Below are positions 1 to 64,000 of a stretch of DNA of 64,000 bases, piece by piece. The notes under the pieces were generated by a model. That model was not told where the DNA came from and did no database searches. It saw only the letters and a program-made list of their open reading frames with translations. The position numbers were made by a program, and so were the translations under genes. Every line of letters begins with the position of its first letter. The first letter of the stretch is position 1. The stretch is from Nitrospirota bacterium (GTDB taxonomy: Bacteria; Nitrospirota; Thermodesulfovibrionia; UBA6902; DSMQ01), in NCBI GenBank assembly GCA_016212185.1, contig JACRGX010000061.1, positions 4,333-68,332 of the forward strand, in the 5' to 3' direction.

Positions 1-25
1 ATTTCATTTGCCCGAAGGCTGTTGA

Positions 26-616
26 ATGCAGGGATTAGCATGGGTCGGTTCGACCCTATATGGTGGCAGCGGGTCAACGGGCAATTTATATGCAATTGAT
101 CCGGGTAGTAGTTTGAGTTATATTGGCAGCGGCAGCTACGGTATCGGGGCTTTAGCATATGACGGAAGCACTTTGTATGGAGGTGGAGGTGCATTCTTTA
201 CAGTAAATCCCAGTAACGGCTCTCAAACTCTTATTAAATCAGGGGTGTATATTGAAGCAATGGAGTATTATAATGGGACCCTTTACGGAGGAAACGGGTC
301 AGGTCAATTTTTCACGATAGACACATCTACAGGCAATATAAGTAACATTGGTCCCGGCACATACGGAATTAACGGTCTGGCAGTGAGTAATGGTATAATG
401 TATGGCGCTAACAGCACTGCGCTTTTTAGTATTGACTTGACTACCGGAACTCAAACTTATATTGGTGATACTGGAATTGGCTTTGTGGGTGCGTTGGCTG
501 GTCCAATGGCACCCGAACCCATAAGCTCCATCCTTTTTCTCACCGGCAGTGCAGTACTGGCAGGCAGAGGCTATCTAAAAAAGAGGGGATTTAAGAAAGG
601 TAAAGTTAAAGGTTAA
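26..616 (+). CDS. PEP-CTERM domain protein with Gly/Tyr-rich beta-repeats (no N-terminal signal peptide; possibly a fragment)
   Basis: C-terminus reads PEP then a hydrophobic helix (ISSILFLTGSAVLAG) then an RGYLKKRGFKKGK basic tail, the PEP-CTERM architecture. The body has ~45-aa repeats containing STLYGG. An in-frame stop lies immediately upstream of the ATG at 26. Confidence 0.5.
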   Translation: MQGLAWVGSTLYGGSGSTGNLYAIDPGSSLSYIGSGSYGIGALAYDGSTLYGGGGAFFTVNPSNGSQTLIKSGVYIEAMEYYNGTLYGGNGSGQFFTIDTSTGNISNIGPGTYGINGLAVSNGIMYGANSTALFSIDLTTGTQTYIGDTGIGFVGALAGPMAPEPISSILFLTGSAVLAGRGYLKKRGFKKGKVKG

Positions 617-778
617 ACAGTGAAGGACGGCTGTTACCCTGATGATTCAGAGTGACAGGCGTTTTTGTTATGTTATAGTGTTTTGCCCGACATTTTCAGA
701 ACAACTATTAATTAAGTATACTTTTTCAGGAAGATTTTGCCCACTCACATCCGCGAAGACCGTAAATTTTCAACACAG

Positions 779-1306
779 TTAAAACTCGATTCCCCTTCGT
801 GCCTTTATGCCGTTATTGTACGGGTGCTTAATCATGCGCATCTCGGTTACATAATCTGCAATTTTTATTAATCCCTCCGGCGCCTTTCTGCCTGTAAATA
901 CGAGTTCAAGTCCGGCAGGTTTTTCTTTAATAATTGCTCTGACATCATCCATATCTGCAAGCCTGCCGCTGAGGAGATTATTAAACTCATCCAGAATAAT
1001 CATGTCATAAGCATTGCTTTTTATTTCTCTTATTGTCAGCGCTATTGCTTTTTTTACGGCTTTTTTAAGCTCAGCCGGTTTTATTTGAGGGCTGAATATC
1101 GGAGATACCTGACCTTTAAACCGTACAACTTTTATTTTTAATTTTTTTGCAGCAATGATTTCCCCTGAGTCAGTTCCCCTGCCTTTGAGGAATTGCAGTA
1201 TCAGGACTTTTTTCCCGCGTCCAACCGCCCTGACTGCAAGACCCATAGCGGCAGTAGTCTTGCCCTTGCCTTCACCTGTGTAAACGTGTATTAAGCCTTT
1301 AGACAT
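779..1306 (-). CDS. cobO: cob(I)yrinic acid a,c-diamide adenosyltransferase (CobA/CobO/BtuR family)
   Basis: 175 aa. The N-terminal P-loop HVYTGEGKGKTTAAMGLAVRAVGRGKKVLILQFLKG is typical of ATP:cob(I)alamin adenosyltransferase. Confidence 0.8.
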   Translation of the reverse strand: MSKGLIHVYTGEGKGKTTAAMGLAVRAVGRGKKVLILQFLKGRGTDSGEIIAAKKLKIKVVRFKGQVSPIFSPQIKPAELKKAVKKAIALTIREIKSNAYDMIILDEFNNLLSGRLADMDDVRAIIKEKPAGLELVFTGRKAPEGLIKIADYVTEMRMIKHPYNNGIKARRGIEF

Positions 1307-1320
1307 TTCAAAATAGTTGA

Positions 1321-1345
1321 TAGTGAATAGTATTTAGTGAATAGT
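1321..1345. repeat. 25-bp direct repeat tagtgaatagtatttagtgaa[t/c]agt, left copy flanking tRNA-Gly
   Basis: Identical except one base to 1503..1527. Both copies are followed by inverted TTCACTG/CAGTGAA heptamer runs. Confidence 0.7.
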
Positions 1346-1354
1346 AAAACTCTG

Positions 1355-1376
1355 GATTCCTGCCTCCGCAGGAATG
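1355..1376 (-). terminator. 8-bp stem / 4-nt loop hairpin (attcctgc-ctcc-gcaggaat) 40 nt downstream of tRNA-Gly on the minus strand
   Basis: A perfect inverted repeat is seen directly. It is followed on the minus strand by AGAGTTTTA. A related hairpin occurs at 4350..4375 after secA. Confidence 0.3.
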
Positions 1377-1415
1377 ACCTCACTGTTCACTGACAACTGT
1401 TCACTGTTTTTAAAG

Positions 1416-1487
<72 letters not shown>

Positions 1488-1502
1488 GTTAAAGACAGTT
1501 AT

Positions 1503-1527
1503 TAGTGAATAGTATTTAGTGAACAGT
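1503..1527. repeat. 25-bp direct repeat, right copy flanking tRNA-Gly
   Basis: tagtgaatagtatttagtgaacagt, matching 1321..1345. Confidence 0.7.
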
Positions 1528-1623
1528 TGTTAGTAAAGAACTATTCACTGTTTACTGTCGTTATAATTGTATTATTCTTTGCAGTATTATTTCAAGCACT
1601 GCATTTCTGTTATAATAAAAACC

Positions 1624-4296
1624 ATGTTTAATATTTTGACAAAAATAATGGGCACTAAGAACGAGCGTGAAATTAAGAGGCTCTCCTCTATCGCAGAGAC
1701 CATAAATTCTTTTGAATCATCAATTTCCTCCCTTGACGACAGCGGGCTTAAGGCTAAGACAGATGAGTTCCGCAGGAGGCTGGAGTCAGGGGAAAGCCTT
1801 GATGATATTCTGCCTGAGGCGTTTGCAGTTGTAAGAGAGGTTTCGCACAGGATTTCGGGCATGCGGCATTTTGACGTCCAGCTTATCGGGGGCATAGTAC
1901 TGCATGAAGGCAGGATAGCAGAGATGAAGACAGGAGAAGGAAAAACGCTGGTTGCAACGCTTTCTGTCTATCTTAATGCACTGGATGGTCACGGTGTTCA
2001 TGTTGTCACTGTCAACGATTATCTTGCCAAGAGAGATGTGCAGTGGATGGGTTCTATTTATCACTTTCTCGGACTTTCAGTAGGCACAATCCAGCATGAT
2101 GCGTCTTTTTTGTTTGACCCTTCCTATCATCAGCCTGACAGGAGGTTATCCGGTTTAAGGCCTGTGACAAGGAAAGAGGCATATCTGGCCGATATTACCT
2201 ATGGCACAAATAATGAATTCGGATTTGATTATCTCAGGGACAACATGAGGTATGACATAAATGATTATGTCCAGAGAGAGCTGAACTATGCGATTGTTGA
2301 CGAGGTTGACAGCATCCTTATTGACGAGGCCAGGACTCCGCTTATCATCTCAGGACCTTCTGAGGAGTCAACGGACAAATACTATAAAATTGATAAGATA
2401 ATACCTAAACTCTCAAGAGAGACCGATTACATCATAGACGAAAAACTGAAAACAGTTACCCTGACAGAGGAAGGCAATATAAAGGTTGAGAGGCTTTTGG
2501 GCGCGGGCAATTTGTATGACCCTTCCAACATAGAGCTGGTCCATCATGTCAATCAGGCATTAAGGGCGCATACCCTTTTCAGGCTGGATGTGGATTATGT
2601 TATCAAGGACAATGAGGTGATAATAGTTGATGAATTTACAGGACGCCTTATGCCGGGCAGACGCTGGTCAGACGGGCTTCATCAGGCGATTGAGGCAAAG
2701 GAAGGCGTAAAGATAGCCAGTGAAAACCAGACTCTCGCAACCATTACATTTCAGAACTATTTCAGGATGTACAAAAAACTTGCCGGAATGACGGGCACTG
2801 CCGAGACTGAGGCTGAAGAGTTTGCAAAGATTTATAACCTTGACGTGCTGGTTGCGCCGACTAATAAACCGATGATAAGGGTTGATAATCCTGATTCCGT
2901 TTATAAATCCGAGCGCGGTAAATTTAATGCGGTCATTAATGAGATTGCCGACTGCCACAAGAGGGGACAGCCTGTGCTGGTAGGCACCATATCAATAGAA
3001 AAATCAGAGGTGCTCAGCGCGATGCTCAGAAAAAAAGGAGTACCGCATTCAGTCCTGAACGCAAAGTATCATGAGAGAGAGGCTGAGATTGTTGCGCAGG
3101 CTGGACGGAGCCGGTCTGTGACAATAGCAACCAACATGGCCGGAAGGGGCACGGATATTGTGCTCGGAGGCAATCCTGAAGGCCTTGCAAGAGACATCCT
3201 CGGTGATAAAAAAGATTTTACAAACGAGGAATATGAGGCGGCGCTGAATAAGGCAAAAGAACTCTGCATGAAGGATAGGGAAAAAGTTTTATCTCTGGGC
3301 GGGCTTCATATCCTCGGCACAGAGAGGCACGAATCAAGAAGGATTGACAATCAGCTCAGGGGGCGTTCAGGCCGGCAGGGGGACCCGGGCACGTCAAGGT
3401 TTTATCTTTCACTTGAAGATGACCTGATGAGAATCTTCGGCTCAGAAAGAATTGCGGGGCTTATGGGAAGGCTCGGGATGGATGAATCCCAGCCTATTGA
3501 GCACAGGATGATTTCAAAGGCCATAGAAAATGCGCAGAAAAAAGTTGAAGCGCATAATTTTGACATCAGAAAACACCTTATTGAATATGATGATGTGATG
3601 AATAAGCAGAGGACTGAAATTTATTCTTTCAGGCGCGACATACTCGCAGGCGAAGGCTTGAAGGATAAGATTATTGAAATGTCGGAAAATGTTTTAAATG
3701 AGTTTTTAAATGCCTATTGTCCTGATGATAAGCACCCTGAGGAGTGGGATATGAAGGGGCTTAAAGAAACCCTTTACGGATACTTTTCCATAACGACGAA
3801 TGCAGAGGCGCAGACGTCTGATGAGCTTTATGAAAAACTCGTTCAGGGCATAAAACTTGCATATGAGAACAAAGAAAAAGAAATCAGCGCAGATATGTTC
3901 AGGCAGTTGGAAAGATACATACTCCTTCAGGTGGTTGACTCGCAGTGGAAAGACCATCTCCTGGGAATGGATCATTTAAAGGAGGGCATAGGTCTGAGGG
4001 GTTATGCCCAGAGAGACCCGCTTGTGGAGTACAAAAAAGAGGCGTTTGAAGTCTTTGCAGGAATGAGCGACAGGGTCGCATCTGAGGTTGTAAACAGGCT
4101 GTTTAAGGTTCAGATTGCAAGAGAAGAAAACGTGGAGAGAAAGATGGTCTTGAAACCGGCAAGGGTGCAATACGGCAGGGGAGAAGGCGGTGAAAAGCCC
4201 CAGACTGTTGTCAAGGACAGGAAAATCGGCAGGAATGACCCGTGCATCTGCGGCAGCGGTAAGAAGTACAAAAAATGCTGCGGGGTAAATGCGTAG
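1624..4296 (+). CDS. secA: preprotein translocase ATPase SecA
   Basis: Full-length SecA. The N-terminus [20 protein letters not shown], the motor domains, and a C-terminal zinc-binding tail [18 protein letters not shown] are all present. The track ORF starts at an upstream TTG at 1567; the ATG at 1624 fits the SecA N-terminus. Confidence 0.95.
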
Positions 4297-4349
4297 TGGC
4301 AGGGTTAAAACAGTAAAGAAAGCTATTCAACAAGGCAGGTAGTTTTTCT

Positions 4350-4375
4350 GTCATTCCCGCCTGCGCAGGAATGAC
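4350..4375 (+). terminator. REP-like hairpin gtcattcc..ggaatgac downstream of secA
   Basis: 8-bp perfect arms with extra inner pairing, 54 nt after the secA stop. No clear U-run follows, so a terminator role is weak. It is related to the hairpin at 1355..1376. Confidence 0.3.
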
Positions 4376-4449
4376 GTATAGTGGTAATTTATTAAATTTT
4401 TAGCGGACACTACTGTTTAAGAATATTTTTTCCCGGTAACGGCAGATTA

Positions 4450-4490
4450 TTGACAAATAAAATAGTAGCATATATCATATATATGACAGG
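4450..4490 (+). promoter_or_regulatory. putative sigma-70 promoter and palindromic operator upstream of the RHH antitoxin gene
   Basis: TTGACA at 4450-4455, a 17-nt spacer, then TATCAT at 4473-4478. The quasi-palindrome catatatcatatatatg overlaps the -10 element. RBS AGGAGG precedes the ATG at 4499. Confidence 0.4.
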
Positions 4491-4498
4491 AGGTATTT

Positions 4499-4729
4499 AT
4501 GAAAAGGACTACTATATTTGCGGATGCTGATTTGCTCAATGAAATCAAAGAGGTCTCAAAAGAAGAAAACAGGAGCGTGGCGGAGATTATAAGAGAGGCG
4601 ATGCTGAGTTACATTAAACGAAAGAGATTTAAGAAGAAAAGGGTGTCTTTTGTTGGTATTGGAGACAGCGGCAGGAAAGACATAGCAGGACGGCATGAGG
4701 AATTGCTTTGGAAAAAAGCTATAAAATAG
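4499..4729 (+). CDS. ribbon-helix-helix (CopG/VapB-like) antitoxin
   Basis: 76 aa. The N-terminal RHH fold pattern is TTIFADADLLNEIKEVSKEENRSVAEIIREAMLSYI. It overlaps the downstream PIN gene by 22 nt. Confidence 0.6.
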   Translation: MKRTTIFADADLLNEIKEVSKEENRSVAEIIREAMLSYIKRKRFKKKRVSFVGIGDSGRKDIAGRHEELLWKKAIK

Positions 4730-5142
4730 ATACTGCTGTTTGCGATACAGGCATTATTTATGCGCTTGCAGATAAAAAAGATTCCTGGCATAAACAAACT
4801 GTTGATTTTGTAAGCTCTTATAAAGGCAGATTGATTATTCCTTCTACGGTAATACCCGAGGCCTGTTATCTCTTAAACACATATTTAGGCTCATTTGCTG
4901 AAATAGAATTTATTAATTCATTAATCAACAAGGAACTCAGTATTGAACATTTCAGCGTTGTTGATTTAAATTGCTGCATTGAGTTATTAAAAAAATACGA
5001 AGATTTTAATATTGGATTTGTGGATGCCTCTATAATAGCAATTTCCGAGAGGTTGAATGTCTGTAAAATAGTGACAACTGACAGAAAACACTTTTCTGTG
5101 ATAAAGCCCAAGCATTGCGGCGCCTTTAGTTTGCTGCCGTGA
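4708..5142 (+). CDS. PIN-domain protein (VapC-like toxin)
   Basis: 144 aa. Acidic residues are spaced as in PIN nucleases (VCDTG..., ...DASIIAISE..., ...IVTTDRKHF). The gene is translationally coupled to the upstream RHH gene. Confidence 0.55.
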   Translation: MEKSYKIDTAVCDTGIIYALADKKDSWHKQTVDFVSSYKGRLIIPSTVIPEACYLLNTYLGSFAEIEFINSLINKELSIEHFSVVDLNCCIELLKKYEDFNIGFVDASIIAISERLNVCKIVTTDRKHFSVIKPKHCGAFSLLP

Positions 5143-5213
5143 TTGAAATGCATTTAACAAATAAAACTTTTTATTGACTCCTAATTAAAGTTTTTGAAAT
5201 TTCCAATTGACTC

Positions 5214-6794
5214 CTACAACTTCCCCAGCGTCCTAATAAGCGCCTCGGCTTTTTTGAGCGTTTCGTAATATTCCTTTTCCGGTTCGGAATCCGCCACAAT
5301 ACCGGCGCCTGCCTGCACATAGGCGATATTGTTTTTAATCACAAAGGTCCTGATGATAATGTTTAAATCCATGGTCCTGTTAAAACCGATGTATCCGAAT
5401 GAACCTGTGTAAGGTCCTCTTGCAACCGGCTCAAGCTCGTCAATTATTTCCATGCACCTTACCTTTGGGACTCCGGTAATGGTCCCTCCGGGGAATGCAG
5501 CCCTTATTGCGTCAAAGCAGTCTCTGCCTTTTGCAAGCGTGCCGCTGACATTGGAAACTATATGAATCACATGCGAGTAGTCCTCTGTCGCCATGAATTC
5601 ATCAACAAGGACCGAGCCGTAGTCGGAAATTCTGCCGAGGTCATTTCTCTCAAGGTCAATGAGCATCAGATGCTCTGCGCGTTCTTTTTCATTAAGCAGG
5701 AGTTCTGCCCGCATTTTTTTGTCGCCTCCGGCATCTGCCCCCCTTGGTCTTGTGCCTGCAATCGGTCTTGTTTCAACAGTATTCCCCTGAATCCGCAACA
5801 GTCTTTCAGGAGATGAACTTACTATGTGATAATCTCCCATGTTCAGATAACCTGCAAACGGGGATGGATTTATCTCTTTTAATTGCAGATAAATCTGCCA
5901 TGGCGTTGTATTCCCTATGTCAGCCGAGACCCTCTGCGAGAGATTTGCCTGGAAGATGTCCCCTGCCTTGATGTATTCTTTTGCTTTTCTGACAATATTC
6001 ATATATTTTTCTTTGCCCATTTCATGGTGAATCTCAATTTTTTTAAGGCGTTCAAATTGTTTAAATTGTTCAAGCTGTTCAAACGAATTTAAACTATTTG
6101 AACTAATTTTTTTATATAGCGCATTTATCTTTTCACACGCCCTGTCGTAATAACTGCCATAATCAGATTGGGGATTAGGCTTTGGGGATTGGATATTGGA
6201 CTTTTGACTGTTTGCCCCCTTGAACGATTGAACGCTTGAACTGAGTATTTGCTCCGCTCCATGGCATGAGATGATAAAAACCTTTTTATCTTTATGGTCA
6301 AAGGCAATCACGGTATCAAAGAATAAAAAGTGTGCATCAGGGATTTTAAGGTCATCAATCACGGTCTTCGGCAGGCGCTCAAAGTACTGGACAAAATCAT
6401 AACTCAGAAGACCCACTGCACCGCCGATAAAAGGAGGAAGATTTGGAGGAGAGTCAATCTTACAGCATGTGAGCAGTTCCTTTAATGTTTTAAGAGGTAC
6501 GGTGGTGTTAAATATTCTTTGTCCCTTTGTCCCTTTGTCCCTTTGCCCCTTTGTTTCTATTTCCACAACCCCGTCTTTTACTTTAAAAATTAAAAACGGC
6601 TCAATTCCGGCAAATGAATACCGCGCAATTTTTTCAGGGCCCTTTGCGCTTTCAAGCAGGAAACTGTATGGGCTTTCCAGAGTATTGTAAATTTCGTGAG
6701 GCGGCGTAAAAGGCAGTTGAGCATAAACAGGATATATTATCCCTGTTTTAGCGGCTTCTATGAAATTATTTTTGTCAGGAAGGATATTAAGCAT
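5214..6794 (-). CDS. chorismate-binding enzyme, anthranilate synthase component I family (TrpE/PabB)
   Basis: 526 aa. The C-terminal chorismate-binding domain is GTRPRG...LLLNEKERAEHLMLIDLERNDLGRI...PGGTITGVPKVRCMEIIDELE. An LLES motif (SFLLESA) near the N-terminus favours TrpE. No glutamine amidotransferase partner is adjacent. The gene carries two in-frame repeat insertions. Confidence 0.8.
   Translation of the reverse strand: MLNILPDKNNFIEAAKTGIIYPVYAQLPFTPPHEIYNTLESPYSFLLESAKGPEKIARYSFAGIEPFLIFKVKDGVVEIETKGQRDKGTKGQRIFNTTVPLKTLKELLTCCKIDSPPNLPPFIGGAVGLLSYDFVQYFERLPKTVIDDLKIPDAHFLFFDTVIAFDHKDKKVFIISCHGAEQILSSSVQSFKGANSQKSNIQSPKPNPQSDYGSYYDRACEKINALYKKISSNSLNSFEQLEQFKQFERLKKIEIHHEMGKEKYMNIVRKAKEYIKAGDIFQANLSQRVSADIGNTTPWQIYLQLKEINPSPFAGYLNMGDYHIVSSSPERLLRIQGNTVETRPIAGTRPRGADAGGDKKMRAELLLNEKERAEHLMLIDLERNDLGRISDYGSVLVDEFMATEDYSHVIHIVSNVSGTLAKGRDCFDAIRAAFPGGTITGVPKVRCMEIIDELEPVARGPYTGSFGYIGFNRTMDLNIIIRTFVIKNNIAYVQAGAGIVADSEPEKEYYETLKKAEALIRTLGKL
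6052..6110. repeat. TTGTTCAA-family degenerate tandem block, in-frame inside trpE/pabB
   Basis: ttcaaattgtttaaattgttcaagctgttcaaacgaatttaaactatttgaactaat. On the coding strand it is translated as a low-complexity EQLEQFKQFERLKKIEI segment. Confidence 0.7.
6528..6562. repeat. octanucleotide tandem repeat (TTTGTCCC)x4, in-frame inside trpE/pabB
   Basis: tttgtccctttgtccctttgtccctttgcccctttg. It encodes ETKGQRDKGTKGQR in the minus-strand reading frame. Confidence 0.8.
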
Positions 6795-7085
6795 TAAAAA
6801 TTTTTGCTCTTTCTAACAAACGATGTCATTCTCCAGTCGATGCGACTCCTTGCGGAGATCCGCTTTGGACTTGACCAGGGAATCCAGAAATTATCTCCTC
6901 ATACAAATCTTTCCTTAATCTTGTAGCCCCGTTCAGTTACCTGCTTAACTGCTTCAGGATTTATTGCCATGATTTTAATATAAATAATAGTTATTTTAGC
7001 CTGCTATTGCAAGCACGAAATAAGAAAATTAAAAATACGCCGGAAATACATTTGAATTTGTAAAATTGTTCAGACAAATATCTTT

Positions 7086-8039
7086 TTGTTTATGATAAAA
7101 TCTATCAATGGAGAATCAGTGGAAAAAATTATTCTGAAAACAGAAATGCCTGATGTGGGCGTTCCGCGGTGCGGAAAGGTGAGGGACCTTTACGACCTTG
7201 GCGAGCATCTGCTTCTTGTTGTAACCGACAGGGTTTCCGCCTTTGACGTTGTTCTGCCAAACGGCATACCCGGAAAGGGAAGGGTGCTTACGCAGATTTC
7301 CATTTACTGGTTCAGGCAGATGGAAGATATCATCAAAAACCATATAGTTGCAACTGATGTCAGGGATTTCCCTGAAAAACTCCGTAAATATCATGAGATG
7401 CTTGAAGGCAGGAGCATGCTTGTGAAAAAAGCAAACCCCATGCCTGTGGAATGTATTGTCAGGGGATATCTTTCGGGTTCCGGATGGAAGGAATATAAAG
7501 AAAAAGGCGTTGTATGCGGCATAAAACTTCCTGCCGGGCTTGTGGAATCATCCAAGCTCCCTGAACCGGTTTTTACTCCGAGCACTAAGGCGGATGAAGG
7601 GCATGACATTAATATATCTTTTAATGAAATGAAACGCATTGTCGGAGATGAGACTGCGGAAAGATTGAGGAGTGCGAGCATTAAGATTTATTCAAAGGCA
7701 AGGGATTTGGCTGAGAAAAAAGGCATAATAATTGCCGACACAAAATTTGAATTCGGCATTTACCCCGCTAAAAACTCATTGATTTCAAGCGGGGTGAACT
7801 GCGGTAAGTTAATCCTGATAGACGAACTTCTGACGCCGGATTCATCCCGCTTCTGGTCCTTAAGAGATTATGCGCCGGGCAAAGGGCAGGACAGCTTTGA
7901 CAAGCAGATTGTCAGGGATTACCTCCTCACGCTTGACTGGGATAAGAGTTATCCCGGGCCTGAACTCCCTGAGGAAATTGTTTCAAAGACGGCACAGCGA
8001 TATAAAGATATACTTAAGGTATTAGCCGCAACGGTTTAA
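7086..8039 (+). CDS. purC: phosphoribosylaminoimidazole-succinocarboxamide synthase (SAICAR synthetase)
   Basis: 317 aa. Conserved segment [43 protein letters not shown]. Confidence 0.9.
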
Positions 8040-8063
8040 TTTTAAACATTTTTAAGCAATAAA

Positions 8064-10070
8064 ATGGATAAATTTAAAAAAGCCGTTTTCCCGCTTACTG
8101 TAACGATTGCCTATTTGTTATTTATATTTTATTCCGGCTTTCTGAAGACAAAACCTGTTTTAATTCCATGGATTTCAATTTCAGGCATTATAATATTTAC
8201 AGGCTTATACCGTTATCTGAGCTACATAAAAAAAGGTTTTCCTTTCTCAGGATGGAAAAGCCTTGAACTCCTTCTGCCGCTGCTTCTTCTCATTGAGACG
8301 CTTATCAGGTTTTTCAATAAGCCGTTATTGCACCTTGCCTATATTTCGGTCATCGTTATTATTTCAGGTTACTTCCCGTTTAAAATTATTATTTCGTGCA
8401 TAGCGGCAATTTTTCTGCTGGGGATACCGTCTCAGTGGTGGAACAAGGGATATTTCTCAGAAGAAAGCGGGAGCTATTTTTTTATTCTGGTCACAGGCAT
8501 AATTTCCTACTACATTTCGCATAAAAGACTTAAGATATCAAAAAAGGCGGTTGAAGACCTTGAAAAACTGAAGAACAGCGCCCTGAATCTTGATGCATCA
8601 ACCGAAGGGTCGCTTTTTAACGAAGACAGGTTTTCCCACCTTGTTAAGTCGGTTCTTGACACAGAAAGGGATTTAAAGGAAATGCTTTTTCTTATCAAAA
8701 AAATAATTAACACTGATGCAGTCGCACTGTTTATGCTGGAGGGGGATAGTCTTGTATTAAAGGCGTCAACAGAGGATAAATATTCAAAATCCGCATATCA
8801 CGGCGAAGGGTATTTGTTAAGTGTAATAAAAGGGAAAAAATCACTTATTCAGCCAAGATTTAAATACAGCCTTTTTGACATTGAAAATACAGCATCAAAG
8901 GATGCAGGGTCTTCGCTGTGCGTGCCTGTGTTTGACGGCAGTGTTTCTGTCGGAGTGCTTGAGATGGTCAGCAACGGGGAATCGGCATTCGGCGCGCATG
9001 AAGAAGATATTGCCGCCAGTTTTGCCGGTCAGATAGGACAGACCATCGGGAAGGCAAGGAGTTATGTTGAGGTGGAGCGTTTTGCAAAGGGATTTAAATC
9101 ACTTCATGAGGCTAGCAGGTCTTTCGGCACTTCTTTAAGGGTTGAGGAGATAGCGGAAAAACTTGTGGAGCTTGTCTTTGGGATGGTGAATTCATCGGCA
9201 GTCGGTTTTTTCATTCCTGATAAGGGAGAACTCAAGGTTGTTGCAAAAGAAGGGTTTGAACCTGAGGATGAGAGCTTTTATTCAAAAGGAACTTATTTTG
9301 ATTTGATTGTCAAAAACAAGCAACCTTTGCATTTTTCCCATCTGGAGGGGAAGCGGGGAGTGTATCCGTTCAGGATTCCTGATGCAAAGACTTTTTTGGG
9401 AATTCCCATAATGTCCTCCGGCAATGATGTGTTAGGCATACTTGCCGTTATTTCACGCGAGGCAGATGCAATAAGCTCTTTTCACGGGCACTTTCTGAGC
9501 ATTATGGCTGACCAGGCTGCATTGTCCATGACCAATGCAAGGCTTCACCATGAAGTTGAAAAACTTGCCATGACAGATGGACTCACAAGGCTTTATAACC
9601 ATAAACATTTTTATGAGAGGCTCGGAGAGGAATTTCAGAGATACGAAAGGTTCCCGCAGCCGATTTCTCTGCTGGTTATGGATATTGACTATTTCAAAAA
9701 AATAAACGATGTCCACGGGCATCCTGCCGGTGATGCGGTCCTTCTCGGCCTGGCGGCGATACTTAAAAAAACACTCAGGGGCATAGATATCATAGCAAGA
9801 TACGGCGGTGAAGAATTTGCTGCGGTGCTGTTGAATACAGAGACCCCGCGCGCCAAAAAGATCGCAGAGAGGCTAAGGGTCAAAGTCATGAATACGCCTT
9901 TTGCTGTTGATGGAAACGATTTAACAATAGCCTTAAGCATTGGCGTCGCCACATATCCGCATGATGCGGAGAATAAGGAAGACCTTATCAATAAGGCGGA
10001 CCGGGCGCTTTATTACGCAAAAGACAACGGTAGAAATCAGGTATGCCTGTGGAAGGATATCGGGAAATGA
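8064..10070 (+). CDS. membrane-anchored GAF-domain diguanylate cyclase (GGDEF)
   Basis: 668 aa. Multiple N-terminal TM helices and two GAF-like regions are followed by a GGDEF domain with an intact active site RYGGEEF and the metal-binding motif LVMDIDYFKKINDVHGH. Confidence 0.85.
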   Translation: MDKFKKAVFPLTVTIAYLLFIFYSGFLKTKPVLIPWISISGIIIFTGLYRYLSYIKKGFPFSGWKSLELLLPLLLLIETLIRFFNKPLLHLAYISVIVIISGYFPFKIIISCIAAIFLLGIPSQWWNKGYFSEESGSYFFILVTGIISYYISHKRLKISKKAVEDLEKLKNSALNLDASTEGSLFNEDRFSHLVKSVLDTERDLKEMLFLIKKIINTDAVALFMLEGDSLVLKASTEDKYSKSAYHGEGYLLSVIKGKKSLIQPRFKYSLFDIENTASKDAGSSLCVPVFDGSVSVGVLEMVSNGESAFGAHEEDIAASFAGQIGQTIGKARSYVEVERFAKGFKSLHEASRSFGTSLRVEEIAEKLVELVFGMVNSSAVGFFIPDKGELKVVAKEGFEPEDESFYSKGTYFDLIVKNKQPLHFSHLEGKRGVYPFRIPDAKTFLGIPIMSSGNDVLGILAVISREADAISSFHGHFLSIMADQAALSMTNARLHHEVEKLAMTDGLTRLYNHKHFYERLGEEFQRYERFPQPISLLVMDIDYFKKINDVHGHPAGDAVLLGLAAILKKTLRGIDIIARYGGEEFAAVLLNTETPRAKKIAERLRVKVMNTPFAVDGNDLTIALSIGVATYPHDAENKEDLINKADRALYYAKDNGRNQVCLWKDIGK

Positions 10071-10093
10071 TTATTAAGCGGGGGAAGGGGAAA

Positions 10094-11422
10094 ATGCAGA
10101 AAAATAATCCGGATGTTTTAAAAATGATTGTTAAGCAGTTTTTTATTGTTGCTGTATTTATTTTTTTAGCCGTCAATGCGATATCTGCCGATATTGTTAC
10201 ATTTGAGAAAGAATACACATATCAGTCAAGTGAGATTGACAGCGAGGTTTCATGCAGGATAATTGCGCTGAAACAGGTGAAAAGACTTCTTATTGAGGAA
10301 ATTAAAAATTATCTTGAAAGCAGAGGACTCACAAAGGATTTGCATCTGACAAAAGACCGGATTACCACCATAATTGCAGGGGCAGTCAGTGTTGAGATAA
10401 TAGATGAAAAATGGGATGAGAAGAAATATTTTATTAAAGCCAAAATTTCAGCCAATCCGGACATTACAATCAGAATTATTGATTTCATCCGCAGCGGCGA
10501 ACAAAGGATGAAAGAATTGGAGGCAGTGGACAAAAAATCAGCAGATTTTTTTATGGAACTTGAAAAATTGAGAAAAGAACTGCAGGCGGTTAAGACTGAT
10601 AGCAACGAGCCCGGACTGAGAGATAAAAAGATAATTGCTCAATATAATGAAACTGCAAGGAAATTAGGTGCAACCTACTGGTTTGAACAAGGATATATTG
10701 CCGTAATAACAGCCAATCACAAAGAAATAATAGATGCCTTTACAAAAACCATTGAACTTGACCCCGGATATACAGAGGCTTATCGTCAACGCGGGACTGC
10801 TTATGTGATGTTGAGTAAATTTCAAGAAGCAGTCAGTGATCTTGACAAGGTTATTGAGCAGGACCCCCAAGATGAATGGGCTTATAATAACCGCGGGTTT
10901 GCTTTTAAGGAATTAGGCAGATACCGTGAAGCAATCAAAGATTTAACGCGGGCAGTAGAACTGAATCCCGAACTTCAAATTTATTATAACCGTGGAATTG
11001 CTTATATTAATACCGGCAAATATCAGGAGGCGCTTAAGGACTTTGACAAGGCGATTGAACAAAACCCAAAAAATGAAAAGAATTACTATAACCGGGGGAT
11101 TGCTTACAGAGAATTAGGCAGATATCAGGAGGCAATTAAGGACTTTGACAAAGCCATTGAGATGTTTCCCGGATATGCGCTGGCTTATAACAGCAGGGGG
11201 CTTGCCTACGGCAAATCTGGAAAATATAAAGAGGCTATTAAGGATTTTAACAAGGCTATTGAACTAAATCCAAAAGATGCAGAGGCTTTTAATAACCATG
11301 GAGTTGCAAATTTCAGCCTTGGCAAAGAAAAAGAGGCTGTCAAGGATTTTAAAAAAGCGGCAAAATTAGGGCATAAAGGCGCACAGGAGTATCTGAAATC
11401 ACGGGGCATCAAGTGGGAATGA
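10094..11422 (+). CDS. secreted tetratricopeptide-repeat protein
   Basis: A signal peptide MQKNNPDVLKMIVKQFFIVAVFIFLAVNAISA is followed by nine or more TPR units (AYNNRGFAFKELGRYREAIKDLTRAVELNP and similar). The track ORF begins at 10043 and overlaps the GGDEF gene; the ATG at 10094 is more plausible. Confidence 0.7.
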   Translation: MQKNNPDVLKMIVKQFFIVAVFIFLAVNAISADIVTFEKEYTYQSSEIDSEVSCRIIALKQVKRLLIEEIKNYLESRGLTKDLHLTKDRITTIIAGAVSVEIIDEKWDEKKYFIKAKISANPDITIRIIDFIRSGEQRMKELEAVDKKSADFFMELEKLRKELQAVKTDSNEPGLRDKKIIAQYNETARKLGATYWFEQGYIAVITANHKEIIDAFTKTIELDPGYTEAYRQRGTAYVMLSKFQEAVSDLDKVIEQDPQDEWAYNNRGFAFKELGRYREAIKDLTRAVELNPELQIYYNRGIAYINTGKYQEALKDFDKAIEQNPKNEKNYYNRGIAYRELGRYQEAIKDFDKAIEMFPGYALAYNSRGLAYGKSGKYKEAIKDFNKAIELNPKDAEAFNNHGVANFSLGKEKEAVKDFKKAAKLGHKGAQEYLKSRGIKWE

Positions 11423-11425
11423 CCG

Positions 11426-11629
11426 CTACAAAATCTTTCCCTTCCTGCTGAAAAACTCGCTTAGCGCAAGCCTAATCACAGCGCCCTTGGACCATTTCTG
11501 ACCTGTTTCTTTTGAATAATCCTTTGCAAGCTCTTTAAGCGCCTCAAGGACTTCTTCCTCAAGATAAGCAGAAACCTTCTTCAGTTTTTCATGGTCAGTG
11601 CTCATAAGAATATTATACATCTTCAGCAT
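11426..11629 (-). CDS. ribbon-helix-helix (CopG/Arc family) small DNA-binding protein, apparently orphan
   Basis: RHH pattern KVSAYLEEEVLEALKELAKDYSKETGQKWSKGAVIRLALSEFF. The likely start is the internal Met at 11605. No toxin-like partner is adjacent. Confidence 0.4.
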   Translation of the reverse strand: MLKMYNILMSTDHEKLKKVSAYLEEEVLEALKELAKDYSKETGQKWSKGAVIRLALSEFFSRKGKIL

Positions 11630-11643
11630 GTATATAGTTAGTG

Positions 11644-11985
11644 AGCAGGCATAAATACCCTCTAAATTCCAGGAAAACAGTAAAATTATTGAATGTCATG
11701 CTGCAAATTTTGTGGTTTTTGCTCAGGACTATTGAATAGAAGGCAGCATGACTTTAATGTACTGCCCTGAAATTCTTCAGACATCCATCCCTGCTTGTCT
11801 TACACGCAGGGATGAACGCTTGAAGCGGCAGGTATAGGTATCTGAAAAAGCTTTAGAGCAACACCGCTGAATGTCATGTTGCCTTTTTGGGATGTTGGTT
11901 TAAAGAGAAGACTTTAAAGTTTGCAACATGACTTGTTATTATTATTGTTGCGTTCTAAAGATTTTGAAGGTATCTATACCTGTCG
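11644..11985. repeat. family-2 structured dispersed repeat (~340 bp), full copy 1
   Basis: About 90% identical to 29254..29573 over its whole length. It contains the internal inverted repeats gtcatgctgc/gcagcatgac and atgtcatgttgc/gcaacatgac. It sits between the RHH gene and the ampG stop. Confidence 0.8.
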
Positions 11986-11998
11986 CCAATAGCTATAA

Positions 11999-13240
11999 TT
12001 ATTTGTGTTTTTCAGAGTTCCATGGCGCGAATTTCACAAGAAGCAGTATCCCCGGAACTGCTATTAAAGTGCACACAATAAAAAAACCTTCCCATCCGGT
12101 GTTTTTTGCCAGAAAACCCGTAGGCGCTGAGGCAAGCACCCTCGGAACTCCCATGAGACTGCTTAAAAGCGCATATTGTGTTGCGGTAAACTTTTTATTC
12201 GTGATGCTTGCCATGAAAGCGACATATGCGGTTGTGCCCATGCCGCCTGTCAGGTTCTCAAAGCCGATTACTGCGGACAATGCAGGCAGGCTGTGCCCGA
12301 TGCGCGCAAGTACGGCAAAGCCGGCGGTAGATACAGCCTGAAGAAAACCAAATATCCACAGCGAGCGGTTGATCCCGAGCCTGAGCATGATTATTCCGCC
12401 CGTGAGACTGCCTGCGATTGTAGCCCAGAAACCAAACAATTTGACTATGGCCCCGATTTCTGTTTTCGTAAAACCCAGGTCCAGATAAAAGGGCGTTGTC
12501 ATTGCGCTTGCCATGGTGTCGCCGATTTTGTATAAGAGTATAAATGCCAGCATCCATAATGCACCCTGACGGCTGAAATATTCCCTGAGAGGATTTAAAA
12601 CAGCATCTCTTAAACTCGCGGGCGGAGCAACTGCAACTTGGGGTTCTCTTACCGTCAATGTGGTTATGCCTCCGATTAGCATACAGCCTGCCATTATTAT
12701 ATAAACCATGCGAAATGACATGTAATCTGCCATTATCAATCCGCCGCCTGAAGCCAGAAGCATTCCCACGCGGTATCCGTTGACATATAATGAAGACCCA
12801 AGCCCCAATTCTTCATCAGCTAAGTCCTCCCTACGGTAGGCATCCACAACAATATCCTGAGAGGCGCTGAAGAAGGTCACAAGGAGCGCTGCAGAGGCTA
12901 ACATCCATGGATTTTTTACGGGGTCAGTGAAAGCAAGCGCGACAACAGATAAAATTAAAAAAAACTGCGCCATAAGCATCCAACCTCTCCGTCTGCCCAG
13001 AAACGGCAGGGTAAAGCGGTCAAGCAAGGGAGCCCATAGGAATTTTATTGTATATGGCAGACCGACAAGCGCCATCAGCCCTATTAGCGTCAGATCTACC
13101 CCCTCTTCCTTCATCCAGGCCTGCAGTACTGTTATGGTTAAAAGCAGGGGCAGGCCGCAGGCAAAACCCATGACAAAGGCTGTCAGCATGCGGCTGCTGA
13201 AAATTGATTTCAGAATGGGTTTGCGTTTTTCAGATAGCAT
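11999..13240 (-). CDS. ampG: MFS transporter, AmpG/PAT-family muropeptide permease
   Basis: 413 aa and about 12 TM helices. The AmpG-like N-terminus reads LAFSSRMLTAFVMGFACGLPLLLTITVLQAWMKEEGVDLTLIGLMALVGLPYTIKFLWAPLLDRF. Confidence 0.75.
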   Translation of the reverse strand: MLSEKRKPILKSIFSSRMLTAFVMGFACGLPLLLTITVLQAWMKEEGVDLTLIGLMALVGLPYTIKFLWAPLLDRFTLPFLGRRRGWMLMAQFFLILSVVALAFTDPVKNPWMLASAALLVTFFSASQDIVVDAYRREDLADEELGLGSSLYVNGYRVGMLLASGGGLIMADYMSFRMVYIIMAGCMLIGGITTLTVREPQVAVAPPASLRDAVLNPLREYFSRQGALWMLAFILLYKIGDTMASAMTTPFYLDLGFTKTEIGAIVKLFGFWATIAGSLTGGIIMLRLGINRSLWIFGFLQAVSTAGFAVLARIGHSLPALSAVIGFENLTGGMGTTAYVAFMASITNKKFTATQYALLSSLMGVPRVLASAPTGFLAKNTGWEGFFIVCTLIAVPGILLLVKFAPWNSEKHK

Positions 13241-13397
13241 CGTATCTCAATAGTTTTGTCTTTGAGGACGCAGACATTGCTCAAAAATTTATTTAACCTG
13301 ATGATGATATTGAAAGTATCTTTAAACGCTGATAATTAATATTTACCGTCAAACATTAGTTAAATGTGCGTTAAGGTATCAGAAAATAAATTTTTTC

Positions 13398-14141
13398 TCA
13401 ACATCTGCATCCTCCGTATTCTATAGAAAATTTTGGTCTTAAAATAATCATTCCCGGTTTATTCCTTATGTACTCCCTGAAATTCTGCTCAACCACCTTT
13501 CCCTTTTCAGAGGAGGCGTGTCTTAAATTGACTGCATTGCCGTTTTTAATAATAATCCCGACATGCGAAACATCAAGCCCCTGCATATCCGAATATATCC
13601 CCGCATAATCGCCTGTCTTGATTTTATCCATCACAGCATCATCAATAACGCCTGAAGGAATATATTTAATCTCTCTCCGAACAGGCTTAATGCCGTTTAT
13701 AAAAAATGTGCCGTCTGCTTTTTTATTCAGGATTTTAGCGATGATTTTTGTCTTTCTGCCGCCGGTTTTTGCCGTAACATCATCAATAAACTCCGAATTA
13801 AACTCTCTCCAGTCTGTAAAAAAGTGATTTCTGTTTTCAAACGCTATTTTCCCGTTTCTGTACCTTACATTTTTTAGATTTTCCATAAATTCAGAAAATG
13901 AGCCTGACAGCCGCATTGACTCTATGTAATCAAGATAGGTAAAGCAGTCAATGCCTGAAAGATTTACCGCAAGAACTTCCGGAATATCAGCACTGCCGGT
14001 TAGAGTGGATTCTTTATAATCAATATTAAGAAAATGCCGTGAAAGAAAATCTATGCGCGCGCCGGTGTCTTTAATTTTCGCGGATTGATGCAGTAAGCTG
14101 TCAAGTTTATTCTGAGTCCATTTGCCTAAAGTGATATGCAC
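13398..14141 (-). CDS. DUF1460-like protein (N-acetylmuramoyl-L-alanine amidase-like / NlpC-P60-like fold)
   Basis: 247 aa. The segment ARIDFLSRHFLNIDYKESTLTGSADIPEVLAVNLSGIDCFTYLDYIESM resembles the DUF1460 N-terminal signature. A candidate nucleophile Cys lies in GIDCFTY and a His in DVSHVG. The family call is from memory and unverified. Confidence 0.4.
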   Translation of the reverse strand: MHITLGKWTQNKLDSLLHQSAKIKDTGARIDFLSRHFLNIDYKESTLTGSADIPEVLAVNLSGIDCFTYLDYIESMRLSGSFSEFMENLKNVRYRNGKIAFENRNHFFTDWREFNSEFIDDVTAKTGGRKTKIIAKILNKKADGTFFINGIKPVRREIKYIPSGVIDDAVMDKIKTGDYAGIYSDMQGLDVSHVGIIIKNGNAVNLRHASSEKGKVVEQNFREYIRNKPGMIILRPKFSIEYGGCRC

Positions 14142-14145
14142 GAAG

Positions 14146-15597
14146 TTATTTTATTATATCCGCCGTGAAAGTATAAAGCTGCGAATTTTTCCACGCATCT
14201 TTCGGAAGCCCTGCCTTAAGCGAGACATTTTCAAGGAATGCGTTTACATCCCATTTATATTCCGTTGCGACCTGCGGAAGCAGTATGCCTGAATTTTCTC
14301 CGCTGACAATAAACAGCCCGTGAACGCCAATTTTTATATCTTTAATATTTTGTAAAGCTACAAGCGGCGAGAGCACGGTTACCTCCACTTCCATATCATT
14401 TAATTCCTCTGCTCTCACAGGCGAGAACCTGTAATCTTTTGATGCCGCCGATACCGCATTTCTGATTACAGACTGATACAGGGGCATGAAGGGCTGAATA
14501 TTGCCTATACAGCCGCGGAGATTGCCCTGCCTGTTTATAGTGACAAAGGTGGCTCCGTTTGCCATCAGCCTCGGGTCTTTTGTTTCAGCCTGCAAGACTT
14601 CGTTGTGTTTGACATAATGGAGAATTGTATTTTTGGCAAGTGAAAGGATCTCTTTTTTTTGCGCCTCTGTAAGCGTGCTCATGTACAAACCCATTGCAGA
14701 ATATCCTACGACCCGGTTTTTATCATTAGTCACATCTCCTGAGTTTGCGTATTTATAAACAACGCCGTTCGTGGCGCCTAATGCCCTTGCAACCGCCATG
14801 GTGAACATCACGGGAAATCCTCCGCACATCTCTCCCTGACCGCTTGCCATAAGCCTCTCAACCTCTTCTGTGGACAACCTGCTTATTGCGTCAATGGTTT
14901 TGCTATCCATATTGACAGCGGTTTCATAGTCATGGTAATGAGAAAGGTCAGTGCTTGCAATGATTATTGCCTTTTCATTTTTCCTGAGTATTTCTGTCAG
15001 CTTTTCCGTAAGGAATTGAAAAGACTCCCTTGTCGGCGAGCCGATAAGAATGGGGACGATGCTGAAATTTTTCAATGACTGCTGAAGAAATGGCATCTGC
15101 ACCTCAAGCGAATGTTCTTTTTCAAAGGCAGCAGGGTAAAAGGCGACATTTGCCTTTTCGTTTATCAGGGATTTTGCGATTTTTTTATTAATCGCTATTT
15201 TCCCGAGAGGCGTCTTCATACTGCCTTTGGTATATACGGACGCGCCTGTAAAGGTACTGTAATGGCTTGGGCCTATGAGAATGACTGTATCAACATCACG
15301 TTCTTTTAAATGCCTGTAAGAGTAGGCGGCGACATGCCCTGAAAACTCATACCCTGCATGCGGGGATATGAGCGCGATTAGCCTGCCGTCAACTGGTTTG
15401 TATTCAGCCGCTGAAAGAAAGCCGTCAACCATTTCCTTCAGGGTCTTGGCATCAGCCGGATAAAAGGCCCCTGCAACAGATGGTTCTTTTACCTTTCCCT
15501 CACATCCGGAAACAATGAACAGCAAACAGCAGACAGTGAACAGTAAACAGTGAACGGTGAACAGTGAACTGTTTACTGTGAACTTACTAAGTCTCAT
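14146..15597 (-). CDS. AmmeMemoRadiSam system fusion protein: Memo-like (protein B) N-terminal domain plus AMMECR1 (protein A) C-terminal domain, with lipoprotein-like signal peptide
   Basis: The Memo signature is SVAGAFYPADAKTLKEMVDGFL...LIALISPHAGYEFSGHVAAYSY. The AMMECR1 signature is RLMANGATFVTINRQGNLRGCIGNIQPFMPLYQSVIRNAVSAASKDYRFSPV. The N-terminus MRLSKFTVNSSLFTVHCLLFTVCCLLFIVSGC ends in a lipobox-like VSGC and is encoded by CAGTGAA-type heptamer repeats. Confidence 0.8.
   Translation of the reverse strand: MRLSKFTVNSSLFTVHCLLFTVCCLLFIVSGCEGKVKEPSVAGAFYPADAKTLKEMVDGFLSAAEYKPVDGRLIALISPHAGYEFSGHVAAYSYRHLKERDVDTVILIGPSHYSTFTGASVYTKGSMKTPLGKIAINKKIAKSLINEKANVAFYPAAFEKEHSLEVQMPFLQQSLKNFSIVPILIGSPTRESFQFLTEKLTEILRKNEKAIIIASTDLSHYHDYETAVNMDSKTIDAISRLSTEEVERLMASGQGEMCGGFPVMFTMAVARALGATNGVVYKYANSGDVTNDKNRVVGYSAMGLYMSTLTEAQKKEILSLAKNTILHYVKHNEVLQAETKDPRLMANGATFVTINRQGNLRGCIGNIQPFMPLYQSVIRNAVSAASKDYRFSPVRAEELNDMEVEVTVLSPLVALQNIKDIKIGVHGLFIVSGENSGILLPQVATEYKWDVNAFLENVSLKAGLPKDAWKNSQLYTFTADIIK
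15514..15585. repeat. degenerate (CAGTGAA)n / (TTCACTG)n heptanucleotide tract
   Basis: aacagcaaacagcagacagtgaacagtaaacagtgaacggtgaacagtgaactgtttactgtgaac. It forms the signal-peptide coding region of the Memo-AMMECR1 fusion. Confidence 0.8.
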
Positions 15598-15792
15598 CTG
15601 TATTCCTCCAGAACATAGCTTTCTTGGGTTCGGATTTTACAGCGGGTTTAATCTTTTTATAAAAAAGGCTGACGAGCCCGCCTAAAAGAAAGAAACCTAA
15701 AAAATCTCTCCTTGTCATGATATTAACCCCCAAACCTTTTCTGAAGCAGACATAAATTCCCTCAAAAATTTTAGAATGCAAAAATTTATTAA

Positions 15793-15953
15793 GTTTTCAA
15801 TACCCAATTCCGAAAGTCTTCGGGACCGTGGGGTTTCCTTATACTTCCCTCCACCTTGACGGGGGAGGGCGAGGGTGGGGGTGATTAAGATGCTGTTTCC
15901 ACCCTCCCCTTCATCCCCTCCCGTCAAGGGAGGGGAGACTTTAGGATACCCTG
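15793..15953. mobile_element. MITE-like GC-rich palindromic dispersed element, copy A (~160 bp)
   Basis: Near-identical to 32243..32404, and its core matches 25905..26020. It has long imperfect inverted arms cccttgacgggggagggcgagggtggggg / caccctcccc..tcccctcccgtcaaggg. It lies between the radical SAM gene and the Memo fusion gene. The track ORF 15715..16032 is just its translation. Confidence 0.8.
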
Positions 15954-15989
15954 CGATATTCGCCATTTCTCTAAAATTATTGCTATCCC

Positions 15990-16964
15990 TCATCCCCATA
16001 CCCCCGGAATGACAGCACCGCAGAATCTGCACCTGCCTCCGGAAATATTATTCCGCATAACTGCATAACCGATTCTCGCAATCAGAAGCTGTTTGCAGTG
16101 ATGACAGTATGTGTTCTCAGCATCGCTCCGCATATTGCCGATATAAACGTATCTGAGCCCTGCATCCATTGCCGCTGAGTGCGCATCCCTCAGCGTCTCA
16201 ACAGGTGTAGGGGGCAGATTGGTTAATTTATAATACGGGAAAAACCTTGAAAAGTGTATCGGGATGTCGGCGCCGAGGTTTTTAACAATCCACCTGCACA
16301 TCTCCGTTATAGTTTTTACATCATCATTAAGAGTAGGGATAACGAGATTGGTAATCTCAAGCCATACACCTTCCCGTCTAAGCGTTACAAGAGTATCCAG
16401 CACGGGTTTCAGCATTCCCCCGCATATCCTGTTGTAAAAATCCTCTGTAAATGCCTTCAGGTCCACGTCTGCCGCATCCATATATTTTGAAAGCTCCCTC
16501 AGCGGTTTTTCATTAATATAACCGCATGTGTGCATAGTGTTTTTCACATTAAAATTCCGGGCGATTTTAGCAGTATCAAACATGTATTCATAAAATACAG
16601 TCGGCTCAGTGTAGGTGTAGGTTATGGTCCTGCAGTTGTTGAACATTGCCTGCCTTACGACTTCGTCAGGAGGCAGGTCAAGGTTATCGGCGTCTTCAGG
16701 CTTTGCCTGAGATATCTGCCAGTTCTGGCAGAACTTGCATCCGAGCACACAGCCTGCAGTTGCAATTGAAAATGCCGTTGTTGCGGGAAGGAAGTGATAA
16801 AACGGCTTTTTCTCAATGGGGTCAATGGCGACTGAACACGGCTTTCCGTACACAAGGCTGTAAAGGACGCCGCCTTTGTTAATCCTTGCCCTGCATCCGC
16901 CAACCTGATAATCCTCAAGCAGGCATTCCGTGGGGCAAAGCTCGCACAGCACCTTCTTGCTCAT
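15990..16964 (-). CDS. AmmeMemoRadiSam system radical SAM enzyme
   Basis: 324 aa. A CxxxCxxC-type cluster lies in TAGCVLGCKFCQNWQIS, with an extra N-terminal Cys motif CELCPTEC. It sits beside the Memo/AMMECR1 gene, as is typical for this three-component system. Confidence 0.85.
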   Translation of the reverse strand: MSKKVLCELCPTECLLEDYQVGGCRARINKGGVLYSLVYGKPCSVAIDPIEKKPFYHFLPATTAFSIATAGCVLGCKFCQNWQISQAKPEDADNLDLPPDEVVRQAMFNNCRTITYTYTEPTVFYEYMFDTAKIARNFNVKNTMHTCGYINEKPLRELSKYMDAADVDLKAFTEDFYNRICGGMLKPVLDTLVTLRREGVWLEITNLVIPTLNDDVKTITEMCRWIVKNLGADIPIHFSRFFPYYKLTNLPPTPVETLRDAHSAAMDAGLRYVYIGNMRSDAENTYCHHCKQLLIARIGYAVMRNNISGGRCRFCGAVIPGVWG

Positions 16965-17113
16965 GCTTAATTATAACTTAAAAAGGCTATTAACCACAGA
17001 GGACACAGGAAAAATATTCATTGTAAATTTATCATTGCAAAGTTAGCATTTTAAAATTTGCAATTTGAAATGATAATTGATAATTTTGCAATAATATTGT
17101 GGCAAGGACCGGT

Positions 17114-17314
17114 CTATTCCTTCTCCCGCCAGTACATCCCCTTATGCAGGCTCAGCCCTTTTTGAGAAATCACATTCTCATAATAAACCTTTCGCTCAAG
17201 ATAGCCTTCTATCCCTGGCATTAGATACTCCTGAAGAATGTTATAAGAGAGCGTCAGGGCTATGAGAATTGCCGAAAAATATGTTAAAAGCTTAAATTTC
17301 CTTTCGTTGTTCAT
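17114..17314 (-). CDS. small hypothetical membrane protein (one predicted TM helix)
   Basis: 66 aa. Hydrophobic stretch LLTYFSAILIALTLSYNIL. It starts 7 nt after the stop of the upstream antitoxin-like gene on the same strand. Confidence 0.3.
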   Translation of the reverse strand: MNNERKFKLLTYFSAILIALTLSYNILQEYLMPGIEGYLERKVYYENVISQKGLSLHKGMYWREKE

Positions 17315-17320
17315 GTGCGA

Positions 17321-17530
17321 TTATTTTTTCGCAAACATATCATTAAAAGAAACAGTTTTTAATTTCCCGGCTTTATAGGCTTTCAGTCTTTTCTCTGCTT
17401 CCTCTGCCCAAATTTTTTCAATTTCAGGGTCTGGAACATCCAGGCTTTTCATTAAGGCTTCAATCACTATGGATTTTTCCGCTGGTTTAAGGTGCAATGC
17501 TTTTGATATTATTTCTTTTGTTGGCGACAT
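17321..17530 (-). CDS. putative addiction-module antitoxin component (TIGR02574-like)
   Basis: 69 aa. MSPTKEIISKALHLKPAEKSIVIEALMKSLDVPDPEIEKIWAEEAEKRLKAYKAGKLKTVSFNDMF matches the conserved pattern of this family (ALxLP.EER..L...L..SLD.PD.EI...W..E...R...Y..G). Confidence 0.65.
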   Translation of the reverse strand: MSPTKEIISKALHLKPAEKSIVIEALMKSLDVPDPEIEKIWAEEAEKRLKAYKAGKLKTVSFNDMFAKK

Positions 17531-17760
17531 AATTTTTACCTCCCAAATATCTTTTATGTTCTGATAAATTATAGCATAAATTTACAAACTTAATTATAAG
17601 AATCCTGCGAGTTGGGTTGTACGGGTTAGGTCTTGAAATATAAGGCTGTATCAGAAAGGATATTCGTTGAGAGATACAACGGATTATTTAGACGTTCATT
17701 GCTGCTGTTGTCAGTAAGATGATAATAAAAACAGAATAAAAATGATATTTCAAGATCTGA

Positions 17761-17785
17761 CCCCAATCCCCGACCCCAATCCCCA
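17761..17785. repeat. CCCCAAT-type heptamer repeat (STRR1-like)
   Basis: ccccaatccccgaccccaatcccc, in an intergenic region. Confidence 0.6.
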
Positions 17786-17854
17786 CGTTAAAAGAATTTA
17801 CACAAAAGTCTTGACACTACCTAAAGCGGTTTCCACGCCCGACGATTAACTTTG

Positions 17855-17880
17855 CTTTACTTTATATGATATAAGTAAAG
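17855..17880 (+). promoter_or_regulatory. imperfect palindrome ctttactt-N10-aagtaaag, candidate operator of the AbrB/MazE-type gene
   Basis: Inverted arms CTTTACTT / AAGTAAAG lie 20 nt upstream of RBS GGAAGGAGG and the ATG at 17901. A TTGACA hexamer lies at 17811-17816. Confidence 0.4.
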
Positions 17881-17900
17881 CAAGGGAAGGAGGTGTTTTT

Positions 17901-18119
17901 ATGCAGACTGTGCGGCTTAGCTCAAAGAACCAAATAGTTATTCCCAAAGAGGCGCGTGAGGCAATGAAGCTTAAAGGACAGGATGAGCTTCTTGTTATTG
18001 TGAAAGGTGATGTTACTATAATTATGCCTAAGCCTAAAAGTTATAGAAAAGACCTCTCAGGCGCAGGCAAAGGGATATACGCAAAGGCATATCTTCACAA
18101 GGAACGGAAGTCTTGGTAA
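17901..18119 (+). CDS. AbrB/MazE/SpoVT-family DNA-binding protein (antitoxin-like), apparently orphan
   Basis: 72 aa. VRLSSKNQIVIPKEAREAMKLKGQDELLVIVKGDVTIIMPK is the swapped-hairpin AbrB-type domain. No toxin gene follows. Confidence 0.65.
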   Translation: MQTVRLSSKNQIVIPKEAREAMKLKGQDELLVIVKGDVTIIMPKPKSYRKDLSGAGKGIYAKAYLHKERKSW

Positions 18120-18165
18120 AACATTTTTACTTTACTTGTTCATACTAATTACTATCCACTGTTTA

Positions 18166-19377
18166 CTATTCACTGCCTTTATAACACCTATTGCATCTGA
18201 TGCACTCTGATATGTGCGGAGACGGTTTATTTCCCATCGGGCAGTCATGCCTGCTCGGGTAGCCGTCAGCCTTTCTTGAAAATAGCCCTGTAAATGCCGC
18301 AACAGGGCACAGATACCTGCACCAGAAGCGCTCTACTTTCAGATTTGCAATAAGCGACACGGCAACCAGCGTCCATGTAAAAACATTTCCGCTGAATGAA
18401 AACAGGGTTACATATGTTTCATAATTTCCGTAATCAATTCTTTTGCTGATAAAAACAATAGCTATAATCACCCCAAGCAGGACATATTTTAATCTGCGCC
18501 ATTTATCATCAGTTTCTTTCGGGACCTCCCATTTTTTAAACGGAAGCCTGCCTGCAAATTCGCACAATGCGCCAAACGGGCACAGCCATCCGCAGTAGAA
18601 TCTTCCCGCAATAATTATTGACAGTATTGTGCTTCCGGCTGTTACATACCAGATGATTGCAGAAGAGTGTCTGAGAAGCAGGAGGTTAAAAACATGCAGA
18701 ATTGAAAAAGGACTTGAAAGATATAAACCAATAATGATTATTCCTGCAAGCAAAGTGATGTCGCGCGACTTTAAAAATTTCTTTGAGCGCCTTGCCGCAA
18801 AATAGAAAGTCAGCGACGCTAAAAACAATAACAAATACCATATCCAGTTAATGTCTGTCGTCATGACCGCTTCTTCTGCGCCGGCAGTTAATCCGTAGAC
18901 GTTTAATGCGATTATTCTTGAGGAGTTTTTTATGGACTTTGCCAGCGCTGTAACGCTTACAGTGGCCCTGCTTATGCCGTCAATGTCTTTGTCAATTTCA
19001 AACGGGTCGCTGATGCTTTTGCCTATGAACCGGTTAAGATATTGCGGGCTTTCCATGTAATGAACGTAATTTTTTGTCTCGCTGTGTCCGATAATTTTTA
19101 TCCCTGTAATTTTCCCTTCCCTATTTAATGAAATTAGAGTTTTTATCGGGCCTGCATATCCTCTGATAGAGGGCATAATGTCATAAGTATTAAATGCTGC
19201 AATGCCTTCATCTGAAAAATAATGAGGGGGAGCGCCGCCTTTTTCGGCAAATGTGATGTCAGGCGCAATATCTTTGAGAAATTTCCTTTCATCAATGAAT
19301 TCCTCAGGATGCAGGAGGTATCCTAAAATGAGTGAGACGATTGCTGTGAGAAGCAGAATTATTCTAATTTTTTTCAT
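18166..19377 (-). CDS. membrane protein with periplasmic FMN-binding domain and NapH/NosR-like CX3CP motifs
   Basis: 403 aa. An N-terminal TM anchor is followed by an FMN_bind-like region (DGISRATVSVTALAKSI) and multiple TM helices with CGWLCPFG and CRYLCPV motifs. Confidence 0.55.
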   Translation of the reverse strand: MKKIRIILLLTAIVSLILGYLLHPEEFIDERKFLKDIAPDITFAEKGGAPPHYFSDEGIAAFNTYDIMPSIRGYAGPIKTLISLNREGKITGIKIIGHSETKNYVHYMESPQYLNRFIGKSISDPFEIDKDIDGISRATVSVTALAKSIKNSSRIIALNVYGLTAGAEEAVMTTDINWIWYLLLFLASLTFYFAARRSKKFLKSRDITLLAGIIIIGLYLSSPFSILHVFNLLLLRHSSAIIWYVTAGSTILSIIIAGRFYCGWLCPFGALCEFAGRLPFKKWEVPKETDDKWRRLKYVLLGVIIAIVFISKRIDYGNYETYVTLFSFSGNVFTWTLVAVSLIANLKVERFWCRYLCPVAAFTGLFSRKADGYPSRHDCPMGNKPSPHISECIRCNRCYKGSE

Positions 19378-19448
19378 GTTTGACTCTTTATGTTTTATAC
19401 AACGGCATACATGTCCTTAAAACTTTAAGAATACAACAATGATTATTA

Positions 19449-19553
19449 TCTGTCATGCTGCAAAAATTTTTAAGTATTTGCCCTGAGCTATGTGTAAAAA
19501 GGCAGCATGACACTAATGTGTTGCCTTAAAGTTTTGCAGACATATATACCGTT
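19449..19553. repeat. family-2 structured repeat, short deletion derivative (copy 2)
   Basis: tgtcatgctgcaaaaattttt...ggcagcatgacactaatgtgttgcc shares the first hairpin module with 11644..11985 and 29254..29573. Confidence 0.6.
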
Positions 19554-19588
19554 GTTGTCCATTCTGAACCTTGTATTTAAACACAATA

Positions 19589-21694
19589 CTAAATCCCCTC
19601 TTTAATGGAAAAGAGCAATGCCAGCGATGATAGTTTTAATAATGCCACAAACAGGAGTGTATTTTGAATCCCCAGCAAGGGCACAAAAAATATTGCCGTA
19701 AGAAATGCTCCTAAGAATGACCCTGCAAGGTCCAGGGCATAAAGTTTTCCGGCAATATTTGATAATCCCCCAATCTCCCCTAAAAATTTATTTGCCGCCA
19801 CAAATTCCGCGCCTGCAATCAGCCCGCCTGAAAAACTGAGCAGATAGAAAACAAATTCGTCTTTAAAAAAAAGCGGAGAAGTGATTAACAGCAAAATAGT
19901 CAAAACTTCGCATGTCTTCAGCCTGAATAAAGATTTTTTCATATGTTTTGTAATATATGCGCCTGCCGCAATTCCTGCCATAAAAGTCGCTGTGAGTATG
20001 CCTATCATTTCATATATGTATCCGAATGCCGACTGATAAGTCAGGATTATCACTATTGAAAAAGCCATAGCCGAGTATCCCGTAGTAAAAATGGAGTAGT
20101 GCGCTGACTGAACTTTTTTACGCAAAACAAATACAGCAGTGATGAGCATGATGATTGCCGCCGCTATAAGCCATTTTTCGTATTCAGGCACGGACATGAG
20201 CATATCAATCTTCTGCGCCTCTGCCCACAGCATCAGGTTATAAAGATAAGCGGCGGGACGCAGATCATTATTTACAGCCTTCGTCTTTCCGAGCCGTTCT
20301 TCCAGCGCCCTGACCTTTAACGGAGAGAAGGCATCTTTTATGATGTAAGGATGAAAATATTTTGTGCCGATTATTTTTTTGGAGAACCTGCTTTCAAGCA
20401 TTTCCGGTCTCGTGTCCATAAAACTATCCGAGGCAAGCATGATACCGTATTCTTCAGAAGATACACTGACATTTTTAAAGACGCTTTTTAATGAATTAAA
20501 AACAGAGCCGTTTGCAATCTGCATCCTTTTCCCGACATAGCCCGATGATGTGGGAAGAGACAGGGAAAGCATACCGCCCTGTCGCAGGACCTTGTGAGCT
20601 TCTTTGAAAAACTCAACAGTATAAAACCTGTTAATACCGGCAGTGGAGGGTTCAGGCAGGTTGAGAACAACAAGGTCGTACCGGGTATTTTGAAGAGTCT
20701 TAATAAATTTTCTTGCGTCTGCTGTTATTATCCGGAGCCTTTTATCATTCAGTATATTTCTGTCCTCCGGACTGAGTATTCCAAAAGAAACATTTATCAT
20801 CTCAGGGTCTATCTCAATGAAGTCAATCCTTGAAGCGCTGTATTTTAAAAATTCCCTTAATACTGAGGGAGAGCCGCCGATTACAATTACATCCTGAATA
20901 TTTTGTGAAGGATGAGCTGACACCGTCAGGTGAGCTTTTATCTCTTCTGTCTGAGGGTCGGGGTATGAAAACTGAAATTTGCCTAAAGAATAGACATTAA
21001 ACTGCTCTCTGATTTTTAAGACCGCAATCTCTCCGTATCGCGATTCCACTTTTTTAATGAGTTGGAGGCCTTTTAATTGGCTCAGCAGCGACAGATCTAT
21101 TCTATTGATTCCGGCATACAGGGCAAGCGGGATTAACAGCAGTGCGATTAAAAAGCGTTTTTTTATGAGCAGCAGCGCGATTATACAGTTCAGGATGCTT
21201 ATTGACAGGGAAAGCGTTAATGCATTTACTCTGCCTGACAGCAGTAATACAAATAATATCCCTCCTGTAAATGCTCCTGCTGCCTCAATGCCGTATACCT
21301 TTGCTGTTTTCCCCTGAGTGTGGGAAACCGCAAGCGGAAACTGCATGCCGACAGCCATGCAGAGAGGGAGGAGCGTTATGACTGTGGCAATCAAGGTGAT
21401 GCCGAGGGGTATTGTTTCTCCGAATCCTATTGAGAAACAAGGTCGGATTAAACTTATAAACAGAACTGTTAACTGCACAAAAAGTGCAACTGCAAAAAAT
21501 GAAAGGGCAAAACCCTGTATGGATTTAAGCCTGCGGCCCGCATAGCTTCCTATGCCTGTAATAATTAACCATACGGACAGCGTTATCCCGATATCAAGTT
21601 CATTGCCGGAGAACACAGAAAGTAGCTGTCTCAGTGCAGTTATCTGCATGAGTATTGAGGTTAAGCCTATTGTGAAAATGGCAACGGCCTGCAT
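19589..21694 (-). CDS. polytopic membrane protein fused to a spermidine/spermine synthase-like domain
   Basis: 701 aa. There are about 7 N-terminal and about 5 C-terminal TM helices. The central domain has the aminopropyltransferase signature VIVIGGSPSVLREFLKY...IDFIEIDPEMI...DLVVLNLPEPSTAGINRFYTVEFF. Confidence 0.7.
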   Translation of the reverse strand: MQAVAIFTIGLTSILMQITALRQLLSVFSGNELDIGITLSVWLIITGIGSYAGRRLKSIQGFALSFFAVALFVQLTVLFISLIRPCFSIGFGETIPLGITLIATVITLLPLCMAVGMQFPLAVSHTQGKTAKVYGIEAAGAFTGGILFVLLLSGRVNALTLSLSISILNCIIALLLIKKRFLIALLLIPLALYAGINRIDLSLLSQLKGLQLIKKVESRYGEIAVLKIREQFNVYSLGKFQFSYPDPQTEEIKAHLTVSAHPSQNIQDVIVIGGSPSVLREFLKYSASRIDFIEIDPEMINVSFGILSPEDRNILNDKRLRIITADARKFIKTLQNTRYDLVVLNLPEPSTAGINRFYTVEFFKEAHKVLRQGGMLSLSLPTSSGYVGKRMQIANGSVFNSLKSVFKNVSVSSEEYGIMLASDSFMDTRPEMLESRFSKKIIGTKYFHPYIIKDAFSPLKVRALEERLGKTKAVNNDLRPAAYLYNLMLWAEAQKIDMLMSVPEYEKWLIAAAIIMLITAVFVLRKKVQSAHYSIFTTGYSAMAFSIVIILTYQSAFGYIYEMIGILTATFMAGIAAGAYITKHMKKSLFRLKTCEVLTILLLITSPLFFKDEFVFYLLSFSGGLIAGAEFVAANKFLGEIGGLSNIAGKLYALDLAGSFLGAFLTAIFFVPLLGIQNTLLFVALLKLSSLALLFSIKEGI

Positions 21695-21795
21695 TTTTAA
21701 ACAGCCTCCCCTTTGTCAATTATAATTCGCCATCAGAAAAATGGGAATAGCTGTTTTGGCAGAAGATTTTGTAGATGCCTGTACCTGGTGTCTAT

Positions 21796-21957
21796 CCAGC
21801 AGGGACGAATACCTTCATAATTTCAGGAAAACAGTAAAGATTCTTTAATATCATGCTGCAAATTTTGTGGTTTTTTCTCAGGACTACTGAATAGAAGGCA
21901 GCATGACTCTGATGTACTGCCCTGAAATTTCTCAGGCATTATTCCTGCTGACTAATG
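21796..21957. repeat. family-2 structured repeat, 5' half (copy 3)
   Basis: cagggacgaataccttcataatttcaggaaaacagtaaaga...gcagcatgactctgatgtactgccctgaaatttctcagg is about 90% identical to the first 160 bp of copies 1 and 4. Confidence 0.7.
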
Positions 21958-22097
21958 CATTGGGATAACAGTTGGTTGAGAAGGTATCTGTACCGGCTAT
22001 TTGTGGAGAGGGGGGTAGTTTGAGAGCCGGATTTATATTGCTTCAATCCGGCCCGTAAAGCTTATGTCATATTGACAGTTTTACGTGACGCCATGGT

Positions 22098-22436
22098 TCA
22101 GCATTCTGCTACCGGCTTCACGTGCTTCATGTAATTAACTACCCCTTCAGGGTCGCATGTTATACACATGTCAATACCCTGGATAATCTGCATGTCCTGG
22201 CATAGGATATATGCTTTTTTTAATTCAGTATCAGTGAGGTTTTTTATCACAAACGATTTGGGTCTCAGGTAGACCTTACCGCAATTCATGCAAATCCAGA
22301 TAAAATTATACTTTGCGGCCTCAAGGCAGTTTTCGCATACATAAATCTTAACGCCGGGTGTAGCTTCAATATGGGTAGAGGTATATTCGTGCCTGCATAT
22401 ATTGCACCGTTCTAATTTATTGTTAATCTCAAGCAT
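22098..22436 (-). CDS. hypothetical Cys-rich protein (two zinc-ribbon-like CxxC pairs)
   Basis: 112 aa. CNICR...CENC and CMNCGK...CITCD. Confidence 0.4.
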   Translation of the reverse strand: MLEINNKLERCNICRHEYTSTHIEATPGVKIYVCENCLEAAKYNFIWICMNCGKVYLRPKSFVIKNLTDTELKKAYILCQDMQIIQGIDMCITCDPEGVVNYMKHVKPVAEC

Positions 22437-22789
22437 CTTAATCCTCCTTTTCCCTTTGGTTATTCTTTAGCTATCCACCTTTTTGCAGCTATCCACCTTT
22501 TTTGCCTTTTTTATACCCTACTTATCCATATGCAATTTATGTGCCATTTATAACCTTATTATATGACTTAATAAATTATACCCCGTAACACCTTAGTTTT
22601 AGAGGTAAAATTACCAAAAATCTGGAAAGTTATAAATATATTAGATTGTTTTTTGCCTTAGTTAGTGTGACAAAAAGCGACATGTTGCGTTATATTACAC
22701 TATATGTTGAGAAATTTTACACACTTTATTCTTTTCTGTTTAGACTGTTATTATTAACTTAAAGTGCGTTAAAATAGCCCGCAAACTTT

Positions 22790-24148
22790 ATGGATAAGAA
22801 ACTAAAAATATTTTTCTCAGGAATCGCCGGCAGCGGTGTATCAGCAATAGCCGGTTTTATGGCTAAAAAGGGTAATATCATCGCAGGCTCAGACAGGGCG
22901 TTTGACCTGCATCCGGAGCACCCGCTTAAAAGCATATTTCTCTCCATGGGCATTGATATTGTGCCTCAGGACGGCAGCGGCATAGATAACACGTTTGATT
23001 TTGCAGTTTTCAGCACTGCTGTAGAATCTGACCGCCCGGATGCCATAAGGGCAAAGGCAAGCGGGATACCCGTAAAAATGCGCCCTGAGTATCTTGCAGA
23101 AATAACTGAGTCCTTCAATACAATTGCCGTCTCAGGAACGAGCGGAAAATCTACTGCCTCCGGACTGCTTGCATTTTTGATGAGCAGGCTCGGCATGGAG
23201 CCCAATTTTGCCGGCGGCGGCAGGGTCAAACAATTCAAGTCATTTTCAAACCCGGGGAATTTCCTTGCAGGTAATTCCGAGTATCTTGTTATTGAGGCCT
23301 GTGAATCAGATGGGACTATTATAAATTACAAGCCCCATCATTCAATTATTTTAAACATTGGCCTGGACCATCACCCGGTTATAAAGACCTCAGAGATGTT
23401 TGAGACGCTCATGAAAAACACGCTGGAAAAGATTGTGGTGAATGCAGATGATGGAAATCTGATGAGGATAACGGACAAGAATACAGTCACTTTTTCTATT
23501 GACAACCCTTCACATTACAGGACAGAGGCGGTTACATTTAAGCCGTTCAGTACGGATTTTTTGCTTAACGGCAGGGAGTTTAGGCTATCGCTTCCAGGCA
23601 AATATAATCTCTATAATGCCCTTTCGTGTATTGCAGTGCTTTCAGAGTTAGGAATTTCATTGGATGCAGTTGCAAGGCTTTTGCCTGAGTTTCAGGGGAT
23701 TGACAGGCGGTTTGATGTGAAACTCAATAACGGAGATAGGCTTGTAATTGATGACTATGCCCACAATCCGCATAAGATAGCGTCTCTTATGGACACAGTT
23801 AAGCAATTGAGTGAAAGTATCTGTTATATTTTTCAGCCTCACGGGTTTGCGCCAACGAGGATGATGAAAAAAGAATATATAGATGTTTTTGCAAAGAATC
23901 TCCGCGGCTCCGACCGCCTCATTCTTCTTCCTATCTATTATGCCGGAGGCACTGCAAGTAAAGACATATCAAGCCAGGACCTTGCAGACGGCATAAGGAG
24001 ACAGGGCAGGTCTGCGGAAGTTGCTGAAGACAGGAGGGATGTTTTAAAGGGACTTCAGCAATACCGTACATACGTTGTTTTCGGAGCGCGCGATGAGAGC
24101 CTGTCGGATTTTGCCGGCGAGATAGCGCATATAATATCTTCCTCTTGA
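22790..24148 (+). CDS. Mur ligase family protein, MurC/Mpl-like
   Basis: 452 aa. The MurC-type N-terminus IFFSGIAGSGVSAIAGFMAKKGNIIAGSD and the ATP-binding site IAVSGTSGKSTASGLLAF are present. The size and cell-wall-recycling neighbours (ampG) make a murein peptide ligase (Mpl) plausible, but this is not proven. Confidence 0.65.
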   Translation: MDKKLKIFFSGIAGSGVSAIAGFMAKKGNIIAGSDRAFDLHPEHPLKSIFLSMGIDIVPQDGSGIDNTFDFAVFSTAVESDRPDAIRAKASGIPVKMRPEYLAEITESFNTIAVSGTSGKSTASGLLAFLMSRLGMEPNFAGGGRVKQFKSFSNPGNFLAGNSEYLVIEACESDGTIINYKPHHSIILNIGLDHHPVIKTSEMFETLMKNTLEKIVVNADDGNLMRITDKNTVTFSIDNPSHYRTEAVTFKPFSTDFLLNGREFRLSLPGKYNLYNALSCIAVLSELGISLDAVARLLPEFQGIDRRFDVKLNNGDRLVIDDYAHNPHKIASLMDTVKQLSESICYIFQPHGFAPTRMMKKEYIDVFAKNLRGSDRLILLPIYYAGGTASKDISSQDLADGIRRQGRSAEVAEDRRDVLKGLQQYRTYVVFGARDESLSDFAGEIAHIISSS

Positions 24149-24216
24149 AATTAATCACAAAAGACACTTAATATTAAAGACCGACAACACAGAAATAGTT
24201 TATGGAGGTTTAAAAA

Positions 24217-24870
24217 ATGGGAATTATTCTTAATGACATTGAGCTTCGTATCCTCGGAAGCCTTATTGAAAAGGAGAGAACTACTCCTGATTATTATCCT
24301 ATGACATTGAATGCGTTGATTAATGCCTGCAACCAAAAATCCAACCGGGACCCTATTGTTTCATTTGATGAGTCCACTGTGGCGCGGGTATTGGATGAAC
24401 TGCAGAAAAAAAGACTGGCTGAAAAAATTTACAAGGCTGACAGCCGTGTTCCAAAATATGAGCATAATTTCAAAAAAGTTTTTGACGTGTCCGACTCCGA
24501 ACTCGCCGTTATGTGCGAATTGCTGCTGCGCGGCGCTCAAACCATCGGGGAGATAAGGAACCGCGCCGAACGGATGCATAAATTTGAAGGGATACAGGAG
24601 GTTGATACAATTCTCAATGGGCTGATGGGGCGGCAGGAGCCTCTGGTGCTTAAACTACCCCGCCAGACCGGACACAAAGAATGCCGGTTTATGCACCTGC
24701 TTTCCGGCAAGCCTGTTATCCATGAAACTGGGCCGGGCATCTTATGCGAGACGCCGGCGCCTGATGAAAATGAAAGAATAACAAAACTTGAAAATGATTT
24801 ATCCCTGCTTCGCAGGGAAATGGATGAACTTAGACAGGATTTTATCAGCCTGAAATCACAACTGGAATAA
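24217..24870 (+). CDS. DUF480 (YceH/UPF0502) family protein
   Basis: 217 aa. It is collinear with the YceH pattern LEKERTTPDYYPMTLNALINACNQKSNRDP...LLLRGAQTIGEIRNRAERMHKF...KECRFMHLLSG. Confidence 0.75.
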   Translation: MGIILNDIELRILGSLIEKERTTPDYYPMTLNALINACNQKSNRDPIVSFDESTVARVLDELQKKRLAEKIYKADSRVPKYEHNFKKVFDVSDSELAVMCELLLRGAQTIGEIRNRAERMHKFEGIQEVDTILNGLMGRQEPLVLKLPRQTGHKECRFMHLLSGKPVIHETGPGILCETPAPDENERITKLENDLSLLRREMDELRQDFISLKSQLE

Positions 24871-24876
24871 GCTTGG

Positions 24877-25827
24877 ATGGAAATGAACAGAACATTTTTT
24901 TATTCAGAGCCTGTTGATTCGGTTTTAGAACTCATTGGAAATACGCCTATGGTCAGAATCAACGAACTTGTCAGCAGTGATTCGGCGGAGATTTATGCAA
25001 AGCTGGAATTTTTCAATCCCTGTAAATCCATTAAGGACAGAATATGCTGTTCAATGGTTGAATCCGCAGAGCATCAGGGTAAAATCAGACCCGGAGACAC
25101 TCTTGTGGAGCCTACATCAGGCAATACCGGTATCGGCATGGCGTTTGTCTGCGCCGCAAAAGGGTACAAACTTGTTCTTACGATGCCTGAGACAATGAGC
25201 ATTGAAAGGAAGACCATGTTAAAGGCATTCGGCGCTGAATTAATACTTACCGAAGGCGGCAGGGATATGGCAGGGGCGGTTGAAAAGGCAGGGGAGTTGT
25301 CAAACGGGAAAGGGTATTTTCAGCCGCATCAGTTTATCAATCCTTTAAACCCTGAGACACATAGAAAAACCACGGCGCTTGAAATTTTGGAACAGATGTC
25401 GGGCATTGATGCCTTTGTGGCAGGCGTTGGCACAGGAGGAACAATAACCGGAGTAGGTGAAGTCCTCAGAAAAGAGTTTGGAAAGAGTGTAAGGATTATT
25501 GCTGTTGAGCCGGCAAAGAGTCCTGTTATTTCAGGCGGCAAACCCGGCTTGCATGAAATTCAGGGAATCGGGGCCGGATTTATTCCCGAGGTTTTAAACA
25601 AGGATATTATTGACGAGATTATTCAGGTTTCTGATGAAGATGCATATGAGGCAACAAGGAACCTGATACGCAGGGAAGGCATCCTCTGCGGCATTTCATC
25701 AGGCGCTAATTTTTTTGCGGCATTGAAAATCTCAGAGAGGCTCGGCAGGGGGAAAAAGGTTGTGACTGTTTTCCCCGATACGGGAGAAAGGTATCTGAGC
25801 ACAAGGCTTTTTGAGAGCGGTTTATAA
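24877..25827 (+). CDS. cysK: cysteine synthase A (O-acetylserine sulfhydrylase)
   Basis: 316 aa. PLP-lysine region LIGNTPMVRINEL...KLEFFNPCKSIKDRI and glycine loop TSGNTGIGMAFVCAAKGY. Confidence 0.85.
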   Translation: MEMNRTFFYSEPVDSVLELIGNTPMVRINELVSSDSAEIYAKLEFFNPCKSIKDRICCSMVESAEHQGKIRPGDTLVEPTSGNTGIGMAFVCAAKGYKLVLTMPETMSIERKTMLKAFGAELILTEGGRDMAGAVEKAGELSNGKGYFQPHQFINPLNPETHRKTTALEILEQMSGIDAFVAGVGTGGTITGVGEVLRKEFGKSVRIIAVEPAKSPVISGGKPGLHEIQGIGAGFIPEVLNKDIIDEIIQVSDEDAYEATRNLIRREGILCGISSGANFFAALKISERLGRGKKVVTVFPDTGERYLSTRLFESGL

Positions 25828-25904
25828 AATGTCATATGGTCAGGGTATAATATTTTCGCTCATTCTCGTAATCTGATATTTAACTCTTTAGTTCTCAGTG
25901 TCTC

Positions 25905-26020
25905 TACTAAACCCTCCCCCTTGACGGGGGAGGGTAAGGGTGGGGGTGATAAGATGTTATTTTCACCCTCCCCTACATCCCCTCCCGTCAAGGGAGGGGA
26001 GATTTCGGGATGCCCCGCGG
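25905..26020. mobile_element. MITE-like GC-rich palindromic element, truncated copy B
   Basis: ccctcccccttgacgggggagggtaagggtgggggtgataagatgttattttcaccctcccctacatcccctcccgtcaagggagggga matches the core of copies A and C. It lies between cysK and the cysM-like gene. Confidence 0.75.
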
Positions 26021-26051
26021 CTTGTTGCGGAGTGGTTTATTAAAATGTGAC

Positions 26052-26972
26052 ATGAAACAAAATAATATTATTAATACAGTCAGCCCTGACATCCTCGGCA
26101 CAATAGGCAGGACGCCGCTCATATGCCTGAATAGAATCACTGCTGGATTAAACAGGAATGTGAAAATTTACGCAAAACTTGAAAGTTACAATCCCGGCGG
26201 CTCTGTTAAAGACCGTGCGGCGTATCAGATGATAAAAGATGCGGAAGATGCCGGCAGCCTGACAAGAGACAAAATTATTATTGATTCAACTTCAGGCAAT
26301 ACGGGAATAGCATATGCCATGATTGCCGCGGTAAAGGGATACAGGGCGAGGATTATTCTCCCTAAAAATGCAAGTGTTGAGCGGAAAAAAATAATAATGG
26401 GATTTGGGGCGGAGATTGTCTATTCAAGTCCTTTTGAAGGCTCTGACGGCGCTATCAGGCTTGCGAGGGAGATTTACAATCAGGAGACTGACAGATATTA
26501 CATGCCTGACCAGTATAACAATCCCTCAAACTGGAAGGCGCATTACCTTACGACAGGCCCTGAAATTCTTGAGCAGACAAAGGGCAGGGTTACACATTTT
26601 ATTGCAGGACTTGGAACAACAGGGACCATTATGGGGACAGGAAAGGCATTGAAGGAATCTAATCCTGATATTCAGGTTATTGCAGTTGAACCTGACGATG
26701 CAATGCACGGAATAGAAGGGCTTAAATATATGAAAAACTCCATAGTGCCCGGAATTTATGATTCCGGTTTTCCTGATGAGACGATTTATGTAAATACGGA
26801 TGAGGCATATGATATAGTCAGGAAGATAATTACAATTGAGGGGCTGCCTGTCGGGCACTCCTCCGGCGCCGCTCTTGTCGGTGCGCTGCGCATTGCAAAA
26901 AAGATAGATAAGGGGATAATAGTTACCATATTCCCTGACGGCGGCGACAGATATTTGAGTCATGAGATATAA
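26052..26972 (+). CDS. cysteine synthase family protein, CysM-like
   Basis: PLP fold: IGRTPLICLN...KLESYNPGGSVKDRAAYQMI, STSGNTGIAYAMIAAVKGY. The track ORF start at 26010 runs into the MITE; the ATG at 26052 (MKQNN) is more likely. Confidence 0.75.
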   Translation: MKQNNIINTVSPDILGTIGRTPLICLNRITAGLNRNVKIYAKLESYNPGGSVKDRAAYQMIKDAEDAGSLTRDKIIIDSTSGNTGIAYAMIAAVKGYRARIILPKNASVERKKIIMGFGAEIVYSSPFEGSDGAIRLAREIYNQETDRYYMPDQYNNPSNWKAHYLTTGPEILEQTKGRVTHFIAGLGTTGTIMGTGKALKESNPDIQVIAVEPDDAMHGIEGLKYMKNSIVPGIYDSGFPDETIYVNTDEAYDIVRKIITIEGLPVGHSSGAALVGALRIAKKIDKGIIVTIFPDGGDRYLSHEI

Positions 26973-26985
26973 AATATTGTTCAAA

Positions 26986-27064
26986 CTGTTTAACATTGTT
27001 TAAAAGGGGTTAAAACGATTTTAAACGGCGTTGAACGGTTTAAACTGCTTGAACTATTTGAATT
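26986..27064. repeat. TTGTTCAA-family degenerate tandem block
   Basis: attgttcaaactgtttaacattgtttaaaagg...gttgaacggtttaaactgcttgaactatttgaa. Confidence 0.7.
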
Positions 27065-27505
27065 ATGTTAAACAAATCTATCATTGAACAAATTTTTAAC
27101 CATGCCATTGAGACATACCCTAACGAGTGCTGCGGAATTGTGACAGGAGACAGGGACAATCAGACAGTCCACCTTTGCGAAAATATCCAGAACAGGCTTC
27201 ATGCAGAAGACCCTGTGAGACATCCGAGGGATGCGCGCACCGCATATCTTATTGACAGAAAAGAGTTTGAACGAATTGTGTCCTCTGCAAAGGAACAGGG
27301 CAAAGAAGTTATTGCCTTTTATCATTCTCATCCTGAACATGAATCGTATTTTTCTGAAGACGATGCCGCTGCCCAGACTGTCTTTGGAGAGCCTGAATTC
27401 CCCGGCGCCCTGCATGTGGTAATCTCCGTGAAAAACAAAAAAATTCATGATATGAAGTGCTTTAAATGGGACGGACAGGGTTTTGCTGAAAAGGAACTCA
27501 ATTAA
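27065..27505 (+). CDS. JAMM/MPN+ metalloprotease, Mec+-like (CysO-cysteine peptidase family)
   Basis: 146 aa. JAMM motif E..CG...HSHPEHESYFSEDD, with an upstream ECCGIV. Confidence 0.7.
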   Translation: MLNKSIIEQIFNHAIETYPNECCGIVTGDRDNQTVHLCENIQNRLHAEDPVRHPRDARTAYLIDRKEFERIVSSAKEQGKEVIAFYHSHPEHESYFSEDDAAAQTVFGEPEFPGALHVVISVKNKKIHDMKCFKWDGQGFAEKELN

Positions 27506-27651
27506 CCGCAGAGAATACAAATAATGATAATTTTTAGCCACAGATTACACAGATTAACACAGATTTTTTAAAAAGTTTATTCTTTAATCTCTATTTTCTG
27601 CGAACCCTGCGGAAGAATTTATCTTTCTCAGTGAACTCTGTGGTAAGCCGC

Positions 27652-27693
27652 ATTAAAAAAAAGTGGATACTGCGGCTATCTGCCGCAGTATCC
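27652..27693 (-). terminator. rho-independent terminator for the minus-strand gene 27772..28410
   Basis: A perfect 12-bp palindrome GGATACTGCGGC-tatct-GCCGCAGTATCC is followed on the minus strand by an 8-nt T-run. Confidence 0.6.
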
Positions 27694-27771
27694 AAGAGGT
27701 AATGGGGGGTGTTGATATTATCTTATCGCTAAACGAGATAGATTCCTGTGATTCAGGTCACAAATTCGCCA

Positions 27772-28410
27772 TTATTCTGCAGGATTTGATTGCATGTCTT
27801 TCATTTTTTTTCTGAACCATCTGAGGATATCGTCATAAGACGGAGGTGTTACAAGGAATATCTCTATATCAGCCGGAAACTGCAGTTTTACACGGTCTTC
27901 ATCACGCATGATGAGCATTCCTGCCTCGCCGTCTGCAAGGTTGGTATTTATAACGCCCAAAATATGTGTCAGCCGTTTGTTTGAAAATTCCGTATAAAAC
28001 TCAAAGATTTTTGAAAAAACCTCCTGAGTCCGCACTACATTCAGGCAATTTGCCCAGTCCAGAAACGGCCCGAAGACCTCTTTGCTCTCAACCGGAAAAA
28101 GCTCAGCGCCTTCATCAACCTTTTTCTTAATAAGTCTGGCGGTCTGTTCATTAATCTCAGATAATGTTTTAAGGGCGTCATCCCCCTGAACATGTACGCT
28201 TTCGCAAAATATCTTTTTAATTTTTCCTGCCGCCTCAAGTTTTTCAGCCTGCGCCGTTGCCTCATCCCAGTATTTATTTACAAGCTCTTTATAATCCTCC
28301 GGTGCGTCTTTAACTATATATATGTTCGGCACACAATACAGTTTTCGCTTTTCTTTAAAGTTTTCAACAGCCGGTTTTTCAACCTGTCCAAGTTCAGCCA
28401 TAAAATTCAT
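27772..28410 (-). CDS. hypothetical protein
   Basis: 212 aa intact ORF with good coding periodicity. I recognise no family. Confidence 0.5.
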   Translation of the reverse strand: MNFMAELGQVEKPAVENFKEKRKLYCVPNIYIVKDAPEDYKELVNKYWDEATAQAEKLEAAGKIKKIFCESVHVQGDDALKTLSEINEQTARLIKKKVDEGAELFPVESKEVFGPFLDWANCLNVVRTQEVFSKIFEFYTEFSNKRLTHILGVINTNLADGEAGMLIMRDEDRVKLQFPADIEIFLVTPPSYDDILRWFRKKMKDMQSNPAE

Positions 28411-28437
28411 CCTCCTTTTTTGTATAATAATTCTAAC

Positions 28438-29214
28438 ATGAACGCCCTTGCTATTTTAACATCAGTGCCTTTTGAATCAAATATAATTCTCTCATGCCTG
28501 AAAAATATCCGTAAATTCAGGATGGCAGGAAAGGTTGTTTCTAAGGGCAGAATTGCAGGGCATGATATCTTACTTATGAACACAGGCATCGGGAAGGTTA
28601 ATGCCGCACACGCTGTAACTGCCCTTATTGAGCATTATCCGCTGAAGTGCGTTATCAATTCAGGCGCGGGCGGAGCTTATCCGCACTCAGTGCTTGCGGT
28701 TGGAGATATTGCAGTTGCGTCAAAGGAAATTTACGGGGATGAAGGAGTAATGTCTCCAGGCGGCTGGAAGGATTTGAGAGCAATCGGGATTCCGGTTGCG
28801 CAAGTCGGGAAGAAAAAATATTTCAATGAATTTCCATTGGACAAAAAATTTCTTAAAATAACTATAAATATTTTACGCATTACGCATCACGCATCACGTC
28901 CCTCCCCACTGCCCCCTCTCCCGATGTGTCGGGAAGGGGGGTGGGGGAGGGTGAAGTTAGGCAATTTCCTCACGCTGTCGTCTGTGACAGGCACGCATAA
29001 AAGAGCCATTGAGCTTGAAAAACGGTTTAATGCTATTTGCGAAAACATGGAAGGCGCTGCCATTGCCCATGTCTGCGCAATGTACAAGATTCCCATGCTT
29101 GAAATCAGGGGGATAAGCAATATTGCCGGCGTGCATGATAAGAGAAAGTGGAACCTAAAACTCGCCTCTGAAAATTGTCAGGATACAGTGCTGGAGATAA
29201 TTGCCGGGCTTTAG
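28438..29214 (+). CDS. mqnB: futalosine hydrolase / MTA-SAH nucleosidase family (MqnB-like)
   Basis: Nucleoside phosphorylase-I fold: ALAILTSVPFE..., GIGKVNAAHAVTALIE, VINSGAGGAY, EGAAIAHVC. The gene carries a ~90-bp in-frame GC-rich palindromic insertion. The track ORF start at 28192 is an upstream artefact. Confidence 0.65.
   Translation: MNALAILTSVPFESNIILSCLKNIRKFRMAGKVVSKGRIAGHDILLMNTGIGKVNAAHAVTALIEHYPLKCVINSGAGGAYPHSVLAVGDIAVASKEIYGDEGVMSPGGWKDLRAIGIPVAQVGKKKYFNEFPLDKKFLKITINILRITHHASRPSPLPPLPMCREGGWGRVKLGNFLTLSSVTGTHKRAIELEKRFNAICENMEGAAIAHVCAMYKIPMLEIRGISNIAGVHDKRKWNLKLASENCQDTVLEIIAGL
28872..28955. repeat. in-frame insertion: (CGCATCA) heptamers plus a GC-rich palindrome inside mqnB
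   Basis: cgcattacgcatcacgcatcacg is followed by tccctccccactgccccctctcccga-tgtg-tcgggaaggggggtgggggaggg. It is translated as RITHHASRPSPLPPLPMCREGGWGRVKLG. Confidence 0.75.
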
Positions 29215-29235
29215 CAGAACAAAGGCATGTATCCT

Positions 29236-29591
29236 TGCATGGTTATACGCAGGGACGAATACCTTCAAAATTTCAGGAAAGCAGTAAAGATTTTTCAATG
29301 TCATGCTGCAAATTTTCAAAGTTTTTCCGCAAAGCCGTTTATAAAGGCAGCATGACTTTAATGTACTGCCCTGAAATTCTTCAGGCATCCATCCCTGCTG
29401 ACCAATGCATAGAGCTGAACGCAGGTATAGGTGTCTGAAAAAGCTTTAGAGCAACACCGCAGAATGTCATGTTGCCTTTTGGAGATGTCGGTTTAAAGAG
29501 AAAACTCTAAAGTTTGCAACATGACTTGTAATTATTATCGTTGCGTTCTAAAGATTTTGAAGATATCTATACCTGCATGGTTATACGCAGG
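29236..29591. mobile_element. family-2 structured repeat, full copy 4, flanked by an 18-bp direct repeat
   Basis: The direct repeat tgcatggttatacgcagg occurs at 29236-29253 and 29574-29591. The core 29254..29573 is about 90% identical to 11644..11985. It lies between mqnB and moaA. Confidence 0.8.
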
Positions 29592-29603
29592 CATTATGCT
29601 AAA

Positions 29604-30587
29604 TCATCCCCCGATTTTTGACATGGGTCTTAATGTTTTGATGTCTATACGGCTGCTGCAGGCAATATCATGCCCTTCGGGCTTTATTTCTATGGCAAGT
29701 TTTATGAGCCGTTCAATCTCAGAGTCCGGCGCGCCGCTTCTGAGCGGCGCCTTTAAATCAATCTCTGTCTCTGAAAAAAGGCAGGGTCTGAGCTTGCCGT
29801 CGGCAGTAAGGCGGAGACGGTTGCATTCGTCACAAAACTGATGGGAGATGGCATTTATAAAGCCTACGACGCCTGCTGCGCCCTCAAACCTGAAATATCT
29901 TGCAGGCCCGGATTTTCTTATTTTTACCGGAGTAAGCGCGCCTACCTTTTCCACAATGGATTTTATCTCATTTATCGGAATATATTTTTCCGGGCTCCAT
30001 ATTTCTCTGGCGCCGATAGGCATAAATTCTATAAAACGCACCTGATAGGATTTTTTCAGTGTTAACTTTGCAAAGGCTTCTATCTCGTCGTTATTAAAGC
30101 CTCTGATTGCCACCATGTTTATTTTTACAGGGGTAAGCCCGGCATTTTCAGCGCGCTCAATTCCCCTGAGCACGTTATTAATGTCCCCGCCCCTTGTTAT
30201 TTCCCTGTATCTTTCAGGTTTAAGCGAATCAAGGCTGACATTTACCCGCCTGAGCCCGGCTCCTGCAATTTCATCCGCATATTTTTCAAGGAGCAGTCCA
30301 TTGGTTGTAAGGCTGATGTCTTCAATGCCGTCAAGGGCATGAAGCGAGGAAATAAGATAAGTGATGTTTTTCCTTGCAAGCGGCTCGCCGCCTGTGATTC
30401 TCACTTTTTTGACGCCCAGCGATGACGCAATCCTGACTATTCTTATAATCTCTTCATATGCAAGGATGTTCTTATGCGCAATGGATTTTACTCCTTCTGC
30501 GGACATACAGTAGATGCACCTGAGATTGCATCTGTCGGTGACGGATATTCTCAGGTAGTCTATGGTTCTTCCAAACGGGTCGTTCAA
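29604..30587 (-). CDS. moaA: GTP 3',8-cyclase MoaA (molybdenum cofactor biosynthesis radical SAM enzyme)
   Basis: 327 aa. The cluster is CNLRCIYC, followed by GGEPLARKN and a C-terminal FCDECNRLRLTADGKLRPCLF. Confidence 0.9.
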   Translation of the reverse strand: MNDPFGRTIDYLRISVTDRCNLRCIYCMSAEGVKSIAHKNILAYEEIIRIVRIASSLGVKKVRITGGEPLARKNITYLISSLHALDGIEDISLTTNGLLLEKYADEIAGAGLRRVNVSLDSLKPERYREITRGGDINNVLRGIERAENAGLTPVKINMVAIRGFNNDEIEAFAKLTLKKSYQVRFIEFMPIGAREIWSPEKYIPINEIKSIVEKVGALTPVKIRKSGPARYFRFEGAAGVVGFINAISHQFCDECNRLRLTADGKLRPCLFSETEIDLKAPLRSGAPDSEIERLIKLAIEIKPEGHDIACSSRIDIKTLRPMSKIGG

Positions 30588-31534
30588 TTTTTCTTCTTTT
30601 TTATAGGCTGGGGTTCGTCAATTTTTTTCTGTGCAGTTTTTGCCTCTTTTGAGTCGGGGAATTTCTCAATGAGCTTCTCAAGCGTGGTCCTTCCAATTTT
30701 ATCGTCATTAATGGCATAAAATGCAAGGCCCTCCTTAAGAAGCGCCTCCGGCACTTTATTGCTTTCAGGATTTTTTTCCAGAAGCTCTTCGTATGCAAGA
30801 ATGGCATCCCGGTATTCCTTGCTTCTGTAATAACTTTCCGCAATCCAGAAACGGGCATTGTCTGAGTATTCGTTTTCAGGGTAATCTTTGAGCATCGCTG
30901 TGAATTTTTCCCGCGCCTCTTTTATCCTGCCCGAGGAATATATTTCGTAGGCATCTGCATATGCATCTTTAACGGGTATCTTTGCTGGTTTTTCGCTTTT
31001 TACAGGTTCGGCCGGTATCTCCTCCTGTTTTAAATTTTCTGATTTTCTGGCTTCCTCCTTCTGTTTTTTGAGGGCAATGTTTTCAGATTCCAATGCGGAG
31101 ATTCTTTTTTTCAGGTCGCTCAGTGATAGTTCCAGTTCTTTTACCTGTATGAGAAGCGACTCTTTGCCGGTTGTCATATCTTTCGCAGTCTTTTCCGAAG
31201 AATATTTTGCCTCTTCAAAGCGGCCCATAAGCACCTGCACCTCGGTTGAAAGCGTCTGCATCTTCAGCATAAGGTCTGACAGCGCCTTGCCCGCAGCTTT
31301 TTGCTCATCTGCCAATTCCTGCACTTTGCCTAAAAGCTTTTCATCGCTTATAGGGATCTGGGTTTCTATTGCCTGGGATTTTTGTTTTATCTTTACAACT
31401 TCATTCCGGAGTTCATTAAGATTGTACTGGATCTTGTCCACATCCTGAGATGTGGCGCAGCCGGCGATAAAAATAAAAGCAAAAAGCAGTGAACAGTGAA
31501 CAGTGAACAGTGAACAGTATTTTTTATTTCTCAT
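30584..31534 (-). CDS. ybgF: Tol-Pal system lipoprotein YbgF/CpoB-like (coiled coil plus TPR)
   Basis: The lipoprotein signal is MRNKKYCSLFTVHCSLLFAFIFIAGC. A long coiled coil is followed by C-terminal TPRs (AYADAYEIYSSGRIKEAREKFTAMLKDYPENEYSDNARFWIAESYY). It closes the tolQRAB-pal operon. Confidence 0.7.
   Translation of the reverse strand: MRNKKYCSLFTVHCSLLFAFIFIAGCATSQDVDKIQYNLNELRNEVVKIKQKSQAIETQIPISDEKLLGKVQELADEQKAAGKALSDLMLKMQTLSTEVQVLMGRFEEAKYSSEKTAKDMTTGKESLLIQVKELELSLSDLKKRISALESENIALKKQKEEARKSENLKQEEIPAEPVKSEKPAKIPVKDAYADAYEIYSSGRIKEAREKFTAMLKDYPENEYSDNARFWIAESYYRSKEYRDAILAYEELLEKNPESNKVPEALLKEGLAFYAINDDKIGRTTLEKLIEKFPDSKEAKTAQKKIDEPQPIKKKKN
31487..31518. repeat. (CAGTGAA)x4 heptanucleotide tandem repeat inside the ybgF signal-peptide codons
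   Basis: cagtgaacagtgaacagtgaacagtgaacagt encodes LFTVHCSLFTVHC on the minus strand. Confidence 0.85.
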
Positions 31535-31565
31535 TTACCTTTTCCTATTCTTAATCTTAATTTTT

Positions 31566-31590
31566 TGCCCATCACGCATTACGCATCACG
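31566..31590. repeat. (CGCATCA)-type heptamer repeat
   Basis: catcacgcattacgcatcacgg lies in the pal-ybgF intergenic region. The same unit is inserted in mqnB at 28872. Confidence 0.6.
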
Positions 31591-31597
31591 GTCTTTC

Positions 31598-32209
31598 TCA
31601 TTTCCCGACAGCAAAATTCGCCCTCCTGTTTTTCTGGAAGCAGTCTTCTGTTTGTTCTGCGCATATAGGCTTTTCTTCGCCATAGCTTATCGTCTTTATT
31701 TTTTCCGATGCAATTCCGCTTGCGGTAAGATAGTCCCTTGCTGCATTGGCCCTTTTTTCTCCAAGTGCAAGGTTGTATTCGTTGGTTCCCCTTTCGTCGC
31801 AGTGGCCTTCTATTATTATTTTGACCCCTTTATTATTCTTCAGCCATGTCGCGGCAGAGTCCAGCGCAGGTCTTGCGTCTTCTTTTATGTCATATTTGTC
31901 AAAGTCAAAAAGAATATCTTTGAAAACAAATTCTGTTTTTACCTGTGCGGCAGACTCTTTTGACTGTATGGCGGATTCCTTAGGCTTTTGCCCCTTTCCT
32001 GACAGTTCTTCTTCAGCAATTTCCCTTTGAATCTCTGCGGGTTTTTGCAAAATTTTTTCCTCTGAAACCTCTTTCAGTCTTTCTTTCTTTTCCTCTGAGG
32101 CCTTAACAGGCTCTTCAGTCGGTTGAACCTCATATTTTTTCGCACAGCCTATTACTGTAAGCATCAGCAGGAATACAAAAAAAATTTTAATGTTTTGTTC
32201 CCATTGCAT
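31598..32209 (-). CDS. pal: peptidoglycan-associated lipoprotein Pal (OmpA-like domain)
   Basis: The lipoprotein signal is MQWEQNIKIFFVFLLMLTVIGC. The OmpA_C domain reads FDFDKYDIKEDARPALD...IIIEGHCDERGTNEYNLALGEKRANAARDYL. The track ORF extends N-terminally into MITE copy C; the start at 32209 is preferred. Confidence 0.85.
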   Translation of the reverse strand: MQWEQNIKIFFVFLLMLTVIGCAKKYEVQPTEEPVKASEEKKERLKEVSEEKILQKPAEIQREIAEEELSGKGQKPKESAIQSKESAAQVKTEFVFKDILFDFDKYDIKEDARPALDSAATWLKNNKGVKIIIEGHCDERGTNEYNLALGEKRANAARDYLTASGIASEKIKTISYGEEKPICAEQTEDCFQKNRRANFAVGK

Positions 32210-32242
32210 ATGCCGCTCCTTTCTGCTTTTAACTCGTATTAA

Positions 32243-32404
32243 ATTTTCAATACCCCATCCCGAAAGCCTTCGGGACTGTGGGGTGTCCTTATACTTCCCT
32301 CCCCCTTGACGGGGGAGGGCGAGGGTGGGGGTGATTAAAATGCTGTTTCCACCCTCCCCTTCATCCCCTCCCGTCAAGGGAGGGGAGACTTTAGGATACC
32401 CCGC
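32243..32404. mobile_element. MITE-like GC-rich palindromic dispersed element, copy C
   Basis: Near-identical to copy A over ~160 bp. It is inserted between the tolB stop and the pal start. Confidence 0.8.
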
Positions 32405-32424
32405 CGGCTCTGCGGCGGGGAGGT

Positions 32425-33684
32425 TCATTTAAGATACGGCGACCATTTGGGAGCCATTGCTTTAACTCCATTGGATGTAATTTTTCTTTCTCCAGTTTCG
32501 CCGGCACGCATTATCCACACCCCCTTTGTTCCATCCCTGTCCGAATCAAATGCTATGAACATGCCGTCAGGGGAAAATGACGGTGATTCATTATTTCCCT
32601 TCTCAGTAAGTTGACTGATTTCAAGGGTACTTAATTTTATCACAAAAATCTGATTATTCATATTCTTCCTTCCGACATAGGCAATTTCTTTTCCATCCGG
32701 AGACCATACAGGCGAGGTATTGTAATTGCCTTCAAACGTAAGCCTTCTTACGCTGCTGCCGTCTGCATTCATTATATAAATCTGGGGGCTGCCCCCCCTG
32801 TCGGATACAAAGGCAATCTTTGAGCCGTCCGGCGAGAAAACCGGCGATACATCAATGCCGAAGGACTCAGTGAGTTTTTTGGAGCCGCTTCCATCCATAT
32901 TCATAACATATATCTCAGGGCTGCCGTCTTTTGATGAAGAAAATGCAATGATATTATCAGGTGAGAAGCCTCCGACGAGATTGAGCCCTTTGGATGAAAA
33001 AAGCACTGTCTCATTGTAATTGTTAAGGTTTATGATGTAAATGCTCCATTCCTTATCCCTTTCCGAAGAATACGCCAGATACTCACTGCTATGCGACCAG
33101 TTATGGCTGAATGTAAGCCCCTTTACAACTATTTTCTGGTCGCTGTAGCCGTCAAAGTCCATCAGGTGAAGCTCTTTTTTCCCTGAAGCGTCAGTGATGT
33201 ATGCAATCCTGGTTCTGAAGACGCCATCCTGCCCGGTAATTACCTTATAGATGTTGTTGGAAATGCTGTGGGACAGCGTGCGGATAATATTTTCCCCTGC
33301 CTCATACTTTTTCCTGAGTATTTCCCTGTTTTCAATAAGGTCAAAGACTGACACATTAGCGGTGAGCACATTGTCTGCGACATTCACATCAATATTAACT
33401 GTAATCTCAGCGCCCTTAACTCCTGGCTCTAACGGGTTAAAGATTCCGGTGAAATCAAGGTCGTTTTTGACAATCTCTGTAAGTTTTTCCGCCTCTTTTG
33501 AACCGGAGAAAGCGAATGATACCGGAAGTTTTCTTAATGCCGGCGATGTTATATCAATGTAGATCTTGGCATCAGCAGAACACAGAACACAGAACACAGA
33601 ACACAGAATACAGATAAAAGATAAAAATAACACTTTGTTAGCACGTCTGGATTCTGAGATCTGCAATCTGTGCTCTATTTTCAT
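32425..33684 (-). CDS. tolB: Tol-Pal system beta-propeller protein TolB
   Basis: 419 aa. A signal peptide is followed by a TolB N-domain and repeated WSPDG/FSPDG propeller blades. Confidence 0.9.
   Translation of the reverse strand: MKIEHRLQISESRRANKVLFLSFICILCSVFCVLCSADAKIYIDITSPALRKLPVSFAFSGSKEAEKLTEIVKNDLDFTGIFNPLEPGVKGAEITVNIDVNVADNVLTANVSVFDLIENREILRKKYEAGENIIRTLSHSISNNIYKVITGQDGVFRTRIAYITDASGKKELHLMDFDGYSDQKIVVKGLTFSHNWSHSSEYLAYSSERDKEWSIYIINLNNYNETVLFSSKGLNLVGGFSPDNIIAFSSSKDGSPEIYVMNMDGSGSKKLTESFGIDVSPVFSPDGSKIAFVSDRGGSPQIYIMNADGSSVRRLTFEGNYNTSPVWSPDGKEIAYVGRKNMNNQIFVIKLSTLEISQLTEKGNNESPSFSPDGMFIAFDSDRDGTKGVWIMRAGETGERKITSNGVKAMAPKWSPYLK
33575..33612. repeat. (GTGTTCT)n / (CAGAACA)n heptanucleotide tandem repeat within the tolB signal-peptide codons
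   Basis: cagaacacagaacacagaacacagaacacagaatacag encodes ILCSVFCVLCS. Confidence 0.85.
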
Positions 33685-34373
33685 AGATAAAACCTTATCC
33701 CGATTTCCATTTCAACCGGAGGCGGTGGAAGGGGGCTTGCCTTTGAAACGGCATTAAGCGCCGAGCGGTCAAACAGGGCATTGCCTGATGACTTTTCTAT
33801 CCTTTGTGAGATTATTTTCCCGTCTCCTGAAATTTTTATTGATACCATTGTTTCAAGTCCTGAAGTTTTGATATCAGGATAAATCCACTGCTGCCAGATT
33901 CTGCGTGTGATAATGCTGTAATAAGAATCCGCATCGCCCTCTGCCCCTTCGCTGTGCACAGACGGCAAAATCCTGCCGCTGCTTTTTTTCCCCACTACCT
34001 GTACCTTGCTGCTTTTTTCCTTTAACTTTTTAAGGGCGGATAATTTTTCTATTGCACGAAGCCGCTCAATCTCTTTGGAAAATTTTTTAGCGGATTCCAG
34101 TGAAGCGTCCGGCTTGTGCTTTATTTCCGCATTTTTCTGAATCTCTTCTGCGTTAGTTTCTCCACGGTATGCCGTTTCTTCCGCAGGCTCAATTTCAAGC
34201 GGTTCAACTATATTGACAATATAGCTGCGGAATTCTTTCTGCCTTGATGCAAGCGGAACGGCTATTAAGGCAGCGAAAAGCAAGTGCAGTAATGCAGAGG
34301 CAATGACAATTTTTGAGATGTCCGGTTCTTTCCGGATGATGTAACGGTGACGGCTTAAAGTGGAGCGTCTCAT
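33681..34373 (-). CDS. tolA: TolA/TonB-family energy-transducer protein
   Basis: An N-terminal TM anchor and a Lys/Glu-rich helical linker precede a C-terminal TonB_C-like domain (ALFDRSALNAVSKASPLPPPP). The position between tolR and tolB supports TolA. Confidence 0.6.
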   Translation of the reverse strand: MRRSTLSRHRYIIRKEPDISKIVIASALLHLLFAALIAVPLASRQKEFRSYIVNIVEPLEIEPAEETAYRGETNAEEIQKNAEIKHKPDASLESAKKFSKEIERLRAIEKLSALKKLKEKSSKVQVVGKKSSGRILPSVHSEGAEGDADSYYSIITRRIWQQWIYPDIKTSGLETMVSIKISGDGKIISQRIEKSSGNALFDRSALNAVSKASPLPPPPVEMEIGIRFYL

Positions 34374-34759
34374 TTAAATAAGGTTTTTGGCTCAGTAACC
34401 ATCCCGAGCCTTTCTATCCCTATCTCTTTCAGCTCTCCCATTACTTCCACTACGAGCCCGTAAGGCACATCCTTGTCGGCTTTTAAAAAGACGTCTCTGC
34501 CGGATTTGCCTGCAAGCATTGATTTAAGTCCTTCCATGTTTACTGCCGACCTGTCAACATAAATACTGCCGTCTTTTTTGATTGTTATGACAATCCGCTC
34601 CGAGGGTGTCATCTCTTTGCCGCTTGTCTTGGGGAGGTTAACGTCCATGCCCTGCTGAAGCAGGGGGGCGGTAACCATGAAGATTACGAGCAGCACAAGC
34701 ATGACATCTACAAAAGGGGTGACGTTAATCTCAGAGAGTGCCTGTCTTTGTTTCTCCAT
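34370..34759 (-). CDS. tolR: biopolymer transport protein TolR/ExbD
   Basis: 129 aa. One TM helix and the ExbD fold (INVTPFVDVMLVLLVIFMV). Confidence 0.85.
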   Translation of the reverse strand: MEKQRQALSEINVTPFVDVMLVLLVIFMVTAPLLQQGMDVNLPKTSGKEMTPSERIVITIKKDGSIYVDRSAVNMEGLKSMLAGKSGRDVFLKADKDVPYGLVVEVMGELKEIGIERLGMVTEPKTLFK

Positions 34760-35390
34760 GATTCCTTATAAAAGAGTCTATTAATTCCTGTGAAAAGTCT
34801 TCCATGGCTATTATATTTTTGCGCACCCTGCTGAGGTAATAATTATAGGCGACTACTGCGGGAATTGCGGCTGCAAGCCCTGCGGCTGTGGCTATGAGGG
34901 ACTCAGCTATTCCCGGCGCAACAACTGCAAGCGAAGCTGAGCCGGCCCTGCCGATTCCCCTGAATGCATTCATTATTCCCCATACGGTGCCGAAGAGTCC
35001 GATAAATGGCGTAGTTGAGCCTGTTGTGGCAAGGAATGTGAGATACTTTTCAAGACGCGCCGCCTCTAAGGCCTCAATCCTTTTTAAATTTCTTTTTAAA
35101 TCGTCACGGAGTGCAGGTGCGTTCTCCTCTTCTGAATAAGCGGCGCGGAAGAGATTAACCAGCGGACTCAGCGTCATTCTTTTTGTAGACTGGTATAAGG
35201 CAGTGCGGTCTTTGCTTTTTGCGAAGGCGCGCTGGAATTCCTCTGACTCGCTTTCGAGCTTTGAAAGAAATCTGAACTTATAAAAAATAATGGCCCATGA
35301 AAATATGGAAAAGAAAAGCAAAACTAAGAGGACAATTTTTACGACAAACCCTGCCTGAAGTATGAGGTTTAGTACTGTATCGCCGCCCAT
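34731..35390 (-). CDS. tolQ: MotA/TolQ/ExbB proton channel protein TolQ
   Basis: 219 aa. Three TM helices and the conserved GLFGTVWGIMNAF motif. Confidence 0.85.
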   Translation of the reverse strand: MGGDTVLNLILQAGFVVKIVLLVLLFFSIFSWAIIFYKFRFLSKLESESEEFQRAFAKSKDRTALYQSTKRMTLSPLVNLFRAAYSEEENAPALRDDLKRNLKRIEALEAARLEKYLTFLATTGSTTPFIGLFGTVWGIMNAFRGIGRAGSASLAVVAPGIAESLIATAAGLAAAIPAVVAYNYYLSRVRKNIIAMEDFSQELIDSFIRNHGETKTGTL

Positions 35391-35575
35391 GACTATTAGA
35401 GTTTAGAAAAAAGCACTTAAAAAGTCAAAGAATTTGACACAAAGTTTTTCTTGACATAAAAATTCCCTTGTGCTAAAAATTGCACATATTTTGAAACCCA
35501 AACATATCTTAACATAACAAACTTGCTAACTCTCCCATTAAAGGCAATTTAAAAGTTTTTAACATAAAGAGCCAT

Positions 35576-37240
35576 ATGCTGACTGAAAATAAAAATAATT
35601 ATGATATTCGCATGGGGTTAATAGCATCAATTTCCTATACAATAATCGGATTATTAATCTATTCTGATGTAATTCTAAACGGGGTATTTGTATTTGATGA
35701 TTTTGATTATATTGTGTCTAATCCCCTTATCTGCGATATTTCTTCGTATGTCACAACTTTTGGTGACTTACGGTATGTTGTAGATTTATCGTTTGCATTT
35801 AATTATGCTGTCGGCGGTTATAACCCGTTTGGTTATCACCTCTTTAATGTTATTGTTCATATCTTAAACTCAATATTGGTTTTTTTTCTGATAGGACTGA
35901 TAATTGAAACTGCCGGCGGCAAAAGCAGTCAGAGGACATGGCAGGCAACGGCATTTTTGACCGGATTTCTTTTTCTTGTGCATCCGGTACAAACGCAGGC
36001 TATTTCTTTTGTGACGCAAAGGTTCACTTCTCTTGCAGTATTCTTTTACCTTCTGAGTATTCTTCTGTACATCAAGAGCCGTGTAATGTTTGAAATGAAT
36101 AGGATAGGGTTTGTTAAGTATGTAATTTGTATTCTATCAATTATAAGCACAGCGCTGGCTGTAAAGTCAAAGGAGACAGCAATTACTATTCCTTTTATTA
36201 TGGCAGTTTTTGAACTGCTGTTATTTAAAGATTCAGTATATTTTAAAAAGAGATTTTTCTTTTTGATACCCCATGCTCTTTCTCTAATTCTGATTCCAAT
36301 TTCATTGTTCGGACCTGACTGGGGACTGGTTGACAGCAGAGGCGTTACAGAGATGACGCGTCTGGCAAAATTACACGAAGCATCAGACCTATCGTCCTAT
36401 GAATATCTGATCACACAATTCAGGGTAATAATCAATTATATTGGATTACTTTTTCTGCCAATAAAACAAAGGGTGTTATATGATTACACAGCTTCTCATT
36501 CAATCTTTGAGATAAAAGTAATACTCTCCCTCTGTTTGCTTCTTTTAATTAGTTGGAGTGCGATATACTTGTGGAAAAAGGCGAAGGCTGCAGACCCGCA
36601 GTATGCGCCTGCATATCGGCTTTTTTCCATTGGAATTGTGTGGTTTTTTCTTACACTTTCCGTAGAGTCTTCAATAATTTCAATAAGGGATTTGATTTTT
36701 GAGCACAGGGTATATCTGCCGAGCGTTGGTTTTTTTGCATCAGTTTCTGCCTTAATCTCCTGGTTGATAGGAAGAAAAACGGGCAATTCCAATAGATTTA
36801 CGCTTGTGTTTTTTATTGTTCTTTTAGCCCTCGGCTTGCCGTTTTCTTTTACCGCATACCAGAGAAATAAGGTGTGGACTGATGAAGTGCGTTTCTGGAC
36901 TGATGTCGTAGAAAAAGAACCGCGATTGTATGTTTTTTATTATGACCGGGGTTTGGCATATTTAAGGAAAAATGAATACATGCCGGCGTTGCAGGATGTA
37001 TATAAAGTATTAAAACGTTATTCAGATGTAATAAATGAAAAGGTTCCGATGAGAGATACGGACTTTTCTTTAAAGAATCTGGCAAGAGCCTATGTGACAA
37101 AGGGGCAGATATTTTCCCGTCTCGGGGAAAACGATGAGGCAAATGTGGCATTTGAGCATTCATTAAAAATAATGTCAGGTTCTCTGGATATGAAGGATTT
37201 AATCAGGCCGGAAGACGCTATGGTATTATCATTGCCATAA
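35576..37240 (+). CDS. polytopic membrane protein with C-terminal TPR region, TMTC/PMT-like (DUF1736-type)
   Basis: 554 aa. There are about 11 TM helices. The N-terminal motif GVFVFDDFDYIVSNP resembles TMTC-family proteins. The C-terminus is TPR-like. Confidence 0.45.
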   Translation: MLTENKNNYDIRMGLIASISYTIIGLLIYSDVILNGVFVFDDFDYIVSNPLICDISSYVTTFGDLRYVVDLSFAFNYAVGGYNPFGYHLFNVIVHILNSILVFFLIGLIIETAGGKSSQRTWQATAFLTGFLFLVHPVQTQAISFVTQRFTSLAVFFYLLSILLYIKSRVMFEMNRIGFVKYVICILSIISTALAVKSKETAITIPFIMAVFELLLFKDSVYFKKRFFFLIPHALSLILIPISLFGPDWGLVDSRGVTEMTRLAKLHEASDLSSYEYLITQFRVIINYIGLLFLPIKQRVLYDYTASHSIFEIKVILSLCLLLLISWSAIYLWKKAKAADPQYAPAYRLFSIGIVWFFLTLSVESSIISIRDLIFEHRVYLPSVGFFASVSALISWLIGRKTGNSNRFTLVFFIVLLALGLPFSFTAYQRNKVWTDEVRFWTDVVEKEPRLYVFYYDRGLAYLRKNEYMPALQDVYKVLKRYSDVINEKVPMRDTDFSLKNLARAYVTKGQIFSRLGENDEANVAFEHSLKIMSGSLDMKDLIRPEDAMVLSLP

Positions 37241-37498
37241 TCTCATTTTGGATTGAGGCTATTACTTGTGGAAATCCGTGCCCCAGCCTGCAAAATATGC
37301 CCTTCCGGGCAAAGGTGTAAAACTTGAAAATAGCATTTACGGCAAGGGGCGGATTTATGAAAATCCTGAAGTCTTCGCGGACCTATAAACTTTCTAAATA
37401 TTTTTATAAAAATAGCCTTGTTGACAAACCTTTTCTACTATGTTACTTTTTCTACGTTTTTCCTCATTTATAATCTCTTGAAATTTTAAGGAGACGGG

Positions 37499-37918
37499 AT
37501 GTTAGAAATTAACAAGTGGTTTTTTGTCCAGCTGATTAATTTTCTGCTTCTTATCGTGCTTTTAAATCAAATTCTCTTCAAACCCCTTCTGCGCATGTTC
37601 AAGGAACGGCAGGACCGGATGAAAAACGCCCTTGACAGCGCAAAGACAATGGGGCTGGAAAAAGATGATTTAATAAACAAGATAAACGCAAGGCTCCTTG
37701 AAGTGAGACATCAGGCAAGGACCATTCACGAGGAATATAAGACTGATGGTTTAAATGTACAGAAGGGGTTTGTTGACACAGCCGGAAAAGAGGCATCTGA
37801 GATGACTGCAAGGGCATTGAAGGAACTTGGCGCCGAGGTTGAAAATTCAAGAAAGGCGCTGAAGTCAGAGGTAAATAAATTTGCCGATGAGATTACAAGA
37901 AAGCTGATAACGGTATGA
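37499..37918 (+). CDS. atpF2: F0F1 ATP synthase subunit b' (AtpF2)
   Basis: 139 aa. A single N-terminal TM helix precedes a long charged helix. It is the first of two b-type genes heading the atp cluster. Confidence 0.7.
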   Translation: MLEINKWFFVQLINFLLLIVLLNQILFKPLLRMFKERQDRMKNALDSAKTMGLEKDDLINKINARLLEVRHQARTIHEEYKTDGLNVQKGFVDTAGKEASEMTARALKELGAEVENSRKALKSEVNKFADEITRKLITV

Positions 37919-38526
37919 AGAGAAAAGTTAAAAGGTATAAGTTAATAATTAATAGTTTTTTACTGTTCACTGTTCACTGTTCACTGTTCACTGTTTCTTC
38001 GGTGTTTGCCTCTGAAGGGGCTGAGCATGCAGCTTCTTTTAAAGACATGCTCTGGCCTGTTCTAAATTTTGCGATTCTTGTTGCCATCCTTGTTAAATTT
38101 GGGCGTAAGCCTATCAGTGAATTCCTCAAAAAGCGCACTGAGCTTATTGAGAAATCCCTGAAAGAGGCTGAGGAGGCGAAGGAACTTGCAAAAAAGGCTT
38201 TTTCCGAAGTGCAGGCGAGGCTTTTAGGCATGGACAAAGAAATAAATAATATACTTGAGTCGGCAAAAAAGGCAGGGGAAAGGGAGAAAGAGGCGCTTAT
38301 TGCGCAGGGGGAAAGCCTGAAGAACAAGATAATTGAACAGGCAAAGGCAAACATAGAATATGAACTTCAAAAGGCAAAAAAGGCGATAAAATCAGAGGCG
38401 GCTCTTATGGCGCTTGAACTTGCCGAAAAACAGATAAAAGAAAAACTTGATGCAAAGGGGCATGAAAGGCTTACAGAGGAATATATCCGGAAAATTGCCC
38501 ATACTGCCGGAGAGGTTAAGAATTGA
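37915..38526 (+). CDS. atpF: F0F1 ATP synthase subunit b
   Basis: 203 aa. A TM helix precedes a long coiled-coil helix. The N-terminal LLFTVHCSLFTVSSVFA is encoded by a (TTCACTG)n tract at 37963..37996. Confidence 0.75.
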   Translation: MKRKVKRYKLIINSFLLFTVHCSLFTVSSVFASEGAEHAASFKDMLWPVLNFAILVAILVKFGRKPISEFLKKRTELIEKSLKEAEEAKELAKKAFSEVQARLLGMDKEINNILESAKKAGEREKEALIAQGESLKNKIIEQAKANIEYELQKAKKAIKSEAALMALELAEKQIKEKLDAKGHERLTEEYIRKIAHTAGEVKN

Positions 38527-39059
38527 ATAAATATCAGATTGCAAAAAAATACAGCAGGGCGCTGATTAATTCGGTTGATACCGCAAAGGTCGGCAAGGTA
38601 ATTGAGGAAATTGAGGCTTTTGCATCTGTCATTAATGCAGACAAAAAACTTAAGCTGGTGTTTGCGAGCCGGTTGTTTACCGAAGAAGAAAGGGGCAAGG
38701 CTTTGAGTATAGTGCTGCCCCGTCTCAATGTGTCAGAAGATACCAGAAAGTTCCTCTCTTTTGTTGTGGCGGAGGGGCATCTGGGTGTGATTAAGGAAAT
38801 CATCAAATTAGCGGTTCAGATACATAATGAAAGACTGAAAAAGGCGAGGGCCTTGGTAATATCACCCGCCCCTCTGAGCAGTAATTACATCGAACGGCTG
38901 AGAACGGCTTTAAAATCCATGACGCAAAGGGACATTGAAATAGAAAACCAGACGGATGAATCCCTAATCGGCGGCTTCATTGTTAAAGTGGGAAGCACTG
39001 TTTATGACAGCAGCCTCAAGGGACAGCTCAGAGTTTTAAGGACAACACTTATGAACTGA
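38523..39059 (+). CDS. atpH: F0F1 ATP synthase subunit delta (OSCP)
   Basis: 178 aa. The delta-subunit pattern is IAKKYSRALINSV...LIGGFIVKVGSTVYDSSLKGQL. Confidence 0.85.
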   Translation: MNKYQIAKKYSRALINSVDTAKVGKVIEEIEAFASVINADKKLKLVFASRLFTEEERGKALSIVLPRLNVSEDTRKFLSFVVAEGHLGVIKEIIKLAVQIHNERLKKARALVISPAPLSSNYIERLRTALKSMTQRDIEIENQTDESLIGGFIVKVGSTVYDSSLKGQLRVLRTTLMN

Positions 39060-39154
39060 AAACAGTTAAGAGTTTAGAGTTAAGAGTTATCCCGAAGCGT
39101 CGGGATAACTTTTAATTTTCAATTTTTAACTTTAATTTTATCGGGGGTGATTTA

Positions 39155-40672
39155 ATGGAAATTACAGATATTAAGGCTCAGGAGATCAGTGAGCTGATAA
39201 AAAAACAGATAACTGATTTTGAAAAGCGTGTTGATGTGAGTGAAGTCGGCACGGTTGTTAAGGTCGGAGACGGGATTGCAAAAGTCTACGGGCTTGACAA
39301 GGCAATGGCGTCTGAACTCCTTGAATTTCCAAATGGGGTTTTTGGCATGGCGCTTAACCTTGAGGAGGATTCTGTCGGCATAGTTCTTTTTGGCGAGGAC
39401 ACTCTTATTAAAGAAGGCGATATAGTCAAGCGTACGGGCAGGATTATGGAGGTGCCTGTTGGAGACGCCTTATTAGGCAGGGTGGTTAATGCAATAGGAC
39501 AGCCGGTTGACGGAAAGGGTCCGGTAAATACAAAAGACAAAAGAATGGTTGATGTTGTTGCGCCCGGCATAATTGACAGACAGCCTGTCAGAGAGCCGCT
39601 TCAGACAGGGCTTAAGGCAATAGATGCAATGATTCCCATAGGAAGAGGGCAGAGGGAACTCATCATCGGCGACCGCCAGACGGGAAAAACAGCAATAGCT
39701 ATTGACGCAATAATAAATCAGAAGGGCACAGGCGTTGTGTGCATATATGTTGCAATAGGACAGAAGCGGTCCAATGTCGTCCGTGTTGTTAAAAAACTTG
39801 AGGAAGAGGGAGCTATGGAGCATACGATTGTAGTCACCTCTGCTGCAAGCGAGCCGGCCCCGCTTCAGTACATTGCCCCTTACACAGGATGCGCAATCGG
39901 CGAATATTTCAGAGACAACGGCAGACATGCTTTGATAATTTATGATGATCTGAGTAAACAGGCAACCGCATACAGACAGCTTTCGCTTCTGCTCAGAAGG
40001 CCGCCGGGACGTGAGGCCTTTCCGGGCGATGTCTTTTATCTGCATTCAAGGCTTCTTGAAAGGGCGGCAAAGCTCTCGGATAAATTAGGCGGAGGTTCGC
40101 TGACAGCCCTTCCTATTATTGAAACGCAGGCAGGCGACGTGTCAGGCTATATTCCAACCAACGTTATTTCCATAACAGACGGACAGATATATCTTGAGCC
40201 CGAGCTTTTTTATGCGGGCATAAGGCCTGCGGTTAACGTAGGGCTTTCCGTGAGCCGTGTCGGAGGCGCCGCACAGACAAAGGCGATGAAGCAGGTTGCC
40301 GGAACACTCAGACTGGACCTTGCGCAGTTCAGGGAGCTTGCGGCTTTTGCCCAGTTCGGCTCAGACCTTGATAAGTCAACCCTTGCACAGATAGAGCGCG
40401 GCAAGAGAATGGTGGAACTTCTTAAGCAGGACCAGTTTGTGCCGCTTGCGCTGGAAGACCAGATAATTGGTTTATTTGCAGGCGCTAATGGTTATCTTGA
40501 TGACATTCCGGTTGAATCCATTAAAAAGTTTGAAGATGAACTGCTCAAGTATATGGGCGATGCAAAAGAAGATATCCGTAAGGAGATAAGGGAAAAGAAG
40601 GCGATAGATGAAGCCCTGAAGGATAAACTCGCAAAATCAATAGATGAATTTAAGAAAGGATTCCAGGCATAA
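39155..40672 (+). CDS. atpA: F0F1 ATP synthase subunit alpha
   Basis: 505 aa. P-loop GDRQTGKT. The length and overall sequence are typical of the alpha subunit. Confidence 0.97.
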
Positions 40673-40728
40673 CAACAGTGAACAGTGAACAATAAAAAAA
40701 TAAATATAAACAACTTCCGGATTAAGGC

Positions 40729-41595
40729 ATGGCTACTTTAAGAGACATAAAAAGAAGGATAAACGCCGTTAAAAATACAAAGCAGATTACCAAGGCTATG
40801 AAAATGGTGGCTGCTTCAAAGCTCAGAAAAGCCCAGACAAGGATGCTTGAGATGAGGGCTTATGCGGACAAGATGAATTCCGTGATTGCCGGTTTGTCGG
40901 GAGAAAGCGAAGGCCTGCACCCATTGCTTACCGTAAGGTCGAAAAAGACCGTTGAGGTAATTGTCATGACGAGCGACAGGGGGTTATGCGGTGCGTTTAA
41001 TTCAAATATCTTAAAGACAGCGGCAAAGTTTATCGCAGAACTGAAACAAAAAGGATTTAACGTAAGCCTCAATGCGGTAGGTAAAAAGGCTTTTGATTAT
41101 TTTAAAAGACGCAATGTTCCTATGCGCAAGACATGGACTGGATTGTCGGGAAAAGGGATTTATTCTGACGTGCAGAAGGTGGCTGTTGATGTTATTGATA
41201 ACTATATTAATGAAACAATTGACGAAGTCTTTCTCATTTACAATGAATTTAAAACAGTTATGGCTCAAAAGGTCACAACGGCAAAGCTTCTGCCTGTTGC
41301 TCCTATAGAACTATCAAGAGAAAAGGCTGAAATGCCGGCATCTTTCATATACGAACCCTCGCGTGAGAATATCTTAAACCAGCTTCTTCCCAAGAACATA
41401 GAGGTGCAGGTTTACAGGTCCATCCTTGAATCACAGGCATCTGAAGAAGCTGCAAGGATGACGGCAATGGAAAATGCAACACAGAATGCGGATGAAATGA
41501 TAGGCAAGCTCACGCTGCAGTACAACAAGGCAAGACAGGCAAATATCACAAAGGAACTTATGGATATAGTAGGCGGCGTGGAGGCGTTGAAATAA
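40729..41595 (+). CDS. atpG: F0F1 ATP synthase subunit gamma
   Basis: 288 aa. The N-terminus MATLRDIKRRINAVKNTKQITKAMKMVAASKLRKAQ and the C-terminus ITKELMDIVGGVEALK are typical. Confidence 0.95.
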   Translation: MATLRDIKRRINAVKNTKQITKAMKMVAASKLRKAQTRMLEMRAYADKMNSVIAGLSGESEGLHPLLTVRSKKTVEVIVMTSDRGLCGAFNSNILKTAAKFIAELKQKGFNVSLNAVGKKAFDYFKRRNVPMRKTWTGLSGKGIYSDVQKVAVDVIDNYINETIDEVFLIYNEFKTVMAQKVTTAKLLPVAPIELSREKAEMPASFIYEPSRENILNQLLPKNIEVQVYRSILESQASEEAARMTAMENATQNADEMIGKLTLQYNKARQANITKELMDIVGGVEALK

Positions 41596-41604
41596 TAAAA
41601 AACA

Positions 41605-41665
41605 GGGAATAGGGATTTGGGGTTTGGGATTGGTTTTATAATAATCCCTAATCCCCAATTACCAA
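41605..41665. repeat. inverted array of GGGATT/AATCCC (STRR1-like CCCCAAT) units forming a hairpin between atpG and atpD
   Basis: gggaatagggatttggggtttgggattgg-ttttataataa-tccctaatccccaattaccaacccc. Confidence 0.6.
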
Positions 41666-41689
41666 CCCCTGACATAATGGAGGGTATAA

Positions 41690-43114
<1,425 letters not shown>

Positions 43115-43163
43115 CAACAACAGTTAACTATTGACAGGTAACAGTAGACAGTGAAGAAAGACA

Positions 43164-43568
43164 ATGGAAAACAAACTGAAGCTTGAAATTGTTACACCTT
43201 ACGGCATGATTTTTAATGATTATGTTGAAGAGATTAATGCATCAGGAAGCGAAGGCGAATTCGGAGTTCTGCCCGGACATACGCCTTTTCTTGCAACCCT
43301 AAAAATCGGAATGCTGACTTACAAAAGAGGCAGTGAAACCGGACATTTTTTTGTCAATTGGGGATATGCCGAGGTGGGGCCTGACAAGGTAATAATCCTT
43401 GCGGACAGCGCTGAAAAATCTGAGGAAATAGAAGTTGAGAGGGCATTGTCGGCTAAAAAACGCGCTGAGGACAGACTTAAACAGGCAGAAAATGTGGACC
43501 ATACAAGGGCTCTGGCATCGCTTGAAAGGGCCACGACAAGAATACAGATTTCCGAAAAAAGAAAGTGA
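43164..43568 (+). CDS. atpC: F0F1 ATP synthase subunit epsilon
   Basis: 134 aa. An N-terminal beta-sandwich is followed by a C-terminal helical hairpin. Confidence 0.9.
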   Translation: MENKLKLEIVTPYGMIFNDYVEEINASGSEGEFGVLPGHTPFLATLKIGMLTYKRGSETGHFFVNWGYAEVGPDKVIILADSAEKSEEIEVERALSAKKRAEDRLKQAENVDHTRALASLERATTRIQISEKRK

Positions 43569-43642
43569 GAAATGGGGAATAAAAAATAAAGTTTTTTATT
43601 CCCCATTTCTTAACTTCTCTTTCTAAGTTTTCCTTATTATCT

Positions 43643-44338
43643 ATGATTAAACTCTTGATTTTTGACCTTGACGGCACGCTCGTAGACACATCACAGGATA
43701 TTACAGACGCGGTTAACTATGCCTTGAAGCCTTTTAGTCAGAGAGCATATTCTGTTGAGGAGACTAAAGCTATGGTTGGCTCAGGCATATCAAAACTGAT
43801 TGAATCCCTTGTACTTGCTGGAGATTTAATCCATCCTAACCCCCCTTTAGAAAAGGGGGGGCGGGGGGATTTTTCTGCTGTCAAAATAGCGCTCAACAGG
43901 TTTCTTGAATATTACACTGCGCATCTTTTGGATAATACAAAGCCGTATCCGGGTGTAAATGAAACGCTTTTAAAACTTGGAGATTATAAAAAGGCAGTTA
44001 TCTCCAACAAGCGCGAGGCGCTGTCCAAAGGCGTTCTTGAAGGACTTGGTCTTTCAAAATTTTTTGAGGTTGTGCTTGGCAGCGACAGCGTTGCTGAAAA
44101 CAAGCCTTCACCAGTGCCGGTGCTGGAGGTTTTAAAAAGATTGAGCGTGCCGAAGCAAGAGGCGGTTATGATAGGAGACAGCAATTACGATGTTGAATCA
44201 GCGCATTCCGCCGGGATAAAAATTATCGCTGTCACGTACGGATTCCGCAAAAGGGATATGCTGAAAGATGCGGATTTTATGATAGATAGTTTTGGGGAAG
44301 TGACAGGCGTGCTGGCTGAAATTAATAAATTCAGATAA
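43643..44338 (+). CDS. HAD-superfamily hydrolase (phosphoglycolate phosphatase-like)
   Basis: Motif I is LIFDLDGTLVDT. Motif IV is MIGDSNYDVESAHSAG. The gene carries an in-frame palindromic insertion CCCCCCTTTagaAAAGGGGGG at ~43848-43880, translated as NPPLEKGGRGD. Confidence 0.75.
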   Translation: MIKLLIFDLDGTLVDTSQDITDAVNYALKPFSQRAYSVEETKAMVGSGISKLIESLVLAGDLIHPNPPLEKGGRGDFSAVKIALNRFLEYYTAHLLDNTKPYPGVNETLLKLGDYKKAVISNKREALSKGVLEGLGLSKFFEVVLGSDSVAENKPSPVPVLEVLKRLSVPKQEAVMIGDSNYDVESAHSAGIKIIAVTYGFRKRDMLKDADFMIDSFGEVTGVLAEINKFR

Positions 44339-44372
44339 AGGCACATATGTCTTTATTATCTATACGGATAGA

Positions 44373-45101
44373 ATGAAACCCAAACCCGACGAGACATACG
44401 ACAGCATTAAATATATAAAACTTTTCCAGGCAAAAACCGGCTACAGGTTCAGCGTTGATGCGCTTTTGCTTGAGGATTTTATTTACTGTAAAAGCCGTTG
44501 CAGAGGCATAGAGCTTGGCGCAGGCTCAGGGATTATATCAATGCTCCTTGCAAAAAGGAATAAGAATATAAAATTAACCGCAGTAGAATTGCAGGAGCCC
44601 CTTGCCGGGTGTGCGGAGAAAAATGTTAAACTGAACAGGCTAAGCAACAGGATTGAGGTCATGAATGAAGACATAAGAAATCTTAAAAAAATATTCCCTT
44701 CCGGAAAATTTGATTTTGCATTCTCCAATCCGCCCTTTAGAAAAACCAGATCAGGACGTTTAAGCACGGACGAAGAACGCGCAGTTGCAAGGCATGAGAT
44801 AAAAATAACCCTGCCTGAATTAATTGACACTGCCGCTTATCTTATAAAAAATGCCGGCAGCTTTTTTATGATTTATCATCCATTCAGGCTTGTGGAAGTA
44901 ATTGTTCTCCTACAAAAGGCGCGCCTTGAGCCTAAGAGACTGAGGTTCGTGCATTCACGGGCGGGCGAAGAGGCAAAGATGGTCTTGATTGAGGCAGTCA
45001 AAGGCTCAGGCGCGTGGCTTAAGATTGCTCCGCCGCTTTATATCTACGAAAAGGGCAGTGAATACACGGCTGAGATGAAAAAAATTTACGGCGAAGGTTG
45101 A
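44373..45101 (+). CDS. class I SAM-dependent methyltransferase, tRNA (adenine-N6)-methyltransferase-like (YfiC/TrmN6 family)
   Basis: SAM-binding ELGAGSGIIS and the N6-MTase motif FSNPPF. Confidence 0.65.
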   Translation: MKPKPDETYDSIKYIKLFQAKTGYRFSVDALLLEDFIYCKSRCRGIELGAGSGIISMLLAKRNKNIKLTAVELQEPLAGCAEKNVKLNRLSNRIEVMNEDIRNLKKIFPSGKFDFAFSNPPFRKTRSGRLSTDEERAVARHEIKITLPELIDTAAYLIKNAGSFFMIYHPFRLVEVIVLLQKARLEPKRLRFVHSRAGEEAKMVLIEAVKGSGAWLKIAPPLYIYEKGSEYTAEMKKIYGEG

Positions 45102-45171
45102 CACTGCTTTAAGATAGCTGTTATTATTTCAAACTCTACACTGTTAACTGTCAACTGTTCACTGTTTTTAA

Positions 45172-45247
<76 letters not shown>

Positions 45248-45314
45248 AATATTTCCTGAAAGATTTTGTGGAGAGCGTCCCGACTTCTCGGGATTAGCTC
45301 TACTTTAATCTTTT

Positions 45315-45680
45315 TTACACCGCTATTTCTAACGCTATCTTGTCATACCTTATGATAGGTGCTGTCTTATTATTTTCTGCTTTCTTTTCAATCAGTCCGA
45401 TACGCTCCAAGTACTTCACGTCATCAACCACATTCTTAACATCCCTTTTTGCCATCCGTGCAAGTTCATTGAGTGAAGAAGGTTTTTTTATCTTGATGAT
45501 GTGCAGGAGTTCAAGCCTTTTAGGGGTCATAACCTTTCTAAACGCTGTAAACGTGGTGAAGTAAACACCTGTTTCCTTCTTTACTTTTTCTCCTCTTGCA
45601 ATAGCCTCGCCGGTCTTTACAAAATCATCAAGTGCTGTTTTTATGTCCTTAATGCCTATCTTGATTTTTTTTACTCTCAT
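45315..45680 (-). CDS. HTH-type putative DNA-binding protein (TumA-like antitoxin partner)
   Basis: 121 aa. A helix-turn-helix is predicted around PSSLNELARMAKRDVKNVVDDVKYLERIGLI. It overlaps the upstream 96-aa gene by 4 nt (ATGA). Confidence 0.45.
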   Translation of the reverse strand: MRVKKIKIGIKDIKTALDDFVKTGEAIARGEKVKKETGVYFTTFTAFRKVMTPKRLELLHIIKIKKPSSLNELARMAKRDVKNVVDDVKYLERIGLIEKKAENNKTAPIIRYDKIALEIAV

Positions 45681-45967
45681 AGTTCACCTCTCTTGTATTT
45701 TTCAACATCATTATAAAAGTCATATGCCAATTTTCTAAGGCTGACAAATTTATAAGCCCCAGTCCTTTCTTTTACATGCCTGTGGTCTCCTTTGCCTTCT
45801 GCATTGTCATAGCCTATCACCCTTACTTCATTTACAACATAAACCAGTGAATATTTATAGCCATGCGGTTTGTCCTCTGTGGGTTCTGGTAATTTCCACA
45901 TCTTAATCTCAATAGTGTTTTCAAGCTCATCTATAATTTTTTCAGACCTTATTAAATCCGCTTTCAT
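45677..45967 (-). CDS. TumE-like (DUF6516-like) putative toxin
   Basis: 96 aa. The motifs GYKYSLVY and YDNAEGKGDHRH match my memory of the TumE family. I could not verify this by search. Confidence 0.45.
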   Translation of the reverse strand: MKADLIRSEKIIDELENTIEIKMWKLPEPTEDKPHGYKYSLVYVVNEVRVIGYDNAEGKGDHRHVKERTGAYKFVSLRKLAYDFYNDVEKYKRGEL

Positions 45968-46152
45968 TAATGGTATATTATACCTATGAGATAATTATGT
46001 CAACCATAACAGTTAATTGTATAGTTTTTGTATGTTTGACAAGGGAAAAGAAGGGATAACACCGGATAAGATGTTATCCCCTAAGTTTGAAATTCTCAAG
46101 CAGTATCAAGCACTATCTGACATCAGATGAAATACAGGCTTGGCTTGGAAAT

Positions 46153-46198
46153 AAATGGCATTCAACAGGTCGTCCCGATCCCTCGGGATCAGTTCCGC
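46153..46198 (+). other. degenerate partial copy of the tRNA-Ala anticodon-to-T-arm region (candidate att repeat)
   Basis: aatggcattcaacaggtcg matches tRNA-Ala aatggcattcaagaggtcg at 18 of 19 positions and is followed by a cgatccc remnant. It lies ~900 bp downstream of the intact tRNA and brackets the TumE/TumA-like pair. Confidence 0.45.
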
Positions 46199-46206
46199 TT
46201 TTTACG

Positions 46207-46497
46207 TTACTTATAAAATTCTTCAGGCAGGTTAAATTCAGGATATTTCTGCATTATTCTAATCATTATAACCTTAGCTAAAATTTCTGAAAATTCTCCT
46301 GATAGTTTTCTGTATTCCCGCAGAACTTCCCTTAGAATTATTTCCGGATCTCCTGAAATAGAGGTGACATTTTCATTAATATCTACAAAGAGATTTTTTA
46401 TATGGCGGATTTTATTTACAGCTAAATCCCCGAACAGCTTCTTTTTGCTTTTAATTATTTCAGTAAGTAATTCTATGTAGATTTCCTCAGTTGTCAT
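46207..46497 (-). CDS. hypothetical protein
   Basis: 96 aa. It overlaps the upstream membrane-protein gene by 4 nt, which suggests translational coupling. Confidence 0.35.
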   Translation of the reverse strand: MTTEEIYIELLTEIIKSKKKLFGDLAVNKIRHIKNLFVDINENVTSISGDPEIILREVLREYRKLSGEFSEILAKVIMIRIMQKYPEFNLPEEFYK

Positions 46498-46787
46498 TTG
46501 AGAGATTTTATCCCTATATTTCCGGCGGCAATGAATGCAATTGCCCCTGCTGTAATAAGTATTCCCATTATAATCATAAGCGAACCTTCACTTATTAATC
46601 CGAATCCTGCGGCAAGCTCAAACCCTGCATGAAGAAAAACTGAAAAGAAAATGCCTGTAACCATCATCTTAATCATACGGCCGATACTTCCGCCGATTAT
46701 TGGGATGACCCTGCTTAACATGACCATTGCAATTAGACTGCTTATCATGGCAATAATACCCGGAATGATCTCAGCATTTGATATCAT
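46494..46787 (-). CDS. hypothetical small membrane protein (3 predicted TM helices)
   Basis: 97 aa, Gly/Ile-rich hydrophobic segments. Confidence 0.4.
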   Translation of the reverse strand: MISNAEIIPGIIAMISSLIAMVMLSRVIPIIGGSIGRMIKMMVTGIFFSVFLHAGFELAAGFGLISEGSLMIIMGILITAGAIAFIAAGNIGIKSLK

Positions 46788-46885
46788 AGCTTCCTCCTTT
46801 TTTCTGGATTTCCCTTCTCACAGACTACCACATATTGTCTCTGCGGTCAATAAAGATGAAGTTTTTTGTGTAAAACAGGGGCGTG

Positions 46886-47212
46886 CTACAGCGTGTTCAA
46901 TAACTCTTTATACTCTTTGGGCGGGTCAATGATTTCCAGCCCCATGCTGTTTGTTAATCCGTGGGGCGGGGTTTTAAAGGACCATTTAACTTTGCAGTGG
47001 AGGTTTACTTTTTGACCTGAAGAAAGCTGAAATTTTAAATCAAATATCGTCCCGGGCTGAAAATCAATCATAGGATTTGTAGGCGCACTTATCATGTATA
47101 TGCCTTCCTCTGAAAGATTTTCTAAATATCCTATATTATTTCCCTGACTTTCAGTGACAATCTCCGCTTTCAGCTTAATAACAATTCGCTTAGCGCGCCT
47201 TCTGTCGTCCAT
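46886..47212 (-). CDS. PilZ domain protein (putative c-di-GMP receptor)
   Basis: 108 aa. RRRAKR (RxxxR) and the DxSxxG-like motif ENLSEEGIYM. Confidence 0.65.
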   Translation of the reverse strand: MDDRRRAKRIVIKLKAEIVTESQGNNIGYLENLSEEGIYMISAPTNPMIDFQPGTIFDLKFQLSSGQKVNLHCKVKWSFKTPPHGLTNSMGLEIIDPPKEYKELLNTL

Positions 47213-47304
47213 ATTAATAATTCTACCACTATTATTAAATTTTTCAAAGGGGAATTTTCTTCAATGAAATTGATTTTAAACAATACCCTGTGTGATAATG
47301 AATA

Positions 47305-49863
47305 ATGTTCATGAATATCGCACACTTTCAAAAACCAAGCAGGTACGCTGGCAGTGAGGTCAATATTATCCGTAAGGGTCAGGAGGCGCGGGTGAAGGCG
47401 GCTCTATGCTTTCCGGACACTTATGAAATCGGGATGTCTCATCTGGGGCTTAAGGTTTTATATTCAATAATAAACAATATCCCATATGCCTCTGCGGAAA
47501 GGGTCTTTGCGCCGTGGATTGATTATGAAAAATATCTGAGGCAGAAGGGGGAACTGCTCTCATCGCTTGAAAGCAGGAGGCCTTTAAAGGATTTTGATAT
47601 TGTCGGTTTCAGCCTTCAATATGAACTCTCATATACAAATGTGCTAAATATGCTGGACCTTGGCGGAATTCCTGTCAGGGCGGAAGCCAGAGGCGATGAA
47701 TATCCGCTTATAATTGCAGGCGGTCCGTGTGCGGCGAACCCTATGCCTCTTGCGCCGTTCATAGATGCGTTTGTCATAGGAGACGGGGAAGAGGCTGTAA
47801 AGGAAATTATAGATGTTTATGAAAGGGTCAGGGGACAGAGACAAAGAAAGGAATTCAGAATTCAGAATTCAGAATTCAGAAGTAAGGATGAATTATTAAA
47901 GGCGCTTTCGGAATTGGAGGGTGTTTATGTTCCGGCAGTGCACAAACCGGACAGGCGGAGAATAAAGAGAAGGATTGTTGAAAATCTTGATGAGGCGCAT
48001 TTCCCTGAGGCGACTGTAGTGCCTTTTAACTCTATTGTGCATGACAGGATTGCCATAGAAGTGGCAAGGGGCTGCGCTGAAGGCTGCCGTTTTTGCCAGG
48101 CGGGAATAATTTACAGACCTGTAAGAGAGAGGAGTCCGGAAAAAATCCTATCGCTGGCCCATAAATTAATCGCAAACACAGGGTATGAAGAGGTCTCTTT
48201 TACATCGCTGAGCACAGGGGATTACAGCTGTCTTTTGCCTTTGATAAAGACATTTAACAGGGTATTTTTAAATCAGCGCATTGCTATATCACTGCCGTCA
48301 TTAAGGGTAGGCTCTGTCAGCAGGGATGTGCTTGATGAAATAAAAAGCGTCAGAAAAACAGGCTTTACAATAGCGCCTGAGGCAGGAACAAAAAGACTCA
48401 GAAATGTAATCAACAAAAATCTGGAAGATACGGATTATGATGCGGCTCTTGAGAGGCTTTTCAGCGCCGGATGGAAAAATATAAAGTTGTACTTCATGAT
48501 AGGGCTTCCCACTGAGACAGAGCATGATATAGAAGGGATAATGAACATGGTAAGGCACGCTTCAAGGAAAGGCAGGGAGTTAACAAAGCGCAGTGTAAAT
48601 ATCAATGTCGGCATTTCCGCCTTTGTGCCTAAGCCGCATACTCCGTTTCAATGGCTTGGACAGATGCCTTTTAAAGAATTAAGAAAGAGGCAGGATTATC
48701 TCAGGAATACATTGCAGAGGGGCGGATTTAATTTCAAGGGACAGCATGTTGAAGTAAGCCTTCTTGAGGCGGCGCTGTCAAGGGGAGATTCGGATATGGC
48801 ATTGCTTGTTGAGACCGCATGGAAGCTCGGCTGTACCTTTGACGGGTGGTCTGAGACATTTGATTTTCAGAAGTGGCTTAAGGCGGCTGAAATGACAGGC
48901 ATTGATATAATGAGCCGGGCTGAAAGAGAGTATGAACTTGATGATAAGCTGCCGTGGGATATTATTGATACTGATGTTACAAAAGAATTTCTGATGAATG
49001 AATTTCAAAATGCGTTTAAGGAGCATACGACTGAAAACTGCAGGCAGGTCTGTCACAACTGCGGGCTGGGATGCGGAGAAAAGATTCAGGGGTTAGGAGT
49101 CAGGAGTCAGGAGTCAGAATATAACGTACGGCAGTCAGACATTATGCCTTCCTGCCGTACGGACACACATCACGCATTACCAATCCGGATAAGAATGGTT
49201 TTTTCAAAGACCGGAGCGCTGCGTTATCTCTCACACCTTGAAGTGGTCAGGGCGCTTCTCAGGGCAATGAAAAGGGCGGGAGTGCCGCTAACTTATACGA
49301 ATGGTTTTCATCCGCTTCCAAAGGTATCATTCGGACCTGCGCTTTCTGTCGGCATTGAAGGGCTCAATGAATATTTTGACGCAGAGGTTTATGCCCCTGT
49401 GAATACGGGTGAAATTATTTCAAAGGTGAATGCTGTGCTTCCGGAAGGGCTTAGGATTGTACGCGCTTTGGCGCTTGGAGTCAGGGTAAAAATAAATGAT
49501 GATTTTATTTTTAAATACGAATATGAAATAATATCTGACAAGACGCTTTTGAACAGGGACTTGCTCCTGAACTTTATGCAGAGCTCTCAGCATCTGATAA
49601 CAAGAGAAGGAAGGACAATTGATATAAGGCAGATGGTTGAAGGGGCGGACATGGGTGATGGAATTTTAAGGCTTGCTATGAAGGATGCAGGCGGGACAAA
49701 AGTAAGGCTTTATGAAATACTTGAAGCTGTTTTCCGGTTGTCAAAAGACGAGTTGTATGGGCTTGAGATAAAAAGGACCGGTATTCATGCCGAAAGACAA
49801 AAACAATCAGATAAGCCTTCAATGACCGAAAGAGAGATGGAGAAAGCATGGCTAATGATATAG
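47305..49863 (+). CDS. radical SAM protein (TIGR03960-like) fused to a DUF2344 (TIGR03936-like) domain
   Basis: 852 aa. The B12-like N-domain precedes a radical SAM CxxxCxxC-type site (GCAEGCRFCQAG), and the C-terminal half is DUF2344-like. It lies immediately upstream of the RNase E/G-family gene, a known conserved neighbourhood. The linker carries two in-frame heptamer tracts. Confidence 0.8.
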   Translation: MFMNIAHFQKPSRYAGSEVNIIRKGQEARVKAALCFPDTYEIGMSHLGLKVLYSIINNIPYASAERVFAPWIDYEKYLRQKGELLSSLESRRPLKDFDIVGFSLQYELSYTNVLNMLDLGGIPVRAEARGDEYPLIIAGGPCAANPMPLAPFIDAFVIGDGEEAVKEIIDVYERVRGQRQRKEFRIQNSEFRSKDELLKALSELEGVYVPAVHKPDRRRIKRRIVENLDEAHFPEATVVPFNSIVHDRIAIEVARGCAEGCRFCQAGIIYRPVRERSPEKILSLAHKLIANTGYEEVSFTSLSTGDYSCLLPLIKTFNRVFLNQRIAISLPSLRVGSVSRDVLDEIKSVRKTGFTIAPEAGTKRLRNVINKNLEDTDYDAALERLFSAGWKNIKLYFMIGLPTETEHDIEGIMNMVRHASRKGRELTKRSVNINVGISAFVPKPHTPFQWLGQMPFKELRKRQDYLRNTLQRGGFNFKGQHVEVSLLEAALSRGDSDMALLVETAWKLGCTFDGWSETFDFQKWLKAAEMTGIDIMSRAEREYELDDKLPWDIIDTDVTKEFLMNEFQNAFKEHTTENCRQVCHNCGLGCGEKIQGLGVRSQESEYNVRQSDIMPSCRTDTHHALPIRIRMVFSKTGALRYLSHLEVVRALLRAMKRAGVPLTYTNGFHPLPKVSFGPALSVGIEGLNEYFDAEVYAPVNTGEIISKVNAVLPEGLRIVRALALGVRVKINDDFIFKYEYEIISDKTLLNRDLLLNFMQSSQHLITREGRTIDIRQMVEGADMGDGILRLAMKDAGGTKVRLYEILEAVFRLSKDELYGLEIKRTGIHAERQKQSDKPSMTEREMEKAWLMI
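47851..47882. repeat. (GAATTCA)x4 heptanucleotide tandem repeat, in-frame
   Basis: gaattcagaattcagaattcagaattcagaag encodes EFRIQNSEFRS. Confidence 0.85.
49095..49117. repeat. (AGGAGTC)x3 heptanucleotide tandem repeat, in-frame
   Basis: aggagtcaggagtcaggagtcag encodes GVRSQESE. Confidence 0.8.
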
Positions 49864-51329
49864 TGTTGAACGTAAACAGGGAAGAAACGAGGCTGGCGCT
49901 GCTTGAGTCAGGCCAGCTTGCCGAGCTGTACTTTGAAAAGAAAAAGGATATTAGTCCGGTAGGCAATATTTATAAAGGCAAGGTTGTGAAAATCCTGCCG
50001 GGCATGCAGTCTGCATTTGTTGACCTGGGAGTCGGAAAGGCCGCATTCCTGCATGTTGCCGATGTGTATTCAAATTTTGACTATTCCCTGTTTGGCGAGG
50101 ATATAACAGATGTATTTCCGCCCCATCTGGTAAAGATTGAAGAGCTTTTGCAGGAAGGGCAGGACATTGTTGTGCAGGTTTCAAAAGATTCCATCGGCAC
50201 AAAGGGCGCAAGGGTGACGTCGTATATAACCCTTCCGGGAAGGTATCTTGTGCTTATGCCCGGGGTTGAGCATATCGGAATTTCAAGAAGGATTCTTGAT
50301 GAGAATGAGCGGACGAGGCTCAAGGAAATCGTCAACAGCATTAAGCGTCCGGGTTTCGGCCTTATTGTGAGGACGGCAAGCGAAGGATGCACTGAAGAAG
50401 AGCTTAAAAAAGATATAGAATTTCTGATGTTATTATGGGAGAATATTCAGCAGAAGAAGGACAAAGTCGGCGCACCGCATATCCTTTACAATGATTTTGA
50501 CATTGTGCTCAGAGGTGTGAGGGACCTGCTCGGGCATTCTGTGAACAGGGTAATTATTGACTCAAAGGCTGAGTATAAAAGAGTCGTTGATTTTGTTAAT
50601 ACCTATTTCCCGAAGCTTATATCAAGGATAGAGATTTATGACAGCCCCGAACCTATTTTTGATTTCTTCGGCATTGAGCTTGAAATACCCAAGGCGCTCG
50701 GCAGGAAGGTGTGGCTCAAATCAGGCGGATATATCCTTATTGACCAGACAGAGGCGCTGATTGCAATAGATGTAAATACAGGGAAATACGTCGGCAAGGT
50801 GACGCTTGAAGATACAATACTTAAGACCAACCTTGAGGCTGTAAAAGAGATTGCGTATCAGATACGGCTCAGAAATCTGGGCGGCATAATAATCATAGAC
50901 TTTATTGACATGGAAAAAGAGGAAAACAGAAAGAAGCTGTTTACCGCATTTCAGGAGGCCATGACTAAAGACCGCGCAAAAAGCACAATACTTCAGGTTT
51001 CTGAGTTAGGGCTTATTGAAATGACAAGGAAAAGGGTGAGGGAGAGCCTTGGAAGGTCTCTCTGCGAGCCTTGTTCTTATTGCGAGGGAAAGGGTTTTGT
51101 AAAATCCCCGGTAACCGTTTGTTATGAGATATTCAGGGAATTAAGGAAAATAGGTTCAGATGAGAAGAACGGCAAGATAATTGTAACCGTGCATCCTCAG
51201 GTAGCAGACCTTTTCTATGAAGAGGAAAGGGAAGGCGTTGACGAGATTGAAAAGACCTATTCACTGAAGCTGATAATCAAGGCTGATAAGAATTTCCATC
51301 AGGAATATTACGAGATAACAACGGCGTAA
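49848..51329 (+). CDS. rng: Rne/Rng-family ribonuclease (RNase G-like)
   Basis: 493 aa. An S1 domain precedes the catalytic core IAIDVNTGKYVG...NLGGIIIIDFIDM and a Zn-link CEPCSYCEGKG. Confidence 0.9.
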   Translation: MANDIVLNVNREETRLALLESGQLAELYFEKKKDISPVGNIYKGKVVKILPGMQSAFVDLGVGKAAFLHVADVYSNFDYSLFGEDITDVFPPHLVKIEELLQEGQDIVVQVSKDSIGTKGARVTSYITLPGRYLVLMPGVEHIGISRRILDENERTRLKEIVNSIKRPGFGLIVRTASEGCTEEELKKDIEFLMLLWENIQQKKDKVGAPHILYNDFDIVLRGVRDLLGHSVNRVIIDSKAEYKRVVDFVNTYFPKLISRIEIYDSPEPIFDFFGIELEIPKALGRKVWLKSGGYILIDQTEALIAIDVNTGKYVGKVTLEDTILKTNLEAVKEIAYQIRLRNLGGIIIIDFIDMEKEENRKKLFTAFQEAMTKDRAKSTILQVSELGLIEMTRKRVRESLGRSLCEPCSYCEGKGFVKSPVTVCYEIFRELRKIGSDEKNGKIIVTVHPQVADLFYEEEREGVDEIEKTYSLKLIIKADKNFHQEYYEITTA

Positions 51330-51425
51330 TTAAAATTGTTCAAGATTGTTCAAAGTTGTTTAAATGGTTCAAGATTGAACTTTTGAACTTTTTGAACCAT
51401 ATTGAACAATTTTGAACTATTTCTT
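51330..51425. repeat. TTGTTCAA-family degenerate tandem block
   Basis: It contains the 37-mer ttgttcaagattgttcaaagttgtttaaatggttcaa, which is identical to one at 55456..55492. Confidence 0.75.
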
Positions 51426-51432
51426 TCTGGCT

Positions 51433-52224
51433 ATGAACGGCAAAATAGAAAAATTAATAGACATAATCAAACCGATGGACGGCGCTGTAATCGCTTTTTC
51501 AGGAGGCGCTGACAGCACGCTCGTCTTAAAGGCTGCTTCTATGGCAGGGCTTCAGCGCATTCTTGCCGTAACCGCAGTTTCAGAAAGCCTTCCGGGCGAT
51601 GAACTTTTATTTGCAAAGCAAGTTGCGGTTTCTCTCAGCGTACCGCACAGGATAATTGAGACAAAAGAGCTTCAGGACGAAAATTTTGCAAGCAATCCTC
51701 CTGAGAGGTGCTACTACTGTAAAAAAGAGCTGTTCTGCAAGCTGCAGAAGATTGCAATTGAAGAAGGGTTTCCCAATATTCTTGACGGCACTAATGCAGA
51801 TGACAGGTATGACCACAGGCCCGGCAGGCGCGCCGCGGCTGAGACCGGCGTCAGAAGCCCGCTGCTTGAGGCAGGGCTTACCAAAAAAGAAATAAGGGAC
51901 ATCTCTTTTGAACTCGGGCTTGCGACCTGGGATAAGCCTGCGGCCCCGTGCCTTGCATCGCGCTTTCCCTACGGTCATAAAATTACTGCTGAAAATCTGC
52001 AAATGGTTGCGAAAGCTGAAGAGTTTCTAAGGAAATTCGGTTTGAAAGAATTCAGGGTGAGACACCACGGCGATATAGTGAGGATTGAGGTTATTCCTGA
52101 AGATATGGCAGTCTTTGAAAATAATGAGACACGCATGCAGACTGTTGATTTTTTCAAGACGATTGGTTTTAAGTATGTTGCACTGGACCTTCAGGGCTTC
52201 AGAAGCGGAAGCCTGAATGAATGA
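51433..52224 (+). CDS. LarE-like PP-loop ATP pyrophosphatase (TIGR00268 family)
   Basis: PP-loop AFSGGADSTLV and a Cys cluster CYYCKKELFC. The track ORF starts at TTG 51412; the ATG at 51433 is preferred. Confidence 0.75.
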   Translation: MNGKIEKLIDIIKPMDGAVIAFSGGADSTLVLKAASMAGLQRILAVTAVSESLPGDELLFAKQVAVSLSVPHRIIETKELQDENFASNPPERCYYCKKELFCKLQKIAIEEGFPNILDGTNADDRYDHRPGRRAAAETGVRSPLLEAGLTKKEIRDISFELGLATWDKPAAPCLASRFPYGHKITAENLQMVAKAEEFLRKFGLKEFRVRHHGDIVRIEVIPEDMAVFENNETRMQTVDFFKTIGFKYVALDLQGFRSGSLNE

Positions 52225-53398
52225 ACTCCAGTACAGCAAAGAACTTTTTAAATGCGTAAGGTGCGGCGCATGTAAAGCGCTGTGTCCCACATACCTGACG
52301 TTCCTTGATGAAGCAATGGGCGCCCGCGGCAGGGTGGCAATGTTAGGGGCGGTTAATGCTGACAGGCTTGAACCCACCGGAGGACTTTCCGAAAAAATTT
52401 TCAGCTGTATTCTCTGCGGCGCATGCAAGGACCAATGTCCGACCGGCATTGATATTTTAGAGACAATATATCACGGAAGGATTAAGCTTAAAGATTTTTA
52501 CGGCAGGGGGCGTCTGCTCAGGAAGGCTGTGAAATTTTCCCTTCCCATGATGAATTCTGTTTTCTTTGTTTTACGCAGTCTGCAGAAAATTTTATATCAT
52601 CCGCTTTACAGAACGGGCAGACTGCCGTATATTCCTGAAATAGCCCGCGTCCCTTTTAAAAACAGCGCACAGGTTTATAAAAATACAAAAAGGATAGGCC
52701 GGGTGGCAATCTTTGCAGGATGCAGCGTTAATTATTTTCACCCGCACCTTGGCGACAGCCTTCTGAACATCCTTCTTGCAAAGGGGTATGAGGTGATTGT
52801 GCTTAAAGGCGAGGTCTGCTGCGGCTCTCCCATGAGGGCCATGGGACTTGAAGAGAATGCAATAGCGCTTGCGAAAAAAAATACAGGGCTTTTCAATAAA
52901 ATCAGGGCTGAGGCAATACTTTCCATGTGCCCGACTTGCACTATGGTGATAAGAAAGGAATATCCCCTGCTGATAGGCGGCAGCATTGAAAAAATTATGG
53001 ATGTCAATGAATTCTTTATTAAGAACGGTATGCTTAAGGGGCTTAAGATTAGTCCCAGAGCCATTACATACCATGACCCGTGCCATCTTAATTACGGGCT
53101 GGGCATAAGGAACGAGCCGCGTGAAATTCTGAAAAATATTGAAGGCGCTGAATTCGTTGAAATGCAGGATGCAGGGGACTGCTGCGGTTTCGGCGGTTTT
53201 TTCAGCGTCAGCTTCAGGAGCCTCTCAGAAAAAATAGGGAGCAAAAAGATTGAAAGCATTTCCAATACGCGCGCAAAAACGCTTGTGACCTCCTGCCCCG
53301 GATGCATGATGCAGCTTGAGAATATTAAAAGAATGGGTAATCTTAATATTGACATAGTGCATATGGTTGAGATGGTTGACGAGGCGATGCAGGGGTGA
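52217..53398 (+). CDS. (Fe-S)-binding protein with two ferredoxin-type clusters and two CCG domains (GlcF/HdrD-like)
   Basis: CVRCGACKALCP and CILCGACKDQCP are followed by the CCG motifs CCGSPM and CCGFGG. It overlaps the LarE-like gene by 8 nt. Confidence 0.7.
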   Translation: MNELQYSKELFKCVRCGACKALCPTYLTFLDEAMGARGRVAMLGAVNADRLEPTGGLSEKIFSCILCGACKDQCPTGIDILETIYHGRIKLKDFYGRGRLLRKAVKFSLPMMNSVFFVLRSLQKILYHPLYRTGRLPYIPEIARVPFKNSAQVYKNTKRIGRVAIFAGCSVNYFHPHLGDSLLNILLAKGYEVIVLKGEVCCGSPMRAMGLEENAIALAKKNTGLFNKIRAEAILSMCPTCTMVIRKEYPLLIGGSIEKIMDVNEFFIKNGMLKGLKISPRAITYHDPCHLNYGLGIRNEPREILKNIEGAEFVEMQDAGDCCGFGGFFSVSFRSLSEKIGSKKIESISNTRAKTLVTSCPGCMMQLENIKRMGNLNIDIVHMVEMVDEAMQG

Positions 53399-53405
53399 GG
53401 TTTTG

Positions 53406-54023
53406 TTATTTTTTATACAGATGCTTGTAAACGAAGTATATTACCCCTGCAATAAGCACTACAACCATTGCGTGGCTGAACGGCTTTGTGTATTTGTGCA
53501 CCAAGGTCCAGTTTTGTCCTAAAAGGTAGCCGAGATACGCAAGGAATGTGTTCCAGAGGAAGCCGCCTAAAAAGGTAAATATGGTAAAACGCTTGAGGTT
53601 CATTTCAGCAATTCCTGCAGGGATTGAAATCAGGTGTCTTACAACAGGAACAAACCTGCTTATAAAGATTGTTTTTTCACCGTGCTTTGTAAACCAGTGA
53701 TGAGTCCAGTCAAGGTCTTTTTTGTTGATAAGCAGATATTTGCCGTATTTTTCCAAAAAAGGCTCGCCGCCGTATTTGCCTATGAAATAAGACGCCTGCG
53801 AGCCGAATATGGTGCCCAGAGCGGATATAAATGAAACAAAAAAGAAATTGAATTCCCCTGTATATGCAAGATAGCCTGCAAAAGGCATTACCAGTTCACT
53901 TGGCAAGGGGACCATGGTGGACTCGGCTGCCATTAAAATAAATACACCGGGGTATCCCCATGTTGAGATTAAGCCGGTTGTGTATTTTGCCGCCTCTTCA
54001 ATAAACTTTTCCGCAAGTTGCAT
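53406..54023 (-). CDS. DedA/SNARE-associated family membrane protein
   Basis: 205 aa. DedA signature YPGVFILMAAESTMVPLPSELVMPFAGYL. Confidence 0.8.
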   Translation of the reverse strand: MQLAEKFIEEAAKYTTGLISTWGYPGVFILMAAESTMVPLPSELVMPFAGYLAYTGEFNFFFVSFISALGTIFGSQASYFIGKYGGEPFLEKYGKYLLINKKDLDWTHHWFTKHGEKTIFISRFVPVVRHLISIPAGIAEMNLKRFTIFTFLGGFLWNTFLAYLGYLLGQNWTLVHKYTKPFSHAMVVVLIAGVIYFVYKHLYKK

Positions 54024-54050
54024 GTTATCTCCCGATAAGACTCAATGTGC

Positions 54051-54087
54051 AAAAAAATGGCGCCCTGACAATGCAGGACGCCTTTTT
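54051..54087 (-). terminator. hairpin GGCGCCC-N10-GGACGCC flanked by an A7 run on plus and T runs on both strands; likely terminator of the trpS transcript
   Basis: Minus-strand reading gives a stem then ATTTTTTTG. It lies ~290 nt downstream of the trpS stop and 26 nt upstream of the dedA start codon. Confidence 0.4.
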
Positions 54088-54358
54088 CTGTCAGGCTGAT
54101 GCCTGACTAAAACCCAGGGGTTCGGATCAGCCGCCATGCTGCTAAGAAATCCACCTGAGAAATCCTGATAAACGAAATTAAAACACTAATGCCTTTATGA
54201 CGATCTTCTTGTTTGTTACTTAATCTGCAAGGTGCTGCTTCAGGAAGCTGGTTTAATTATAACAATCTGATTTGGTCTTGTCTACAAAAATTTTTAATGT
54301 GAAAATTTATTTTATAAAAATATTTAAATTCAAGAAGTTATGCTATTTATTAAATAAA

Positions 54359-55354
54359 CTACTTTAAGTTGTAGAGCTTAATTGCCTTGTAAACTTCATT
54401 TATTGTTTCTTGGGCTGTTTTCCTTGCTTTTTCAGTTCCGGACTGGACAATATCTTTTATAACATCTGGTTTTTCCATGAGTCTCTTGCGGTTAGCCCAT
54501 ATAGGCTCCAATACTTTTAAAAGATTTTTAATCAAGATTGTCTTGCAGTCAAGACAGCCAATCCCTGCGGTGCGGCAGCCTTCTGCAACTTCATCCTGTT
54601 CTTTTTTTGTTGAATAAATTTTATGAAGCTGAAACACGGGTGAAAGTTCAGGGTCGCCTTTGTCAGTGCGTCTTACCCTCTGCGGATCAGTCGGCATTGT
54701 CTTTATCTTTTGTGCAACTTCTTCGGGGGTATCAGACAGATAAATGCAGTTGCCGTAAGTCTTGCTCATCTTTCTGCCGTCAAGGCCCGGCACTTTTGGA
54801 AACTCCGTCAAAAGCCCTTCGGGTTCAGGGAAGGTTTCGCCGTAGAGGAAATTAAACCTTCTGCAAATTTCTCTCGTTATCTCAAGATGGGACATCTGGT
54901 CTATGCCGACCGGCACATAGTTGGCTTTGTAGATTAATATATCTGCGGACTGAAGCACGGGATAACCGAGAAATCCGTAAGTGGCTAAATCCCTGTCTTT
55001 CACTTCTTCCTGTTTTTCCTTATACGTAGGTACGCGTTCAAGCCACCCCAATGGCGTTATCATTGACAGAAGGACATGCAGTTCGGCATGCTGGGGAACA
55101 GAAGACTGGATAAATATAGTTGACTTTTCAGGGTCCAGACCGGCGGCAAGCAGGTTGACAAGCAGGTCCTGTATGTTGTCCCTTATCTGTGATGTCTCGG
55201 CATACTGTGATGTAAGCGCATGCCAGTCAGCTACAAAATAATAACAATCATATTTATCCTGCAGTTTAACCCAATTTTGCAGGGCGCCGGCAAGATTTCC
55301 AATATGCAGCCTGCCGCTGGGCTGCATCCCGCTTAACACTCTTTGTTTGGACAA
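54359..55354 (-). CDS. trpS: tryptophan--tRNA ligase
   Basis: 331 aa. HIGH-type motif SGRLHIGN and KMSKS-type motif KMSKT. Confidence 0.95.
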   Translation of the reverse strand: MSKQRVLSGMQPSGRLHIGNLAGALQNWVKLQDKYDCYYFVADWHALTSQYAETSQIRDNIQDLLVNLLAAGLDPEKSTIFIQSSVPQHAELHVLLSMITPLGWLERVPTYKEKQEEVKDRDLATYGFLGYPVLQSADILIYKANYVPVGIDQMSHLEITREICRRFNFLYGETFPEPEGLLTEFPKVPGLDGRKMSKTYGNCIYLSDTPEEVAQKIKTMPTDPQRVRRTDKGDPELSPVFQLHKIYSTKKEQDEVAEGCRTAGIGCLDCKTILIKNLLKVLEPIWANRKRLMEKPDVIKDIVQSGTEKARKTAQETINEVYKAIKLYNLK

Positions 55355-55377
55355 ATTTTATTCTCCTTTAAAGAACG

Positions 55378-55532
55378 GATAGTTTAACATTGTTCAACAT
55401 TGTTTAAATTGTTCAATAACAAAAGGAACGGATAGTTTAACATTGTTCAATCTAACTTCTTGTTCAAGATTGTTCAAAGTTGTTTAAATGGTTCAATCTT
55501 GAACGGCTTAAACGATTTAAACTAGTTGAACA
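55378..55532. repeat. TTGTTCAA-family degenerate tandem block (largest copy)
   Basis: ggatagtttaacattgttcaa occurs twice, plus the shared 37-mer. It lies upstream of trpS. Confidence 0.75.
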
Positions 55533-55548
55533 TATTTTAATTGTAATC

Positions 55549-56220
55549 CTAAAATAATTTTAACAACGTAAGGAAAATATTTACAAGCGGCATTACAAAA
55601 TAATCCGCAAGGCCTGTGGCAATAAGGGCAATGACAATTATAAATCCAAACGGCTCAATCCTGCCGTATGAAACGGCATGCTTATGGGGCAGTAAGCCGA
55701 TAAACACCCTGCCTCCGTCAAGAGGCGGTATCGGCATTAAGTTAAATGATGCAAGAACTACGTTAATTATGATGCTGGATGTAAACATTAATGTTAAAGG
55801 TGTGAGCACGGAAGAACTGAGGCCCGGAGAAACCACCAGATTTGCAGGGATGATAAGGCCCTTGAGGATAAGCAGGCTTAAAATTGCAAGGATGACATTT
55901 GTTGCAGGACCTGCGGCCGCCGTAACAGCCATGCCCTTTCTGTAATCTTTAAAATTCATGGGATTAATCGGGACCGGTTTTGCATATCCGAAAACAAACT
56001 GGCCGTTAGTGACAATAAGCAGCATGAAAGGCAGGATTATTGTGCCTACGGGATCAATATGCGCGAGCGGATTAAGCGTGAGTCTGCCCATTAATCTGGC
56101 GGTCGGGTCGCCGAGTTTGTTGGCGACGAAGCCGTGAGACACCTCGTGAAATGTTATCGCTATAAGTATCGGAAGCGCTGATACTGCAAGCTGTCTGAGA
56201 ATGTTTGAGAGATCTAACAT
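55549..56220 (-). CDS. site-2 protease family (peptidase M50) membrane metalloprotease
   Basis: 223 aa. HEVSH zinc motif in the first TM helix and LNPLAHIDP. Confidence 0.7.
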   Translation of the reverse strand: MLDLSNILRQLAVSALPILIAITFHEVSHGFVANKLGDPTARLMGRLTLNPLAHIDPVGTIILPFMLLIVTNGQFVFGYAKPVPINPMNFKDYRKGMAVTAAAGPATNVILAILSLLILKGLIIPANLVVSPGLSSSVLTPLTLMFTSSIIINVVLASFNLMPIPPLDGGRVFIGLLPHKHAVSYGRIEPFGFIIVIALIATGLADYFVMPLVNIFLTLLKLF

Positions 56221-56915
56221 TACGGCTGTTTTGCCCTTTTGTTAGTTATGCCTTCAAGTCTCTTTTTTGAAACAGTTGCCCTTAAGGAATTTGGAAAGGA
56301 ATCAATGACAGCCTTATAGTATTTTTCAGCATCTTCAATGCTCCCTGTGTGGAGCTTTGCCTCCGCATACATGAACAACGGCTCGGGTGAGGAAATCCTG
56401 CCTTTTTCACGGTATTCATCAACTGCCTGCGCATGTATAGCAAGAAGGTTTTCCCATTTAGCGTTTTTGTGGTAGCTTTGCGACAGGGTATCTTCCACAG
56501 GGATTTTCATTCCAGAACCCGGGTATTTTTGCAAAAATTCATAATAAAGGGGTTCAGCCTTTTCATACTGCGGAGGCGTATAGTCATTTATATAGATTGA
56601 AATCAGCCGCCAGTAGCTTTCCTGCGCAAGTGGTGTATCAGGATATTCTGCGATTATCTTAAGATATGTTGCCTCTATTTTTGGAAGCGCCGCCTCTCTG
56701 TCGCCGGTTTCAGTGAAGGTGAGTATCTCAGTGAACAGGTTAAATGCCTTTTCTCCCTGCTCCGCAGGAGTAAGTGTTTTCTTCACTTCTTCAGGCGGCT
56801 TTTCTTCTGTCTTTACCTGCGGCGCAGTTGTGCGCAGTGCAGCGCATGATGCAAGGCAAATAGCTGAGAACAGAAATATTAATGGAAAAAACTTCATTTT
56901 TTGACCTGAGTTCAT
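56220..56915 (-). CDS. lipoprotein with TPR-like helical repeats
   Basis: The signal and lipobox are MKFFPLIFLFSAICLASC, followed by helical repeat content. Confidence 0.5.
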   Translation of the reverse strand: MNSGQKMKFFPLIFLFSAICLASCAALRTTAPQVKTEEKPPEEVKKTLTPAEQGEKAFNLFTEILTFTETGDREAALPKIEATYLKIIAEYPDTPLAQESYWRLISIYINDYTPPQYEKAEPLYYEFLQKYPGSGMKIPVEDTLSQSYHKNAKWENLLAIHAQAVDEYREKGRISSPEPLFMYAEAKLHTGSIEDAEKYYKAVIDSFPNSLRATVSKKRLEGITNKRAKQP

Positions 56916-57020
56916 TTGATAATTATACTTTAATCACTGAGGGAAAAGCTATTTTTACAAAGACATTATGCCTAATGCTTGTAAAAAGGGATTCTTCATT
57001 CGGAATAACAGATTGAAGAG

Positions 57021-58493
57021 TCAGATGCCGAATTTTTTCTTAAGGCTGTATACGGACGGGCGGCTGATACCGAGCGCCTTTGCTACTTTTGTGATATTGT
57101 TATTGCATGTGACAAGCGCTTCAATCAGCTTTTGTTTTTCAATAGTATCTCTTGCGTCTCTCAGAGTGGCAATATATCCGTCGGCTCCGAAATGCGGAAG
57201 ATGCAGGTCCAGATCCTGAGGATTTATGTATTGGTCTGCGGAAACCACAATTGATTTTCTCACTTTGGCTATTATCTCTCTGACATTTCCGGGCCAGTCA
57301 TAATTTTTTATTGCATCAACGGCATCCCTTGAAAATATTTTTGATACGCCCATCTCTTTGGAAAATTTGTTCAGGAAATATCTTGCGAGAATTATCTTAT
57401 CGTCTCCTCTTTCACTGACAGGCGGAAGATTTATTTTAAATGTATTCAGCATGGAAATGAGGTCGCTGCCGAAGTAGCCTTTTGATGCGGTTGACCTGGT
57501 ATCTGAAGAAGCTGAGACTATAAGCCGCACATCTGCCTTTATTCCGGTTTTTGCGCCAATCCTCTCAATGATTTTGTTATCAAAAAACTTTAAAAACCTC
57601 GGCTGTATGTCCGGTGTGAGCGCCTCAATTTCATTAAGGAACAACGTTCCGCCGTTTGCGTATTCAATCTTGCCTGTCCTGTTGTTGTTGCGGTCTGCGC
57701 TGAATGCGCCTTTTTCATAGCCGAAAAGCTCAGCTTCAAGGAGGTCTTCGGGAATTGCCGCACAGTTTATCGGGACAAAAGGCTTGTCTTTGCGCAGGCT
57801 TCTTTCATGAATGGCAGAGGCGGTCATTTCCCTTCCTGTCCCGCTTTCGCCGATTATGACTACAGGCAGGTCTGTTGTGGCTACGTTTCTTATCATAGAG
57901 AAGACCTCAAGCATCGGCCTGCTTGAGCCTACGAATTCTTCATTGATATCCAGACATTTCCCGACTTTCAGGATTTCAACATCTATGAAATTGAGCACCT
58001 TACAGATGTCCTCCAGAGTGAATGAACTGCACCTTGTGCCGAGCCTGTTAAGGAATGATTCTTTTTCGTGTTCAAGGAAGTAGTGAGGAGAGTGAAAATT
58101 CAGATTCCAGCCGCAGGAATTGCAGGTCCTGAGCTTGCGGACATTTTCAACACTGCAATACGGGCAGGTTGTTTTTTCTCCTATATTTTCCCTGATATAA
58201 TCCCAGAGTTTTAACTTGGCGTCTCTATTTACGTTATAAAATTTTGCGGCAATTCCGCTTTGGTCTTTTCTTACGATTTCTCCCATGATTTCAAATTCGC
58301 CGTACTTCGGAAGTTCGTACTTAAGCCCTATGATTTTATTGCCGGGCTGAGGATGAGGGTAGTCAAGATATGCGCCGCTAAGGCTAAGTTCGGAAAACTT
58401 AGCCTTCTTTTCAACCATTCCCCTGCCGGTGATATTGTCTAAAATAACATTTACAGGGAGGTTAACCTGACATCTGACATCTAATCTTTGCAT
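57021..58493 (-). CDS. sigma-54-dependent transcriptional activator with N-terminal PilZ-like domain and zinc ribbon
   Basis: N-terminal RLDVR..ELSLSGAY is PilZ-like. A CPYC...CNSC ribbon follows. The AAA+ sigma-54 interaction domain has GESGTGRE and the GAFS(A)D variant of GAFTGA in ELFGYEKGAFSADRN. The C-terminal Fis-type HTH is ITKVAKALGISRPSVYSLKKKFGI. Confidence 0.85.
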   Translation of the reverse strand: MQRLDVRCQVNLPVNVILDNITGRGMVEKKAKFSELSLSGAYLDYPHPQPGNKIIGLKYELPKYGEFEIMGEIVRKDQSGIAAKFYNVNRDAKLKLWDYIRENIGEKTTCPYCSVENVRKLRTCNSCGWNLNFHSPHYFLEHEKESFLNRLGTRCSSFTLEDICKVLNFIDVEILKVGKCLDINEEFVGSSRPMLEVFSMIRNVATTDLPVVIIGESGTGREMTASAIHERSLRKDKPFVPINCAAIPEDLLEAELFGYEKGAFSADRNNNRTGKIEYANGGTLFLNEIEALTPDIQPRFLKFFDNKIIERIGAKTGIKADVRLIVSASSDTRSTASKGYFGSDLISMLNTFKINLPPVSERGDDKIILARYFLNKFSKEMGVSKIFSRDAVDAIKNYDWPGNVREIIAKVRKSIVVSADQYINPQDLDLHLPHFGADGYIATLRDARDTIEKQKLIEALVTCNNNITKVAKALGISRPSVYSLKKKFGI

Positions 58494-58747
58494 AGTTTAT
58501 TTTAAGTGTGTTTAAGTATATAAAATATGCTAATTAAATTGCAATTAGACTAATATAATTTCAGTGTACCTCAGAAAAATGTAATTGTCAAGAAAATTTA
58601 CACGATGAATAATAACATAAGGAAAACAAATAATAAACGAGAGAATTTTTTATTTGACAAAGTTTTAATACTTCTTTATTTTAATCCCCTGAAACAGTAT
58701 TATATAAAGTAAAGCGACATAATCCCATGCAGACGGAAGATACCTAA

Positions 58748-59656
58748 TTGTATTTACAGGAGTTAATCTTACAACTTCATGCCTTTTGGTCCCGCTACGG
58801 ATGTGTGATACATCAGCCTTATGATATTGAGGTCGGCGCAGGGACTTTTAACCCGGCTACTTTTTTCAGGGTCATAGGGCCTGAACCTTGGCGCGCCGCT
58901 TATGTTGAGCCTTCAAGAAGACCGACAGACGGAAGATACGGAGAAAACCCAAACAGGCTCCAGCATTACTACCAGTATCAGGTTATACTGAAACCATCCC
59001 CGTCCGACATTCAGGACATCTACCTTAAAAGTTTATCCGAAATAAACATTGACGTTCAGAAACACGATATACGTTTTGTGGAAGATGACTGGGAGTCCCC
59101 TACGCTCGGCGCATGGGGGCTTGGGTGGGAGGTCTGGCTTGACGGAATGGAAATCACGCAGTTTACATATTTTCAACAGGTCGGAGGCCTTGAACTGAAG
59201 CCCGTATCCGCAGAGATTACATACGGGGTTGAGCGCATAGCCATGTATCTTCAGGAGGTTGATAATGTCTTTGACCTCAGATGGACTGACGGAATAAGTT
59301 ATGGGGATATTCATCACGAAACAGAGGTGGAATTTTCAAAATATAATTTTGACGAGGCTGACACCGACATGCATCTGAGGCTTTTTGAAATGTACGAAAA
59401 GGAATCCCTGCGGCTTATCAGGCAGGGGCTGATATTCCCGGGGTATGACTTCTGCCTGAAATGCTCACATGCGTTTAACATGCTGGATGCAAGGGGAGCT
59501 CTGAGCGTGGCTGAAAGAACGGGTTATATCGCACGGGTAAGGAACCTTGCAAAACAGTGCGCTGAGGGCTATCTGAAACTGCGCGAGGAAATGGGATTCC
59601 CGCTCTTAAAAAACAGTTCAAATTTGTTTAAAATGGATAGCGAGCGAATAATATAA
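58748..59656 (+). CDS. glyQ: glycine--tRNA ligase alpha subunit
   Basis: 302 aa. [34 protein letters not shown] is collinear with the GlyQ N-terminus. The start appears to be TTG (in-frame stop immediately upstream); exact start uncertain. Confidence 0.93.
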
Positions 59657-59699
59657 AGAAATTCCTTACATTAGATTCCCTGTGGTTTTGCCACAGGGA

Positions 59700-59760
59700 A
59701 GATTAATAGTTTAAGTTGTTTAAAGTTGAACTGTTTGAACAATCTTGAACAATATTAATT
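59700..59760. repeat. TTGTTCAA-family degenerate tandem block
   Basis: gtttaagttgtttaaagttgaactgtttgaacaatcttgaacaat lies between glyQ and glyS. Confidence 0.7.
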
Positions 59761-61797
59761 ATGAAACCTTTACTTATAGAAATCGGCACTGAGGAAATTC
59801 CTGCCCGGTTTATCCCTGACGGGGTGAAATCCCTGAAGGATGGGCTTGTAAAATTTTTTGAAGACTCCGCCATAGATTTTGGAAATGTCTCTAAATACGC
59901 TACGCCGAGAAGGCTCGCGTTATTTATTGAAGATGTCTCTGAAAAACAGAAAGACCGGACAAAAGAGATCGCAGGTCCCCCTAAAAAAATTGCCTTTGAT
60001 GAAAAAGGCAATCCGACGCAGGCTGCTATCGGTTTTGCAAAATCCTGCAACGTGGATGTGAAGGAATTAAAGACCGTCAGGACTGAACGCGGCGAATATC
60101 TGTCAGTCACGATTAGCGAAACAGGCAGGGAAACCATAAATGTGCTTTCTGAAGCGCTTCCAAAACTTATAACTTCTGTTCAGTTCCCTAAGTCAATGAG
60201 ATGGGGAGGCAGCACCTTGAGATTTGCGCGGCCGATACGCTGGATTACGGCTATGTTCGGCACAGAGGTAATCTCCTTTGAACTTGACGGATTAAAAAGC
60301 AGTAATAAATCTTTTGGCCACAGATTCATATCCCCGGGACCTTTTGTAATAAACGACCCAGTATCATACAAAAATCTCTTAGCGGAAAACGGCATAATAG
60401 CCGACCCGGCAGAGCGCAGGGGGATAATCCTTGATGAGACAAAAAAAATTGAGTCTAAAGCAGGCGGCAAAGTCCATGAGGACGCTGAACTTTTAAACAC
60501 AGTAACATTCCTTGTTGAATACCCGATGGTTATCATGGGGAATTTTGACCCTGCTTATCTTTCCCTTCCCAAAGAACTTATCGTCACAGTCATGAGGAGC
60601 CATCAAAAATATTTTTCCATGGAAGATAAGGCAGGAAACCTGATGCCCCATTTTGTTCTGGTAAGCAATACAAAGCCTGAAAATTCCGCTGCGGTGAAAA
60701 GGGGCGCAGAGAGGGTCTTGAAGGCCAGGCTTGAGGATGCGAGGTTTTATTACAATGAGGATGGGAAAAAGCCTTTGTGGGATTATGTTGAGAAATTAAA
60801 TAAAGTCACTTTTCATGAAAAACTCGGCAGTCTTTATGAAAAGGCGGAGAGGATAGCATTTTTATCTTCATATATATGTGATGAGCTCGGCACGCCTGCA
60901 AAGGAAAATGTCCTGAAGACGTCTATGCTTGCAAAGGCGGACCTTGTGACCGGAGTTGTAAGGGAATTCCCCGAGCTTCAGGGCTATATGGGAATGGTTT
61001 ACGCCGGGAATTCCGGCGAAGACGATGAGGTTGCTGCAGCAATTTATGAACATTACCTGCCGAGGTTTTCAGGCGATGTCCTGCCTTCAGGCGAAGTCGG
61101 CAGTATAATTTCCATTGCAGATAAGATTGATAATATTGCATCGTTTTTTCTCCTCGGACTTGCGCCAACAGGCTCTGAAGACCCGTTTGCATTAAGGCGT
61201 CAGGCCATGGGAGTGATTAATATTCTTGTCAATAAGGACTTCGTTGTTCCCCTTGAGCAGATTGTTGACAAGGCAGTGCAGGGCATTGAAGCATATCTTC
61301 CTGCAAGGAAGCCTCTTGACGAGGAGATTCTGAAATTTTTCTATCAGAGATTTGAGGGAATGCTTTTAAATGAGGGCTATGCTTATGACGTCATAGACTC
61401 GGTTTTTTCCGCAAAGGGCGGCGGCATCAGGGATATAAAGCAGCGGGTTGAAACGCTTTCTGACATGAGGGAGACGCCGGGCTTCCCGGAACTCGTTACA
61501 GCAGCAAAAAGGGTTTATAATATCCTTGCAAAAATAAAGGCAGGGCAATTCAATGCAAACATGCCCGCAGAGCCTGCGGAAAAAGAACTGCATCAGGCCG
61601 TTATGCATGTAAACAAAGAACTGATATGGAAAAATTACAATGCCCTTTTTGAGCTGAAAGAGCCTGTGAATAATTTTTTTGAAAAAGTGCTTGTAATGGA
61701 TAAAGACCCTGCGGTTAAGGCCAACAGGCTGGCGCTGCTTTTAACGGTCAAAGAGGCCTTTAATTCACTCGGTGATTTTTCAAAGATCGTAGGGTAA
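59761..61797 (+). CDS. glyS: glycine--tRNA ligase beta subunit
   Basis: 678 aa. The N-terminus MKPLLIEIGTEEIPARF is typical of GlyS. Confidence 0.95.
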   Translation: MKPLLIEIGTEEIPARFIPDGVKSLKDGLVKFFEDSAIDFGNVSKYATPRRLALFIEDVSEKQKDRTKEIAGPPKKIAFDEKGNPTQAAIGFAKSCNVDVKELKTVRTERGEYLSVTISETGRETINVLSEALPKLITSVQFPKSMRWGGSTLRFARPIRWITAMFGTEVISFELDGLKSSNKSFGHRFISPGPFVINDPVSYKNLLAENGIIADPAERRGIILDETKKIESKAGGKVHEDAELLNTVTFLVEYPMVIMGNFDPAYLSLPKELIVTVMRSHQKYFSMEDKAGNLMPHFVLVSNTKPENSAAVKRGAERVLKARLEDARFYYNEDGKKPLWDYVEKLNKVTFHEKLGSLYEKAERIAFLSSYICDELGTPAKENVLKTSMLAKADLVTGVVREFPELQGYMGMVYAGNSGEDDEVAAAIYEHYLPRFSGDVLPSGEVGSIISIADKIDNIASFFLLGLAPTGSEDPFALRRQAMGVINILVNKDFVVPLEQIVDKAVQGIEAYLPARKPLDEEILKFFYQRFEGMLLNEGYAYDVIDSVFSAKGGGIRDIKQRVETLSDMRETPGFPELVTAAKRVYNILAKIKAGQFNANMPAEPAEKELHQAVMHVNKELIWKNYNALFELKEPVNNFFEKVLVMDKDPAVKANRLALLLTVKEAFNSLGDFSKIVG

Positions 61798-61888
61798 ATA
61801 TATGACATGCATTTATGGTAAAATAAAAAACTGTGCGCATCTGAAATTTTAAATTAGGAATAACCAATAACTATCTCGGGAGGATTTT

Positions 61889-64000
61889 ATGGCTAAAAAG
61901 TATGTTTATTTTTTCGGCGCCGGCAAGGCAGACGGCAATGCGGGGATGAAAAATCTCCTTGGAGGCAAGGGCGCAAATCTTGCTGAAATGGCCGGGCATA
62001 AAAATCTGAGGCTTCCTGTGCCGCCTGGATTTACCATCACCACGGAAGTATGCACTCTTTACTATGAAAATAACCGCAAATATCCAAAAGAGCTTGAGAA
62101 GCAGGCGGATGCCGCGCTTTTTAGGGTTGAAAAAATTATCGGGAAAAAACTCGGCGACCCAAACGACCCCCTTCTCGTTTCAGTGCGTTCAGGGGCGCGC
62201 AGTTCCATGCCCGGAATGATGGAGACGGTGTTAAATGTGGGGCTTACGTCAAAGACGATTCCCGGACTTATCAATAAGACAGGCAACGAACGCTTTGTAT
62301 ATGACGCTTACCGCAGGCTCATGATGATGTATTCAGATGTCGTGATGGAAAAGGCGGCAGGCGTTGAGCCTGAAGGCGGAGAAGGCATCCGCATGAAGCT
62401 TGAGCACGCAATGGAAAAAGTGAAGAAGGCAAAGGGCTATAAAAGCGATACTGACCTTTCGGTTGACGACCTTAAATTTCTGTGCAATGAATTTAAAATA
62501 ATAATTAAAAACACACTTAAAAAAGATTTTCCTGATGACCCGCAGGAGCAGTTGTGGGGCGGCATAGGAGCGGTATTTCAGTCGTGGATGGGAAAGCGCG
62601 CTGTATCATACCGCAAGATAGAAGGAATACCCCAGCACTGGGGAACGGCAGTTAATGTCCAGTCAATGGTATTTGGCAATACAGGCGATAATTCCGCGAC
62701 AGGAGTCGCCTTCACGCGCAATCCCGCAACCGGGGAAAATATGTTCTTTGGCGAATGGCTTCCCAATGCGCAGGGCGAGGACGTTGTTGCAGGCATCAGG
62801 ACGCCGAATCCGGTGAACAAGGCGGGAAAGACCGATGACACCGCGCATCTTTCGTCGCTTGAAGAAAACATGCCCAAATTATACAGGGAATTATTCACAT
62901 ACCAGAAAAAACTCGAAAATCATTATACAGACATGCAGGACATAGAATTTACCATTGAAGACGGCAAGCTCTGGATGCTTCAGACCAGGGTCGGCAAGCG
63001 GAACGGCCAGTCAGCCATACGCATGGCAGTTGAAATGGCAAAGAAAAAATTAATTACAAAAGAGACTGCGATAATGCGTGTTAAGCCCGAACAAATTGAT
63101 GAACTTCTCCACCCGAGCGTGGACCCTGCCGCAGAAAAGAAGGCTGTTGAGCTGGCAAAGGGACTGCCGGCAGGCCCCGGAGGCGCTGAAGGAAAAGCGG
63201 TTTTTACCGCCGACGACGCGGAGGCGTGGGCCAAAAAGGGCGAGAAGGTGATACTCGTAAGAAACGAGACCTCGCCTGAGGACGTTCACGGGATGCATGC
63301 GGCAGAGGCAATACTTACCGCAAAAGGCGGAATGACAAGCCATGCGGCGCTTGTCGCAAGAGGCTGGGGGAAATGCTGTATTGTCGGATGCTCCGCCCTG
63401 AACATAGACCTGCCGAAAAAAGAAATCCATGTAAACGGAAGGGTTGTCAGGGAGGGCGACTGGATTACATTAAACGGGACCAAGGGGCGTGTTTACGAGG
63501 GGCGGTTAAACCTCATGCCTGCGGACCCTGAAAATAATAAATGGTACAAGGAATTGATGACATGGGCGGATAAGGTGAGGACTTTGAAGGTCAGGACCAA
63601 CGCAGATACGCCGAATGATGCGGCTGTGGCAAGAAACTACGGCGCGCAGGGAATAGGCCTCTGCAGGACCGAGCATATGTTCTTCGGTCCCGACAGGATA
63701 AAGGCCGTGCGCGAGATGATACTTTCAGACACGGTTGAAGGCAGGAAAAAGGCGCTTGCAAAACTCCTTCCGATGCAGAAGGGGGACTTCATAGGCATAT
63801 TTGAGGCTATGAAAGGTCTCCCCGTAACCATAAGACTTCTGGACCCGCCGCTTCATGAATTTATTCCCCACACTGACAAGGACCTTATGGAACTGGCAAA
63901 TGATATGGGTGTTTCCTTTGACCAGCTTAAAGCCAAGAACGCATCTCTTCATGAGTTTAACCCCATGCTTGGGCACAGGGGCTGCCGTCTCGGCGTGACA
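61889..64000 (+). CDS. ppdK: pyruvate, phosphate dikinase (3' end beyond window)
   Basis: RBS GGGAGG precedes the start. MAKKYVYFFGAGKADGNAGMKNLLGGKGANLAEM, the phospho-His region GGMTSHAALVARGWG and the terminal ...GHRGCRLGVT are present. The ORF is open to the window end and is not in the ORF track because it has no stop. Confidence 0.9.
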   Translation, partial: MAKKYVYFFGAGKADGNAGMKNLLGGKGANLAEMAGHKNLRLPVPPGFTITTEVCTLYYENNRKYPKELEKQADAALFRVEKIIGKKLGDPNDPLLVSVRSGARSSMPGMMETVLNVGLTSKTIPGLINKTGNERFVYDAYRRLMMMYSDVVMEKAAGVEPEGGEGIRMKLEHAMEKVKKAKGYKSDTDLSVDDLKFLCNEFKIIIKNTLKKDFPDDPQEQLWGGIGAVFQSWMGKRAVSYRKIEGIPQHWGTAVNVQSMVFGNTGDNSATGVAFTRNPATGENMFFGEWLPNAQGEDVVAGIRTPNPVNKAGKTDDTAHLSSLEENMPKLYRELFTYQKKLENHYTDMQDIEFTIEDGKLWMLQTRVGKRNGQSAIRMAVEMAKKKLITKETAIMRVKPEQIDELLHPSVDPAAEKKAVELAKGLPAGPGGAEGKAVFTADDAEAWAKKGEKVILVRNETSPEDVHGMHAAEAILTAKGGMTSHAALVARGWGKCCIVGCSALNIDLPKKEIHVNGRVVREGDWITLNGTKGRVYEGRLNLMPADPENNKWYKELMTWADKVRTLKVRTNADTPNDAAVARNYGAQGIGLCRTEHMFFGPDRIKAVREMILSDTVEGRKKALAKLLPMQKGDFIGIFEAMKGLPVTIRLLDPPLHEFIPHTDKDLMELANDMGVSFDQLKAKNASLHEFNPMLGHRGCRLGVT

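Follow-up and report, generated by a model that had tools for sequence, protein, structure and literature searches.

The spacer between an mqnB-like gene and moaA in the 64,000-nt stretch of DNA analysed here (the window) holds a structured element bracketed by two identical 18-mers, and this locus raises the question of whether the element was inserted there, in what form it moved and whether its hairpins are maintained as RNA or as DNA. The sequence-only reading of the window had proposed one non-autonomous mobile element of ~340 bp in four copies, with a structured non-coding RNA family as a competing explanation.

The occupied and the empty spacer

A count of the 18-mer TGCATGGTTATACGCAGG gave exactly two occurrences in the window, even when three mismatches were allowed and with shuffles predicting 0.02, and the direct repeat noticed from the letters alone is indeed perfect. 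Contigs covering the same spacer in relatives were obtained through a search by sequence for MoaA homologues. In two Logan assemblies (L096/L097) and in GCA_900218215 together with an ENA assembly (L094/L095), with MoaA at 94% in both pairs, the mqnB-like and MoaA genes are convergent and separated by an empty spacer of only ~51 nt, and the flanks are 87–91.5% identical to those of the window. The empty site reads ...GGCATGTATCCT-TGCATGGTTATACGCAGG-CATTATGC..., its left part also being given as AAAGGCATGTATCCT, and the two BLAST alignments of the flanks overlap by exactly the same 18 subject bases. Four relative contigs thus hold one 18-mer and no element, and the window holds two around 320 bp, as expected of the target-site duplication that had been suggested, while the empty sites in two related lineages (L094/L095 and L096/L097) support the proposal of a non-autonomous mobile element. 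In a further contig, L093 (MoaA 100%, contig 100% identical to the window), the spacer is filled and the contig ends inside unit B4. Copy 4 (29254–29573) is hereby confirmed as a real insertion in which a dimer moved as one piece.

The length of the duplication can be read in two ways, either as 18 bp or as the 10 bp ATGGTTATAC around an element GCAGG...CCTGC, because the outer bases of the 18-mer are at once the conserved element ends GCAGG and TGC. The border sequences of copies 1 and 3 and of L013, a contig from a relative, differ from TGCATGGTTATACGCAGG and the flanking repeat is specific to the locus; since the borders differ among the dimers, the 18-mer is a target duplication and no constant core that travels with the element. 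This bears directly on the alternative of site-specific recombination, in which a small circle containing the dimer would have been integrated at an 18-bp core in common with the target, the two 18-mers being attL and attR. An empty site with one core and a filled site with two is an outcome of integrases too, the core lies within a palindrome, though an imperfect one, and junctions of the tail-spacer-head kind are found repeatedly between units, but the outer junctions of copy 1, L013 and copy 3 show no constant core, the spacers between units differ in sequence and no recombinase gene was found near the copies, so that such an integration is considered extremely improbable.

The lineages of the window, L094 and L096 are roughly equidistant (87.6–91.5% identity) and two of the three are empty, and since they are equidistant one insertion is simpler than two precise deletions. 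The simplest history is therefore an insertion in the lineage of the window, after its split from relatives with roughly 9–12% diverged flanks. Long palindromes with short flanking direct repeats are known hotspots of deletion and many deletions are seen across the family, which is what could be said for the reverse polarity, with dimer and repeat being ancestral and lost in the relatives by precise deletion between the 18-bp repeats. Two equidistant empty lineages would however need two identical precise deletions, the dimer is never seen in the more distant relatives, where a monomer occurs or the spacer is missing, and the duplication would still require an earlier insertion, making this order of events very improbable. 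Among these more distant relatives (L009 and L100–L104) the contig L009, with flanks about 72% identical, harbours a canonical full monomer in the same spacer, in L100–L102 (82% MoaA identity) the two genes overlap and the spacer is absent, and in L103/L104 the neighbour gene is a different one. The dimer of copy 4 shares 90.8% identity with the copy-1 ortholog in the Nitrospirae metagenome-assembled genome (MAG) JACQZD01 but 83.8% with the copy 1 found in its own genome, and by these values "recent" means after a split of roughly 10%.

Inverted units and the wider family

All four copies listed earlier were recovered by a repeat finder and none is a chance match (Table 1), and the window contains six matches to the core hairpin motif TGTCATGYTGC-N25-55-GCARCATGAC where 0 are expected. 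The description as a single ~340-bp element has to be replaced, as each full copy consists of two homologous ~150-nt units in opposite orientation; copies 1 and 4 are inverted dimers of two diverged units, A and B. The identity between copies 1 and 4 is 83.8% overall and not ~90%, the B halves (B1 and B4) being 94% identical and the A halves less similar. In copy 4 the dimer measures 328 bp, with 320 bp between the two 18-mers, and across the copies the linker between A and B is 22–33 nt, which in copy 4 by the look of the alignments is made up of an 11-nt spacer and a degenerate 12-nt head fragment. The orientation of B4 is seen in the multiple alignment, where it aligns with the reverse complements of other units, and in its score against the unit model (nhmmer, 84.9 bits on the - strand and 79.1 on the + strand). 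The difference between the core helices is compensatory, GCTGC/GCAGC in A and GTTGC/GCAAC in B.

Table 1. Positions of the copies, their parts and adjoining features in the window.
Feature	Position	Strand	Description
Small conserved ORF beside copy 1	11429..11605	-	Its start faces copy 1
Relic end beside copy 1	11624..11635		Followed by a 9-nt spacer and then A1
Copy 1	11645..11983	+	Dimer: A1 11645-11794, junction 11795-11827, B1 11828-11983
Isolated head fragment	15751..15782	+	32 nt; weak nhmmer match, E = 0.12
Copy 2	19399..19556	+	Complete monomer of the commonest subfamily; nhmmer 104 bits
Copy 3	21799..21994	+	A3 21799-21948, linker 21949-21969, B-tail remnant 21980-21994 (15 nt)
Left half of putative older relic target, AAAGGCATGTATCCT	29221..29235	+	Present in the empty sites
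Left 18-mer TGCATGGTTATACGCAGG	29236..29253	+	Last 5 nt GCAGG are shared with unit A, whose conserved start they form
Unit A4 (copy 4)	29249..29398	+	150-nt hairpin in the 'forward' orientation of the model; nhmmer 90.9 bits
A-B linker of copy 4, TGACCAATGCATAGAGCTGAAC	29399..29420	+	From alignments; conserved in copies 3, 4 and L013
Unit B4 (copy 4)	29421..29576	+	156-nt hairpin in the 'reverse' orientation of the model, opposite to A4
Right 18-mer TGCATGGTTATACGCAGG	29574..29591	+	First 3 nt TGC equal the conserved last 3 nt of unit B
Right half of putative relic target	29592..29599	+	With the preceding CAGG reads CAGGCATTATGC; resembles the consensus unit end CAGGCATATATGCC

Copy 2, earlier taken for a deletion derivative, turned out to be a full monomer and the best-scoring unit of the window in the nhmmer search. 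Copy 3, earlier described as a 5' half-copy, consists of an A unit together with a linker and the remnant of a B tail. The placement in intergenic spacers is correct, except that copy 1 does not lie between two 3' ends but between the 3' end of an MFS/AmpG-like gene and the start of a small ORF. Coding capacity is none; the ORFs across the element are mechanical only and the indels between copies leave no reading frame conserved.

A profile was built with nhmmer from the six units of the window and run against the window and the fetched loci, identifying 39 full-length units of 145–157 nt, most of them in one related MAG and nearly all of them monomers, and the monomer is thus the basic, canonical form of the family. 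Each unit is AT-rich and forms one long imperfect hairpin, palindromic over almost its full length. The basal helix is ...AAM-GGCATATATGCC.../...GGCATATATGCC-KTT..., in consensus form ...YAAM-GGCATATATGYC.../...GRCATATATGCC-KTTR..., and is followed by a second helix (AAACTTTAAGGCAAC/GTTGC...CTTAAAGTTT in the consensus unit), an asymmetric internal loop kept in every copy, an invariant inner helix of 10 bp (GTCATGCTGC/GCAGCATGAC) and a variable apical region of ~40 nt. Inverted repeats are found at both termini, where the units end with GGCATATATGCC or GCAGG...CCTGC (the family ends are also written ...AAMGGCATATATGCC or GCAGG...CCTGC), and the only short palindrome within the unit is GGCATATATGCC, located at each end. 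The outermost 2–4 nt vary among copies and the best-conserved part is the interior helix, not the termini. The hairpins predicted by the sequence-only reading are borne out by folding, copies 1 and 4 reaching -121 to -131 kcal/mol on either strand (z = -7.6 to -9.1).

A scan for the core motif in a collection of species-representative genomes gave 82 stretches, and among the 80 listed ~30 come from JACQZD01 and two from JACROO01, the others being unrelated sequences or unrelated repeat families; the repeats in MAGs of Desulfobulbus and Thiopseudomonas, which contain the core 11-mer, belong to different families. One JACQZD01 contig (L013) is syntenic with positions 10260–19344 of the window at 87–92% identity and one JACROO01 contig (L009) with positions 28447–38318 at about 70–84%. 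Family-wide, all units are located between ORFs, and the ten neighbouring ORFs that were scanned are of housekeeping type, including FKBP, transaldolase, PgpA, OsmC, HisI and DeoC. None of these ten contains a transposase domain, neither a transposase nor a full-length insertion sequence with matching ends was found among neighbour ORFs and fetched loci, and a scan of the fetched loci for solo ends of a full-length parent element gave short fragments only. Rfam 15 identified two tRNAs in the window at the gathering threshold and no family for the element, with permissive settings adding microRNA-precursor hairpins at chance level (one of them with 24 bits where the gathering score is 140). Plasmid and phage BLAST in distant mode gave no match to the element and a literature search found no paper on a MITE in Nitrospirae. 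The repeat family, from uncultured Nitrospirae bacteria, is previously undescribed.

It had been reasoned that copies with no duplications elsewhere and with ragged termini would speak against transposition, and this is in part what was found, as most of the ~40 copies have no flanking repeat. An exact 11-bp AATGTATTTTT is however present on both sides of the unit in L035, and those in L054 and L069 reach 8/10; repeats of at least 8/10 just outside the palindrome flank four of the 39 copies, with 0.7 expected. Direct repeats of 2–10 nt abutting the conserved GGCAT ends of the monomers were looked for and none beyond chance were found, and the complementarity of monomer flanks is not a palindromic duplicated target, the adjacent 10-mers not being direct repeats. 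The missing flanking repeats fit with age, because the copies are 70–90% alike and the direct repeats of MITEs decay with time (PMC10969869). The synteny between L035 and the window ends short of the L035 unit.

When orthologous spacers were compared, further polymorphism appeared. A metagenome scan with the mqnB-like protein, which gave mostly incomplete contigs, yielded L083 with a monomer at a site where the window and L105 hold a different repeat, so that neither offers a clean empty site. In L013 the ortholog of copy 1 has a B unit lacking 31 nt of its 3' arm but keeps an upstream mini-unit that is lost in the window, and a B-type head fragment is found in L013 at the place matching window positions 15751–15782. 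In L098, a 90% relative, the ortholog of copy 3 is an A unit alone, while the ortholog of copy 2 has the opposite orientation to the flanking genes, an interior 92.6% identical and an insertion of 28 nt. As copy 2 is equally close (91.6%) to the non-orthologous unit of L083, a flip in place and an independent insertion in L098 give the same picture. A1 and A3 share a variant of the apical loop and their orthologs have the loop of the A4 type, which, from the sequences, points to exchange between copies. Relics and fragments are common in the family.

Probable relic targets and the maintained hairpin

The empty spacer itself resembles the two ends of an old unit with its middle missing. The left part, AAAGGCATGTAT, is identical to the 12 nt with which the full monomer in L009 begins and lies at the same distance from the stop codon of the mqnB-like gene, and the right part is similar to the end of the consensus unit, suggesting that an earlier unit of this family had left a short relic here and that the insertion took place in its middle. 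The complete B4 is not a descendant of the ancestral monomer of this spacer, as the ends of the relic are located outside it. A- and B-type units situated 9–11 nt from a relic end or a mini-unit were identified at copies 1, 3 and 4 and in L013, L020 and L033, which with L013 being the ortholog of copy 1 makes five out of five independent loci examined. The element may therefore prefer the hairpins of its own dead copies. Intergenic palindromes are targets of insertion sequences of five families (PMC1525189).

To what extent the hairpin is maintained was addressed with a pairing test on an alignment of 39 sequences with a hand-completed structure of 45 pairs, giving 1755 cells, and 500 shuffles. 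Paired cells make up 92.6%, compared to 85.2% in the shuffles and 34–45% with the partner slid, 27 of the 45 pairs change on both sides and compensatory cells number 143 against 45.7 in the shuffles, none of the 500 reaching as high. The compensatory substitutions, named earlier as the sign of a structured RNA, are thus abundant and a structured RNA may be a side property of the units, yet an RNA structure is not needed for copy number, insertion polymorphism or decay. The mismatches are one-sided with 139 G.U and 28 A.C cells on one strand, seen in 38 of the 39 copies, and in 32 of 38 units the G.U-rich strand forms the RNA of higher stability (p = 7e-5). The G.U excess falls to a large part on columns shared by many copies, and it may have been inherited from a master copy rather than repeatedly selected. 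The units point in either direction with respect to the flanking genes (8 sense, 13 antisense), and promoter-like and terminator-like sites are at shuffle level with no excess.

The pairing, the double-sided changes and the G.U excess on the strand with the more stable RNA are what would be expected if the units were primarily structured-RNA genes or cis-elements with mobility being incidental, and the occupied spacer in L009, in spite of its distant flanks, fits with this as well. Against it stand the Rfam searches, the mixed orientation and the promoter and terminator sites at shuffle level, as well as the deletion of whole helix arms in orthologs and the frequency of relics and fragments. 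In addition the columns of G.U are common to many copies, where a master copy could be their source, and compensation in inverted repeats is possible by template switching without RNA (PMC8604942, PMC13100816). A primary role as RNA is accordingly regarded as improbable.

Template switching homogenises and extends inverted arms (PMC8604942, PMC13100816, PMC7202029). At the tips of the monomers Watson-Crick pairing within a copy is 0.54 and 0.49 at offsets 4 and 5, with cross-copy controls at 0.31 and 0.28, and switching between the inverted arms is a candidate cause of this complementarity within copies. A snap-back, where the arms are regenerated from each other at every move, was rejected since every copy has kept the asymmetric internal loops. 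It is clear that the hairpin is maintained, be it by an RNA function, a single-strand DNA intermediate or homogenisation of the arms.

Mode of mobility and relation to known elements

Taking the observed copy family, hairpin, insertion polymorphism and duplication together, the units probably constitute a new MITE-like family that is non-autonomous and depends for its movement, in trans, on an enzyme encoded elsewhere. Such a transposase would make staggered cuts about 10–18 bp apart and presumably favour old copies with their hairpin or palindromic DNA; once inserted, the copies would decay by internal and terminal deletion and exchange sequence among each other, while the complementarity of the arms may be kept, at least partly, by template switching between inverted arms at the DNA level. 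Transcription of the element would provide the neighbouring mRNAs with additional, very stable stem-loops.

MITEs are characterised by inverted repeats at their termini, fading direct repeats, AT-rich intergenic sites and transcripts with stable stem-loops (PMC10969869). Four features of MITEs are found in the family: the elements are small and non-coding, they have terminal inverted repeats, the empty site reveals a target duplication and the copies are dispersed and polymorphic between genomes, copy 4 being absent from L094–L097 and the L083 unit from the window and L105. The closest MITEs that fold end to end are Correia/NEMIS of Neisseria, ERIC/IRU of enterobacteria, RUP/BOX of pneumococci and QMITE2 of Coxiella (PMC10969869, PMC3184786, PMC2229807). 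In common with the present family these are roughly 100–350 bp, non-coding and AT-rich with many dispersed intergenic copies, and they have inverted-repeat ends, form a very stable stem-loop when transcribed or single-stranded, have direct repeats at young copies that are faded in old ones and occur as nested, truncated and dimeric derivatives. The present family differs from them in its 18-bp (at least 10) duplication, in the interior 10-bp helix being best conserved with variable tips, and in its putative self-targeting; it furthermore has no known parent insertion sequence and sequence similarity to none of them. Correia and ERIC-like elements make a 2-bp duplication. In QMITE2 the target duplication is 7–9 bp (PMC10969869).

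Several observations were counted against a MITE. In the loci examined no transposase with matching ends was found and most copies are without a flanking duplication, the duplication of 18 bp (or 10 bp) is long for a bacterial MITE, the conserved interior and variable tips are unlike elements defined by ends that a transposase binds, and the G.U bias hints at selection on a single strand, which double-stranded cut-and-paste does not predict.

Peel-and-paste HUH transposition inserts beside a short fixed motif and is not known to duplicate the target. If an HUH/Y1 enzyme, REPIN-RAYT-like or derived from IS200/IS605, and not a DDE enzyme moved the units in the form of single-stranded DNA hairpins, this would fit with a flanking duplication being absent at most copies, with the preference for G.U over A.C (a single-strand intermediate of fixed polarity) and with the long hairpin whose two inverted ends each carry the palindrome GGCATATATGCC like a REP doublet (PMC3116915, PMC3333891). 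Arrays of units with regular short spacers and alternating orientation are also known from BIMEs (PMC2817692). The likeness to REPIN/BIME/RAYT (Y1) extends from the inverted palindrome-bearing ends and the single long hairpin (PMC3116915, PMC3337134, PMC3333891, PMC2817692) to the persistence at the same loci and a possible strand polarity. However, the sole insertion with a known empty site duplicates 18 bp (at least 10), where REPIN/RAYT movement leaves none, and L035 has its 11-bp repeat; the units of 150 nt are AT-rich and three to six times longer than REPs, which are 20–40 nt and GC-rich, no conserved flanking tetranucleotide was identified and no RAYT gene is present among the scanned ORFs adjoining units. 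Palindrome elements derived from IS200/IS605 differ too, the present family having one end-to-end hairpin, inverted termini and a duplication. Movement by an HUH/Y1 enzyme is on these grounds held to be unlikely, and a MITE-like family mobilised in trans is preferred.

Insertion into a pre-existing intergenic palindrome, here a probable relic of the own family giving rise to nested arrays, is shared with IS1397 and ISKpn1 (IS3 family), IS621 and ISPpu9 (IS110 family) and others (PMC1525189, PMC12288879), but these insertion sequences are autonomous and use REPs of the host as target, whereas the present elements are non-autonomous and appear to use their own family. The long duplication, the self-targeting of relics, the conserved interior with variable tips and the strand-biased G.U pairs are odd features which alone overturn nothing known, and there is a modest chance that they point to an undescribed, structure-guided mechanism of mobilisation. 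In a specific form of this idea, which is about as unlikely as transposition by an HUH/Y1 enzyme, a single-strand hairpin of fixed polarity would be recognised by GTCATGCTGC/GCAGCATGAC and not by its tips and be inserted in the hairpin loops of dead copies with a duplication of 10–18 bp, with no enzyme of this kind having been described.

The family adds a documented small mobile element to a poorly studied uncultured lineage (groundwater MAGs of Nitrospirae/Thermodesulfovibrionia-like bacteria), and an exact pair of empty and filled sites is rare for MITE-like repeats known from metagenomes only. Long hairpins between housekeeping genes could alter the ends of mRNAs, and the units are usable as markers in comparisons at strain level. 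They also break assemblies, the contigs of relatives stopping at or inside units as in L093 and L013.

Orientation of the hairpin units and contig ends

In the spacer between the spermidine-synthase-like and NosR-like genes the hairpin unit has opposite orientations in the window (19399-19556) and in L098 (2764-2930), a contig from a genome about 90% related, and the interiors of the two units are 92.6% identical, the L098 version carrying a 28-nt GC-rich insertion. Several contigs of related assemblies break at or within units, namely at the end of L093 (100% identical to the window), at position 1 of L013 (from the related Nitrospirae MAG JACQZD01), at the start of L023 and at the end of L026, and the hairpin-unit family thus fragments metagenome assemblies of this lineage.

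Other repeat families

Many units in JACQZD01 are bordered by a third small hairpin repeat, gtcattccggcttgtccggaatc, and the intergenic spacers of this MAG are mosaics combining several repeat families. An 11-mer stem, TGTCATGCTGC...GCAGCATGAC, is common to the Nitrospirae units and to unrelated GC-rich families in two other MAGs; the match across unrelated families is probably a coincidence, but the stem is nonetheless found repeatedly, in several repeat families.

A second repeat family of the window, ~168 nt long and rich in GGGGAGGG/CCCTCCCC, shows 95% likeness between two copies and is also polymorphic, since the copy at 15.8 kb is missing at the orthologous site of L013. Several spacers are filled by GTTCAA/GTTTAA-rich repeats, of which the window and locus L105 hold differing versions in the cysteine-synthase/JAB-gene spacer, where contig L083 has a hairpin unit. 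The heptamer CAGTGAA and its variants form tandem arrays; two of these directly adjoin a tRNA gene, one at 1416-1487 (-) and the other at 45172-45244 (+).

Locations of repeats (window coordinates unless a locus is named)
Repeat	Location	Remark
CAGTGAA-type arrays	1380-1534, 15510-15586, 31477-31519, 37959-37999, 40673-40716, 43111-43166, 45133-45176	Both orientations
~168-nt family	15787-15954, 32237-32404, 25926-26019	
GTTCAA/GTTTAA-rich repeats	26973-27067, 51336-51416, 55460-55540, 59726-59756; L105 1039-1163	
gtcattccggcttgtccggaatc repeat	L024, L026, L031, L038, L045, L082	Next to units, JACQZD01
TGTCATGCTGC...GCAGCATGAC stem	L006, L027, L029, L032, L055, L065, L080	Unrelated GC-rich families, Desulfobulbus MAG
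TGTCATGCTGC...GCAGCATGAC stem	L049, L079	Unrelated GC-rich families, Thiopseudomonas MAG

Small ORFs

A segment of ~850 bp (17315-18140) is missing from the ortholog L013 and contains a small AbrB/MazE-like ORF together with a small ORF on the opposite strand, for which reasons it looks like a variable islet of toxin-antitoxin type. A conserved ORF of 59 aa (MSTDHEKLKKVSAYLEEE...), shorter than the usual ORF cut-off, lies at 11429-11605 (-); its product is possibly ribbon-helix-helix-like, and a homologue adjoins an mqnB-like gene in loci L084 and L086.
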